A DNA stretch of 64,000 nucleotides from Lytechinus pictus. Taxonomy: Eukaryota. Under the pieces are notes generated by a model that saw nothing but the letters and a program-made list of their open reading frames with translations, searched no databases and had not been told where the DNA came from. The translations under genes were made by a program, and so were the position numbers. Location: contig NC_087245.1 in assembly GCF_037042905.1 (NCBI RefSeq), positions 13,516,001 to 13,580,000 of the forward strand. Reading direction: 5' to 3'. Of the stretch, positions 1 to 64,000 are shown piece by piece. Each line of letters begins with the position of its first letter. Positions within the stretch are counted from its first letter, which is position 1.

Positions 1-41
1 CGATTATGAGTCCAATGCTCTAACCACTGGACCACACGACC
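1..41 (-). mobile_element. 5' tRNA-like head of a SINE (continues beyond the window start)
   Basis: Reverse complement GGTCGTGTGGTCCAGTGGTTAGAGCATTGGACTCATAATCG contains an A box and a tRNA-like arm. Confidence 0.6.
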
Positions 42-1269
42 CTTGTATACAACGCTGGGCGAATTTGACATTTAATTTTCGAGGACATTCATATAATGGG
101 TAAATTTACTCGCTAAGTGCTTACCAGACGTACATGATCCCCCTTTTTTAAGGCATACTGCGTAATTCTTTTCGCTTGTATCATCTTGTATATTCATAAA
201 GGAAATTTCATTTCGATTCTATGAAATGGAAGTGCAAAAGGCCCGGACTTAAAAAAAAGGTCAACATTTGAGTAAAGTATTTGAAAAATAACAAAATTTG
301 TGGCTAGAATCTGCCCAATTTTTTGTGAATTTTGGTCATGTCAATCCTTCGGACACACTATTACAGATTCGTTATTTTGACCTATCCATTGGAGTGAGTG
401 TATGAGGATGTACCATATTATCAGATAATTATATGATAAAAGGAGATATCAACAGTGAGCAAGAGTATTCGTTCAAGGGCAATGAGAAAAGTAGTCAAAC
501 TGCTACATGTGAGATAAGAATGTCCCGAAACTTCGACAGCTGCCCACTATGGACCCCATGCATGGAAGAACAATACTGTCATATTGATAAAACTGAATAT
601 GGGCTATCCACCATTTTGTATTTTTTGTTGATTTTATACGGAATATAATAGTATATTTAAGTATTATGATAATCATTCAATTGAAAATGTTATATGGGCA
701 GCTGCAATTAGTTAAACAAAAGCTAGATGAGATAACACTTTAGTCATGGCGTTGTAACGGAATGATTTGATCTGTAACCTCGACTCGGCTTACACAAGAC
801 TTTGCTTCTGTCGTGTTTGTGAAAACTGCTGAAGAGGATTTTGATTCCAATTTATTTCGATCTACGCGGTTATTTCAGTGTGTTATGCCTTATTTTGGCC
901 TCTAAAAACTTCCCAAGATGATTGTTTCTAACATCTGTTACTCAATTGTCTTATGGGATTATCTAACTTCTTTGGGCCTCTTCACAGAGTATAATGTATG
1001 GGGATGTCTCTGGCGAAGTGCCACAATTTGTCTAGCAAATATAATGCTGTAGCACACACGCCCCTGCCCTTAATTGCCACTGCCCCTACCCTCCCTCCTT
1101 TTATTTTTCTTTTCCTACCTTTGTCTGTCTCCCACTCGCTCCCCCTCTCTATCAATTCTTATGGTAGATAGCGTAACCTGCTACTTGAGTATTTTCACTT
1201 CAATTAATTTTGACAAACTGTAATGAACAAAATAATGGTTGACAGCATTTCCATTTTGAGTACAAGGCA

Positions 1270-1500
1270 GTCATATTATCATCATCATCGTCATCAGTAT
1301 TGTTTATTATCATTAATTGCTGTTATTATCGTTATCATCACACTTTTTACATTTTATTTCATTATTATCATTATCATCATTATTATTATTATGATTATCA
1401 TTATTATTATTATTATATCATTATCATCATTTATCATAATCATCATCATTATCATCATCATCATTATTATTATCACTATTTTCATTATAATCAACATCAC
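1270..1500. repeat. Imperfect (ATT/ATC)n microsatellite
   Basis: Direct inspection. Confidence 0.9.
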
Positions 1501-2604
1501 TAATTAAATATAATAAATAAAGAGAATAAGGTAGCAATAATTCATGAGCTATATACAAAATAAAAGATATGTTTAGAGTGGCTAAAGATAAATATTCTTT
1601 CATTGATTTGACAAAATATCCATGCAAGTTGTGATTACATAACAGTATTTTGGACAATATACGCATGCACCAATGATAACTGTTGGTCATTGTAAGTTTT
1701 TGCAATTGAAGATCAGTGACAGTGCAAGTAATTTGACTAGAAGACTATCCATTTCCAAACCTTTCGGAAAATGTCGAATGATCTTTTACTTTAAAATTTT
1801 GAATAAGAAATAGGAACAAAGTTCCCCAAGGGAGTGTTTTGAAATTATAAAAAAAAATGAAAATCATATAAAAACAAGAGCTTGAAACAGAAAATATTCA
1901 TATTCTGTCACCCAAACTTAAAATGGTTGTGTGTTTACTGCCCAAGACACGTTAATGCTCACTCTCCAGGAATGACCTGCATATGACACACAAGGGACAT
2001 GGATTAAAAAACCCCGAGAGATGAGGTCATTATGACGCATCCTCACCAGGATGGGTCTCCGTTGTTAGGAAGGGGGCTTTGGGCAGGAAACGGGTACAGG
2101 AGACATGGTCTTACAGATCACCAACCACTAGACATCAACGACCCAACGAGAAAACAGTTTGTATTCCTTACAGCACTGTTAGCAACATAGGTCCATCAGT
2201 CTTTTTTTAAGTTGGCAATAAATAGTTATACATGTAGTAGGAATCTTGAATCTTCACTTAAATTAAAGCAAATATAGTGAGATAGTAATTAAAATTTATG
2301 TTTAGAGTATAGGCACCAACACCATAGCTACATTATCAGAGATCTTGGATCTTTTCTGAGGACAGTCGACTCGTCACATTCCTCATGTCTCCAGCCAACG
2401 AAAATAAGAAACGACTTAACTTTATGTCAAAATATTGGAAATCCTTTATGAAGCGCTTTGGGTATCATAAAAGTTTGATAACTATTATGTATTATTCCGT
2501 TGAAACAACAAATGTGTGGTAATTGGGATTCTGAGTATAAATATAATGTAGGACTGATTATTTTTGTTTATCATTATGGTTTAGTTTTAATAAGATGACA
2601 TTTT

Positions 2605-2780
2605 AAGTCATCATCGATATCATCGTCACCACCACAAAGTTTAATCATCACCATCACAACCACGACGACCATCATCATTATCATCACCATCATCTTCTCA
2701 TATTTATCATTGCAACATCATTATCATTACCATTACATTATCATTATTGCCGTCACCATGCGTCTTCGTCGTCATCACTG
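2605..2780. repeat. Imperfect (CAT/CAC)n microsatellite
   Basis: Direct inspection. Confidence 0.75.
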
Positions 2781-3744
2781 GGCGATATTGATGATCGTTG
2801 GAAATAGATGGTCTAAGATAGGATCTGTCATCATCACTGAATCTCCCTTAACCAGTTATTCCATTTATCACTTTAATCATTACCAGGTCTGAGAGCTACA
2901 GCTTAGCGTGATCATCATATCTCCTGTGCTTGAAACTGATTCCACTATCAAAGTAATTGTCTGGTCCCAAATCTGATATACAATGGGAAACATGATGGCC
3001 ATCTTTGATCAAGTTGATGCAATTTGAGATGGTTAGCAAACTAAAAATGTTAAAGATGCTGTTAAATCGGACAGCGACAATGAAAATGTTTATACTTTAT
3101 GACTAGAATTTAATAGACTATTGGAGGGAAATTGTCCTCGACAGCTATTTGCAATTATTGTTTTTATTGTAACTGATTAATAATGCAAATGATAAATAAC
3201 GAAATCAACGAAAGTGAATGTCTGAATATAAGCAGTGTAACAGTCTGCAACTTAAGACAACAGTGGCGACACTTCGGCGAGATGAATTATAGGAAAGCAT
3301 TTCGAAAAAAATAATAACTTGAAGGGATGCAACTTTTCCAAAACAAAAAGCCTTAAACATATTAAACAAAGTAATCAGACACATAAAGGAACACAGGTCA
3401 GCGCTGAGTCTTGTCAAGGGGGCTTAGGAGTGTCATGCCAGGATATTTTAGTATCATTCTTTCGTCGAAGCCGAGTGACTAACAAACTTTAGAAAGCAGA
3501 ACTTCTTTGCCGACAACGGCAACCCCTTGCCTTTAATTCGTTATGCTATTATCGTGCAGGGGGAGGAAGAAGGCTCGAATCCCTTACCACGGCCGATGGA
3601 AGCAACGTAGCAGCGTTAAATAATCACTTGGATTATATCACTTACAGAATATACTGTATTCGCTGCACTGATAATAGTACAGGATTTTTCAGTCTGGCGT
3701 GAGTTATAGAGGGGACGGAGGGGTACCCAAACTTTTGCTCAACA

Positions 3745-3838
3745 ATGGAATTACGAATTGCCTCTGTGCGTTGGAAAATTTGGTGGAATTTATTCTCAGC
3801 CGTTATTGTTGTACTTCAAATTGAATGTTCTTTCGGAG
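3745..3838 (+). CDS. Gene 1 exon 1: signal peptide (MELRIASVRWKIWWNLFSAVIVVLQIECSFG)
   Basis: ATG, basic N-terminus, hydrophobic core and small-residue end. G|GTAAG donor is phase 1, matching the SRCR exon. Confidence 0.7.
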
Positions 3839-4825
3839 GTAAGGATCGACAATATTTATGTATTTTTATGTTTGTTCGTAGGGTCATTAAAAACATTTAC
3901 ATACTTTCCCTGAACGATAAAGTAAACCTGCAACAGTTAGTATGAACGTTGTTCATATGAACAAAAGAAAACGATTTCTGTTTGCTCACCGTTCTCTAAT
4001 TGACTTCTTCAGTACATGAGATTTGATATTACAATGATATTCTTAATACACAATTCGGGTGAAAATACAATACAATAGCTCTATGGTGACGGATAAATGA
4101 TAGATGACAAATATCCTTACTTTCGAAGATTATCCGTCAGATGAAATTATATCATATACTTACAACCTATATTTTGTAACTCTGTCCGGGAATATATTGT
4201 ATTTCATATTATCATACGTGACGTGTTAATAATACACGTGACAAAGGATCATCAGCTTTGCGCGGACTGAGAGGGGAAAAGAGGAAAAGGTTAGTTGAAT
4301 TAAAGGGGGAAGGGCACTTCCCAGTTCGTAACATGCAATGAAACATATATATATGAACATTATACAATAAAAACAACAACAACAACAGCAACAACAATAA
4401 CAACACAATCTTTGTTTAATGATTATTACTTTACAATTTAAAGTTAATTTGGGTCCAGCTAAGCAACCACTATACCTGCTAATACTTTTAGATTTACTAC
4501 TATATTACNNNNNNNNNNNNNNNNNNNNNNNNNNNNNNNNNNNNNNNNNNNNNNNNNNNNNNNNNNNNNNNNNNNNNNNNNNNNNNNNNNNNNNNNNNNN
4601 NNNNNNNNNNNNNNNNNNNNNNNNNNNNNNNNNNNNNNNNNNGTCACTNNNNNNNNNNNNNNNNNNNNNNNNNNNNNNNNNNNNNNNNNNNNNNNNNNNN
4701 NNNNNNNNNNNNNNNNNNNNNNNNNNNNNNNNNNNNNNNNNNNNNNNNNNNNNNNNNNNNNNNNNNNNNNNNNNNNNNNNNNNNNNNNNNNNNNNNNNNN
4801 NNNNNNNNNNNNNNNNTTCTTCTTT

Positions 4826-4876
<51 letters not shown>

Positions 4877-7800
4877 TACTACTACTACTATATTATTATG
4901 ATGATGATAATTATAACAATAACACTTTTGACACTTATGTAATACGGCATACTACTGCATGACTATTTAATTCAAAATAAACTCGAGAACAATGGTATGG
5001 GGGGAGAAAGCTTTGCAGAAATTTAGACATGCAGAGTGTAAATTAAATGCTTCGGACTATTCTTCTACAGTGCGTATCAAAAAAAAATTACACTTTGAAA
5101 AAGCTCTGGGAATTAAAAAATATACAACATGTGGGTAATTTTTTGACATATAATCTTGGGTTTGGGTCTCATCTATCAAATGAAAGTAAAAGTTTTGACA
5201 GAATGTTACACTTGAGTGAGCACTGTCCATTTTTGTAAAGCTCGCAGAAATCTGTTTGCGCAGAAACGCTCGTTTTCACGCTGTGTCAAGGGGAATGGGC
5301 GAAATCAAACTTACATTGTGAAACATTTCTCATACATTTCCCTTGCACTTTCAGTCAATTGAAATAAAACGGATACATTCAACCATTTTGTAACAATTTT
5401 CCACCCAAATTGAAATTTCAACACTTAGTAAGCACAACCTTTACAATTTTTGTGCCAGCTGGATCTGAGGACATAACTGAATCTGAACAAAAGTTTATAT
5501 CAGACATCTCCAGCATTTTTTCACTAAGTTTTTATCATTTAAAGTGGGTTTACATTTCATTTTTCATTTAATACTTGTTTTTCCACACTTTTCCCAAGCT
5601 TGAAAATGATTAACACAATGAAAATCAAGCCTAAGTTATTTCATGTAATTCACAGCTCAGTGTAAAGCAAATGTCGTCACGATGGCCTCGGTGTGTGGGG
5701 GAGTGGGGTGGGGCGCAAAGCACTCTTCTAAGTGTTTTGGGAAAGGAAACAAGTTAAAAAAGGTTAAAGAGATCTTCAAATCAATTTTACTAGCTAAATT
5801 TCACGTGTTCTTCATGATTAAGGTCTACTTTTATTTGCATAACTATTTCAAAGTTCTGCGCAAATCATTTTTCACTAACTTTTCAAAAGTAAGTGGTGCT
5901 CACTCAAGCGGAAATATTTTTCGACAGTTATATCGTCATTTGATTAAATGGATCTGTACCAATGTTAAAATGTGGAAAAATCTTCAGGATATTACAAATG
6001 TATAATTTTACAGGATTTTTTCTAAGTGTAAACTTTTTTTTGATACGCACTGTATATACGCTTTAACTGTGGAGTCCCACAAGAAAGTATGCTAGACCCT
6101 ACCCTAATCATAAGTCATGTAACTGTTATCAATAAATGATATTTACGTGATGTGAAATGCCAATTGCATTTGATAACTTAAAAAACAAGACTTGGTTTGA
6201 ATCTCTGAAACTATTTGAAATCGTTTTCTTCCGTACTTGCAAACAATAAATATCAAATGAATGACGTCCATGGTGAACATTCTTTCTGTCATATTTCATG
6301 ATTTTTGCCAAGAAAACTTATTTTCAGTCAATTACTTTTCGATCATGCTCACGTTATTGAAATTTATTTAATTTACTTAGCTGGATAGCAAAGAAAAACG
6401 AAACCCTTCACGGATATGCGTCTACTCAATACAGAGTGGACTTGGCTTCGAATTATCTTCAATTAATGCAATGCCTGATCAGTAAACAATCGAAGAATGG
6501 ATTTGGCATTTCAAGATGTATTGTGAGCAATTGTTAGGAAGAAAATCTCCCTTAGATTTCCACATTGCCAAGTTACCTTGACCAGGAGAGGCACACATCC
6601 CTGCTGGAAAGAATATAGTTTCACACAGTGTTCAAAGTGTGTTCACAGTGTGTTGACAGAGTGTTCCCAGATTGTTCACAGTGTGTTCAAAGTATGTGCA
6701 CAGTCCATTCACAGTGTATTAACAGAGTTTCCAAAATGTGTTTACATTGTGTTCACATATTGTTCACAGTGTGGACAGTGTGAAGATGTTATTCACACAT
6801 AGCACATAGTGTGACGATAGTTTCACACTGTGAATTCATCGACAGTGTAAATGTTAAAATGTGTTCTAATGATGGACTACGTGAAAATGCGATTCAAGCA
6901 GTGTGAGGGTATTGTTTCATATTGTGGACATCTCGACGTATATGCCAGTGTGAATGTTCACAGTGTGTTCCGGTGTTTCCGTATGTGAAAATGTGATTCA
7001 TACTAGACACTGTATTCTTTCCAACAGCGAAGGTATTCCATAGGGGGGGGGGTGTAAGTCAAATATGATTTTCACTTTTCTTTTGAATAAAAAGTAGGGG
7101 TACGGTATTGGGTACGAATGAGTCAGATCCTTTCTTTTGACTTCTTTTTTTCCCTTTTTCTTCTTTTCTCCTCGATTCTTTAGTCTGCTTGAGAAACCAA
7201 GTTGATGATAGTTCCCCCTACGCCACCCCCGATTCCTGTCCTTGACTTTTTCGATATGACACATGCAAGAATAATTATCAACGGTGGTACATTGTTTATT
7301 AGCGAATAAACATCATTAATTTAAACATGTTTAATGATTAATATATGTCATTGTCACATCATAAGGCAAATCTTTAGCTAAGATTATTGACTTAAGAATT
7401 AAACTGCTTATAAACCAGATTCGAAACTTATCCTTCCGATAAAGATCCTCATTGTTTGTACAGGAAACGAATTTTGTTTATCGTGTTTATTTCAGTAGTT
7501 TCAATGATGATTTTTTTTTGCAAACCGACATCCTCAATTTCTAAATGTCTCAGTCTTTCACCTTCATCCTACCCCGATCTCAACCCTCCCCCCCTCTCTC
7601 TATTTTTTTTTTTTTTTGGGGGGGGGCGTATTTCATTATGCAAGATTATATCCTTAAGTGTTCAGAAATATAAAGAAAATATCTCCAGCGGAATGAAGAA
7701 GCAATTTATTATCTTATACAGCACATGTATTCTTATCCTTTCTTTTGATCATCTTTTTAATCGAAGTAGGGATGGGGGGGGGGGTGACATTCGCAATCAC

Positions 7801-10800
7801 TCGTATTGCACCGCCTCTCTATCCAGCGTTTACTACTTTGTATTATAAGCTGAATTAATTTATGCCAGTCTTAACAATTTCGATGTTGCGAAAAAAATAT
7901 TCTTTCGGCTTTTTCCCAACCAACATTTTACATGTAAATATATAAGGCAATTTGCTGATCTTTTAATTTACCTTTCAATTGACCCATAAATCGGATATGG
8001 TGGTGGGAAAGGGGCGGGATGCGGTAGAGGACTCGAAGGAAAAAAAACAATAATCATGACCTTAATGGTACACACTTAAAATGTTGGGCAACATACTGTC
8101 CGCTGTGTTGGTTAATGTATGTTGGTAAATATATATATATATATTCTAGGCAATTATCCAATTGAGCTAATTCATTTCCCAATTATTAGTTTTTATTACC
8201 CAATTTGGGCAGATTTTAACCAATAGTTGTATGGACAGTATGTTGCCCAGGGTTGGTTAAAAGTTGGGCATTTTGTGCCCAACTATTTTAAGAGTGTATA
8301 TATCAATTTCCCACTAAATTAGACTCGGCGCCCTCTCTCGCCAGTGGAATCGTTTTTCATAATTGAAGCTCGTGGAATGCTGATAAGATATAATTTACTA
8401 TACGTTTGGTTTGTGTATATGCAAAGAGAATTTCGTAAGGGAGTCTTTCCCCCTCTAAGGGGGGGGGGGGGGTTACTATCTCCCATAGGCTTCTATACAA
8501 AATTAGAAATTCGAATATGTGTGTTTGTGTGCGTGTGGGGGGGGGGGGGGTAAAGTACCTCAGGATCACCGTCTATGCTTTGCTTGTCGAGAAGTGTTTC
8601 ATTAAAAAAAGACTTTACGCAGGACAGTAGTACCGACTATTTTGGAGACATTTGTTAACCATACCCTAAAGAATTTTAAAAACATTGTACGGTATTTACC
8701 TGATCTCATAATGAATTGAAATTTTGAAATTGAAAAATCTTTAGGTTCTTTTAAAACAAGCTTTAACTTATAGGTAAGTAATTCAAGTGGTGGAACAAAA
8801 AAATACAAAGCGATGATTCACTGTCACGTGGGAGGGCAGCGCGTTCGGTAGGAATTAAAGTCAGGATATGAAAAATGATGAGAGGTACCTTGGAGAAACA
8901 CAGGGTGGTAATGAGAGGAAACGGAAAGATCATGCGTGGGAGAGGTGTGTGTGTGTGTGTACAGGGGGGGGGGGGGGGTAAATGGGAATTCGATTGTCGG
9001 ACATCTAGGTGGCTTTATCTGAGATAATTATGTGATGATGAAGATGATGATGATGATGACAATGATGATGATAACAACAAAAATAACGATAATAATGATA
9101 ATGATAACAAAAACAATAATGATAATTAACTGATAGATGATAATCATCATAATACCATTATTATTATTAAACACCAACGTTCTAAAAATTGCTGTTTATT
9201 TTCTTTTCATGCATTGTTCAAGCCTCGGGCTTATGGCATACTTGGTATCTATATTTAAAAAAAATTGACATCTAGTGAATTTACTATTCCTAAATCCATT
9301 TTAGGAATAATAAGGTATATTTTAAGGGATTGATTTTAGTTTCTAATTGTTTTGATTCTGGATTATCTTTGTTAAATTTTTGTGGATTTTGATGTTGTGC
9401 GCATTATCATGACCATATTTGTGTCCCTTTAAATTGTAAATTGTGTACAATTCAGCAAATGGCTGCGAGATACAATATGAAATAAACCATGAATAATAAT
9501 GTTCTCATACCCTCGATTAAGCTGACCGCCATAACATACTCATACANNNNNNNNNNNNNNNNNNNNNNNNNNNNNNNNNNNNNNNNNNNNNNNNNNNNNN
9601 NNNNNNNNNNNNNNNNNNNNNNNNNNNNNNNNNNNNNNNNNNNNNNNNNNNNNNNNNNNNNNNNNNNNNNNNNNNNNNNNNNNNNNNNNNNNNNNNNNNN
9701 NNNNNNNNNNNNNNNNNNNNNNNNNAAAAGCATGTTTTTAATTTGAGCGATACCGGATCAGGAACCCGTTGCATAAAAGTTACATTTATGGTAACTTGTA
9801 TCGAATCCTTGAATTTGATTGGTTAATTATCAGCGTTACCATGGTAGTTACCATTAGATGGCAAAGTTACCAGTAACGTTTATGCAACGGGGCCCAGATC
9901 ATCAAGCGTTTTTAATGTTTATAGCTCAAAGATTAACGCTTCAAAGTCCGTAAGCGCTCTCCAGTAACATTTCAATTAATGGTGGTCTTATTAAAGGCAA
10001 ACCTGTCTTGCCCGATACAGTTTGAAAAATGTTTTGCTTTTATTTTTGTTGTAAGAATCTATGAATAATTCAAGCATGTGACATTGTTAAGGCATATTAC
10101 CTCGAATGAAGGCCATGCACTCTTGGGACATATTGATAAATTAATGAACACCCAGTTCTCCCCTTCTCCTGATTTTCAGGAGTTTCCCCGGTAACCTTTA
10201 CGTGAATGTTGTCAGCACTAACACGTTACCATAGTAACAATCAACCACCTGTTATTTTCAGCCAATCAAAGCCAAGGAAAGTTGTTAGATCTGACATCTT
10301 TCATTTGACGGCAAATGATGATGAAACGCCTGACTACGAGTTTTTGAGGATTAAATAAAGAACTTCAAGGAGTTCATGAACGGACCCAAAAATATACACT
10401 AAAATGTAATTTGTTTTATCACAGTAGATCTACACCTGTATGTGCTTTTCTTAGCGTCCTGACTATGCTCGCTCACAAAATTAAGTTATAGAGTCGACCT
10501 GAACCATAAGATACGTGATTAAAAACCTCGATTTTGATTGGCTGCTTGGTTTTTTTACCATACAGTTACGATAATTGTAAGTCTTTATGTGTTGCGCACC
10601 CCTTACTTCTTTTTGCTGACGAGTGGAGCCAGCAAGCATAGAGGTACAGTTTGATCAATTTAGACTCTATTAATAAAGCCTTTATTTAAATTCCCTGTTT
10701 TTCGGTATTTTGAATCATACTGAAAAACTCGTGGAAATCCAGAAAATATGGAGAAGTGATTATACTAGTCTTTAATATTCACACACGTTTTTTTTTATCG

Positions 10801-13800
10801 TTAATATTCATATTTGCGTGACATAATAGGATTTGGTATGAGAACAAATAACAACATATGTTTATGATTGTTAATTTTATACGGTGGAAGTCCTAACTGG
10901 GTTTTTTGTATTTTTCATGACTTGAATAATGATGCAACGATTAAAAACACAATTTCCACCTCTTACAAATCATAAACAGATAGAATAATCTTAGCCCATT
11001 TGAATAATTACATACTTATAGGATATGTGTAGAAATTCCCATAATTTTCATGCATCTTATGTAAATTCATTTTGAAAGTAGAAGCCGTGTGAATACATTT
11101 GATTCGCTTTCTTCTTTTTTCCACGTTCATGAATTTACTGTCATACTGACACTTAATTTTGTATTCATGTTGTTACTCATATCGCCAGTTTTAATTGTTA
11201 TTATTCAAATTGTCCTTACGGTACTTGTTTGTTCCCACTGAAACAGCAATGAAAATATCAAGTATGAAATTGTTTCCACAGAACTTCGGCTTGGTGGTGG
11301 TCGCACGCCACGAGAGGGCAGGCTTGAAGTTGCCTACGAGAATAACATCCAACCGGGCAAATGGGCCTCTGTTTGCGGGGACGGCTGGACCAACGAGGAT
11401 GCCATAGTTGCCTGTAACGAAGCAGGGTTCCCTGGCCCTGCAGTGGCTGTCAGGCATGCCCGGGAGAGATATGGAGAGAGTTACCTAAATATCATGCTGA
11501 CAAATGTCGACTGTAAACCAGGTTTGTTTATCCAGCCACTTCAATCATTTTCTACTAATAATAATGCTCATCCTTTGATAAACAAATTGCCCCTTTAAGA
11601 GCTGAACCCCTTTCCTTTCGGATGGTGACATTAAAAGTCGACCCCAAACGTATATCCATTGAAACATGTCTGTAAAACCCCTATTATACAAATCTCGCTA
11701 CAGTAAAGCCTCATTTTTTCTTTTAAAAATAATTTTATTAAAAAATGATCATATGTCAAACTAGTTACATTTGTACATATTGTACTCTTCTTGGTGGCCC
11801 TGGTGCATTATGGAACCACTCTAGTATTAACACTTAATGCATGAGTTGAAATGATCATTTTAGGTAGCATCAACAATCATTGCAGTTATCATAAACACAT
11901 AAACTTAGTTATCTGGAACAAAACTAAATGTTGTTTTTGCTCTCTAATACTTCAATATTTTATATTTTCATGAACAATAATACCATTATGTATGCTATAG
12001 GGAACATGTTTCACAAGCTTTGCTTCCACATGACAGCTGTTACGTTATTCTTGCTCATTAACACATATTTAACTGCTTTCACGAATGTATTTCATCAATA
12101 TATTTCAATGAAATTTAATTTGTATTTCTTCCATAATGATGTTGAGATGTACAAACTGTATTTACTTTGCTGTTATTGTAGAAATAAATGAAATGAATGA
12201 ATAAATGAGTAACCAGTTAACATTTCCCCCTTTTCCCCAAATGTATCCAGGACACATAATACTACGCAAGTTAACAACAACAAGCCTCGCAAAAACAACA
12301 ATATACTATCTGGCAAACTATTTTACGAACAATATCACATTTCGTAAAATACTGTTATCGCAGTAGCGAAATATTGTATCACTGTAGCTGCGACTGGACG
12401 GCGTCGAACTTTGTATAGAACATAAGAAAATGTTAAATCCATTCATTACTTTAATATTGTAATTTGTTAGAAATTGAACCTGGATATTCAATTACCAGCG
12501 GTCATCGAATTGATAAAATTGATATCAAATTTAACAGGCGTGACAAGCATCTGTCATATTATATACTGTAAGCAGACACCCTTGATCAGTCAATGACTAT
12601 ACTTTCGTTTAAACTGTATAATTAACAAGACACAAGTAGACTTTTAAAAAATCCGATATGAAGTGCTCTAACTCTTCTGAAAAGTTTTAAAGCGATGTAA
12701 AACCACAAATCCAGATATAAATTCACCAAATATCGTCAGGAAACTGTACAGAGAAATTAAACATAATAATGGTCCCATTGTTGGCAGTATAGAGTGTCCC
12801 CCACCTCCCCCAAATTTTCAATCTTCTTATGTCAAAATTTAAACAGATTCCAAAAGAAGGGTTACAGCAACTCCTTCGGTTTTAATCAAAATGCTACTTA
12901 AGTCCACCTCATAAAAATATTGTTTAATAGATGGAGGAGAATTGCACATAATTTAATGTTGAAAACATTACTGAACTCGGATGCAAAATAATACATTTTA
13001 ATTTCAAAGTTCACTAATTTTAATTTTAAAGTTCACTAATTTTTACAAAGCATTTTAAGATGGTTGAGAAAAAACAAACAAGCTTAATCGTGTTAATGTT
13101 ATCAAATTCAGATGAACAATAGGAAAATAATAGCATTTCAAAGTTTAAAATTATTTTCACACAATATGGGAACTGACGACATCACACAATTCCTATTTCT
13201 TTTGTACTTTGTTATGATGATAGAAATGAAATATATCAAGGTTTTTCTCGTATGAACATGAAGTATAGTCATTATTCAAAGTCATTATGATTCAATCAAC
13301 AACTTCTTTATCATGAAATCTACACCAATCGGGATATGATAATGATATTAACAGAGAAAAATGAGTAACCGTTGTCGTATGTCTTGTGAAGTTAAACAAC
13401 CTTTTTTTTTTGTCTTCTAAAAGTTACAACTTGATTGTTTCAGTTCCGATTCTGATGAAATATACAGGTATTAAATGGTCGTAACATTAAATTAAATGAT
13501 TGAAATGTGTAATTGAGCTGGAATACCTATACAGTCCTGTAAAATAATGGCGAATGTCCTGATACACTTTATATTCCATTTACTGCATTATTGCGATTTA
13601 GAAATATATGCTTGAATTAGGTAAACTGTAAAATTAAATATCATCAAACTCTAGGTACTGAGAGCAATTCTCGATAAGTTACTTTATACAAACGTAACTG
13701 ATCAACAACAAAGTCAGAGAATACCTATAGGCCATCATGCACCAACCGATCAAATTATACTTCTAACGTTTTCTCTTAAAACAGAGCAATATTTTATACG

Positions 13801-16800
13801 ATTTAAAATATATATTTGTCACAAGTTAAGAGTAAAGGATTACAAATCAGTCAATAAAACAAGGACATGTTGGTAGACATTAAATAAGATGTAGATAATA
13901 AAATCACATTGATTCTTAAACAAAACACTTTTTTGTCCATCTTTTATAGATAATGAATTGTTATACTCTATCATACATACTTAAAACGCACTTTTAAGAA
14001 AATTGTGAAAAGTACTTTTTAAAAGGATTTTATTATGAAATCGAAGCAATCTGAAAGAAAAGGACTCCGGTAGTAGCACACAAACAACAGGACGAATACG
14101 ATGACCAGGATAATTTTAAATTTTCATTCAATTTGAAATCATGTCGTCTCTTATAGTACCTCCTTACAAGCCTACAAGTCCATTATGCTATGACTCATAT
14201 TGGCATTGATGAATAAATATATTCTACAACTAGCGACTACTCTTCTTGATCTGGGCACTTATCTAGACACAAGTACGCTGTCAAATTTCCGATTTGAAAG
14301 CTTAAGTAGGAAATTCTCAAGTTTATTTCCTTGAATGCTGTATCGCTTTCATTTCTTGCTCGCATGATAACTGACTTGAAGTTGAAATACTGTACTCTGT
14401 TATTATGAGAGCCTGTACACCTCTGTTGGAATATGTATAAAGAGAGAGAGAGAGAGGGAGGGATATCAATTCGAACGCAAATTTAATTTCCCTCTTAATC
14501 TCAGAAGAGACTTGGGGCCCTATGTTTAAAAAATTGTTACAAATTGAAATAGAAGCATTCTTCACATTATATTACAACTTGGCAGAGGCTTTCTAGAGAT
14601 AAAAACAACTCAGATATGGGCTTGGGGCCATCACGGACCCTCAAAATTTTAACGACAAAGCATAAAGGGAGAAAAATAAAAGGAAATGAGAAGGATGAAA
14701 TGTAATGTGTTTTTTTAATAGTTATATCAAAATCTATTGCAAAATTAGATTTTTTTAAATATAAAAGCTCAAACCTTTGGTTTGATCGCTTTGCTCTCTC
14801 GCAACTTTTAATTTTTTTCCCACATGCCATGTCTCACCATTTTAACATTTTTGGTTCATTACGCTACTTTAACAGTTGATGCAAACAGGGTTAAAAATAC
14901 TAAGGAATAACATAATGAAAGGAATACATGTTCTGGTAAGAAACATCCATATCTATAAGTCAGTCTTCTCTTTCAGCTTCAAGTAGTATGCATAACCTCC
15001 TAGGAATATTGTCACACACTACGATCACTTTAGGCCTATTGAATATAAATCCCACAAAGTTCTGTTAATAGTTTATTACGATCGACTCCAAATGGCTATA
15101 TTCTAATAAAAGCGTATATAAAATATATACAATATAATGTAATACTAAATGTACAATAAGAAATATTTTCAACTTTTGATGGACAAAATAATATATAGTA
15201 AAATATCATGACATTTACCCGCTCGACTGGGGTATGGCGTCACAAATTTAAATCTTTCAAAAACCATAGCTCTGCAATTTTTTGAAGATTTTGTTTTTCG
15301 AAAAACAACGTCACCTTTAAAATGTTTTTGTAATTCCTCTGATTACATCCAAGTCAAGATGTCATCAAGCTAGACTTCCCCTTGCATTGTTTTACATTGT
15401 CTTTGTACACTGGATTGTACTGACAATATCATGCTTGAAATATTATGCAGTACAGTCATAGTTGAGCAATAAATAGAATAGCGGTAGAGGGTAATAACAG
15501 ACGTCTTCCTGGAGTATGGAGGGAACGGATATTAATAGATGCACACGTGGATACCAGAAACGATGCCACAGTGTCATTAACAGTGCTATAGGTACAGGGT
15601 GTCTAGAAAAGAAGAGGAAAACAAAATGATATGCCCTAGATAGACAGAACAGTATGAATTGATAATTACATCAGTACTAATAACTCTGTTGCATACAATA
15701 TCAAGGTACATAACCTTGCTGACATTACGAAGGATACATTACATGACTCTCCATTGTAGCAGGGGTTTAAAATGAAGAAGAATCCATACATGCCATATAG
15801 AACGGGTTTATTGTGCAGATCGTATCCGTCATTAAAGCATAATAGTGGGTTTTCGCCCAGCGTCGTACGACGTAGAACGTACGTGTGCAAAAATCGCCAA
15901 CTTTCATGGAAACAGAGGCCCGAGCGTTCTTGAGCTCAAATCACGGACGGTTCTTCCGCAAATTAGCGGGCGTCCGCATTAGAACGTAGGATTTGTCAAC
16001 AGCCGTCAACAGCCAATCAGATCGCTTGTAGAGCGAGCAAGCTGAGCCGATCGATGTAAACACATTCGCCCATCGCGTGCATGCACATGTTGTACTCTAC
16101 TCTGACTACACTGATAGCTGAAAGCTTCAAAACATGGACTCGAATGCGAGTTTTTCGGTGAGTACCATTTCAATTATACTAAAATCAAGCTAAGTATAAT
16201 TTCAAAATGTTACAGTAGAAGTTTAAACGAGTATGATTATTGAAATATGATTGAAAAGCCGTTGCATGGCTCGGTCGACGACGCGACTGCAAGACACATG
16301 GCACTGCCAGTTGTGTGCACATAGTAGGAACATATACAATGCACATGTTGGCGTGTCAACATTACATGCCAACCATGCCAGCCGGTCGATCCGGCCGCGT
16401 TCAGCGATTTGCGAAACTGCTTACAAGCGAGAGTTGAGCGCGACGGACGCACGAACAAAGAGATCGTTCTACGTCGTAGATAGCGTCGTACGACGCTGGG
16501 CGAAAACCCACTATTAGCAGATGGTGTGTAAATTCTTGTAGATCATAATCGTGCATACACGTTGATTATCATTGGGTATCCGTCTCCACAAGTAAAGGGT
16601 GTCTAAAAACAGAAAAGTGAAATCAGATAATATACTGTACATGTAGAGTGTGGATAGAAACGAAAGTCACATAGATAATCCTAATATCAGAAGATATACA
16701 GTACGTCCCAGAAAAAACGAAACCGAGATTTAGCGATAATTTATCATAACTTAATCATAAATAAAATAGACAAATGACCTACCAATGTAAAGCTTAGAAT

Positions 16801-19800
16801 CTCCTCTTTCATCTGGTATTACTAGATTATTCCTCATTCACGCATGATTGAGCAAAAACAATTTGAAGAAAGGATACCAAAAACTCATTTGGCGGGGGGT
16901 ATCTGAATTTCAAAAAGAAAATCACATGCCTAAAAAGTTCAATATCTTCTCTTTTCTTTGATACCTTAATCACAAAAAATGGTCAAGAAGTAAAAAAGTT
17001 ATGTTCCCTCGAAACAATGCTTGTATTTCCATAATTTCATTAAATAAACGTGTTTTCACCGGTTTCTCACAGAAGCTATCACATGGTTAACAAAAGACTT
17101 AATGCATGGCTGATCGTCAACAAAACGGAGTGTCAAGTGAGTTTGAACGCTAGCCTGTAGAACCTCTTCATTTTATGAAATTATTGAAATTCAAGTATTA
17201 TTTCAAATAACCAGAACTTTGTCATTTCTTGGCCATTTTCTGTAATTGAGGTATCAAATTAAAGAGCAAATATTGAACTTTTTAAAAATGTGGTTTTCTT
17301 TTTTAAACCCAGATACAGCCCGCCAAATGAGTTTTTGGTATCCCCTCTTCAAATTGTTTTTGCTCACTCATGCGTGAATGAGAAATAATCTAAGTAATAT
17401 CAGATAATTGAGGAGATTCTAAACTTTACAATGGTAGGTCAGTTGTCTATTTTATTTGTAATTAAGTTATGATAAATCATCGGTAAATCTCGGTTTCGTT
17501 TTTTGTGGGACGCACTATAATACACAAATCATCATATCTTTCTTGTAGAAATTATATGTAAATCCTTGTTAAATTTTTTTTTTTACATATTCTCACAAGT
17601 AAAAGATAAACAAGGCTGGATTATATTACAAGATATGAAGAAGAAGTGAAAAGGACACACAAAACAAAACGTTACAAAAACAGGACGGGACAGAACGGTA
17701 CAAGAACAAGGCATGACAAAAAGTTATACAAAAACAAGACATACGAAATAGTATATGAACAGACAAATTGAAAAAAAAAAAACCAACAAAACAAAGGACA
17801 AAAGACCAGTAAAAGAAAACAGACAAAAAACAAATCTGCACAGGTAGAGCGAATAAAAAGAGACGGGAAAAGAAATGAAATAAAGGCGGGGGGGGGGGTC
17901 AGGAAGAACAGAAGATCCACAAGATATCCTAAGTAGGATGAATGATGTGAGTGTTATAGTTATTGGTTAGATTTTTTTAAGTGCTCTATTGAAGCTATGA
18001 ATAGTTGGCTTATTTCGTAAAGTTTGCGGAAGTGAATTCCAAAGTTTGATGCCAGAAGATATGGACAGTTTGTTTGTTAATAATGTCCTCGTTCTAGGTA
18101 AATGGAAAAGTCCAGCAGATCTTGTAGGGTAGTGATGAACATTGATATTTCTTGTAAACATAGAATAAGATACGTCTGGTAGTTCATCTCTACTAAGGTT
18201 GTACATAAAAGATCCAAGATTATAATGGTAAAGATAATGTATCTTAAGAATACCATGAGTTTTAAAAAGAACATTCGTATGTGCCCGATAATGAGAATGG
18301 CAAATAACGCGCAAAGCTTTTTTCTGGAGTAGAAAAAGTCTATTCAAATGAAAATCAGCACAAACCCCCCATGCAATAATACAAAAGTTCAAATGCGGGA
18401 GTATCAGCGTAGAGTATAAGTTTAATAATATACGAGTCGGGAAGTAGAATTTAACTTTATTTATAATTCCAATATTCCGTGAAATTATTTTGCATGTGTT
18501 ATCTATATGTTCTTTCCATGACAGTCTGTCGTCGATAGTTACTCCTAGAAATTTCGTATTTAATACTCTTTGAATATTAATATTATAAAAAATAATGTTA
18601 CCTGGGAGTTCATGAATGATATTGCTGAAGAGCATGTAATTTGTTTTAGTGAGATTAAGCGATAATTTGTTGGCTTTGATCCACTCCGAGACTAGTTTTA
18701 ATTCTTTATTGAATGTGTCAAGTAAATGTTTGGGGTCCTTATGGGAAAAAATATATTTGAGCCGTCGGCAAAAAGAATGAATGATAAAGTACTTGAAGAT
18801 TTATAAAAATCATTAATGTAGACCAAAAAAAGAAGCGGACCCAAGATTGAGCCTTGAGGGACTCCACATGAGATAGATTTGGGAGCGGAATTTACATTTG
18901 CTATGGAAACATATTGCTGCCTTCTGCTGAGGTAGTTCCTGAACCACTCCAAGGCTATCCCTCTGATTCCATAATAATTAAGCTGGAATAAAAGGATATC
19001 ATGATTGATTGTGTCGAAAGCCTTGGAGAAGTCCAGGAACACCCCAACAGTATGCTCATACTTGTCAATTCCATTGGCAATCTTATTAATCAATGCCAAC
19101 AGGGCATGAGTAGTACTATGTTTTTCGCGAAAACCAAACTGCAGGGGATCAAACAATTTATGTATATTAAGAAACTTTGTCGTGCGTACAAAAATTACTT
19201 TTTCCAAAACCTTCGAAATGCATGTCAATAATGATATGGGGCGATAATTTCCCAACACGGTGTTGTCGCCTTTTTAAAAAACAGGGATTACTCGGGCTTG
19301 CTTTAATGATGAAGGTACAACTCCTGTAGAATGAGACAAATTAAAGATATAAGTCAAAGGTTTAATAATGTGTATTAGATTTCTTTTCAGGAGAATGTTA
19401 CTTATATCGTCACATCCTGAACTCATTGTATTCTTCAGTCCAGAAATTATATCAGCTAGTTCTTTTACGTCTGTTGGTGTGAAATATATCAAATTTGGAT
19501 TAGGGTCATTAAGAAATGATGTGAAGTGTTTAGAAGAGGCAGAGGTGGTGCTGGCAAGATTTTGGCCTACGGATGCAAAATAGTCATTAAAAACATTTGC
19601 CAAGGCAAGGGGATCCTCTACCAATTCACCATCAACATTTATTTCCGCGGGCGTAGACATTTTGAAGTTACCTTGTATAACGTTTTTTATAACTTTCCAT
19701 GTATTTTTAACATCGTTTCTATAGAGGTCAAATTGATTATGAAAATAATTCTTTTTACATCTTCTTAGTATACCTGTCAGAATATTTTTGTAGTCAGTGT

Positions 19801-22800
19801 ACTTTTTTCTATTTCTGTCGCAAGGTTTTGAAATAGTTTTTAAGTAAAGGTTGTTCTTTCTGTTTATTGAGCGCAAAATGGTAGGTGTGATCCATGGGGA
19901 CCTTTGAACCTTTTTGTAATTAGAGCGTTTGAATCGCACTACAGGAAAAGAGCTATTCATTAATGGATTCATTTTATTCGTAAAAGCGTCAAATGCATCC
20001 TTGGCATTTTGAATACTGTAAATTCCTGACCAGTCAACATTTCCTAACTCTTCATAAGACAATGGATGCTTGGGCGTCTAATGAACAGGGCGTATATGAA
20101 ATCAAAAGAGTTTATAATGAGGTTTTGAAAGCAGACATCCTCTTTAAATGGAAATTAAATCGGATATTAATATATTTAAACACATTTCTGCCTGAAGAGA
20201 AACATGAATACAAGGTGTCCAGAGATTAAGACTTCTTCCTGATAAGAAAAAAGAGGAAGTATCAATACATAACAAATCGACCCAATTTCTGTGTACTCTA
20301 TCAATTGGATGTCAATATGCACAGGTGGAAGATAATGGCNNNNNNNNNNNNNNNNNNNNNNNNNNNNNNNNNNNNNNNNNNNNNNNNNNNNNNNNNNNNN
20401 NNNNNNNNNNNNNNNNNNNNNNNNNNNNNNNNNNNNNNNNNNNNNNNNNNNNNNNNNNNNNNNNNNNNNNNNNNNNNNNNNNNNNNNNNNNNNNNNNNNN
20501 NNNNNNNNGCGCTTTATGATGCAATTTTTTTAAGGGCTGCATACTATTACCCGCTGATCAGACGCTCGAGCATTCAAAGATTTGCTTCCTACCGGGTACC
20601 CATTTACTACACCTGGGTGGAGAGTGGCAAATGTAGATAAATGCCTTGCCAAAGGACGCGAGTGGCCGAGTGCTGCGGTAGGATTTTAACCCGGACCTTG
20701 CGGTTCATAGTCTGGAGACTTATCGAATGAGCCACAACACCTATGCTTGTTAATAGATGTCCATGTAACCTTTTCATGATATTGAACACTCATAAAATAT
20801 ATTAAACCTATCTTTATATTTTTGTCTTCACCCTATACAGAAGCTCCAAATCTGATGCATTGTCGGAATACCACGGCAGACGTCAGACCCTGCAGGACAG
20901 GTCGAGAAGCTGGAGCTATTTGTCAACGTAAGATTATTATTATTATTTATCTGTGCCCCATCTTACAAAGCGATACAACGTAATCTTCTAAAAAAAGCAT
21001 CTTTGTTCAACATATTTTCTCGATATGATATCCATTCATAAATTCATAAATTTCTTGAAAATTAAATGTGCTTTTTTGTTTAAAAAAGATATTGTGCTAA
21101 TTTCCTGAGGAAACTATTAATGATGAATTTATTGAGGTTGATCGTATCAATCGTAGGTCTTTGTAAGACGGGGCCCAGGAATAAAGTAAATAACTGAATA
21201 AGATGAGATAACTTTAGTGCGAGATTACGCTATGTATCTTGCTTTTTTTCAATAGATTAATAAGTGAGGCAAATAGTAAATGTCAAGAAACCATAGAGAT
21301 TACCTTGCAGAAAATTGGGAACATTGTAGTATTAATGATCTTTGTACGTTTTGAATGGATTGTCTGCGCTAAATCTTGTCAAATCTGGCAGAACGTTTTA
21401 ATGATAATGATATCGTGGACACATTTTCTTTATTAATCGTCCTCTTAGATAATCATTCTGGGAGGATGCCGTTAAGATGTTAATGGAGACCATTGGTTGG
21501 GATTAATTGGTAATAGCAACCCAGTTTGAATAACCTCTTTTCTAAGGCAGATTGCAGTTAAATGATTATCATGTGATGAATTCATACACATTATCTCAGT
21601 CTATATCAATATTGTAATATATATAAGACATTAAAATAGTTACCACTTAATTGTGAACAGTTGCTTAAGTAACTATGTAATAGCTATGATAAAAGTATTG
21701 TTGATAAAAAGAACTGTGTGCATGATCATGCTGTCATTTTCTATTAAAATACTTGACCTCCATCACAGTTTCAATTTAAAGGATTTATTTTAAATTTCCT
21801 TTAAATACATTAATAATAAAAAAAAAAAACATTCTACAAATTGTTCAGTTGGTATAAGATCCAGGATTACATATTCGACTGAGCTAGAAAGTGGATCGAT
21901 TTCGGCAGAATTTTATGAAAAACAAAAAGAAACAAAATAATTAAAAAACATAACTGATTTCTCTGAAAGGGAAGTCACCTACAATGGGAAGCACAATACT
22001 ATTTGAATTGACTATGGATTAGCCAAAAGTGTACAATTCTGTTTTTCTATCCCTTGTTTACCGAATTTATATTATCATGCTTGACTGGTTAAGAAATCAG
22101 TAGAACTTTGAAATTTATTGTGCCCCAAGGAGGTAGTTTACCGACACAAACTGTTTGAAATCTGTTTCGTGCGGCTGTCCATAGTCAAATAAGTGATTTA
22201 AAAATTTGCATTCTCTCTGAAACTTTCTCCTAAAAATTTCATAGGGTGTTGAGTGTAATTCACTAAGACTCCTCGAAAGGCAATTGAGATTCAAGTATAT
22301 AGCTACATATTTAGAGCTCAGCAAATTATAACTTGAAACCACACAAGTTCCTGTGCCTACTTCGGGCGTTTTCGGATTGTGAAAAGTGAACTGATATGAC
22401 ATGTATGAGGCAAGTGGTAAAAATAGGCACAAGTAACTTAATGTCTGTTGGTCATTAAACCGGATTTAAATTTCCGTGATGGACAACATCTGGAAATTAA
22501 TTTCGAATACTTTCATGAAAACTGAGGCTATAGACCCCCGATAAAACGTTTGTTCACAATGGGTCATTGTGGTCTTTTATCTTTTTCCTTCCCTTCCAGC
22601 GCCGAGTTTCCAAGGGTGTTTCAAGACGGTGGAAAGTACCATCCAAAGCGATGCCGTCATGATAAACAGGAACATGACAGTTGATACCTGTATGGCATAC
22701 TGTATGAACAGGACAATGCGATTCAGTGGTGTCTCGGTGGACCACTGTAGCTGCTGGAACTTCATGCCAAACACCACGACAGAACTGTTTTCTGTTGAAC

Positions 22801-25800
22801 CTCATCACTGCCTCCAGCACTGTCCAGCGAACCCTCTGCAGGTCTGTGGTGGGGTCAGTGGCATCATGAAGACCTTTGTCATCTACGACAGTATGTGGAC
22901 ATTTTTCCCCATATAATTCTGTCATAACACCTTGAAAATGTATGGTAGTAAATTAATAAGAAATATTAAGCAAAGATACACAAATGGTAAATTAGTCCCC
23001 TATTCACAGCGATTATATCTCTCTGATGTTCTTGGTCCTGCCTATTCTTCTTTACTGACTGCAGGTCTTACCCGGCCATAGACCAATGACTTTAAGAAGT
23101 CTTCGGGGCAAATTAATGATTACCATTTTGATTCATAATCAACTTATGCCTTACCATGCACGTAGCCATTAAAAACATATTACAAACCTATCTTTAACCA
23201 GTGATTAATAGGCTTTTTGTCTTTGATATGTAGCTGGGCAACAGGTAAGATCAACCGCATCGAGAACCTGAATATACCTACTCCAATTATGTTCCTAATA
23301 TTACTTTCTTTCGTACTCTCTTCTGACAGCATACGTTGGATTCTGCAACGATCCTGGGGACATCATGAATGGATATCGTGACAGCGACTGGTTTCAGTTT
23401 GGTGCCACGGTGAACTTCCAGTGTGATGAGGGTTACGAGATACAGGGTAGCGAGAACCTTACATGTATCGAGTCAGGTCCTGGGTACGACTGGAACGATG
23501 CCTCACCGATTTGTACCAGTAAGTCTACCATCCCCGCGCAAAGAGTTAATCGTGAAAATAAATAGGACACAAGAATTAACAACATCGTCCAATTTCAAGA
23601 GGTGTCGGCCGGGATTCATAAGAGGGCGCTGTAGCTCAATTGTAGTAGAGCAACTCTATCATGTAGAAGATAAGTGACATGTGTGTCGTATTAAGTGGGC
23701 CCGTAATTGCATAATAATTATTTCTATTGAGAAGTTGAGCAGGTACTTATTTAGCATGGGAAGTTAGTCGAGTCATGTGGACCTACTAGCATGACTAGTA
23801 GGTCCATAGTCGAATCGAGGACCCGGTTTTCTATCCAAGTCGATGGGCTAGTGAGTGACCTCTGGAAAGGCTCTATCACTCATTACCAGGTCTCAACAAG
23901 AGATCTAAAACCGCAAGTCCCCTGGTCGTTTGCTTGAAAAAATACATTATTAAATGGGTAACAGGATGAAAAAGCAAATGTATTTTGCTTATAGAATTTG
24001 AACTTAAAAGCTCTCGCTGGAATGCCTCAAATGGAGTGGAGAAAGTGGATACTATTAGTATAGGCAAGCCAGAATCCGATGTCTGTAAAGAGTAAAAGAA
24101 ATCATTGTTTCCGCGTGCAGGGCACTAGAGTACAGCAGAATACTAAGATAGGACATTGTTATCATGGCTATGATCAATCATTATTAAGTATGCGTTTTTA
24201 TGATTATCTATAAATCAGGATTATAAACCCATGATCTTGTTTATCTTGTGCAGTCTCGATAGTACATGCAAAATACAGTGAGTACCATCTTCGTGTAAGC
24301 CTTATTGATGAATTACCCTCTTATCTAGGTTGATAAAAAATGATATCAAAGTAGTATATAAAACTGGCATTCGAAGTCTAATACTTTTTGAGTTGGAACT
24401 TTGGATAATTTGTATCACAAAGTGCCTATATTAATATTGATAAGGCGAATCAATGAGAGAAAATTAAAATACAAAATTATTTCGTTTGTCACTACGTCAG
24501 AGCCATCTATGTACTCAAAATCTATCACTGCTATTCGATACTAATCATTGAAGGTATAGATGGACTATAATTATGTGAGCTGCCTATTCAATAGTATAAC
24601 TCTCTTTTCTTTTCACCGATAGGAATTATTATCACAACACAGCCACCTACTTTTGAAACAGAAAGCGGCGGCATTCTCACTGATCTCAATGGAGAACAGA
24701 AATTAGAAGGTAAGTTCATTTTTACACCCATCATTTGAACATCATTTAATTAATTACCTACGATACTTTGTGACTTTTATGTAAACATAAATACGTATAT
24801 ACTCAATATTTGAATACTTGAAATAGATTCTAAGTTATGATTACTCTCTTAAAAGTTATCAAAGAATAGTTTTTCTTGTCCTTGTTTTTGTCGGTTAAAG
24901 TCTCTATATCCCTTCCCCTCTCCCCTCCTCTATCTCTCCCTCTCCCCCCTCTCTCTCTCTCTATATATATGTATATACACACATTGTAAATAATTTAATC
25001 ATGTGATTTTTAAGGGTATTTTCAGTAGCTGATGTTATTTTTGTAACTTATCATGACGGGGGGGGGGGGGGGCAAATGCTTGTTATGAATGATGATACAA
25101 TGTGCTTCTAAAGAGTAAACCCTTATCTTTTCAGTCCTATACGTTGGTGTTGTTGGTGGAGGTGTTGGTCTCTTGCTTCTGATCGTTGTCATCGCTTTTG
25201 CCGTCGCCTGCTGCAAGTCGAGAAAGAAAACGTAAGTTTTACCTTTACTCATCACATTCACTCAAAAAGTCAAGACAAAGAAACAAAATATCTTCACATA
25301 TTTTAAGCTTTTGATATCATTAAATGTGAATGAAAAAAAAAGCGCTCTGAATCACTTTAAAATCACAACTTTTAGATTGAAAGTTTGTTCTCATCTTTGG
25401 AAGGGTGTCAACTTGGAAACAATTTCTGTCCTTCTTGAAATCATAATGTTGAAAAAAAATCATCACAAAAAAGTCTAATTTGACAACTCATGCCATGGAT
25501 TACGAGTGCTATTCGTATAGGGTTGTTATAAAACTGAATTTCGACAGTATTATTGAAATGGATAGAACTAAATCATAACTTTATGTTTTTTTCCAGTGCG
25601 AAGACGCTAATCAACGAGGATGACGAAGAGGCACAGGTCGGTCGACTGAAGAAGAAGAAAAGGAAGAAATCAAAGAAAACAAAGAAAGTTAAGAAAAAGA
25701 ATAGAGAACAAGATATTGATGAAAAGGATAAAGACGAGCTCGAACTCGAATTCGACACAGAAGACGACGTCGACAAGGAAGACGAGTTAGAAAAGGACGA

Positions 25801-26113
25801 GTATGATGAGGAAGAAGCAACATCAAACGAAAATAAAGCCAATGCAAAACTAGATGTGGGTCCTATCGCGACAGCCGATCTGAGCTATTACCAGACCGAA
25901 CAGGACCAAAGCGGTAAAAACAAGAATAAACCGCTTCCATCGGCTCGTGGACAGGGACGGCCAACGTCGAGTAGCAAACCGGCGAAATTCAACTTCATCG
26001 AAACAGATCAAAGAAAGAACTCAAAGAGAAGTCGAGGTGGTTTGATGAAAAATGTTTTGTTTGTGAAAGGAAACGGGGACAATGCTTCAGATATTTTGCT
26101 CAAAGATCCTTAG
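3745..26113 (+). CDS. Gene 1 (8 coding exons, ~533 aa): type I membrane protein, signal peptide-SRCR-WSC-Sushi/CCP-stalk-TM-charged cytoplasmic tail
   Basis: Exons 3745-3838, 11282-11521, 20841-20927, 22600-22890, 23330-23518, 24623-24709, 25135-25231, 25597-26113. All introns are GT-AG with matching phases; 1602 nt total in one open frame. Extra exons hidden in N-gaps cannot be excluded. Confidence 0.85.
4826..4889. repeat. (CTA)n microsatellite next to an assembly gap
   Basis: Direct inspection. Confidence 0.9.
5068..6052. mobile_element. Tc1/mariner-type MITE
   Basis: TA|CAGTGCGTATCAAAAAAA...TTTTTTTGATACGCACTG|TA with long imperfect inverted arms. Confidence 0.85.
6599..7029. mobile_element. 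MITE with internal (TTCACAGTGTG)-like minisatellite
   Basis: Inverted termini CCCTGCTGGAAAGAATA / TATTCTTTCCAACAGCG; interior is many ~11-bp CACAGTGT repeats. Confidence 0.65.
8071..8296. mobile_element. Palindromic CAC...GTG MITE (EnSpm/CACTA-like)
   Basis: TA|CACACTTAAAA...TTTTAAGAGTG|TA, with internal inverted GGGCAACATACTGTCC / GGACAGTATGTTGCCC. Confidence 0.7.
9033..9170. repeat. (GAT/AAT/AAC)n low-complexity repeat
   Basis: Direct inspection. Confidence 0.8.
9762..9894. mobile_element. Short PIF/Harbinger-like MITE
   Basis: CCCGTTGCATAAA...TTTATGCAACGGGGCC inverted termini flanked by CAG. Confidence 0.65.
11282..11521 (+). CDS. Gene 1 exon 2: N-terminal part of SRCR domain
   Basis: ttccacag acceptor. 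ELRLGGGRTPREGRLEV...WASVCGDGWTNEDAIVACNEAGF...IMLTNVDCKP is a textbook SRCR pattern. Missed by the ORF track. Confidence 0.92.
15842..16514. mobile_element. CpG-rich non-autonomous DNA transposon with perfect ~31-bp TIRs
   Basis: ATAGTGGGTTTTCGCCCAGCGTCGTACGACG ... CGTCGTACGACGCTGGGCGAAAACCCACTAT, flanked by TA. Superfamily uncertain. Confidence 0.82.
16699..17517. mobile_element. Tc1/mariner-type MITE with long inverted arms
   Basis: TA|CAGTACGTCCCAGAAAAAACGAAACCGAGATTTA ... TAAATCTCGGTTTCGTTTTTTGTGGGACGCACTA|TA; arms extend ~270 bp. Confidence 0.85.
17620..20062 (-). mobile_element. 5'-truncated, inactivated non-LTR retrotransposon (CR1/L2 group) ORF2/RT plus 3' UTR, antisense in intron 2 of gene 1
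   Basis: NYRPISLL, QFGFR, LDFSKAFD, GVPQGSILGPLLFL, KFLGV..D..LSWKEHI, LWNSLP. In-frame TAA at 19274-19276, frameshift near 18750, catalytic FADD mutated to FADG. Confidence 0.92.
20509..20722 (-). mobile_element. tRNA-derived SINE
   Basis: Minus strand carries a degenerate tRNA head, then GTCCTTTGGCAAGG...CACCCAGGTG..AATGGGTACC, the same core as the SINE at 35540. Confidence 0.8.
20841..20927 (+). CDS. Gene 1 exon 3: C-terminal part of SRCR domain
   Basis: tacag acceptor. EAPNLMHCRNTTADVRPCRTGREAGAICQ supplies the last three Cys (EAGAIC resembles DAGVVC). C|GTAAG donor. Confidence 0.88.
20954..21175. mobile_element. PIF/Harbinger-like MITE
   Basis: GCCCCATCTTACAAAG ... CTTTGTAAGACGGGGC inverted termini, CTG/CAG flanks. 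Confidence 0.65.
22600..22890 (+). CDS. Gene 1 exon 4: WSC domain
   Basis: FQGCF...NMTVDTCMAYC...FSGV...CSC...CLQHCPANPLQVCGG...FVIYD shows the WSC 8-Cys pattern. Phase 1-1. Confidence 0.92.
23330..23518 (+). CDS. Gene 1 exon 5: Sushi/CCP/SCR domain
   Basis: CNDPGDIMNG...FQFGATVNFQCDEGYEIQGSENLTC...WNDASPIC. Phase 1-1. Confidence 0.93.
24623..24709 (+). CDS. Gene 1 exon 6: Thr/Pro stalk
   Basis: Polypyrimidine-AG acceptor, open frame RIIITTQPPTFETESGGILTDLNGEQKLE, G|GTAAG donor. Phase 1-1. Confidence 0.75.
25135..25231 (+). CDS. Gene 1 exon 7: transmembrane helix
   Basis: VLYVGVVGGGVGLLLLIVVIAFAVACCKSRKK: hydrophobic helix, juxtamembrane CC, basic stop-transfer. AC|GTAAG donor, phase 2. 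Confidence 0.88.
25597..26113 (+). CDS. Gene 1 exon 8: cytoplasmic tail (poly-Lys block then Asp/Glu block) to stop
   Basis: ttttccag acceptor, phase 2 matching exon 7. Lies within ORF 25553-26113. AATAAA at 26165-26170. Confidence 0.85.
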
Positions 26114-28043
26114 GATGCTCTTCGATAAACATTCAAAGTAAGGATAACAAATTTTAAGTTTCTTAATAAAATAGGTTGGGCTATTATAATAAGCAAACTG
26201 GTTTTCCTGACGTATTCCATTGAAACAATTAGCCATGAAATAATTGTTGTTTCCAAACACTCTACAGTTCTACTCCTTCATGGTACTCGTGAGTAGAAAG
26301 TTACAAATAATTACAAGACTTTGTTATCGGTCGGGAAAAAATTGGTACGAACTAAATTCTGTTAAGAAAATGTTTAATGATTAAAAGATTTCGCTGAAAT
26401 TGTATTATTTCGACTTTGTACTTTAAAAAAATAGGAGATTGTAAGATCTACAGTCAATAAGAGCGATTTTAAAGAAGAAGTAGACCTACGTAAGTATTAT
26501 CACCATCCATTCAAGCATTTGTATGCCTGTATCGGTCCTTCTGAAGACCAATGGCTTATTATATTTGTACTAGGCCGACTGTGTTTTATTGCAAAGAGCA
26601 ATAATCATTGCATGAAATGATTTTTATGATAGAAAATGCTGTGTTTTATGCTGAGAGTTGATAATTGATGAAAGAATTGGAATGTGCAATATTCTAATTT
26701 TTCACCTGTATTGTAAATCTATAACATTCTTAAATGATATAATCTAAAGAGGAGCTTATCAAGGCATTGAAACAGAATTACTCAAAACGAAAGGCGATTA
26801 AAGGGGCATATCGATTCTTCCTTTCCTGATCAAATCAAGTCTGTTATTAACGCACATGAAATCATAGTTATCAATATTTATAAAATTACATATGTGTTTA
26901 GGACTAACTTCAGTATAATATGGAATATCTTTAAATTTCCTGAATGAATTTCGTTTATAAAAGTAGAACTATAATTATCATTTTCAATAATATTAAACAA
27001 AAATCGATAAAAAGTATGCATGGAATAAAATATACTTGCTCGCTCGTTAATAAACATAATGAACATCTATATCAGCCTTTTTTTCTCTCTCTTTCTCTTT
27101 TGAGCTTTCAAAAATCAGGTATGTCATATTCCAGTCGTTAGCAAAATAATATATAACTCTGAATACAAAATCGCCATGGAGGACATTCGTCATTACTTTG
27201 GAAAGTGATTGTTTCCATTACCAACGATCAAACACGAACACTTGTTTCCTATTAAAAAAAACTTTTTAAAGGTTATTAGATGATACCTTCATATGATGAC
27301 TTTGAGGTATTGAACAGATTATCATTACTTATGTTTCAATAAATGAACAAGGTAAGATATAATGCATTTGATAATAGGTTTCCTAACATGAAAAATAAAT
27401 AGTTAGTATTCCATCTTTCAGGGAGAGCGGTATTTGAGACCACAGAAAATATGATATATTGAGTATACATACAAAATAAACACTCATGTACATGTAGAGT
27501 TATAATAGGGAATAGTTGCATTAAAAGTGACTGATCGGGTATTATGTTTAAATTGCAAAATACGATTATTTTTAAGAACTTTGCCAATTTTTTATGTAAT
27601 GTAAATATAAGTAAAATGATTGCATAAACATGAATGAAATTATTACGTTTAAGTGTAAATATACCAATTTATAAATAATATTGTTAACCGCAGATCTTTA
27701 ATTTGATGCGTTTGTTATTTGAATTTGAATGTAAATGAGATTTTATTTTGAAAATCTTGCTATAAATTGCATCATATAATGCAGCAAAGAAAAATTAATA
27801 AAATGATATATATTTCTGTATGGATGTGTTTGTATAATGCGCACATGTTTGTGTTTATGTGGAAAGACCTATAAAGTAGTCGAGATATACATACTCCAAT
27901 TGATAAAATCAAAATAGTGACTTCAGAAAGGCAAGAAGATGAATAATATCACATCATGATATCTCAATAGATGGCCAAGAGAAAAAAGGAGATGAGATTG
28001 AGAGTGAAAGGGCAGATGAGAGAAGAGAAGAGGAAAGGAGAGA

Positions 28044-28274
28044 GTAAAACTGTGGTATTAACCGGTGTACATAGAGGACCACACCATTTTATTCCGGTGT
28101 TAAATTGACAGTGTTAGTTTAACACCTATAAGTGTCATTACAACACATTTGGTTGTTAAATTTATATTCTTTGGTGTTATATTCAATCTCTAGGGTGTAA
28201 TTCTAACACCTCAGGGTGTGGTCCACTATTAACACCAACTGGTGACAGTTTTAACACCACAGTTTTTACAGTGT
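28044..28274. mobile_element. Palindromic MITE (EnSpm-like ...CAGTGTG end)
   Basis: GTAAAACTGTGGTATTAA / TTAACACCACAGTTTTTAC and GGACCACACC / GGTGTGGTCC inverted pairs; AACACC sub-repeats. Confidence 0.65.
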
Positions 28275-29164
28275 GGGTTAGTGAGGGTGTGCGCGCGTGT
28301 GTATGGAGCATGTTAACGAGAAGGATGTGCGACCGCCTGCGGATGTATTTGTAGATGAGGGTGTTTGTATATAGTCTGTGTGGGTGGGTGTGGGTGTGTA
28401 TGTGATCTGGTGGGTGTTTCATAAAGCTTTTAGTGAAGTTACGCACGTCTTTACTCACAACTGGAACATGATCTTAGGCTCAGTTACAAATGGATACAAA
28501 TTGCAGAAGAAAGGATCACCAGTCGTAAAGTCATTAATTCGTATCTAACGAACAGCTTGATAAAATGGTAGGTGCGTGCATGCCTGGTCGCGAGGGTGAG
28601 TGTGTGTATGTGTATGAAAGAAGGTTTTGTGATGTGTTCTGTTTGTTTGTGATGCAGTGAGTGTTCGCGAACAATCTTGCTCCTGTGCGTGAGAGGGTGG
28701 GCAGGTGTGCGTGTGTTTGAAGAATGAATAAAGTGGGGATGCCGAAGGACGTCCTTGCAAAATTAATTAGGATTGTGACATAAAATTTTACTGAATTTTA
28801 AGGACTGTTACTACAGAGGAAACTAATTGGAAACATGTTCACAAAATGTAAGTGTAAGTGTGGATCTCTTCACACAGTATTTAGAAATACAACCCCTCCA
28901 AAATGAAATAAAATAATAATCAATAGACATGGAATTTCTAGAAGGTAGGAACGGTGAAATTATATTGCAAAGTGGATAGAGATAGGTGTACATGTTTTTT
29001 TTAAACCATGATTGAGTAGAAATCTGTATGACACACTGTAATATTTATGATATAACATATTTCGAAAATGCCTGTTTAAAATGGAATGTGATGGAAGCTC
29101 AAATTTAATACATTGCTTTCAAACTTAATACATTAGGAAAATGAGATCACATGAAGAACCATCG

Positions 29165-29233
29165 ATAGTAAAGTAAAGTGCCATTATAGTAAAGTAAAGT
29201 GTCAATGATAAGTAAAGTAAAGTGTCAGTGATA
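29165..29233. repeat. ~21-bp tandem repeat x3 (ATAGTAAAGTAAAGTGTCA..)
   Basis: Three consecutive AGTAAAGTAAAGTG units, ~400 bp upstream of the gene 2 ATG. Confidence 0.75.
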
Positions 29234-29607
29234 ATGGTCTTAAACATTAACTTGAATTTTATTTACAGCTTAGAGATTAATTTTCCTTTGTTGAAAATAT
29301 CCAGGTATTCATTAAATCAAGGAAGATATTACAAACAATTCATTGTCACGAATTAATCTCTGCACTCTCCCTCGTTCACATGTTCAGAAACTTTCGATCA
29401 GCAATGAAAACCGAAACAAAGTTAATAAAAGTAGGAAGCTAATGAGTTACAAAAAAATGAGTTAGCACGTAGATAGGCCTTCTCGAAGTTTAGTCATTGG
29501 AAATTCGTTGACATGATAGGGAGGATTAATGCATCAAACGGCTCTTTCAGAGATTTCATTAAAAAATAGTGCTATGATATGAACGTTTTGATAAAACGTT
29601 TGTCAGG

Positions 29608-29683
29608 ATGATTAACAAGAACCTTCTTGCTGTTCAAGGTGTCATCTGTATGATCGGATGCTGTCTACTGTACACGTCGTCAG
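29608..29683 (+). CDS. Gene 2 exon 1: signal peptide (MINKNLLAVQGVICMIGCCLLYTSS)
   Basis: First ATG after an in-frame TGA, hydrophobic core, CAG|GTAAAG donor in phase 1. Confidence 0.68.
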
Positions 29684-32600
29684 GTAAAGTCGAATCATTT
29701 TATTGTATTGTGTTTTAAGCAGGAAATACTGAATTTTAAAAATGCAATTCAGTGACGCAGAGACACATGCTCTTTTGATTGAGAACTTGCTATTCATTAT
29801 TCGTAACAGAAATTTACCCTCTGTCGACCCACACCCTCACCACACACACAAAATTGAATGGGTTTTTATCGAGACAGTTGAATTAATTTCTCGCTGAGTC
29901 TGATAATCTTGAAGTAGACCGATGTGATGATTAAAGGAATTGATATAAATGGAATCGATGATAATGTAAGGAGAAGTTGGCCCGTGGCACAACTCTAAGC
30001 AATTGATTGTTGGACTCGTGTTTACGATCGAAAGCACTGAGTCTTTATGCAAAATAAGACTTATTTCCTATCTTATCCATTTAGAGGTAGGGATGGCGAC
30101 AATGTGACATTTACAATTATTAAAAATATATCCATGTAATTTATGAATACTTTGCTGCTTGACTATTCTATCATACGTATATACTGTTTCATCTACCTTA
30201 CTATCGTTACAATTGTATTTGACTAACGTTTGGTGTCACAGCAAATTGCATTTTGATAATTTATTTTTAGCAAATTTTGTTTTTGTATTTCTAATAATGC
30301 TAAGGCTGGCAAATATTGTACTAAAAGAATATAACAAGTACAATGTTTGGAAACCACTTCGTTTACATTTTAATATTTTCGATAATTTTTAAAAGATTTT
30401 AATTGTTGAACTTACGCCCACATTTCGAACACCCCACTTCCATGGAGTCATAATAAAAAACATGTTATCATTTTAAAGTATGTTGAAATATTAACCTCAC
30501 ATTTAGGCACCCATCCATTATCTCGTCAAAGCTCATCATGTCTGAACGAACTGTTTAGATGCTTCTAGAAATTCATGCAAAATAATCACGTTTATTTATC
30601 CACAGGAAATGAAATAGTTCTCCAGGAATCTACTGATGATGTAACAATAACGCCTATTAACTTTCCAAACGACAGAACTTCATCAGCAATCACTGTTAAG
30701 GCACCATCGAACTACAGAGGTAATCACCAACCTTATTACTTCACCCCTCTCTGTTGTTCTTTCTGCGATCTTGATCATATCCATGCTGATATGTTTTTCA
30801 TAGGAATAACATACCAAAGAGGCATTCTCATACTTTTATGCTTTATATAAGATTGAATGGAAATGAAATAAAGGATTGAATAAATGAACATTTGCAATTT
30901 ACTTAATTTAGTAGGTATTTTTATCTTTATTTGTCATTTGGTTATTGTGTAAATGTTATATTTAAATTTGATTGGTATTGCTTGAGTGCAGTATTTGTAA
31001 TCTGCCATTTTTAGTTTTATTAACGTTTTTGATACTCAAGGACAATGCTGGTAATGATTGCCGATGATAGTAACAATCTTAATGATAACAATAATGATTA
31101 TATTATAATATTAAAGGTAATAACAACATTCTCCCCCCAAAATAACGCCTTATGTTTTCTTTTTAAAATGAATAAATATGGATTTTAATTCCTTATGCAT
31201 CCACCAGAGCATGCACATAACACACGCGCAATCGTTGGTACACCATAACCATTTAAATAAATGGAAGTGCTGCATACTTTCTTACTGTGTGTGTACTTGT
31301 TGTCAAAAAACACACACACACATACACAATGACAAAGAATATTATCAAGATAATGATTATACTACACTAAGCATTGTGAGGATAATCCATGCTACGATTG
31401 AATGACATAATGCCCTGTTTTCTGTTTGAAATGAATTAATACGAATGCTGCCATCAGAGGTCAGCATGGTCAGAATGGAATTCCTATGAATCTCGAAATT
31501 CCATAGCAGATTAGACACAAGCCCACGGACAGAAACACACGCACAAGCACAACCCCACACACGCCTGCACCAACATATACACAAGTGACCAAAACGCATG
31601 TAAGATAATTACGAAATTGGACGAGAAGTGAAGCTAATGGCATATCTATTCATGGAATAAAAGGGAAATTAGAGAGTTCAGTATGCATAGTCTTTGTCAT
31701 TTCATATAATCGTTCAAACATGATAAAGCACATAAGCATGAATGTCTCCCTTGATAGAAATACATTAGTTTATTGAGTCCAATAATATGAAATTAATTTC
31801 CTATTTTCCCAAGTTACTTCTTGTGAAAAAAGTGACTGAAATTCCTTCGGATTATAATTTGAATACGTATCAATAAGAATAAGTCGGGACTTTGGTTGTG
31901 GCATGTTTCGGTAGACGAGATTTCCCAGTAATTCGAATAAGAAATATAAGGTCAGTAAAATCAAAAGGAAGAATTACTGAGAAATCCTATTAAAACGAAT
32001 ATCTGTAATCTATATAATTCATTTTCTACGCATCGCTTTCACTTCCACGTTTCCATGTAAATATGCGTTGCATGATAAGATTATTGGAAAATGGACTAAA
32101 AACATTGCAAATTTTGTAGATTCAGCCCTTGTTTGCCATTCTTTCGATTTTTTATATTTGGGTTCTATTGTCAATAAATGAAACTCCAAATTTGTCATGA
32201 ACAAGAATACAAATATTGAATAATAAGTATGATGACAATCAATACAAACAAATACATAACTCAAATGGCTTTGGAGCTTAGCTGAGAATTGAATGATTAT
32301 AAAACTCATTTGTGATATTTTGATATAAAAGGTAGGCCTACGTACAGCGTCACATCACCAGCAAAGCAAAATCGATTTGCTACCGAATTGGTATTGCCAC
32401 AGCTCTATTTTAAAACTTGAAACTTCTAAGGTGAACTTTTCAGTTTACTTGAGCGTTCGACGTACGAAATTGCTCATATTAGCCATAAACGTGATAGACG
32501 GGGCACATTCGTCCAGTAAGGGAGGGAGGGGCTATCCGTAGCGATTGGAGCCCGACCATAGTGGAATATTAAAGGGATGGTACGGGCTGAAAATATTAAT

Positions 32601-35600
32601 ATCTAAATAAATAGAGTAAAATTCACAGAGCAAAAAGCTGAAAATTTCATCAAAATCGGATAACAAATAATGAAGTTATTGAATTTAAAATTTAACAATA
32701 TTTTGTGAAAACAGTCATATGCGCATCGTCATGAATATTCATTAGGTATGCTGATGGTGTCACATCCCCACTTTTCCTCTTCTTATGTTATTACATGAAA
32801 TACAAAATGTTTCATTTTTTAAATACCTGTATAGATGATGTGTCTTCATTATAAGTTGCGGCAATAAATAACTAATGCTTTTAATCAGTTTTCAATCAAA
32901 TTGTTTTAGTTCTGAATAGAACAAATTTGAATGAACCTATTTTCATATAATGAAATATAAAATAACAAGTGGGGATATGACATCATCAGCACACCTAATG
33001 AATATTCATAAAGACATGCCTAGAACTGTTTCACCGGAATAATGAAAATTTTTAAAATTCAATAACTTCGTTATTTGATCAAATTTTCAGCATTTTGCTT
33101 TGTGAATTTTACTCTATTTATTGAAATAAAAATATATCCGACCTGGACCATCCCTTTAAGTGCAAAATCTAATACTAAATACAAAATCTAAGTTTGTATT
33201 TCTTGTGATCACGACGTCAGTATCATTACTGGCCATTCTTATCTATTATCGAGTCTCAATTTTTTGTTTCATTCCACAGTTCTTTTGAAGTTTCTTCTGG
33301 TCCGTCTGCAAAAAGGAGAAAAGCTTACCTTTTGTAATCTGTTCGGAGACATGTACATCTCCGAGCGCCTCCTCACTCTATCCAGGAGGATCAGCCCCCC
33401 ACCTCCTAACCTAATATCACCTGGAGAAAAACTTCTCATCACATTTTCCCGTGGATCCCTCCAGATCGATAATGGCTCGTTTATTCTGAACGCGACTTTG
33501 GTGGACAAGAAAGGTAGGATAGGCTTGATGTGGTTGTGATTATAACTGACATTTGATGTTTGTTACGCATTATACATGTTATATATTGGCCATGTGGTGG
33601 AAATCGGTGACTTTTGTACGACTCATTCTTAAATTATTTCGATTGCAGTTGTGTCGTTTTTCCATCGTTGAATATTAGCTTCTGCTGATGATTACCTAAT
33701 TTAAAAATCATATAATTCCCTTATTTTAAGGGTTGGACGTGTCATCACCACCTTTCTTTCCGTATCCCACATATTGGCTTTAAGTTCGTTGGTCGTGTAG
33801 AACATTAATTCCGAGGTGATCGTAGCAACAATAAACAGAACATAACACATGGTAATAATTGCACATACATTCGAAACCTAATCAATTTTCTTCAAAATGA
33901 AAAATATCAAAATTAAGAAAACCCTTAAAAAACACAATGAGCACAATGAAGGGTAGCGGTAGTAAATCTATGCTATTTTCCTCGGCAACAATTTGTTCGA
34001 TGGAAAAGTTAGACATTTAGCCAAATGTCTAAACCCACTTGTTCCTTACATCATACTGAGCCAAAATGCTTATCACAACCCTAACCGTCGTCCACTGTTT
34101 TTTCCCCCGAGAAAACAATTATCGCATGACAAAATGTAAGATCACCTTATAGTAGATGTACCTTTTGTCTGTTTAAACCTTTTATTTTCATAACCTGGAA
34201 CCAACAGCTATTGTCACACAGCTCGGCCCTGAAGAGACGTACAACCTGACATCACCATCCTACCCGAACAACTACCCCCGTCTTGCCTTCTCCTTCCAAA
34301 CCATATATGCGCCAATCGGTTGTAGGTTGACATACAGAGTATTAGATTATGTCGTCGCACCAGAGGACACGATGTGCATCAGCGAGAAGCAGATAGCTTT
34401 GAATACCGAAGGTTGTGACGTCATAAGTCGTGGGGCAGAAAGAACGGTGTCAGGAAACATAGCATCTATCTGGTTCAGCTCTGGTTTACAGCAGACATGG
34501 AAGAAGGGCTTTGTTGTTTCGTTCACTTCTGTGGGAGAGACAGGTTGGTGAATAATGACTTATTAGTTCTCTTTAAGTCATACTCTCATCTTGATTTCTT
34601 AGTATATTATAATGTTAATAAATAAGATAGGGAATCTTTATCCACTTGGTATTTTATGTATTCATACAAGAGCGGTTACGCAAAGCTCTACTTAAACTTT
34701 CCATATGCAGGTTTCGATTATTCATAACATTTAAAACTTAAATTGAAGTATACACATGCATGTAGATCACAATGATCTGGAAACACTTATACTGGAATTG
34801 CCGCAATATATTTACAATGAAGGAAATTAGGCACATTCGGTGTCTGAAACATTCCCCGATTAGTGTATCGATGCAAGTATATCATGTGTTGTAAGAAGGT
34901 GAGGAAATTGGTCGATGCATTGATAAAGTGAGCCGATTAACTAAGTAAAATAGAAAATGAGACCAAAACCTGCCTGAAATTAGGACTGATCATTTAGCAG
35001 GTCAATAATTAGCCAATATAAATAGGTCCAGAGGTAACATGGTTATAAAGCAGAAAGAAAAACAATAGTTCAGAATACGTTTCTAGCAGTAAAGACTTTC
35101 TCAGATAGGAAGGTGAATAATGCGTCTTTCAAAATGTGGATTAAAAGGAATGGGAAGGTAATGATGAGATAGATATTGTCTTGTGGACGAAAGCTGCAAG
35201 AAGTACTGAGAGGCAAAAGATAGAACTAGCTAGATAATTGTTGCAATTAACGGGAAGATATAAGGCTTCTCTTTTCCCTTGCTTGCTTATAACATTTTCA
35301 GATGACACACCCTGTATCAAGCATGACCGGAGTCTTTCACCAGCACCACCTAACCAGAGATCAAATACAGCTAGCAAACAAACCAGGGAAAGACGAGCAG
35401 CGATCTACGAAACCACACCTCGGTAAATAGGAAATCTAAACGATTTTAGCAACTCAAACAATAGTTTGAATTAAAAACAAATCATGTGTGTATGATTTTT
35501 TTTATTATGATTAGGACATGTCTCGAATCCTCGATACGTGGAAGCGCCGTGGTGTAGCGGTTCTGACTCTCGCCTTGTACATGTTGTAATCAGAGGGTCG

Positions 35601-38600
35601 TGTGTTCGAATCCCACCATGGTCTAGCGTCCTTTGGCAAGGAGTCAATCCACACTTTGCTACTCTCACCCAGGTGCTAATTGGGTACCAGTAGGAAAAAA
35701 CCGTCATTGTGGTTGGTTTAGCAAGTTTGCACCTAACAGGCTGCTTGAAATGCTATGAATCCAGTGACCGGGTAATAATAATTGTGAAGCGCTTTGAACA
35801 GTCGTAGATTGATAAAGCGCTATATACATGCAAATTATTATTATTATGTCCTGGTGTTTCAATTAGTTCTTTCGTTCTTTGTAAAAATCCATGGCTGTTT
35901 TGATTACCCGTGTGTTTCTGTTCTCCTTTACTGTTTTCCTCCAAATGCTAGAAATGAAAACAGAACTACACAAACGACAACACCGCCATGGTATCAATAT
36001 TCCATCTTGCACCTAGGTGGTGTCCTCCTTGCAGTTGCGATCATCGCTGTATTTTTCAATCAACTCTTGAGGTGTACTATGGATCAATGCTGTAAGACGC
36101 AGATCGCTACCATGCCAGACGCATCCATTCAAGAAAAGAGTCCCACCAGAAAGTCAGGATGGCGTCCATCATTAACGAGTCGCAGTTCGAAGTACGTTGT
36201 GAACCAGGTGGGAAGCGGCAGCAAAGACAAGTTGGACGGATCTGGAAAAAGTGATAGCGGTTTTGGACGTACGGACGATGATGCGGACTACATTACGATG
36301 AGGGTAAGTCCTGTGATTCTTTTTGTCAAGGGAATCGGTAAATAAGATTGTTAAATTTCTCAATACCGAGTGCCTTAGAAGCAAGGAAAAGTTTGACAAA
36401 AAACTTTTATGGTTTCTATAGGCTTCATGGTGTCTTTAGAGCTTTCTGGAGAGCGTTACATGAAATGACTTGTCTGACGTATTATCCCGTTTAACCGACA
36501 GATAACATAGCAACGTTGCTTCTCAGCCAATCAAAATCGAGAATAGCTGTCAAATCTGACAACTTGACCGACTGATGAAACATTTTCTTGTTGTGTTGTA
36601 ACTAGAACGGGCCTTTATTTTATTTCTTTAATAGAAAGTGAATACTATATCAAGGGTCCCTCCTCAAAGGAGTCCACAGTCCGATATCAATCAATCAAAG
36701 GGGTGGACCATACCCGGATTAAGCAGACATGGAGTAGACAGAGGATTAGTGAGGTTGAGGGATGGCTCTGAGGTTGCCAGCCCCTCTGATGGCGCTCATC
36801 AACACTCCCAGGATTTCATCCCACCACGAGTATACAAGAAGTATAAACCTTCACAGGTTAGGAAATCACAGCGATCTCTCTTGGATGGTGATACTTACAT
36901 CGTGGGGCAATCCTTTGATCCTGGCAGTCCAGGATCTTATGTAGATCCTACTCCAATTGTTTTCCAGCATCCATCAGCTTCACAGGTTAAACTAAGGGAC
37001 AAGCCCGTCAGCCGGAAGGCTTCATTAAACAGAAGAGCAAGTGTTTCCATGTTTAACCTCACCGATAATGACCTAGGCTTCGAGGTTGGCTTCCATCCAC
37101 CATGTCCACAGATGCCTCCTGAGTTTCAACAAGTAGTGGAGCCAGAGAGCTACAGTCCAAGGACGGATCCTCCGCCCGTTAACCACAGGGAACACTCCAG
37201 AAGTTCATCCACCGACTCTTTACCATTAGATTGCAATGATAGAGGTCGGTGCTACTCACCAATTGAACAGGTAAATATATTCACATGCAATATCTGGGAC
37301 CACAACAGAACGAACTCAGAATCAATCGATGGTATGATATTCCAACATAGCCATGATAGTGGCACTGATTGGTTGATGTGACTGTGACTGCAATATAAGG
37401 GGGAGACAGGGTAGGTGTTGCGTGCCATTCTGAAAAGCAGTTCGGTTTTTCCATATTGCTTAGCTTAATTATTATGATAATACCACTATGAATTAACCTC
37501 TAGAGATATTTTATTCAAGTGTCATGACCCCAGGGTTATGACCAGTGCTAAAGGTGTTAACCAGGACTTGATTATTAAGTACGTTTAGACGTGATAAGAC
37601 CCTACTTCTTAGACACACCAATGGATGTTATGTTGTTGACCGATTGATGTATGGATGTAAGGGCATCACAAGGTAAAACATGACTATATTGTATTTTCTC
37701 TATTAATTTGTATTTTCCTTTTCCCATTCAGAGTAATAAAGTATATCATTGGTGACATTACGTATACATGAATGTGTGATGAAGTGAGCCAATATTTTCG
37801 ATTGAAATATGTGTTGTGTGCCAAAGAAAGGTGAAACTACATAAACCGGTTGGTACTGGTTATGAGGTGACCTTGAGCAACACCAGCAATCTTACCATTT
37901 CCTTAAACAAGAAATATCTATCACATTTATGAACGAATAATACCCAATTTATTTATAGGGCGTCAATGATGTCAGTTTTGTGCTTTATATCAATGTAAAT
38001 GATTTCCTCGCTTTTTATTTCCTTGTTCGTAAGGAGGATCGCTATTCTACAGCGTTGGCCAAGTTTGATGTCTTGTGCAACAGTTTCGAAACAAACGCAA
38101 ATCGACAAAGCCCAAATGTGGTCGAATATGTCAATCTTCCACCCACGAACCGGAAGTGCTATGCTGCCACTAAGAGGCCTGTAATATCGAACCCAGGGTA
38201 CTTGAAACCTTCGAAGGTTGTTCGAGCTCTCTCTACTTCCGCTTACGACCTTGCAGTTTCATCCAGTTCTACTAACATAAGTGGTGAGTGGGTAATTCAT
38301 CTATTCGATTCAGTCCTTAAAACGTGCTTTATATTAATGTTTATTGAAAATCATAAGAGCAGATGAATTACAAATCCTGGAATAAAAAAAACTGCATACA
38401 GTATACTATAATGAAGCAATTAATATCTCAGTATAGTCGTGATATTCAGCCAATCATCACCGGAACGTCTTGTAAATGCAGCTATGCAATAATATTTTTT
38501 GATTGGTTATTAAAGTTTGTTTCATTTCATTTTATAAGCGCTGACGTTCTTATGAGATTTGGAGCTATCCATCCCACCACCAAGAAAAGGTTGCAATGTT

Positions 38601-39040
38601 CACTTGTATCTAAATGTATTATTTCATTACATATTGGAATACTTTCATTTCTTACTTGAGATTGGAGCAAAATTGGGTAAAAAAAGTTCCATTCAATGAA
38701 ATTGGTGGTTCTGTTGATTAATCTCTACTTTTCTTCGTTTTTTTTTGTAATAGATGCTTCGAAAACTCAAACTATGCGCAGTCCAATCTTTTCAAACAAC
38801 ACCCCAAGGGCGCCAACCAAATCCAACCTGTTGCACCCGCGTCTGAGAAACTCGATCGAGGTTAGGGTAAATGCACCTACAGACGATCAGGGCAGAAGCA
38901 GCAGTGACCGTGCTGGATCTGCATACAGGAGCTACTGTGAAATCGATGACATTGATCCAGGCACTGGGATGGAGTCTGCAGGAAGTCAAATTGATCATCA
39001 AGGATATAATCTCACACAGATTCGACTTCATAGTAAATAG
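29608..39040 (+). CDS. Gene 2 (9 coding exons, ~801 aa): type I membrane protein, signal peptide-2 divergent CUB domains-stalk-TM-long disordered Tyr-motif tail
   Basis: Exons 29608-29683, 30606-30719, 33280-33513, 34208-34543, 35302-35422, 35952-36303, 36635-37270, 38034-38283, 38754-39040. GT-AG, phases consistent, 2406 nt open. Confidence 0.8.
30606..30719 (+). CDS. Gene 2 exon 2: first half of CUB-like domain 1
   Basis: cacag acceptor. ITPINFPND...ITVKAPSNYR resembles CUB ITSPNYP...ITAPxGxR. G|GTAAT donor. Confidence 0.72.
32573..33155. mobile_element. Kolobok-like MITE (TTAA target duplication)
   Basis: TTAA|AGGGATGGT ... ACCATCCCT|TTAA with long inverted arms (AAATAGAGTAAAATTCACA / TGTGAATTTTACTCTATTT). 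Confidence 0.82.
33280..33513 (+). CDS. Gene 2 exon 3: second half of CUB-like domain 1
   Basis: VLLKF...LISPGEKLLITFSRGSLQIDNGSFILNA follows the CUB beta-strand pattern. Phase 1-1. Confidence 0.75.
34208..34543 (+). CDS. Gene 2 exon 4: CUB domain 2
   Basis: NLTSPSYPNNYP...IYAPIGCRL...SGNIASIWFSSG...KKGFVVSF. Phase 1-1. Confidence 0.85.
35302..35422 (+). CDS. Gene 2 exon 5: stalk with RERR furin-type site
   Basis: ttttcag acceptor. DDTPCIKHDRSLSPAPPNQRSNTASKQTRERRAAIYETTP. Phase 1 in, phase 2 out, matching exon 6. Confidence 0.72.
35540..35847 (+). mobile_element. Near full-length tRNA-derived SINE in intron 5 of gene 2
   Basis: A box TGGTGTAGCGG, B box GTTCGAATCC, central CACCCAGGTG..TGGGTACC core, L2-like 3' end AAGCGCT... 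and (TAT)n tail. Confidence 0.87.
35952..36303 (+). CDS. Gene 2 exon 6: Thr-rich stalk, TM helix, juxtamembrane tail
   Basis: TTQTTTPPW, then SILHLGGVLLAVAIIAVFFNQLL, then C..CCK; ends DYITMR|GTAAGT. Confidence 0.85.
36635..37270 (+). CDS. Gene 2 exon 7: Ser/Pro-rich cytoplasmic region
   Basis: Long GC-richer ORF (36638-37381), phase 0 acceptor, CAG|GTAAAT donor at 37270. Confidence 0.8.
38034..38283 (+). CDS. Gene 2 exon 8: cytoplasmic region with VEYVNL and GYLKP
   Basis: Phase 0 acceptor, G|GTGAGT donor, within ORF 37980-38366. Confidence 0.75.
38754..39040 (+). CDS. Gene 2 exon 9: terminal cytoplasmic exon (YCEI)
   Basis: Poly-T...TAG acceptor, phase 1, ends at TAG 39040. Confidence 0.75.
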
Positions 39041-40598
39041 GATTTATCAGGAATTGAAACAAAATTTATATTGAAATACCATTAATTTTATTTATTTGGA
39101 AGAATGGTACTATTTCCTAATAGGATAAACTTATTTATAGTAAGTAAAACTAAAAATACGATCTATAAATTAAGGTACCTGTATTTTCAACACCATTTCC
39201 TTTCGCTCTGTAGGCCCTGCTTGGTAGGTGATTCATCAGTTTTTCACAAAAAATAATTACCACCCCATACAGGATGCAGGCTTCAAAATTAACATTTGGA
39301 AAAAATTATTTCAATTCTTATATTTTTCTTGCGTATTTCATATATTAAAATTATTTCAAGACTACCTCTCTGAGTTATTTAACTGAAGAGTCTTACATTT
39401 GTCTAACCTTTTTAAGTCATTGCCGGTGATTTGTTTTATGTGAGAACATTAATAGTTTGAACGTCACGTAATCTCAACTGTTTATCTCAATTGTAATAGC
39501 AACAGCTAGGGAAAACATTGATCTTATTTATTATAGAATTTCTTATAGCTTTTTGTAGATACATTATGGGAAGTGTTTCATTTTTTTTACATATAAAAAA
39601 CAGCCAGAGGCGACTGCTATACTTATACTGAAATATGATTTCCCATGGGCATGGCATATTTGTCATAGACTTCTATGTAACATTTTGTTAGACCTATTGG
39701 TTACAAGGATTGTAAAGCCGGCCTGGGCAATTACTATAAATATTACATATAAAATACGGGAGTTATTAGCTTCTTGATAAACATAACATGGTGCTGAATA
39801 CGTGTACAGTTTCAAAGAATTCTCTTTCTAATTTTTAATTTATCAATTACGTTTTAACCGCATGTGTTACTACTTATCTTAATCTTGATGAACTCGCTGT
39901 GTTCGAAACAAAGCGAATATTAAACTTCTCTACGAAAATTGAATATGATAACTTGATAAGGTATTATTTTTCACGATTTAAAGGAGAATCTTGTTGTGTA
40001 AGCTGCACCTATATGTAGGTCAGTCTGATGTAGATACAGCTTCGAATGTATATTAATCAATGGATTGTGTTTTAAAAAAACGTTTTCTTGTATCATCACA
40101 CTCATCACACTAAGCATTCGAATGTCATCAATCACAAAACAGTAATGCCTCAGTAGCAGAGAAGAATATTTCTTTACTCTTGTGTAATTTCAAGATAATG
40201 GATGGCAATTTGGCAACTTGAAGAGATTTATATAATCCTTTTTATTTTTTTCGCTTTGTAACACATTCATGCAGATTATGTTTTGGACACCAAATTCAAC
40301 CTGAATTATCGGTGCATGCTGGGGAGATCGGAACAAAACATTGATTGAAACATACGGGACTTAATTCGTGTTCACGCAAATAAAAAAAGACTCTGACATG
40401 TGTATGTATATAAAGTTACACGTGTAGTATGTGTATAAACAATACAATTCAAACTGAAATTATCACAAAAAGATACAAAACAAGATGATATCTGCCATAC
40501 AGTATGTTCACATTGTGGACTATTTGCAGATGTGGTTCACACAAACAGCACTGAAAGTAATTTCACTCTGTGGATACCTCGACAGTGCGAGTGTTTAC

Positions 40599-40865
40599 CA
40601 GTGGCGTACAGATGAGGAGGGGGGTTGTGGCGCTTTCCCTCCAAAATTTTCAAGAGCAAGAGAAAAAAAATAGAAAAGAAAAGAAAGAGAGAAGGGTAAA
40701 ATATAATATTATTTTCTGAATGTTACGTCAAAATCTATCACAAAATTGGATTTTTGTAATAAAAATGTTGAAATTTTCGCTCGCTCGCAACTTTTTTTTT
40801 AACAAGTTTTGCCCGCTACGCCATATTTGTCCCCTTCAAATTTTGTTTGGCTCATTACGTCAATG
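40599..40865. mobile_element. hAT-like MITE with 8-bp target duplication
   Basis: GTGTTTAC|CAGTGGCGTA ... TACGTCAATG|GTGTTTAC; internal GCTCGCTCGC motif. Confidence 0.78.
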
Positions 40866-42224
40866 GTGTTTACAATGTACTGAGCGAAATATGTGAAAAT
40901 GTGATTTCACATTGTGTTCCACACTGAAGGACATTGTGTCCTTCGAGTATGGAACAGTGGCAGACAAACATGTAACCTATGTAAGCGACGTTAATGTTGG
41001 TGTGTTTTACCAGTGCACTGTTCCTTCACTTTGGTGTAGACAAAAAATATACTAATATACATTCGAGGAATAAAAAGGTTTGTCAACATTGCATTAAAGA
41101 AATTACCATGTCGTGATACTTTGGATGTTGTCTCGTAGGACCTTGCAATGTCATTTTGCACTACCCATTCCGAGACCTTTCCTTTACAGTAGATATAATT
41201 ATTTTGCCTATTTTCCAGGGCTGTCACGCTTTCAAGCTCTGCTTTTGTGACAACCCTTGCATACTGCTATCTTAAATTGTATACGTATTTATGATATATG
41301 ATGATTAATATGCAAAAATATGTGTTCATTATCTTTATGTCAAATTTTATGCTGCTAAAACCAATAAATTAAATGAAATATCCTTTTATTTTTGTAACGC
41401 AAGTTACCGAAATTTAACTTGTCAAGAATTTTAAACCAAGTTTGATCAATGATTTTAATTCTTATTTTGATCAGTCTATGTCTACTTTACATTTGATGCA
41501 AATAGTAAATCATAGCTCACAACAATTTGAAAGATTACATTCTTAAATCCCTATTAGTAACGCGTATTATAAAGGAAAAGTGCACATAATAGATCAAATT
41601 GCATTACCATAGATGGTCTTCTTTTTGTAAAAAATAGATTACAAACTTTGTAGTATAATGCATCCTTGTTTTTATTGTAATGTCTCCAACAGCTGGTATT
41701 GAATTGAATACATTTGTATATTGAAATTACAGATATTATATTATTATTATGGGTTTATATTTTAAGTACTAATTATGTGTATATGTGATGATTCTGAAGA
41801 TCAAATCATATTCCATTTTTGTATTGATAAATCTTAAAATAAATATTGAGCTCCCATGAAGTGTAAATATTGCTTGGAGAAATCTCTTTACTTTGAAAAT
41901 ATTATTTTTGTTTTGTAACTTTGAATTAAAAATACAAACTTTTGAAATTTAAATGCAGCTCTTCCATTTGCTTTATTAGTTTTTTCTCAATAAGATTTTG
42001 GTGCTATAGTTTGCGTGCACTCTTTGGGTTTTCTTTTCTATTAATTTGTCAAGAATTGATATAATATCAGTTATGCACTCATTTATACAACTAAAAGATT
42101 AGAAAGGAAAGTTGACGAAGCCTGCAGTATTTCAGTTTGTGTGACGAATGGATTGTATAATTGCTTGTGTTTACATTCATATACATGTATTATACAAATC
42201 TACTATTTGGTATGTAAACTTCTG

Positions 42225-42566
42225 ATTCGTCTATCACATGGTCTACCTTCATTGAGTCTAATGCCATTCCGTCCATCCACATTTCGTCTAACAACCTATT
42301 TTGGTCCGATAATCACTTCGTCTAATCACCAGTGCGTTTATGACCATTTCGTCTCCTAACCAGTTTGTCTAATACTCATTTTCTTTCAAGTCATTTCGTC
42401 CAATTAGACTAAATGGTATATGGACCAAATGGCTATTAGACGAAATTATGAGTGGATGAAATGAAAATTAGAATATGTGGATGGTGGACGAATTTATTTT
42501 AGACCAAAGGATAGTAGACGAGTTGGTAATTGGACGAATTGGCATTATACCAATTGGAAATAAACC
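42225..42566. repeat. Palindromic array of ~15-bp TTCGTCTAA / TTAGACGAA units (DNA-transposon derived)
   Basis: Left half repeats TTCGTCYA; right half repeats TRGACGAA; orientation switches at ~42400. Confidence 0.65.
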
Positions 42567-42576
42567 ATTTGGTATG

Positions 42577-42850
42577 GATGTGTGTGGGTGAGGGTGTGTG
42601 TGTGGGGTGTATGGGTGTGTGGGTGTGTGTGGCGATGACTGTGACAAGAAGAAATGAGAGATTATGAGACATTATTCGAAGAGAAGTTTTACGACGTATG
42701 GTAAATATTATAATGATTTATGAGAGGATAATGACGATAAAAGTGATAATGATGAAAATGATGATGATATTGATAATCAATGATGATGACAGCAATGATT
42801 AGGATGACGAAAATTATAGAATGATGAATACCACATAGACGATTATGATG
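42577..42850. repeat. (GT)n followed by (GAT)n low-complexity repeats
   Basis: Direct inspection. Confidence 0.75.
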
Positions 42851-45208
42851 GTGATTTTAATGGGGTTGGAAACGATGTTTGTGTTATTTATGACCTGATA
42901 CTACCAAAAAAAAATTGTGTGATTAATAATGATACCAAATTAACATAAACACAAATGATAAGTAATTATAACAACAATTATAATAGAAAATAGCAAGAAT
43001 AAGCGGGTTGAAAATCAAAACGAGGAGAAATATCATGAACAGCTCACATATAACATGTATAACGCAAAACATTTAAAATGTCATAACTCCAAGTTTTTCT
43101 GCTTTTATTGAAAGCAATTTATTTTCAGGGTAACATTCCCGTTTCAAAACATGATACTACAATCAGACTCACACTTTTAGATCCGGAAGTGACAATTTGC
43201 TGCAAATTTCCCGTTCTGGACATTCGGGGGGGGGGGGGGGTCCTTTCTCGCATGATGCGGCCAAGTCGTGGAATCAACTTCCCCAGTCACTTCGCAGTAT
43301 TAGAGCGCATGACACCTTTAATCTATACCTTCAAAACTATACCAAGATTTAAATGCTTTGAATTCTATATACATCTAAATCTTGTTTTGTTATCTTTCTC
43401 TGGTCTTATTGGTATCCTGTTGGGGGGGGGGGGGGTGCTGTGTCCTTATTTGCTATAGCCCTTCTGTGAGTATTCGGCTGCCAACGCTTGTCCCTCAAAT
43501 TGTGGGTGAACGGAACAGAAAGGAGGGTACCGGGTCCATTCAGGATTTAGCAAGGATTTCCAGCGACTGTTGCCAAATTATATACTCACCAATGTTTGTA
43601 TAATTTGTGTAACTGATTTATTTACAGAATATGTTTATATTTGTAGTTTGTTTCTGTATTATAAAAAACAACTGTTGCTGGGATAGCGCCATTAGCGTCT
43701 TTGGACGGAGTGTGCACTGAATAAAATCAACACCATTCATAATAAAAATAATGAAGAAATTGATGGTGATAATAATTATGATGAAAATAATGATGACAAA
43801 AATAATGATATTAATTATAATCATATCATCATAGAATGTATTATATTGTTATCATACAATTGATTAATTGTAGTTAGAATGGTGGTGATGCTTTTCCAAT
43901 TTTCTATTGTTTTCTATTTTTCAATAGTAAGCGATTTGTAAAGACAGAATAATTCATTTAACCAATCATGAAAGTAAAAAACAAATCTTATCTTTAAGAA
44001 TAATATGGTTTTCTTATTCATTAATACGTATCAAACAGAATAACTTTCGGTTTCCGAAAAGGATGTCATTAATAAAGCATCGAATGACCGTATGATGCAT
44101 CGATCGACAAGGGAGTTTTGATATTCAAGTGGATAGATGTCGTTGAACAAAACTGATCTATTGTCTACTCTTATGAGGATTGACAGCCTGGATACTAGAG
44201 CTAGTTTCACAGCCGACTAATATAAACACAATGATTCAAGTCTTCCCACGCAATATCATATCAAATTATATTTAGAAACGCTTGGCAGGGCCGGCACCGT
44301 TGGGGTGGCGATTTGGCGGTCACTGTCTTTATTTTCGAATTGAAGTAATTAAAAAAACCCAAGAAATTGCAGAATGGAGGAATAAGATTAATGAATAGAG
44401 GATTGGGTGACTTCTGCCCCTATCATTTTAATTCAGACAAAATGCGGCCATTCTTAGGTTTTAATACCTCCCCCTTCCCTTAAGATAGTCTGGCACGTAA
44501 TCCTACTATATGCATTCAAGATTATATCATAAGAAACCGAGTGATCACTTTCGGATTACTCTGACATTTCAACAGTAGTGTCTATCGCTCAGAGTTTCTT
44601 GTGCGAGACTACATTGGTGATTTGGGAAAGAATCTCCTGATTTGGGAAAGAAACTCCTGAAATTCACCTGATCACTTCCAAACGACAATATGACGACTGA
44701 TTAATGATCCTATCGGCGATCAATTGAAAGTTGAAGACGACGACAAGAAAAATAACGATAAATTACTGTTCGTAAGTCTTTGTAGTGCATTCAAGAAGAT
44801 ATCGAAACCATTTGTTTTTAGCATAACCGGAGCTGACGAGACCACTTCACTTTACAACCATATTCAAATTACATTTACAGCTAATACAAGGGAGTATCAT
44901 TTAGGTAGAACTGCCAGTACAACCCTATATACATCGTGGATAAGCTGTTTAGATATCATCGAATGACATTCCGACCTACATTTTCAAAGATGTGTAAATT
45001 GCGATGCAATTAAAGGATGAATATGCGTTGAAATTCTTATTTTAACTTACTTCTCCACAAAGTCGCTACAAACAGGTGGAGAAGAATAAGAGATTTTGCA
45101 GGTTTAGACTGATCGATGAAAAAAGCCGTAGCCGACAGACGTTATAGTTATATTATGCTCAGCTTTTCTAATACTGTATCAGAAGAAGAGAGTTTAGAGT
45201 CTGTGACT

Positions 45209-45296
45209 ATGGGACGACGCCGACCTCATATCTTTTTATTAGGTGTTGTGATTTTCTCCGAACTGATTCCTCTTAGTTTTGCAGATGACTGTTATG
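45209..45296 (+). CDS. Gene 3 exon 1: signal peptide (MGRRRPHIFLLGVVIFSELIPLSFA|DDCYG)
   Basis: Basic N-terminus, hydrophobic core, S-F-A cleavage motif, G|GTAAAT donor in phase 1. Confidence 0.75.
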
Positions 45297-48200
45297 GTAA
45301 ATACAAGTTTATCTTTTATTCATTCTTTCTTGTACAATAAAGTAAATTTGTGTTGTTGATTGGATAAGTTATCAAGATGTTTACATGATTCACTATAGGC
45401 ACGTAAACATGTTTGATGTACCATTTATAATGTGGCAGAACTCGAAGCATTTTGTACACGGATTTTGAAATAGCTGATAATGATAACAACAATAATGATA
45501 ATAATGCTAACATTTATAGGGCGCTTTATACGGGTGTTTCAAGCACACAGGTGGTGTGACTAAGGTAAAAAATGAATCCATTAAAAAATGCTAGCCTTGA
45601 GAAAAGATGAGTTTTAAGTGAAGATTTGAAATCCTCGGAAATAATCGGAAAACTATTAGGCCCAATATTAAAGTATGTATTCAAATAGTTTCATACATAC
45701 ATACATACATGTATAAATGCATTATACTTTTTAAATATAAATGATAATAATTATAATGAAGGAACATTATTGGTCCTTACATTTTTATAGTTATGATCAC
45801 ATTTCAAAAGGTTTAACCTTTGTTGAGATTCTGATGTCGACGCCTCCGTAGGAATAGTGGCGCCTATGTCGGACTTCTAGTAAACAGACGAGACCAAAGA
45901 AAAATCATAAAAGTTAATGGTTTTTATTATTAAAAAGCCACTTCATATTCATTTCGATAAGACAATCGAAAATGAATCTATATCAGTATAACAAATGTAT
46001 ATTTGACATATCTACTTCGGAATGAGTACATAGGAAAACTATCTGATCAATTTCGAGGTATCAACGTCACAGGACTACCGATTCACTTTACCCTAAGAGT
46101 TCAGGCCATTAGGATAGAATGCTCACCGTAAAAAATGCCTATAGTTCTTACAATTATTACTTGTAGGATTATTCAAAACGTGAATAACGCATGTTTGTAG
46201 ACTGTAGAGTGACAGCGATCAGATACATCTAGGAAACTAGATGACAAACCCAAAGTTCACAAAAATCAATAATGGAAATGCTTCTTTTTGTTAATTAATT
46301 GGATCCGAAAAAATAAATGTAAACTTGATTCACGAATGCACTTGAACCTTACCATCTGATACGATAATATAGATATGTCTATTTGGAAATCTAGCCGTTG
46401 AATTTGTTACATTCTGAGAAACTTAATTAAACCCCAAAGTGGCTTAATCCGCATTGCCAAATTTGGAACTCTGATGGCGTGACGAGTGAGAAATAATGAG
46501 AAAAAGGCTGGTGATTGCCGTTGAAGAGTCCAAGTCCTTTCCCAAAAGACGTCGACGACGCCTGGGTGCCTCAAACGGGACCCATATAGATGTTTCTTTT
46601 TATGAACGCGGATAGGCCTATTGGCAGGCGGTGTGTAGAAAAAGTGACACAAGCGCGTCTCGAAAATTGGACTAGACTTTAATTCCGTCATTAATGGTTT
46701 GAATAAGCTTAATTGTGTAATAGTAGAGCGTATAAGCTCTAAAAATCACAACAATTGTGCAAATTTTGACTAAAGCATGAAACTTTCACAAGTATTAGTT
46801 TATGCTGTAAGGTTTATTTTATAGATGGGAGGTAAATTTATAAATGCCATTAACGGCCGAATATGGCATTTGTAAATTTACCTCCCGTCTTTGAAGTAAA
46901 TCTTACGGCATATACTAATATTTGTGAAAAGTTTCATGCTTTAGTCATAATTTGTAAAATTTTTCGGCTTATCCTCTCTAAAGACTTCAATGGAAAATAA
47001 TGTTTTAGGTCATTGGGAAAGCAAAAAACGACGATTTTATATATGTTACATACCGACACTACGCACGAGAAATGAAAAAAAATGTGATAACTCGTTATGA
47101 CAATAAAGTTTTTACATGTATCTCCTTCAGGCAGGTTAGAGGAAATCGATATCCCATTTGACACGAAAGGTAAAAGCTTTCAATTCACCTTAAACACGCC
47201 TATCTGTTACAACGCATTTGCCAAAGATGAAGATCACAGATTGAGACTGAACTTCTCCAGTTTTGAAATGAATGAGGGATATGACTATGTGGAGGTAGGC
47301 GATCTCCGGGAAGACAAGATAAGGTCGAAAGATAGCTTACTCGCTCGGTTCAGGTATGGTTGTATAATTTTTCTTCTTGAACATGTGGAAGATCAGCGTG
47401 GTTTAGAGTCCCTTCATTGAAATGAGTCAATTTACCAGTTATTCTCTAGAAACTAGACAGAGATACCCTTGTTTATTTCTATTACATGACACTCTGTTGT
47501 TTTCTTTCGCCATTCCCATATAAGTCCGTTCCATAAAGTTTCGAGTCCCTATAGTGGAGACATTTTAAATATCGTCAAGAATTATTTATTTGGTTCTTCC
47601 TATTTCAGTAGACAAAAAGTCCTCTACAGTGCGTCCCAAAAAAAACTATACACTTTTGAAATGGCTGCCAAATAAAAATATAACACTTTGGGGGAAATAA
47701 CTTATAGATATGGAAAGCCAATAAAGTCAACTTTTAAGTGAAACCAAAAAGTTGGAAAACTATTCATGCTTGAGCGAGCACTGCCCACTGAAACAAAGGG
47801 TATGAAAATTAGGGTGGGCCGGAATTAGCCTTCCAATTTCTTTCAAGTTTTTTGTTTGGTACTTGCAAAGTTGAGGGTTATTTGGTGAATTAAAGATCAG
47901 TTGTGATCAGTTTGTTGTTTGTGAAAATTTAATGCGTTATTAAATTGAATTTATTACATTGAAATTTAATGCATGAGTGATCGTGAATTGCAATTTTTAG
48001 TGCAGCATTTTGTCTTTATCATGTGGATCTCAACAATGTATTTATGAAAGTCAGGAGAAGAGGGGGTAATATGACTTAGGTAGGTGAAGTACGTTGATGG
48101 GATAAAGGTCAACATAACATTTAGCATCCCCTCCCTCCATCTCAACCCCCGGCCCCGCTTCTCTCCTCCTCAGACACTTCGACTAGGCTGAGCAGGAAGA

Positions 48201-51200
48201 CCTTACAGTTTTTTTGAGTGGTTAGTCCTTTGGAACTTGCTAAGCTAAATGAATGAGTGAGATAAGTTTTGGTTTCTTAGGCAAATTTCATGAGTTACTA
48301 AATTGAAATTTAATGCATGAGTGAACAGGAATTGAAATTTTAGTGTAGCATATTCATCTTGTGGGCCTCAGAAGTGTGTTCGTGAGAGTCAGAGTAATGT
48401 GATGGTACCTGTTACAAGCAAGAGGGCGAGATATGCTAAAACTTGGTTAAAAGGGCATTCCTCTTCTTTTTGTCCTTTTACAAATTAAAAGTCATAATTA
48501 TGTACCCTCCCCTCTCCACCTCCATTTCCCAGCCCCCCCTCTCTGTCTCACTTCCTGGAATGTAGCCTATTCAAAACTAAGCTGCCAAGTGACCGATGGC
48601 TGATGGTCATTTTTTTATTGAATTATAACCAAGAAATTTAATGATTATGATGATTAATGAAATAATTTATTGAAAAAAAACTGAATGTTTGATTGATCAC
48701 ATTGCACATTGAATGATTTGATTTAATGATAAATTGTTGATGAAATGATTGATAGCAAAAGTTGATGCCCCAATTCAGAATTAATCATTAAAGGGGAATC
48801 CAGCCTTGGCCATTAAATGTTGTGTTGGGAAGGAGAAAAATAAATTAAACAGAATGGTGAAAGTTTGAAAGAAATCGGACAAGCAATAAGAAAGTTATAG
48901 CTGCTTTAAAATTGAGATCACTAATACTATGTAGATTTCAAATTGGCAACTGGATAAGTAAATTATGACAAGGGGCAAGGACAACTTTCCCATAGGCCAT
49001 GTACTTTATTATCAGGGATTAGTGGTTTTCTCCTAAGTACCCATTCCCATGGGGCAGTAATCTAAATATAACCCAGGTAGTATATTGTTTTATGTCCTCA
49101 TGAAAGAGAAATATTAATTTGAAATAAAACTTTTGGGAAAAAATCACATTTTCGCCATAATATGAAATGGAGTACATGGAAGAGTAGTCCTTGCCTTACA
49201 TCACTATGACATCTCATATGCGGCCAATTTGAAGTCTCCATGGGTACAGTGATTACCAATATTTACAACTTTTAAAAATTCATAACTTTCTTGTTGTTTG
49301 TCCAATATTATTCAAACTTTCACCTATCAACTTGTCTGATTTTTCTTTTCCTTATAAAAACAATTTTTTATTTGGGTTGGATTCCCCTTTAAATCAACAT
49401 TCCGCTCTGGACTTCACGCGTACATGACAATAGCCATCAGTCTTTCAACAGGAGGGGAGGGCGGGAAAGAAGGAGGGGGCGGGGGCTGAATGTTCTGTTG
49501 ACCCTTATTCCATCAACCTACTTCTCCCACTTAAGTCCTATCTCATCCCCTATTCTCCCGACTTCCATGAACACACTGCTGAGATCCACATGATAAAGTT
49601 GAAATGCTGCCCAAAAAGAGATCCAAATGATAAAGTTGATATGCTGCCCCAAAAGTGTAATTTGTGTTCACTCATGCATTTAAGTTCAATTTAATAATTT
49701 ATAAACTTTGCATAAGCTACCAAAACTGGTAACGGTTGATCATTAATTTATCACAACGCCCTTAACTTTGCAAGTTCGAAAGGAATTGCCTCTTAAAAAC
49801 TGACATAAATTGGAAGGCTAATTCCAGCCCACCCTAATTTTCATACCCTTTGTTTCAGTGGACAGTGCTCGCTCAAGCATGAATAGTTTTCCAACTTTTT
49901 GGTGTCATTTGAAAGTTGACTTTATTGGCTTTCCATATATGTAAGTCTTTTCCCCCAAAATGCTATATTTTTTATTTGGCAGCCATTTCAAAAGTGTATA
50001 GTTTTTTTTTGGGACGCACTGTAGGAGTCTAGGTATTGTCGAATATCTAAAACCTTCGCCCTCCCACATGCACATCCGTATACCTCTGTGTAGAAAATTA
50101 ATATAGTCCTACAGCAATATCTTTTGATTTACCGATTCCCAGGCATCATTAAACAAAGATGAATTGGAACATACACCAAATATCTGCCCCATGGTAGGTG
50201 ATTTTCCCCTGTTTATTATCTATCAATCCGTCATATGCAAGGATTTGTTGTAGGGCCTATATAGTTTATACCATGGAGCTATGTTTTATAGCTCCATGTT
50301 TATACTGGCGAAAAACGTTTACTACTTGCTTCAGGAAATTCCCCCCCCCCCCTCTGACCCCTGGTTATGCTGGTTTGCTTTATTTCATATTCATTAAAAT
50401 CAACTTACTGCCGCGATGACTTAGGGTCTTTTCAAACGTAAATCATTGTTATGATGATTGCAATTCGTCTTTAGAATCACCGGACCTTTCATACGGAAAA
50501 TTAGTAACGTAATTTGAGTGAAACTGGAATTCACCTCCGGAGTGGAATTTGAATTCGTGATTGTGATTAGCGTTCGTGATTCTACTTTGGTTTTACACGT
50601 GCTAAAATTCGTCATGAGCCTAGCTTATTTTTAACTGGAATCATCATTCAAATTACGTGTTTTTTTTTTACCGTCTGAAAGGGCGGTTAGCCATTTTCTT
50701 AACAAACAACTTACTAGAACACATGTTGATGATGATGATTAACCACTAGGTTATGTTCCTTTGTTTTAACACTCCTTTTCATCGTTAAAGTGGGCGTGTT
50801 CTACCCAAAGATGTCGTTTCCTTGAGCAGCGGCATGTGGATTGAACTTCTGGTTAACGAAGAATTAGTTAAGTCTCATAGAAGAAAGGTGGAGTTCACTG
50901 TGACAGCTGAAGAACGACAAGGTAAGATGCAGCCATATCAAAGTGACGTCTATCCTTATCAAACCGATTTGAGTGAAGTGAAATGAAACAGATTAACGAA
51001 AATTACCTTAAGCATTTGGAAACTCACAAAATTGAAGCGTTTGGAGTTATGTTGTATGTATTTATTTAAAAAAAGAATCACAGAGTGTTCTCCAGACTAA
51101 TGCAAGAATGCGGGTCACTGACTGCTCACGAATGACTAGTTCGCATATAACAATTTTGATTATTAGAATAATTCGTTTTCTACAAGCATGACAAGTATAA

Positions 51201-54200
51201 GATTGGGGAAACTTCTCTTCTTTTTAAGTTATTATCCGTTTGGTTGAAAAGGTTAAAGAATTACATTGAGCGAAAAATCAAAACAACACATGCCTCTTTA
51301 TCCATGCTGAATCATTTCTGCAGTTGACATCAAGCTAGAATGCCCGACCCAATCACCTTCGAACATAACATACCCGGAGTTGGGGGGAAACTACAGCAAC
51401 AACGGCTACCGGCTCTGGTGGATACAAACAACCCCACCGTGCAACATCACAGTATATCCAATGGAATTTTGGTTAGGGCAACAATACGACTTAGTCTTTC
51501 TGACAGAAAACACAACAGGACCATTCCGAAGGCACACCTCCTTCAATCTTACTGGCAGGAGAGAACCACAGTATCTCCAAGGGAAGGCTTATACATCAGC
51601 AAGCAACAATCTGGTTGTCTTTTTCACATCGAATTTCGAAGTGCAGAGGCCCGGATTCACCTTCATACTCTTAGCAAATTCTACTGACGGAGAATATCCG
51701 ACATGTGAGTGGAGGCACGTTTTTACACTTGTTCACAAAACTCGATTAACATGCAAATGCAAAATAAATCAAAGGGTGATTTTGTAAACAATTTTCAATT
51801 TTTTTTACAATTATTACGATGACAACGTACAAATTTAATAAATTTGTATCTTTGAAAATGGCAATGAACACCTTTCAAACGTGCAACTTTCGGGTTATTG
51901 CGAAAGTTGATGCGTTGAACTCTTTTCCTCTAGGACGTTATGAGCCTATAAACTCACAACGTGATTTATTTTTCACACTGTTCTTTTTTATGACCTACAG
52001 AACAGGGTATTTTTTTAAGTAGTGCTTGTAAAAATATCTTTTTGCAGATGCTTCGACAGCGGAGTATCCAAGCAGGTCCCAGGTGTACCATGCTTCGTCA
52101 GTGACTACTACACATGTTGGTCAGGAAGATCAAGAACATAAAACAAAATTCTACCTTATAGTCGTTGGTGTGTCTGCAGTCGCTGTTGCCGTATCGGCTC
52201 TTCTCCTCGTTGCAGTGGTCAGATGCTACATTTCTGGCTCAAAGACTGGGACCTACAGCAGAGACAGTTGGAATAAATACTTTCCTACTGCCAGATCTGC
52301 ATCTACAGTGAGTTTTCCTTCTCGATTATGAACTAAAGGGATTGTTGTTAATCCAACCAGGTCTTGCCCCAATACGTTTTCTCGCTTTAAAATCGCAAAG
52401 AGCGCCCATTCCATGCATACCCTCAGAACAATTATTCTTGATAGGTATTGACTCTTTAAACTCCATTAATGAACTGACTTAACAAAGCTTCCTCATAGGC
52501 AGATCCAGGGGGACCCGAGGGACCCGCCCCCCCCCCTATTTGCGGAGCAAAAAAAAAGAAAAAAGGGAAAGAAAGAAAAAAAGAAGGGGAAAGAAAGGAG
52601 GAAAAAAGAAGACCAAAATAAGAGGAGGGAGACGAGTGAATAAAATAACGTCAGTGGAAGACTTGGAATATGATTTAAAATTATAAATTTCAAGTCCCTT
52701 CATTAAATTTTCGCTCGTGCTCGCATAGCCTGTTCAATGAGATACATACCTAGCTCAATAGGCTGATATGTAGCTTAAAATATCAAGTTTTGAAGTCAAT
52801 ATACAAAACACATTTCAGCTCGGACATCGAGCTTCCATTTTTTTGTTTGATTTACAAAGCTCTGTAAAATGTCCGTTTATGGTGTGAATATCATTTTGCA
52901 GCTTTTTGCGCTGTTCGCTCGCGTTATTTGATTTGCCAAGTATTATGATAGTTTATCCAAAATTACGTCTCGAGATTTGCGCTCGCATTAATCAAATAGT
53001 TCAAAAATATATCAACTCATAAATCCTATTCAAGATTACCAAAGTGCCTAAAATATCCAGTTTTCAGGCCTCAAATGTCAACAAATTTCACTCACTCATT
53101 AGGTTTATTATATTAATGAATATGATAATAAAATTTTCATGAATTCCTAATAACTAAATTGTCCCTTTTTCCAGAAAGGAATATCGACAAGTTTCATATC
53201 GCGCTTAGTAAGAGGAATAGGAAGATAGTCATCCTTTTTCATATGACAAAATGTCCTTAGGCCTAGAATGTACAGGTCCTAGGTCAAAATGATAATTAAG
53301 ATATCACCTCGCGCATTGTACTCGCATCATTTATTAAGTGCTATCCACATACACACAATTTCCCTACACAATGCTTTAGATAGTGATTAAATTCACCCTT
53401 TTCATACCGGAATATCAATCTTTTTCCGCTCGCGCTTCGCGCTCGCATTATTAATTTTCATGATAAAAAATAAATGTATTCAGAATGCCCAGATTCTGTT
53501 TAATTCTAAAAAACGCGCACATATGTTTATTGAAATACGCAGCTTGATCTTTTTTTTCAAAACGTGCTAAAATTATCAAATTTGCGCTCGCATTATTAAT
53601 GTAGGAACTTCATTTTTCATGATTTACAAAACATGAATAGAGTGTCCCATGTTTAGGTCTGAAATCTCTTTTTTCCGCTTGCGCTTCGCGCTCACATCAA
53701 TTGTTTAGTTTTATACCTATACCGTTTTAAAAAAGTGCTTAGAGTGTCATTTTTTTAGGTCGGAATTTCAAAAAAAATTCAGCTCGCGCTTCGCGCTCGT
53801 ATTATCTAAAAGTTGTAATAGGTATCGTCTTAATGGCTAACTGCAAATCGTCAATTTTTTGTTTGCTAATTACGCCACTGAGACAACCCCTTCAAGGAAA
53901 CAAACAAAAATCAACTTTGAGCGGCCGATCGGGGAAAATATGGGTGAGAAAAAATTTCGGCCCCCCCCCCTATTGACGGGAGCTGGATCCGCCCTGTTCC
54001 CTTATCTTGCCAAGCCATTGCAGCAAATACTGCTTTTACAATTTTGTAGTTATTAACTCTTGAATCTGTTCTTGTTCCATTGCAGGGAAGTTCTCTTGGT
54101 CGCTTCATCTCCTTTTCGCGTTACCCTGACGAAAGCTTCAGTGAGAGTTTCTCATCTGGAACACTCTCATCAAATACTCATTCCTCTGGTTCCTTCAGTG

Positions 54201-55468
54201 GTGGTTCATCCCTGTACAGCAGTAATACTTCATCTTCAAGTTCTTACCGATCCTCCATCTATGCTAGAATACGTACGCTATTTAGTACTCGTCGTGACGG
54301 AGACGACTTTTCCGTTTTTCGTGGATCTCCTTCGGGTAATCTTCTATCCACATTTCATCCACAAAGCTCGGAAAACACACACTCTGAATCATCAGATGAA
54401 GAACATCCCGTCCAGAGCGGAGATCCTAATTCGTACAGACGATTATCATTTAGAGCGATAAGGAACGCGTTCCAAAATCAGTTGCACAGAACTCCTATGA
54501 CTAACTTGCTATCAGTGAGATCAAGTTTTTCACGGAGCACGGATAGAACGAGTACGGAAGGTTCGTTGCAGGATATATATTCTTTAGTTGCCGATGGGGA
54601 GGCCGAAGAGAAAAATGATGATTTTGTTTTCACAACTGACACAACAGCAAGGATGAAAGTACAACATACTTACTTCAAAGGCTGCACAGTTGGATATGAT
54701 CCTATTTCGCAGCCGGTACAGAGTACTGCAAACTTGATACCCAGTGGTTCAGACGGCGCTCCAGCAATGGATCAACAAGAAATAATTTTAGGACAACATG
54801 ACGCAGGTGATAGAGCAGGGATCACCAGACCACGAAAAATATTGCACACCTATTTCCAAGGACAGAATAGGTTATGGTCAGGTAGTTGTCGAAAGAGTTC
54901 ACTTGGGAGGCCATTGCCATCAATTCCCGATCGACATAGAGGAGATGATGACAGGGAGACACTGATAAACAGTGTCACGTATGAATCACTTTCTGTCGAT
55001 TCCAAGTTTGCTCTTGATCGGGAAACTGGTACTGATTCTTCAAAATCACGTGCCGATGATGATTCTGTACACAGACACGTAGACCGAAGCGAGAGGGATG
55101 GCGGAAACCTATCAGGGTATGAAGCCAGTGGGAGTACTGAATATCATCATGATGAATCAAATACTAAAGACCACTTACTGCATCACACCTCCCCTCATCC
55201 ACTCAATGATTTAGCATGCGCATGTACGGTAGATGATAGTCCTGACGATACACCATTTCCACACAGTGACCGCATTGTTCTAACGAAATCGAATAAAGAG
55301 CATGAGAGGGGTAAGGTATTAAGGAATTCATCGACCTGCAATGCGAGATCTGATAGCAATGAGCTACATGATGAATCAACATCAACTTCAGAAATAAGTC
55401 AGCTCTATAGTAAAATGAACAAAAGAAAGATTGTACATACGTATTTCAGAGGACATGCTCAAACTTAG
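45209..55468 (+). CDS. Gene 3 (6 coding exons, ~821 aa): type I membrane protein, signal peptide-2 CUB domains-TM-long Ser-rich tail with ITIM-like and repeated HTYF motifs
   Basis: Exons 45209-45296, 47131-47353, 50791-50921, 51324-51704, 52048-52307, 54086-55468. GT-AG, phases consistent, 2466 nt open. An upstream in-frame ATG at 45116 is an alternative start. Confidence 0.83.
45478..45633 (-). mobile_element. 3' remnant of an L2-like LINE/SINE with (ATT)n tail
   Basis: (ATA)n run, then ATTTATAGGGCGCTTT...AAGATGAGTTTTAAG..GATTTGAA, typical of reverse-oriented L2 3' ends. Confidence 0.5.
46724..46980. mobile_element. Near-perfect ~255-bp hairpin MITE in intron 1 of gene 3
   Basis: GACTAAAGCATGAAACTTT...GGGAGGTAAATTTATAAATGCCAT / ATGGCATTTGTAAATTTACCTCCC...AAAGTTTCATGCTTTAGTC. 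Confidence 0.78.
47131..47353 (+). CDS. Gene 3 exon 2: CUB domain 1, first part
   Basis: HRLRLNFSSFEMNEGYDYVEVGD...LLARFS is a clear CUB signature. AG|GTATG donor, phase 2. Confidence 0.9.
47627..50021. mobile_element. Tc1/mariner-type non-autonomous element (2.4 kb including a nested insertion)
   Basis: TA|CAGTGCGTCCCAAAAAAAACTATACACTTTTGAAATGGCTGCCAAAT ... ATTTGGCAGCCATTTCAAAAGTGTATAGTTTTTTTTTGGGACGCACTG|TA; arms near-identical over ~210 bp. Confidence 0.9.
48792..49388. mobile_element. Kolobok-like MITE nested in the 47627-50021 element
   Basis: TTAA|AGGGGAATCCAGCC ... GGTTGGATTCCCCT|TTAA. Confidence 0.83.
50791..50921 (+). CDS. Gene 3 exon 3: CUB domain 1, second part
   Basis: (S)GRVLPKDVVSLSSGMWIEL...VEFTVTAEERQ continues ARFSG-xx-P-xx-V-x-S-xxx-MW. 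Phase 2 in, G|GTAAG out. Not in the ORF track. Confidence 0.85.
51324..51704 (+). CDS. Gene 3 exon 4: CUB domain 2
   Basis: ITYPELGGNYSNN...WWIQTTPPCNI...YDLV...TSASNNLVVFFTSNFEVQRPGF. Phase 1-1. Confidence 0.9.
52048..52307 (+). CDS. Gene 3 exon 5: stalk and TM helix
   Basis: FYLIVVGVSAVAVAVSALLLVAVVRC. tttgcag acceptor; ACA|GTGAGT donor, phase 0. Confidence 0.87.
52494..53996. mobile_element. Composite non-autonomous DNA transposon (hAT-like) in intron 5 of gene 3
   Basis: CATAGGCAGATCCAG ... CTGGATCCGCCCTG termini; repeated GCTCGCGCTTCGCGCTCGC motifs; an internal TACGCCACTG end at 53871-53880 suggests nesting. Confidence 0.68.
54086..55468 (+). CDS. Gene 3 exon 6: 460-aa cytoplasmic tail to stop
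   Basis: ttgcag acceptor, phase 0, in the longest ORF of the window (54080-55468). Confidence 0.87.
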   Translation, partial: GSSLGRFISFSRYPDESFSESFSSGTLSSNTHSSGSFSGGSSLYSSNTSSSSSYRSSIYARIRTLFSTRRDGDDFSVFRGSPSGNLLSTFHPQSSENTHSESSDEEHPVQSGDPNSYRRLSFRAIRNAFQNQLHRTPMTNLLSVRSSFSRSTDRTSTEGSLQDIYSLVADGEAEEKNDDFVFTTDTTARMKVQHTYFKGCTVGYDPISQPVQSTANLIPSGSDGAPAMDQQEIILGQHDAGDRAGITRPRKILHTYFQGQNRLWSGSCRKSSLGRPLPSIPDRHRGDDDRETLINSVTYESLSVDSKFALDRETGTDSSKSRADDDSVHRHVDRSERDGGNLSGYEASGSTEYHHDESNTKDHLLHHTSPHPLNDLACACTVDDSPDDTPFPHSDRIVLTKSNKEHERGKVLRNSSTCNARSDSNELHDESTSTSEISQLYSKMNKRKIVHTYFRGHAQT

Positions 55469-55588
55469 AGTGACTTTGAAGCATTAATATACACATAATG
55501 GTGCTTGCGAAAACATGTTGGAAGGGAAAGAGGACCTGCCCATGAAGGATGTATGTTGGGGAGGAAATTATTATGTGCCCCTGGCATG

Positions 55589-56131
55589 CCGGGGGGGGGG
55601 GGGGGGGCACTTCCATTGACAAGTGGATACCATGCGCGACCACGGGGTCTCGAAAACCACCCTAAACAAGTATTTTCCATTTTCTGAAAATGCACCCCTT
55701 AACAAGTATTGGCGTATGAAACCCTACCCGTAACAAGTATTGGTAACAAAAAGATAACCTTGGCAAGTATCCCCAGTAGGCATGCAGCGATATTTTAAAT
55801 GTCACGGACGTCGGTTTTATCTTTACCTACATCATTGGGTTTAGAGTACGGCCCCATCTCCCACACCTCGCGCAAATCGGACTCTAAACACGTTGACTGT
55901 TTGGGCAAAAAGTACATCCTTTATAAAACCTTTTAGTTTTGTTTATACCCTCGCAAAATTTGACCCTAAACAGCATTCCTAGCGAAATAAATACCCTTTT
56001 TTTCATTATTTGAGGGTTTTTGACACCCTTATTACCTTAAGTATATCTTGAAAAAGACATAATTTTACGTGTTTTGGGGGGTTGCGCATGGTATCCACTC
56101 GTCAATGTAAGTGCCCCCCCCCCCCACCCGG
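55589..56131. mobile_element. CC(G)n...(C)nGG MITE in the presumed 3' UTR of gene 3
   Basis: GGGGCACTTCCATTGACAAGTGGATACCATGCGC / GCGCATGGTATCCACTCGTCAATGTAAGTGCCCC inverted termini; AACAAGTATT sub-repeats. Confidence 0.75.
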
Positions 56132-57454
56132 TATCTGTGCTCAATTTATTAGGCCTACTATAATTTGCTAGATTGAATATAAATTCGTTTGAGCACGAAG
56201 GGATACTTATAACGGTCCTGTATCGCACAGTTTTGATATTTTGTCATTACGTATGCATCTTATGGGATTTTATTTTGGCTGACATAATGCAGGCCTACAA
56301 TGTAGCATACATTTTCCACCTATTTTGCTGGCCCTTGGACTTCTCCTCTCCTCTTTCTCTTCCCCTGCCCCCCCCCCCCTCTCTCTCTCTCTCTTTGTAA
56401 AATAGGGTAAGGGTGTGTGCGTGTGAGGGTGTGCGTGTGGGTGTATGCTGGTGCGGTGCGTGTGCTGTGTTGATGTAAAAGTAATTTCTTGTGCATTGGG
56501 GTAGACACATTAGTGCGAAATAATGCACCATGACGTGGGTTTTCTTTAGTTTATGAGGGGGGGGGGCATGAGATGAGTAACCTTTTCGTTGCATCGTTTC
56601 TCTATTTTTCCCATTTTTTCACTATCTTGGCCGGTTTTTATGTAGGCTTTCATTGATACTCCCTGTATATATTGAAATATCTTGATGTGTTTTTCTCTTT
56701 GTATCATAAATATGTATCATTCTTACAATAGAGGAAATAAATACTTATAAGCAAATACTTTACTTATTCTATCCTATCTTACCTTGAAAATATATTTGTC
56801 AAGGGGGAACCTCAAAGCAGGGGCTATACGGGGTATTTGAAAGGAGAAAGACGACTAAATATGAACTTTTTTTTTCAAATATCTTATTTGTATAAAAGGG
56901 TATGATGAGGTTAAACGAATCGGAACTCTCTTTTTTTTCTTTGTCCTTTTTTCTCCCTACATTTTTCCCATTTTTTCTCAATTTTCTTCCATTTCTTCCT
57001 CAGTTTCTCCCTAATTTTCTCACTTTCACTGCTTGGTAAATCACAGGGGATTCTCCACCCGTTGCGCAAACCGTGCCTCACTTTCATGAGGGAGGGGTCA
57101 CATTGGACTTTACATGAAAGAGCCAGGCTACTAAATATTGGTTTCTTTTCAATCATTCATTCTCAGATTTAGAATATATAGAACACCCTTTTATGCAGAA
57201 TTTTAAAGAAATTGATGTAAGCAACTGTTAATCCCAATGGCGTCTAAAAAGCCCCTGATATGAGATTTTATTGTAACTTTTTGGACGTGCTATTTTTCTT
57301 AAATTTCAGCAAATAAGAAGTTATATAAATGGAGATTACCCATAGGATGATATCTCCTTTAATGACTTTTGAATATGCGATTGAATTCTGTAGGTGCAGG
57401 CAATTTTCAGATTTTTTATCCACGAATGGATATTTGCAAATTGAAAATGTTATA

Positions 57455-57897
57455 CAGCGCGTCCCACAAAAAAGAGGAAACCCGTTTTCAGAGATAGATT
57501 TCACAATAAATAATTGTGTTTTTACCATAAATACTTCTGGTAAGAATGAAATCTCATCTTCAATTTGAGATAATCAGCTTAGCAAATCGTTCACGCGTGA
57601 CAGATTACAAACATTGAATATTAACATGTATTTTCATGGATCAGTGTGAGAAACATAACAATGAATACATAAGAAAAGCTAATGATGAGCCAATCGTCGA
57701 ATAAGCAGTATTCTTATCACAAACCAATCTTGTTCAATTTTTCTGCGCAAACTGGTTTCGACACTAAAATTTCAAACTCGTCTTCCTCAGTAATGCGTGA
57801 AGTGTTTGTCTCATGTTAGATCTCAAAATAAAGAAGAATAATTGAAATAAAAAAAAGACATGGGACTCCCGGTTTCCTTTTATTCTGGGACGCACTG
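57455..57897. mobile_element. Tc1/mariner-type MITE
   Basis: TA|CAGCGCGTCCCACAAAAAAGAGGAAACC ... GGTTTCCTTTTATTCTGGGACGCACTG|TA. Confidence 0.8.
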
Positions 57898-58996
57898 TAC
57901 GAGTATGCCTTATATATTACATCTATTCATTATTTCATTAATTCATTTTAATTCATTTATAAAGAAAAAAATCAGTATGGCTGATTTTGACCATGGTCCC
58001 GATGCAACGGGCTAAAAATGAATTTGAAAATGGTATATGATGATATAATATATGAATATATATAATATATAGTAAATATTAATAAAAATAACAAAAACAT
58101 TGCTTATTGCATTTTATCATACCTGTGACGTACAACCCCTGACACCATCGACGACAGAACTAGCCAAGTCCATGTAAAGTACCGTGCAACTGTGCAGGTT
58201 CAGTCTGTAATTTAATATAAACAATAAACACTTGATAATTAGTCAACATGTCTTGCAACCAATACATTTTCTCACATGTATCATTAAATTACTTCTTTTT
58301 TTTTACATGCAAATAAATATCATCATGCAAATAAATATCCATCTTGCTTGAAATACTAAGATTTTGTTGTATCGAGTGTCATTCTTTCAATATATGCTTA
58401 CATTAAGCTGAATTCTCACAACCTTCTATTAAATTAAACCTCTACTCAAGGCATTCTCATGAGCCTCTATCAGCTTTGAAATATCTCCACCTTGTCTGAC
58501 ATTGCCCTTTTTTGTCTCACATGAACTACACTAATTATCATAAATGTACTCCAAATTTATACGGACTTTGTTTTAGTCATAGCCCTTATATTAACTGTAA
58601 ACAAAGAACTCATAGTCATATTTTGTTGTAGTAAAAAAACCTACAAGTACTTGGTATTGTCACACAATAAGGAATAGCGCACTCTACGACACATTAACGT
58701 AAGTGCTCACGTACCCGATTCATTCCCGACCTTTCGTTTGAGGACGCGCACGCTTATTTACGACGGTAGTTGATTTTGGAAGAGACTTTTTGGGCCCGTC
58801 ATCATGGTCGTAAAATTCTGTCCTGCAATGCAAATTGTGTGACATGATATTTTTTTTCGTTTCGCATCTGCGACGGAAACATTCAATATGCGTTTCGTGT
58901 GCAAAATTCTGGTTGCTACTATGGTAACAGCGATTTATCCGATTTAGGACGACTTTCCAAATCCACTTTTGGTTCCTCCCTGAGCTCGAGAAGCCG

Positions 58997-59294
58997 CCCG
59001 GGGGGCCCACTCCCATTAAATAGTGGATACCAGGCGCGACCATACGTAAAAAGGGAAAGAGTGGGTAAGTACGTTACGTATAGGCATATGTAGCATTATA
59101 AGGGTGTCAAAAACGATGATTAAAATACTGAAAAACGGGATATATTTCCAATACTTGTAGGGTGTCACAACCCAAATACTTAAGAGATGCATTTTCATAA
59201 TCTGGAAAAGACTTACTTCCATTGTTTAGGGTGCTTTTCAAAACCCCATGGTCGCGCCTGGTATCCACTCATCAACGGAAGTGTACCCCCAGGG
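58997..59294. mobile_element. MITE of the same TIR family as 55589-56131
   Basis: AGTGGATACCAGGCGCGACCAT ... ATGGTCGCGCCTGGTATCCACT inverted; CCC/GGG ends. Confidence 0.75.
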
Positions 59295-59399
59295 AAATCC
59301 CCCATTTCTGCGGAAAGTAAAACATACTGCCCATTACATTGTGTGCTAGAGGCATATCGTTTGTGTATAAGAGCAGGCAAATGAAGAAAACCCCGCAAA

Positions 59400-59589
59400 T
59401 TTAGATGTTTTTCCAGACGGTTTATGGCCTATTGCATGCTGTGTATATGTCAACGCATGCGGAAATGGTTCCGGCTGGAGAGGTGATCTGACTCATGGAA
59501 TCAATTGCCAGTGATCCACCAATAATGTACATTAAATGCAATATCGATTCGATGGACTGTATAATGATCTATATCTAAGCCTTAATTCG
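59400..59589 (+). other. Possible 5' non-coding first exon of the NmrA-like gene
   Basis: Strong CG|GTAAGT donor at 59589/59590. The coding exon has a polypyrimidine-CAG acceptor at 61590, upstream of its ATG, so a UTR exon is implied. Start is approximate. Confidence 0.35.
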
Positions 59590-60499
59590 GTAAGTTTTTC
59601 CTTACTCAATATGTACTCGATTTGTCTGAAAAACCACTTTCTTATCCATGTCATAATCTACATTTCGCATGTCTCCAGCCAGCTGGAGTCATAGCCATGA
59701 TACAGGTACAGTCCCGCCGCGAGCTCAGCCAGGCAAATGGCATGGCATGCTGGTATCATAGAGCTATTCTAGCTCCATGCTGGTATCGTATGAAAGAGCA
59801 TTGCACACGAAAAGCAAGATCTATAGGGCCTGTATATAACACAAAGCTCAGCAATGATTGTAGAACAGTTTTCTACGTTTGATTGTATTGACTGTAACGT
59901 ACAATCAATCTGAAAATCGAGTCCATGATTAATTGTTAACTTTTGAGTTACCCGACTCTAATCTCGCGTTGTAGAGGATTGCGAAAGGTGCCTAATTATC
60001 CATTACGTAACACACTTAGCGTGCACTTTCACACGCACTTTCATTCACATATTGAAACTCAAGATACAGTAATTTGGCACTTCAAATAATCATACTTAAA
60101 TCCCATGAAATTATTATTAAATCAGTTGTATAGATAATTGAACTATTTAACTTCAAGATTAAATGCTCGTATACTCACATCATTTTTAAACCAAAATCAA
60201 TGGCATCGTCGGGCAACAAAACAACTCCAAACTCAGAATTTTTAGCAGCACGCTTTGACAACGCCCTCACTGGCCAACTCATATTTCGCCTCGAAATCAT
60301 CGCTTATGACGTCAGTCTCGACAATTCACACCCGACAATACCCATAAACAGTTTTTCAATTCAAAGTCTTGAAAATAGATGATTTTATAGACATGGGTGT
60401 TGCTATTTTTATGTTCAACTATAGAATGAATATACTTCAAGAAATTTTCAAAAAATATTTTTAAAACAAATTACTCTCATCATACATATCCAACCCGCA

Positions 60500-60850
60500 A
60501 GAGAGTGAGAGTAAATATTATCGCTCATTTCTAGCACGTAAAACCACATCTCAACAATCCTTACGATTTAATGGTCCAAAAATATGGAATAACTTATCAG
60601 AATTTAAAGAATGCTCAACAGCCACTAGACTTACATATTCATAAACAATTTACCGTTACATATACATCCTTGCAATTTTTAAGAAAAAAAATGGATTTTT
60701 AATGTTTTATTTGTTCAATTATTTATTGTCTTATAATGTACATGAAACAAATTAATGCTTTCCTGTTCTATGTAATTATTTCCCATTGTGTATTTCCCAT
60801 AGTAACAGAATCATGTTAAGCAGGGCCCGCTGGGAGAACAGTTTTCGGAA
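60500..60850 (+). mobile_element. Degenerate LINE 3' end
   Basis: CAATCCTTACGATTTAATGGTCCAAAAATATGGAATAACTTA translates as QSLRFNGPKIWNNL, an ORF2 C-terminal motif, followed by a T-rich UTR. Confidence 0.5.
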
Positions 60851-61611
60851 CTATTAAAGACTATTAAAGAGGGTCGGTTCTCATAAGAGAGACCATTCCT
60901 CTAATCATGCTAATTAAAAGGAACTTTCGGTATCATGACTTATTGTGTACAGGGGGTGGTCGACTAGGATGAAAAAGGGAGGGGCAGGCCACTGCGGCTC
61001 CCTTTGCTTTCTCAAGTAGTGAAAAAAGGGAAAAATGTGAAGAAATGAGGGAGAGTATATAAAAATGAAATATCTGGTCAGTTTAACTCAGTAATATCCT
61101 TAGGCCTATAATTTAATTGAGAAGAATACGCGACGCATTCATCACCCCCTCCACCGTCAAATACCCTGGCACCGCCCCTGTTTGCTGGTTGTATACCGAC
61201 AAGCCCACAACCCACCAAATTTTGTAAACAATTCACTTTAATGGGATTGCTTCGAGTGTCAATAAAACAAATTTATTTTTTTGGTGGACTCTAGTTTTTC
61301 AATTTTATCACTCATGTATGACACGTATGACGCAACTGGACCATCTAAATAGTTCTGTGTTCCTTGGATACTCCATTGCTTTATTCGAAATCATCCAGCT
61401 TATATGGCTCTGTAACTTGGTACAATAGAAAGCATGCCCTGATGAACGAGTAAATGTAATTAATGGAACGGCGAGTCCTATATCTACTTTAGCCCCACCT
61501 GATACCCTGTCACTTTCTGATAGACATCTCCTTAACGGCATTTTGAAAATTTCTGGCAGTGTTAGCTCGACTCTCATCCTTTTATATCAGCTGAAAACGA
61601 TAAGGTACAGG

Positions 61612-63913
61612 ATGGAGAAATTGATCGTGGTTTGTGGAGCGACTGGGACTGTCGGAAAATCCGTTGTTTACGCCCTTCTTGAATCTAGTTCCTTGACAGT
61701 TCGAGGAATCACCAGTAATGTCAAGGGCTACACGGCCACATCACTTGCTGAATTAGGTAGGCCTGAATCACATTCATGTTATCTTTCTACCAGAAAACCT
61801 AGTTCATTGAATGAGTGCTTTCTATCAAATTCTTCTATCGTACGATGAACATAAGTTACAATTTCTTATTGACATTTTTTATTTAAACCGTTAAAGAACC
61901 CTGAAATTACAACTATTTGCTTCTTTGATCCAGTGGGATCATACTAAAACCTTTCTCATTACCATTAATAATCACTATACAAGGTAATTACGAAAGCCTC
62001 ATGGATTAAATTTTAAAATCTTAATTTTCGTAACATCAGACAGGTCCCATAATACGGCATTGTTTGAAATTCGAACAATTTGAAATACGAACTTTATCAA
62101 TATTTTCAAAACACGATATGAAAATAAACTGATTCAATGTTATTATCATGCGTTCTCATAACACCCTTATGTGCTAATTATACTTTCATTATAAATTGTG
62201 TTTGTTGTTGATGTTTTGTTGATATTTTTTTAAATTGCTTAGTGTCTCTTTGTACATGTATTCGTTAAAAATGAATGCTAAATTGTTGCAGTTAGAATGC
62301 CATCAATTATATATCTCAAACTTAGGAAATACTCCCAAACCATAGATGATTATTTCAATGAAATATAAATCGGATCAATCTCTTTTTTTTTCTTACAACC
62401 TTGCTCTAAAGGTTCTTTCATATCTACAAAACATATGCGTAATGCTATATGATCACTGGGGTAAAGCGTAATCCAGACCTATAGAAGCTATTACGTTTTT
62501 TCCAATGAGATAACATCGGTCGGTTTGTTGTCAGTCTCGAACTACATATAGTTCGTCTAAAAAAACACTATACACTTTTGAAATGGCTGCCAAATATAAA
62601 ATGAATCACTTTTTTGGGAAAGACATAATATACCGGTATATATACAAATGGAAAGCAGGGGCAGCGGAACGGTTTTGAAAGTGGGGGGGGGGGGGGGCTG
62701 ACCATAACAACAATCACAATCAGATGGTCATTTTTACGTTTTTGTACACGGTTTGGAAAAAAGTGGGCGTTGGCTTAACCCTCCCGTTTCTGCTGCCCCT
62801 GGAAAGCCAATAAAGTCAAAATTCAAATGACATTAAAAAAGTTGTAAAACTTTTCATACTTGAGTGAGCACTGCTTTGCAAATTTCCAATTAAAGGATTC
62901 GCCTCTCAAAAACTGAAAGAAATCGGAAGGCTAATTCCTGCCTGCCCAGTCAAATGTTCATACCCTTTATTCAAGTGGACAGTGCTCACTCATGTGTGAA
63001 AAGTTTCAAACTTGTTGGTGTCACTTAAAATTTGACTTTATCGGCTATCCATATAAGAACCCCCCCCCCAAAAAAAAAAAAGTGATATCATTTCAATCAG
63101 GCAGCCCTTTCCAAAATGTGTAGTTTTTGGGGGGTTATACGCAAGGTAGTTTTCATAGTATAATTTTCTCTTTAAGTATAGTATTATCGCCCTTCCGTTC
63201 AACAACAAATCAATGCACAACATATCAGTGGAAAGATTAAATCCATTAAGAATCCATCTGATCCCATTTCTGACGTGCTCTGATGCACACTTTATTCAGG
63301 TCTATAGATTTCACTCTCCTAAAAAGTCGTTTAAAGTGATTTTGAACAAACAAAAATAGGAGGGTTGGCGTTCTAAGCTTTGCTGATTATTGGAAGCTAT
63401 TAAGCTCGAAAGAGAGAGAGAGAGAGAAAGAGAGAGGGAAGAAATGGGTGGGGCTTGACATACTGGAGCCGACTAATATAGAGGGAAATTAAGAGTGGAC
63501 ATACATACAAGCAAGGTTGTATACAAATTCTTTAATCCGTTACCATAATGGAAAAGAGAGAGAAAAATAAAGCATTAAAGTAGATGGTTAAAGCAGACTT
63601 TTTACGTTTACCGTTTATAAAGTAAAGAAAAGTAAATATTCATCCCATTTGCCTCAATATAATGTCTATATTTGTTTCGTTTTGCTAACAGACAAATGGA
63701 TTTTTTTTTTTTTTTGCTCTTATTATTTCATTTTTTTATATAATTGACAGGAAACTAACCCGTTCAACCACTTTGTATTTTTTAGGAGTTGAAATGATGC
63801 AAGCTTCGGCGGAGGATAAACCCTCACTGGAAAACGCATTTGGTGGTGCTTATGGTGTCTTCATAGTTACAGATTACTATAAAATCAAAGACCAAGCTAA
63901 AGAAATTCAAATG
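61612..63913 (+). CDS. NMRAL1: NmrA-like family domain-containing protein (NMRAL1/HSCARG-like), first two coding exons; gene continues beyond the window
   Basis: Exon 61612-61756 MEKLIVVCGATGTVGKSVVYALLE...VRGIT (Rossmann GxxGxxG). Exon 63786-63913 GVEMMQASAEDKPSLENAFGGAYGVFIVTDYY...KEIQM matches the NMRAL1 pattern GAYATFIVTNYW...EVKQG. Phase 1 junction. Ortholog vs paralog not resolved. Confidence 0.85.
62549..63146. mobile_element. Diverged, internally deleted copy of the 47627-50021 Tc1-type element, in the NMRAL1 intron
   Basis: Shares CTATACACTTTTGAAATGGCTGCCAAAT, GGAAAGCCAATAAAGTCAA and GGAAGGCTAATTCC with it. Confidence 0.75.
62656..62801. mobile_element. Small CAGGGGCAGC...GCTGCCCCTG MITE nested in the 62549 element, 5-bp TSD GAAAG
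   Basis: GAAAG|CAGGGGCAGCGGAAC ... GTTTCTGCTGCCCCTG|GAAAG; the empty site ATGGAAAGCCAAT is seen at ~47710. Confidence 0.78.
63409..63438. repeat. (GA)n microsatellite
   Basis: Direct inspection. Confidence 0.85.
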
Positions 63914-64000
63914 GTGAGAGTCTAAAAAAACATAACATTTATTGAACTGCCAAGGTGTGTTATATGAATCCCTGCCTGAGATCCAGCTGTTGTTTCAAGC

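What the first reader, a model, noticed from the sequence alone, without database searches (positions are those of the whole stretch)
54653..55453. Unrecognised motif K-[VI]-x-H-T-Y-F-x-G repeated three times in the gene 3 tail
Seen: MKVQHTYFKG (54653-54682), RKILHTYFQG (54833-54862) and RKIVHTYFRG (55424-55453, almost at the C-terminus) sit in otherwise non-repetitive disordered sequence. Codons differ synonymously (CAT ACT TAC / CAC ACC TAT / CAT ACG TAT), so the repeat is kept at protein level, not by recent DNA duplication. It matches no ITAM/ITIM/NPxY consensus I know. Inference: a multivalent docking site, possibly phosphotyrosine-dependent, for an unknown adaptor.
Basis: partly seen in the sequence, partly recalled or inferred. 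Interest (0 to 1): 0.7.

Follow-up and report, generated by a model that had tools for sequence, protein, structure and literature searches.

The report
Conserved repeated tail motif, urchin CUB receptor
A short peptide motif (K-[VI]-x-H-T-Y-F-x-G) really does occur three times in the unstructured intracellular tail of an unstudied sea-urchin membrane protein. Selection has kept it in other urchins and in a neighbouring sister gene, next to a classic SH3-binding proline motif, so it is probably a docking site, though its partner is unknown.

Summary
Three copies of K-[VI]-x-H-T-Y-F-x-G lie in frame in the 460-codon last exon (54086-55468, +) of a Lytechinus pictus gene. The gene encodes signal peptide, two CUB domains, one membrane helix and a disordered tail. 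Chance is excluded: P(≥3 HTYF) is about 2e-9, and 3 of only 6 strict pattern hits in the 812-Mb genome lie in this exon.

All three copies are kept in four other urchin orthologs whose tails are only 43-49% identical. A fourth strict hit led to a tandem paralog 142 kb away, which carries two copies. Across 24 instances H, F and the final G never change, and Y is kept in 23.

The middle copy sits a fixed 15-16 residues upstream of an invariant R-x-L-P-x-I-P-x-R block, which fits both SH3-ligand consensus classes. In the S. purpuratus paralog this whole module is duplicated.

The family has two genes in this genome. It was found only in sea urchins, all members are annotated "uncharacterized", and no paper mentions the motif.

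Best reading: a family-specific multivalent docking motif in a signalling-receptor tail. Phosphotyrosine dependence is untested.

The scan has noted a similar kind of CUB receptor pair on another piece of this genome. I did not compare the two families directly.

The parts
54653..54682 (+). Motif copy 1, MKVQHTYFKG (tail residues 190-199)
   Evidence: Identical (M/I-KVQHTYFKG) in all five group-A orthologs. It is among the four most conserved 9-residue windows of the tail. It is tandemly duplicated in S. purpuratus.
54833..54862 (+). Motif copy 2, RKILHTYFQG (tail residues 250-259); N-terminal half of the bipartite module
   Evidence: H254, Y256, F257 and G259 are invariant across both paralog groups in alignment A1.
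54908..54934 (+). RPLPSIPDR (tail residues 275-283): fits class I (+xΦPxΦP) and class II (ΦPxΦPx+) SH3-ligand consensus, 15 residues after copy 2
   Evidence: L277, P278, I280, P281 and R283 are invariant in A1. Spacing to the motif is 15-16 residues in every family member, and the module is duplicated in S. purpuratus paralog P0021. It has the highest pLDDT in the C-terminal half of the tail. The consensus assignment rests on established SH3 literature (own knowledge). RPLPSPP is the p130Cas Src-SH3 site (PMC2956669).
54974..54991 (+). V-T-Y-E-S-L, ITIM-like (V-x-Y-x-x-L/V); its tyrosine is conserved in all five orthologs
   Evidence: Y299 column reads YYYYY. The V-x-Y-x-x-[LV] pattern is read in 4 of 5 orthologs and is absent from paralog group B.
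55424..55453 (+). Motif copy 3, RKIVHTYFRG (tail residues 447-456), four residues before the stop
   Evidence: Orthologs read RKILHTYFRG (L. variegatus), RKIAHIYFRG (S. purpuratus), RKIVHIYFGG and RKIMHIYFRG.
54086..55468 (+). Last coding exon: 460-residue disordered tail (inferred cytoplasmic) plus stop codon
   Evidence: Open frame of 460 codons after acceptor ...ttgcag|GGA. It aligns end to end with L. variegatus XP_041453504.1 (89% identity) and with S. purpuratus XP_011667706. AF2 mean pLDDT is 36. dN/dS against L. variegatus is 0.6.
52048..52308 (+). Stalk and transmembrane exon (membrane helix FYLIVVGVSAVAVAVSALLLVAVV at 52149-52220); donor gtgagt at 52309, phase 0 into 54086
   Evidence: The junction ...ARSAST|GSSLGRF is as in the S. 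purpuratus RefSeq model.
51323..51703 (+). Second CUB domain exon
   Evidence: tblastn of P0001, P0010 and P0021. The Pfam CUB hit on this exon is sub-threshold. The paralog ectodomain folds as two CUB domains.
50783..50920 (+). Exon for the C-terminal part of the first CUB domain
   Evidence: tblastn.
47205..47351 (+). Exon for the core of the first CUB domain (5' boundary not fixed; lies roughly 47100-47205)
   Evidence: tblastn. Sub-threshold Pfam CUB hit.
45209..45296 (+). Putative first coding exon: MGRRRPHIFLLGVVIFSELIPLSFADDCYG (signal peptide), donor gtaaat
   Evidence: Read from the sequence. Inferred by analogy with the paralog N-terminus. No transcript evidence supports it.

Best explanation
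The three copies are instances of a family-specific short linear motif. Its consensus is [KR]-[KR/M]-[VIM]-x-H-x-Y-F-[KQR]-G. It lies in the intrinsically disordered tail of an uncharacterised sea-urchin type-I membrane protein (signal peptide, CUB, CUB, membrane helix, 460-residue tail), the L. pictus ortholog of L. variegatus LOC121406560 and S. purpuratus LOC105439880. The tail is inferred to be cytoplasmic.

Selection keeps the motif while the rest of the tail drifts. I read the copies as multivalent peptide docking sites that recruit a cytosolic partner to the receptor.

The middle copy is one half of a fixed-spacing bipartite module: motif, 15-16 residues, then R-x-L-P-x-I-P-x-R. The second half fits the SH3-ligand consensus in both orientations.

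The most likely concrete mechanism (about one chance in three) runs as follows. An SH3-bearing tyrosine kinase or adaptor of the Src-family type docks on the proline block. It phosphorylates or engages the neighbouring H-x-Y-F tyrosine. The outer copies add further binding sites, as in the p130Cas, CDCP1 and DCBLD scaffolds.

Shown: the motif, its conservation, copy-number changes, disorder, fixed spacing, and restriction to two genes. Inferred: topology, any binding, phosphorylation, and partner identity.
For: - Presence and non-randomness.
- All copies are conserved in four further urchin orthologs with 43-49% tail identity.
- The motif windows and GRPLPSIPD are conservation islands in a C-terminal half that is only 39% identical.
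- The tail as a whole is under weak constraint (dN/dS 0.6 against L. variegatus).
- A tandem paralog (L005/L010 = LOC129260680; P0010, P0011, P0021, P0005) carries two copies.
- Across 24 instances H, F and the final G are invariant, and Y is kept in 23 and never becomes F.
- The spacing to RxLPxIPxR is fixed, and the module is duplicated in S. purpuratus.
- Similarity between copies is confined to 12-16 residues, with no DNA repeat.
- The tail is disordered, with a small pLDDT rise at the proline block and at copy 3.
- The ectodomain is a tandem CUB pair, so the tail should face the cytoplasm.
- RPLPSPP is the Src-SH3 site of p130Cas (PMC2956669).
Against: - There is no direct evidence of binding or phosphorylation.
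- The residues upstream of Y are basic, which is unusual for tyrosine-kinase substrates. G at +3 fits no SH2 specificity class I know (own knowledge).
- One paralog copy in L. variegatus reads H-S-H-F, so Y is lost there.
- The strict motif occurs in no other long open frame among the hits examined in this genome, so no shared cellular "code" is evident.
- The family is shallow: only camarodont-type urchins were found.
- Transcription of this exon in L. pictus was not verified.
- The complex prediction of the module with an L. pictus Src-family-like SH3 gave no verdict.
Confidence: 0.55

Rival explanations
1. The motif is a phosphorylation-independent ligand that binds by beta-strand addition to a PTB or FERM-F3-type domain. 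Read as Φ-x-H-x-x-F, [VI]-x-H-T-Y-F lines up position by position with the Φ-x-N-x-x-[FY] / Φ-x-N-P-x-Y ligands of Dab, Numb, talin and kindlin-type domains. H takes the place of N, and the terminal G provides the turn.
For: - H, F and G are the strictly invariant positions, while Y is lost once.
- A hydrophobic residue always sits five positions before F.
- The motif lies in a disordered receptor tail.
- The positional analogy itself is from my own knowledge of PTB ligands and was not tested.
Against: - The defining N (and P) of PTB ligands is absent in all 24 instances.
- No precedent known to me has H in that place.
- Y never changes to F across the instances, which suggests the hydroxyl matters.
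- No structural test was possible.
Confidence: 0.2
2. The copies act within the receptor itself rather than as docking sites. They could be basic-aromatic patches that lie on the inner membrane leaflet, or strands that pair with each other or between tails to cluster the receptor. They would be left over from old internal segment duplications.
For: - Each copy combines 2-3 basic residues with V/I, Y and F.
- Copies 1 and 2 are about 60 residues apart, the same period as the recent duplication in S. purpuratus.
- The strict motif is unique to this family.
Against: - AlphaFold2 pairs no strands and shows no structure at the copies.
- The charge and hydrophobicity are modest compared with known membrane-binding patches (own knowledge).
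- The invariant H and G and the fixed spacing to the proline block are better explained by specific recognition.
Confidence: 0.12
3. The motif is a basophilic Ser/Thr-kinase or other modification site centred on the T before Y, with the basic residues at -4 and -5 serving kinase recognition.
For: Basic residues sit upstream in every copy. R-x-S sites follow copy 2 (NRLSS, RRVSF).
Against: The T is replaced by I, N or S in 8 of 24 instances, including I in copy 3 of three orthologs. H, Y, F and G stay fixed. The basic spacing fits no common kinase consensus I know.
Confidence: 0.05
4. It is an artefact: a chance recurrence, or an exon that is not coding or not expressed.
Against: - P is about 2e-9 for chance.
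- The 460-codon frame is open in an AT-rich genome and is kept open in five species.
- RefSeq models in L. variegatus and S. purpuratus splice into it in this frame.
- The motif is conserved in a paralog.
Confidence: 0.03

Closest known systems
CDCP1 (Trask) and DCBLD1/DCBLD2 (ESDN): vertebrate CUB-domain single-pass scaffold receptors
   Same: Type-I membrane proteins with CUB domains outside and a disordered tail carrying several copies of a tyrosine motif that recruits SH2 or other partners after Src-family or Abl phosphorylation (own knowledge). Same general design: CUB ectodomain plus a multivalent tail.
   Different: No sequence relationship was found: the tail profile hits only urchin proteins. 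There are no LCCL or discoidin domains. The motif is H-x-Y-F-x-G in a basic context, not the Y-x-x-P of DCBLD or the CDCP1 tyrosine sites. Phosphorylation here is unproven.
p130Cas (BCAR1) Src-binding domain: RPLPSPP plus YDYV
   Same: A bipartite module in a disordered scaffold: a class-I SH3 ligand beginning R-P-L-P-S and a nearby tyrosine, which together dock Src SH3 and SH2 (PMC2956669). Here R-P-L-P-S-I-P lies 15 residues from H-T-Y-F.
   Different: The order is reversed (tyrosine first here). The tyrosine context differs completely. There is no homology. Binding is untested, and the complex prediction gave no verdict.
Neuropilin a1a2, PCPE-1 CUB1-CUB2 and NETO2 (tandem CUB ectodomains)
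   Same: These are the best structural matches to the family's ectodomain model (Foldseek E 3e-12 to 2e-8). NETO and neuropilin are also single-pass co-receptors.
   Different: Only 12-19% identity. No LDLa, discoidin or MAM domains. Their tails are short or unrelated and lack the motif.
PTB / FERM-F3 ligands (Φ-x-N-P-x-Y, Φ-x-N-x-x-[FY]; integrin beta3 ...N-I-T-Y-R-G-T)
   Same: A short strand-plus-turn motif in receptor tails, with a hydrophobic residue five positions before an aromatic, and often in more than one copy per tail (own knowledge).
   Different: The defining asparagine is replaced by an invariant histidine in all 24 instances. The pattern is formally not met.

Membership tests
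CUB-domain proteins (Pfam PF00431) | Significant match to the CUB profile, or a CUB beta-sandwich fold | tested here: met
   Paralog P0010 scores 37.5 bits, P0021 36.1 and ortholog P0001 27.4 (cut-off 21.4). The AF2 model of the ectodomain shows two beta-sandwiches that match neuropilin a1a2 and PCPE-1. The window's own single exons reach only 14 bits each but align to those proteins.
DCBLD1/2 (ESDN) | CUB + LCCL + discoidin (FA58C) ectodomain; Y-x-x-P repeats in the tail | tested here: not met
   Pfam finds only CUB. The tail has no Y-x-x-P series. The tail profile finds no vertebrate protein.
CDCP1 | Sequence homology to CDCP1 ectodomain or tail | tested here: not met
   The word-based and full HMM searches return only urchin proteins. 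CDCP1 is not among the top Foldseek matches.
NETO1/2 | CUB-CUB-LDLa ectodomain | tested here: not met
   No LDLa domain. NETO2 is a structural match for the CUB pair only.
SH3 ligand, class I (+xΦPxΦP) and class II (ΦPxΦPx+) | Sequence fits the consensus | tested here: met
   R-P-L-P-S-I-P-D-R was read directly. L, P, I, P and the trailing R are invariant, and the leading residue is R or K in all members.
SH3 ligand, class I and class II | Actual binding to an SH3 domain | tested here: inconclusive
   Complex prediction with an L. pictus Src-family-like SH3 (L049:1483-1680) scored 0.25, under the mark of 0.34. The tool's verdict was no answer.
ITAM / ITIM / NPxY / YxxΦ (for the H-T-Y-F copies) | Y-x-x-[LI] pairs; [SIVL]-x-Y-x-x-[ILV]; N-P-x-Y; Y-x-x-hydrophobic | tested here: not met
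   All copies read H-x-Y-F-x-G, with G at +3, H at -2, and no N-P. A separate V-T-Y-E-S-L at 54974-54991 does fit the ITIM pattern.
PTB ligand Φ-x-N-x-x-[FY] | Asparagine three residues before the aromatic | tested here: not met
   The position is H in 24 of 24 instances.
ANKRA2/RFXANK ligand P-x-L-P-x-[IL] | Proline two residues before L-P-x-I | tested here: not met
   That position is R or K (R-P-L-P-S-I, R-S-L-P-P-I) in all members. The motif definition comes from the review PMC13058979.

The most novel reading that the evidence does not exclude
H-x-Y-F-x-G, with basic residues upstream, is an uncatalogued ligand class for a conserved signalling domain (an SH2, PTB or FERM-type pocket). It works together with an SH3 ligand at fixed spacing, so this two-gene urchin family would define a new bipartite docking code for an SH3-plus-second-domain adaptor or kinase.
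Probability: 0.15. Interest if true: 0.6.

Novelty: new variant of a known kind. Interest (0 to 1): 0.4.

Why it matters
Sea urchins carry many lineage-specific single-pass receptors whose signalling is unknown. Here the tail gives an unusually clean handle. It has a 10-residue motif with three invariant residues, two to four copies per protein, and a textbook SH3 ligand at fixed distance. It occurs in only two genes, in a species (L. pictus) that can be bred and edited. That makes partner identification by peptide pull-down straightforward and the result easy to interpret. The reach is limited, because the family was found only in sea urchins and the strict motif is not used elsewhere in this genome. 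The finding therefore bears mainly on echinoderm receptor biology and on the catalogue of linear motifs.

Tried and rejected
- Complex prediction of the motif-2/PxxP module with an L. pictus Src-family-like SH3 exon gave no verdict (0.25 against a mark of 0.34). This is evidence neither way.
- Literature. HTYF and six longer motif strings gave nothing relevant. The five LOC gene identifiers appear in no paper.
- PDB sequence search with the module and with the C-terminal 25 residues gave no hit at E<=10.
- ESM Atlas feature search of tail residues 170-300 gave no usable hit.
- Other strict-pattern hits were rejected as chance. L006 (KILHTYFRG, 41 nt 83% like copy 3, in a 24-codon frame) and L007 lie in short frames. 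The 24 other hits of the broad pattern that I fetched all lie in frames of 84 codons or fewer. 49 further hits were not examined, but the total of 79 is close to the control of 64.
- The neighbouring CUB-CUB-TM gene in the window (about 29.6-39 kb) has no detectable similarity to this family and no motif.
- From reading alone I considered and dropped PP1 RVxF, 14-3-3, WIRS, LIR, the IQ motif, the MAPK D-motif and the ANKRA2 PxLPxI motif, because their defining positions are not met.
Full report
**Observation**

Translating 54086-55480 (+) gives one open frame of 460 codons that ends at TAG 55466-55468. A six-frame regex finds HTYF nowhere else in the window. The H-T-Y codons differ synonymously between copies. 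Neither repeat finder nor Tandem Repeats Finder sees any DNA repeat over them.

With the tail's own amino-acid frequencies, the expected number of HTYF is 0.002 and P(three or more) is 1.7e-9. A cruder shuffle test (two partners at 6 or more of 9 identities) was reached by 3 of 300 shuffles, because the tail is serine-rich. The composition-weighted figure and the genome count are the better measures.

In the whole 812-Mb assembly the degenerate DNA pattern for [KR]-[VIM]-x-H-T-Y-F-x-G occurs 6 times against 2 for the reversed control. Three of the six are in this exon.

**The gene**

- The genome is Lytechinus pictus. The paralog described below is XP_063953550.1 (LOC129260680) on a 44.3-Mb record, the length of the window's contig.
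- tblastn of the L. variegatus ortholog XP_041453504.1 (P0001, LOC121406560) lays out five exons: about 47205-47351, 50783-50920, 51323-51703, 52048-52308 and 54086-55468.
- The fourth exon carries a membrane helix (52149-52220) and ends with a gtgagt donor in phase 0. The last exon follows a ttgcag acceptor. The joined reading ...ARSAST|GSSLGRF... is the one in the S. purpuratus RefSeq protein.
- A likely first exon with a signal peptide is at 45209-45296. This is inferred only.
- Pfam finds CUB above threshold in the ortholog and paralogs, but only weakly in the window's single exons.
- An AlphaFold2 model of the paralog ectodomain (pTM 0.64) shows a signal helix, two beta-sandwiches, a disordered stalk and a membrane helix. 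Its best Foldseek matches are neuropilin a1a2, PCPE-1 CUB1-CUB2, MASP and NETO2.
- The protein is therefore signal peptide, CUB, CUB, membrane helix and a 460-residue tail. The tail should be cytoplasmic. This is inferred from the CUB domains being extracellular and from R/K directly after the helix.
- AlphaFold2 on the tail with its seven-sequence alignment gives mean pLDDT 36 and only two short helices, so it is disordered.

**Conservation**

The word-based search found four relatives of the tail: L. variegatus (89% identical), S. purpuratus LOC105439880 (43%), and two unnamed assemblies (49% and 45%).

| Copy | Conservation in orthologs |
|---|---|
| Copy 1 | Letter-perfect in all four |
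| Copy 2 | RK[VI]xHTYF[KQ]G |
| Copy 3 | RKIxH[TI]YFxG |

Against the three distant orthologs, the C-terminal half of the tail is 39% identical. Within it, copy 1 and GRPLPSIPD score 1.0 over nine residues, and the windows over copies 2 and 3 score 0.81-0.85.

Between the two Lytechinus species the exon has dS 0.065 and dN 0.039, giving dN/dS 0.6. The tail as a whole is only weakly constrained, which makes the fixed motif stand out.

Profile-profile comparison of the ~60-residue segments around the copies aligns only the 12-16 motif columns. The motif is therefore the selected unit, not a remnant of a larger repeat.

**A paralog and the true consensus**

A fourth strict pattern hit lies 142 kb downstream on the minus strand. 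It is the last exon of a tandem paralog, LOC129260680. The ortholog pair is also adjacent in L. variegatus by locus number (LOC121406560/61). The paralog has the same architecture. Its tail is about 30% identical to the window's and holds RRMTHTYFKG and KKVTHNYFKG. The S. purpuratus paralog (LOC105447507, P0021) holds ERKVSHIYFKG and EKKVTHTYFKG.

Across 24 instances in nine proteins:

- H, F and the last G are invariant.
- Y is present in 23. The exception is L. variegatus paralog copy 1, H-S-H-F. Y is never replaced by F.
- The residue between H and Y is T, I, N or S.
- One or two basic residues and a V, I or M precede H.

An older L. pictus model (P0006) reads ...YFKC at one copy, where the present genome has G.

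**A bipartite module**

In every member, 15-16 residues after one motif copy comes R/K-x-L-P-x-I-P-x-R. Here it reads RPLPSIPDR at 54908-54934. L, P, I, P and the trailing R are invariant across both paralog groups. In the S. purpuratus paralog the whole module (motif, spacer, proline block) is present twice. S. purpuratus group A has a recent 59-residue duplication that adds a fourth motif copy, which is absent from a close relative. Copy number thus ranges from 2 to 4.

By the established consensus (own knowledge), the proline block is a class I SH3 ligand (+xΦPxΦP) and, read the other way, a class II ligand (ΦPxΦPx+). The Src-SH3 site of p130Cas is RPLPSPP (PMC2956669).

The same tail also has an ITIM-like V-T-Y-E-S-L whose tyrosine is conserved in all five orthologs.

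**Distribution**

- A full HMMER profile search of 1.84 billion representative proteins returned six proteins, all of them these urchin genes.
- An ectodomain search returned only the paralog group.
- A protein search of the L. pictus genome with the S. purpuratus paralog tail finds exactly two loci.
- A looser motif pattern gives 79 genome hits against 64 for the control. Only the five in these two genes lie in long open frames among the 29 I could examine.
- All named members are annotated "uncharacterized protein".
- No paper in the library mentions the loci or the motif strings.

**Mechanism**

The evidence shows a selected, multicopy linear motif in a disordered receptor tail, coupled at fixed distance to an SH3-ligand consensus. 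I read it as a multivalent docking element (confidence 0.55).

The most likely concrete version is that an SH3-bearing kinase or adaptor of the Src-family type binds the proline block and phosphorylates or engages the neighbouring tyrosine.

- For this version: Y is strictly kept and never becomes F, there is a p130Cas-like pairing, and the tail has other conserved tyrosines.
- Against it: the upstream context is basic, G at +3 fits no SH2 class I know, one copy has Y changed to H, and no phospho data exist.

The main rival is a phosphorylation-independent strand-plus-turn ligand of PTB or FERM-F3 type. Φ-x-H-x-x-F parallels Φ-x-N-x-x-[FY], but the defining N is never present. A cis or membrane-binding role and a Ser/Thr-kinase site are less likely. 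Artefact is all but excluded.

**Not achieved**

- Transcript evidence. I worked beside those places and sent none of their letters to search tools.
- The complex prediction with an L. pictus Src-family-like SH3 exon (L049, found through and read) gave no verdict.

**Earlier notes of the scan**

- One note (s1-329197) describes another tandem pair of CUB receptors with tyrosine-motif tails on a different piece of this genome. My two-locus result suggests that pair is a different family, but I did not compare them directly.
- A note on this window (s1-294533) pairs this gene with the upstream CUB-CUB-TM gene. I found no detectable similarity between them.

**Verdict**

The motif is a new variant of a known kind of feature, in a narrow lineage-specific family. 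Interest is moderate (0.4).

Noticed in passing
G000:C1:13712653-13713687 (-), = L005:1224-2234 / L010:2615-3649: Tandem paralog LOC129260680, 142 kb downstream of the window's gene on the opposite strand. It has the same CUB-CUB-TM-tail plan, two motif copies and the RPLPSIP block.
   Followed up: yes
window 54974-54991: ITIM-like V-T-Y-E-S-L in the same tail, 14 residues after the proline block. Its tyrosine is conserved in all five orthologs, and the pattern is kept in four.
   Followed up: partly
window 54437-54484 (tail residues about 118-133): Conserved R-R-L-S-F-R-A-I-R-N-A-F block: a basophilic-kinase-type R-R-x-S-Φ site at the start of the only confidently helical stretch of the tail. 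R, I, R, N and F are invariant in both paralog groups.
   Followed up: no
window 29600-39100 (+): Upstream neighbour gene with a membrane helix (ORF 35794-36345) and a different long tail (36638-37381). The scan noted it as a CUB-CUB-TM receptor. It has no BLAST-detectable similarity to this family and no H-x-Y-F motif.
   Followed up: partly
window 17967-20062 (-): Three adjacent open frames of a non-LTR retrotransposon reverse transcriptase (LINE-like), next to a masked/N stretch at 20340-20508.
   Followed up: no
window 61543-61848 (+): Start of an NmrA-like / NAD-binding gene (MEKLIVVCGATGTVGKS...). The same neighbour follows the ortholog in L. variegatus (L012, Pfam NmrA), so local gene order is conserved.
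   Followed up: partly
L006 (G000:C1:18085814-18085839, +): An isolated 41-nt stretch 83% identical to the DNA of motif copy 3, encoding KILHTYFRGH in a 24-codon frame. It could be chance or a tiny stray fragment of the exon's 3' end.
   Followed up: partly
G000:C1:13599427 and 13608427 (+), L017/L018: Two identical 26-nt pattern hits (KMLHAYFPG) exactly 9,000 bp apart, between the two paralogs. They lie in short frames, so a local tandem duplication of non-coding DNA is likely.
   Followed up: partly
L049:1258-1680 (G000:C17, +): A single exon encoding the N-terminus (MGNCL...), unique region and complete SH3 domain of a Src-family-like kinase of L. pictus.
   Followed up: partly
P0006 vs P0010 (L. 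pictus paralog models): The older RefSeq model reads RRMTHTYFKC where the current genome and model read ...YFKG. This is a polymorphism or an assembly error at an otherwise invariant motif residue.
   Followed up: no
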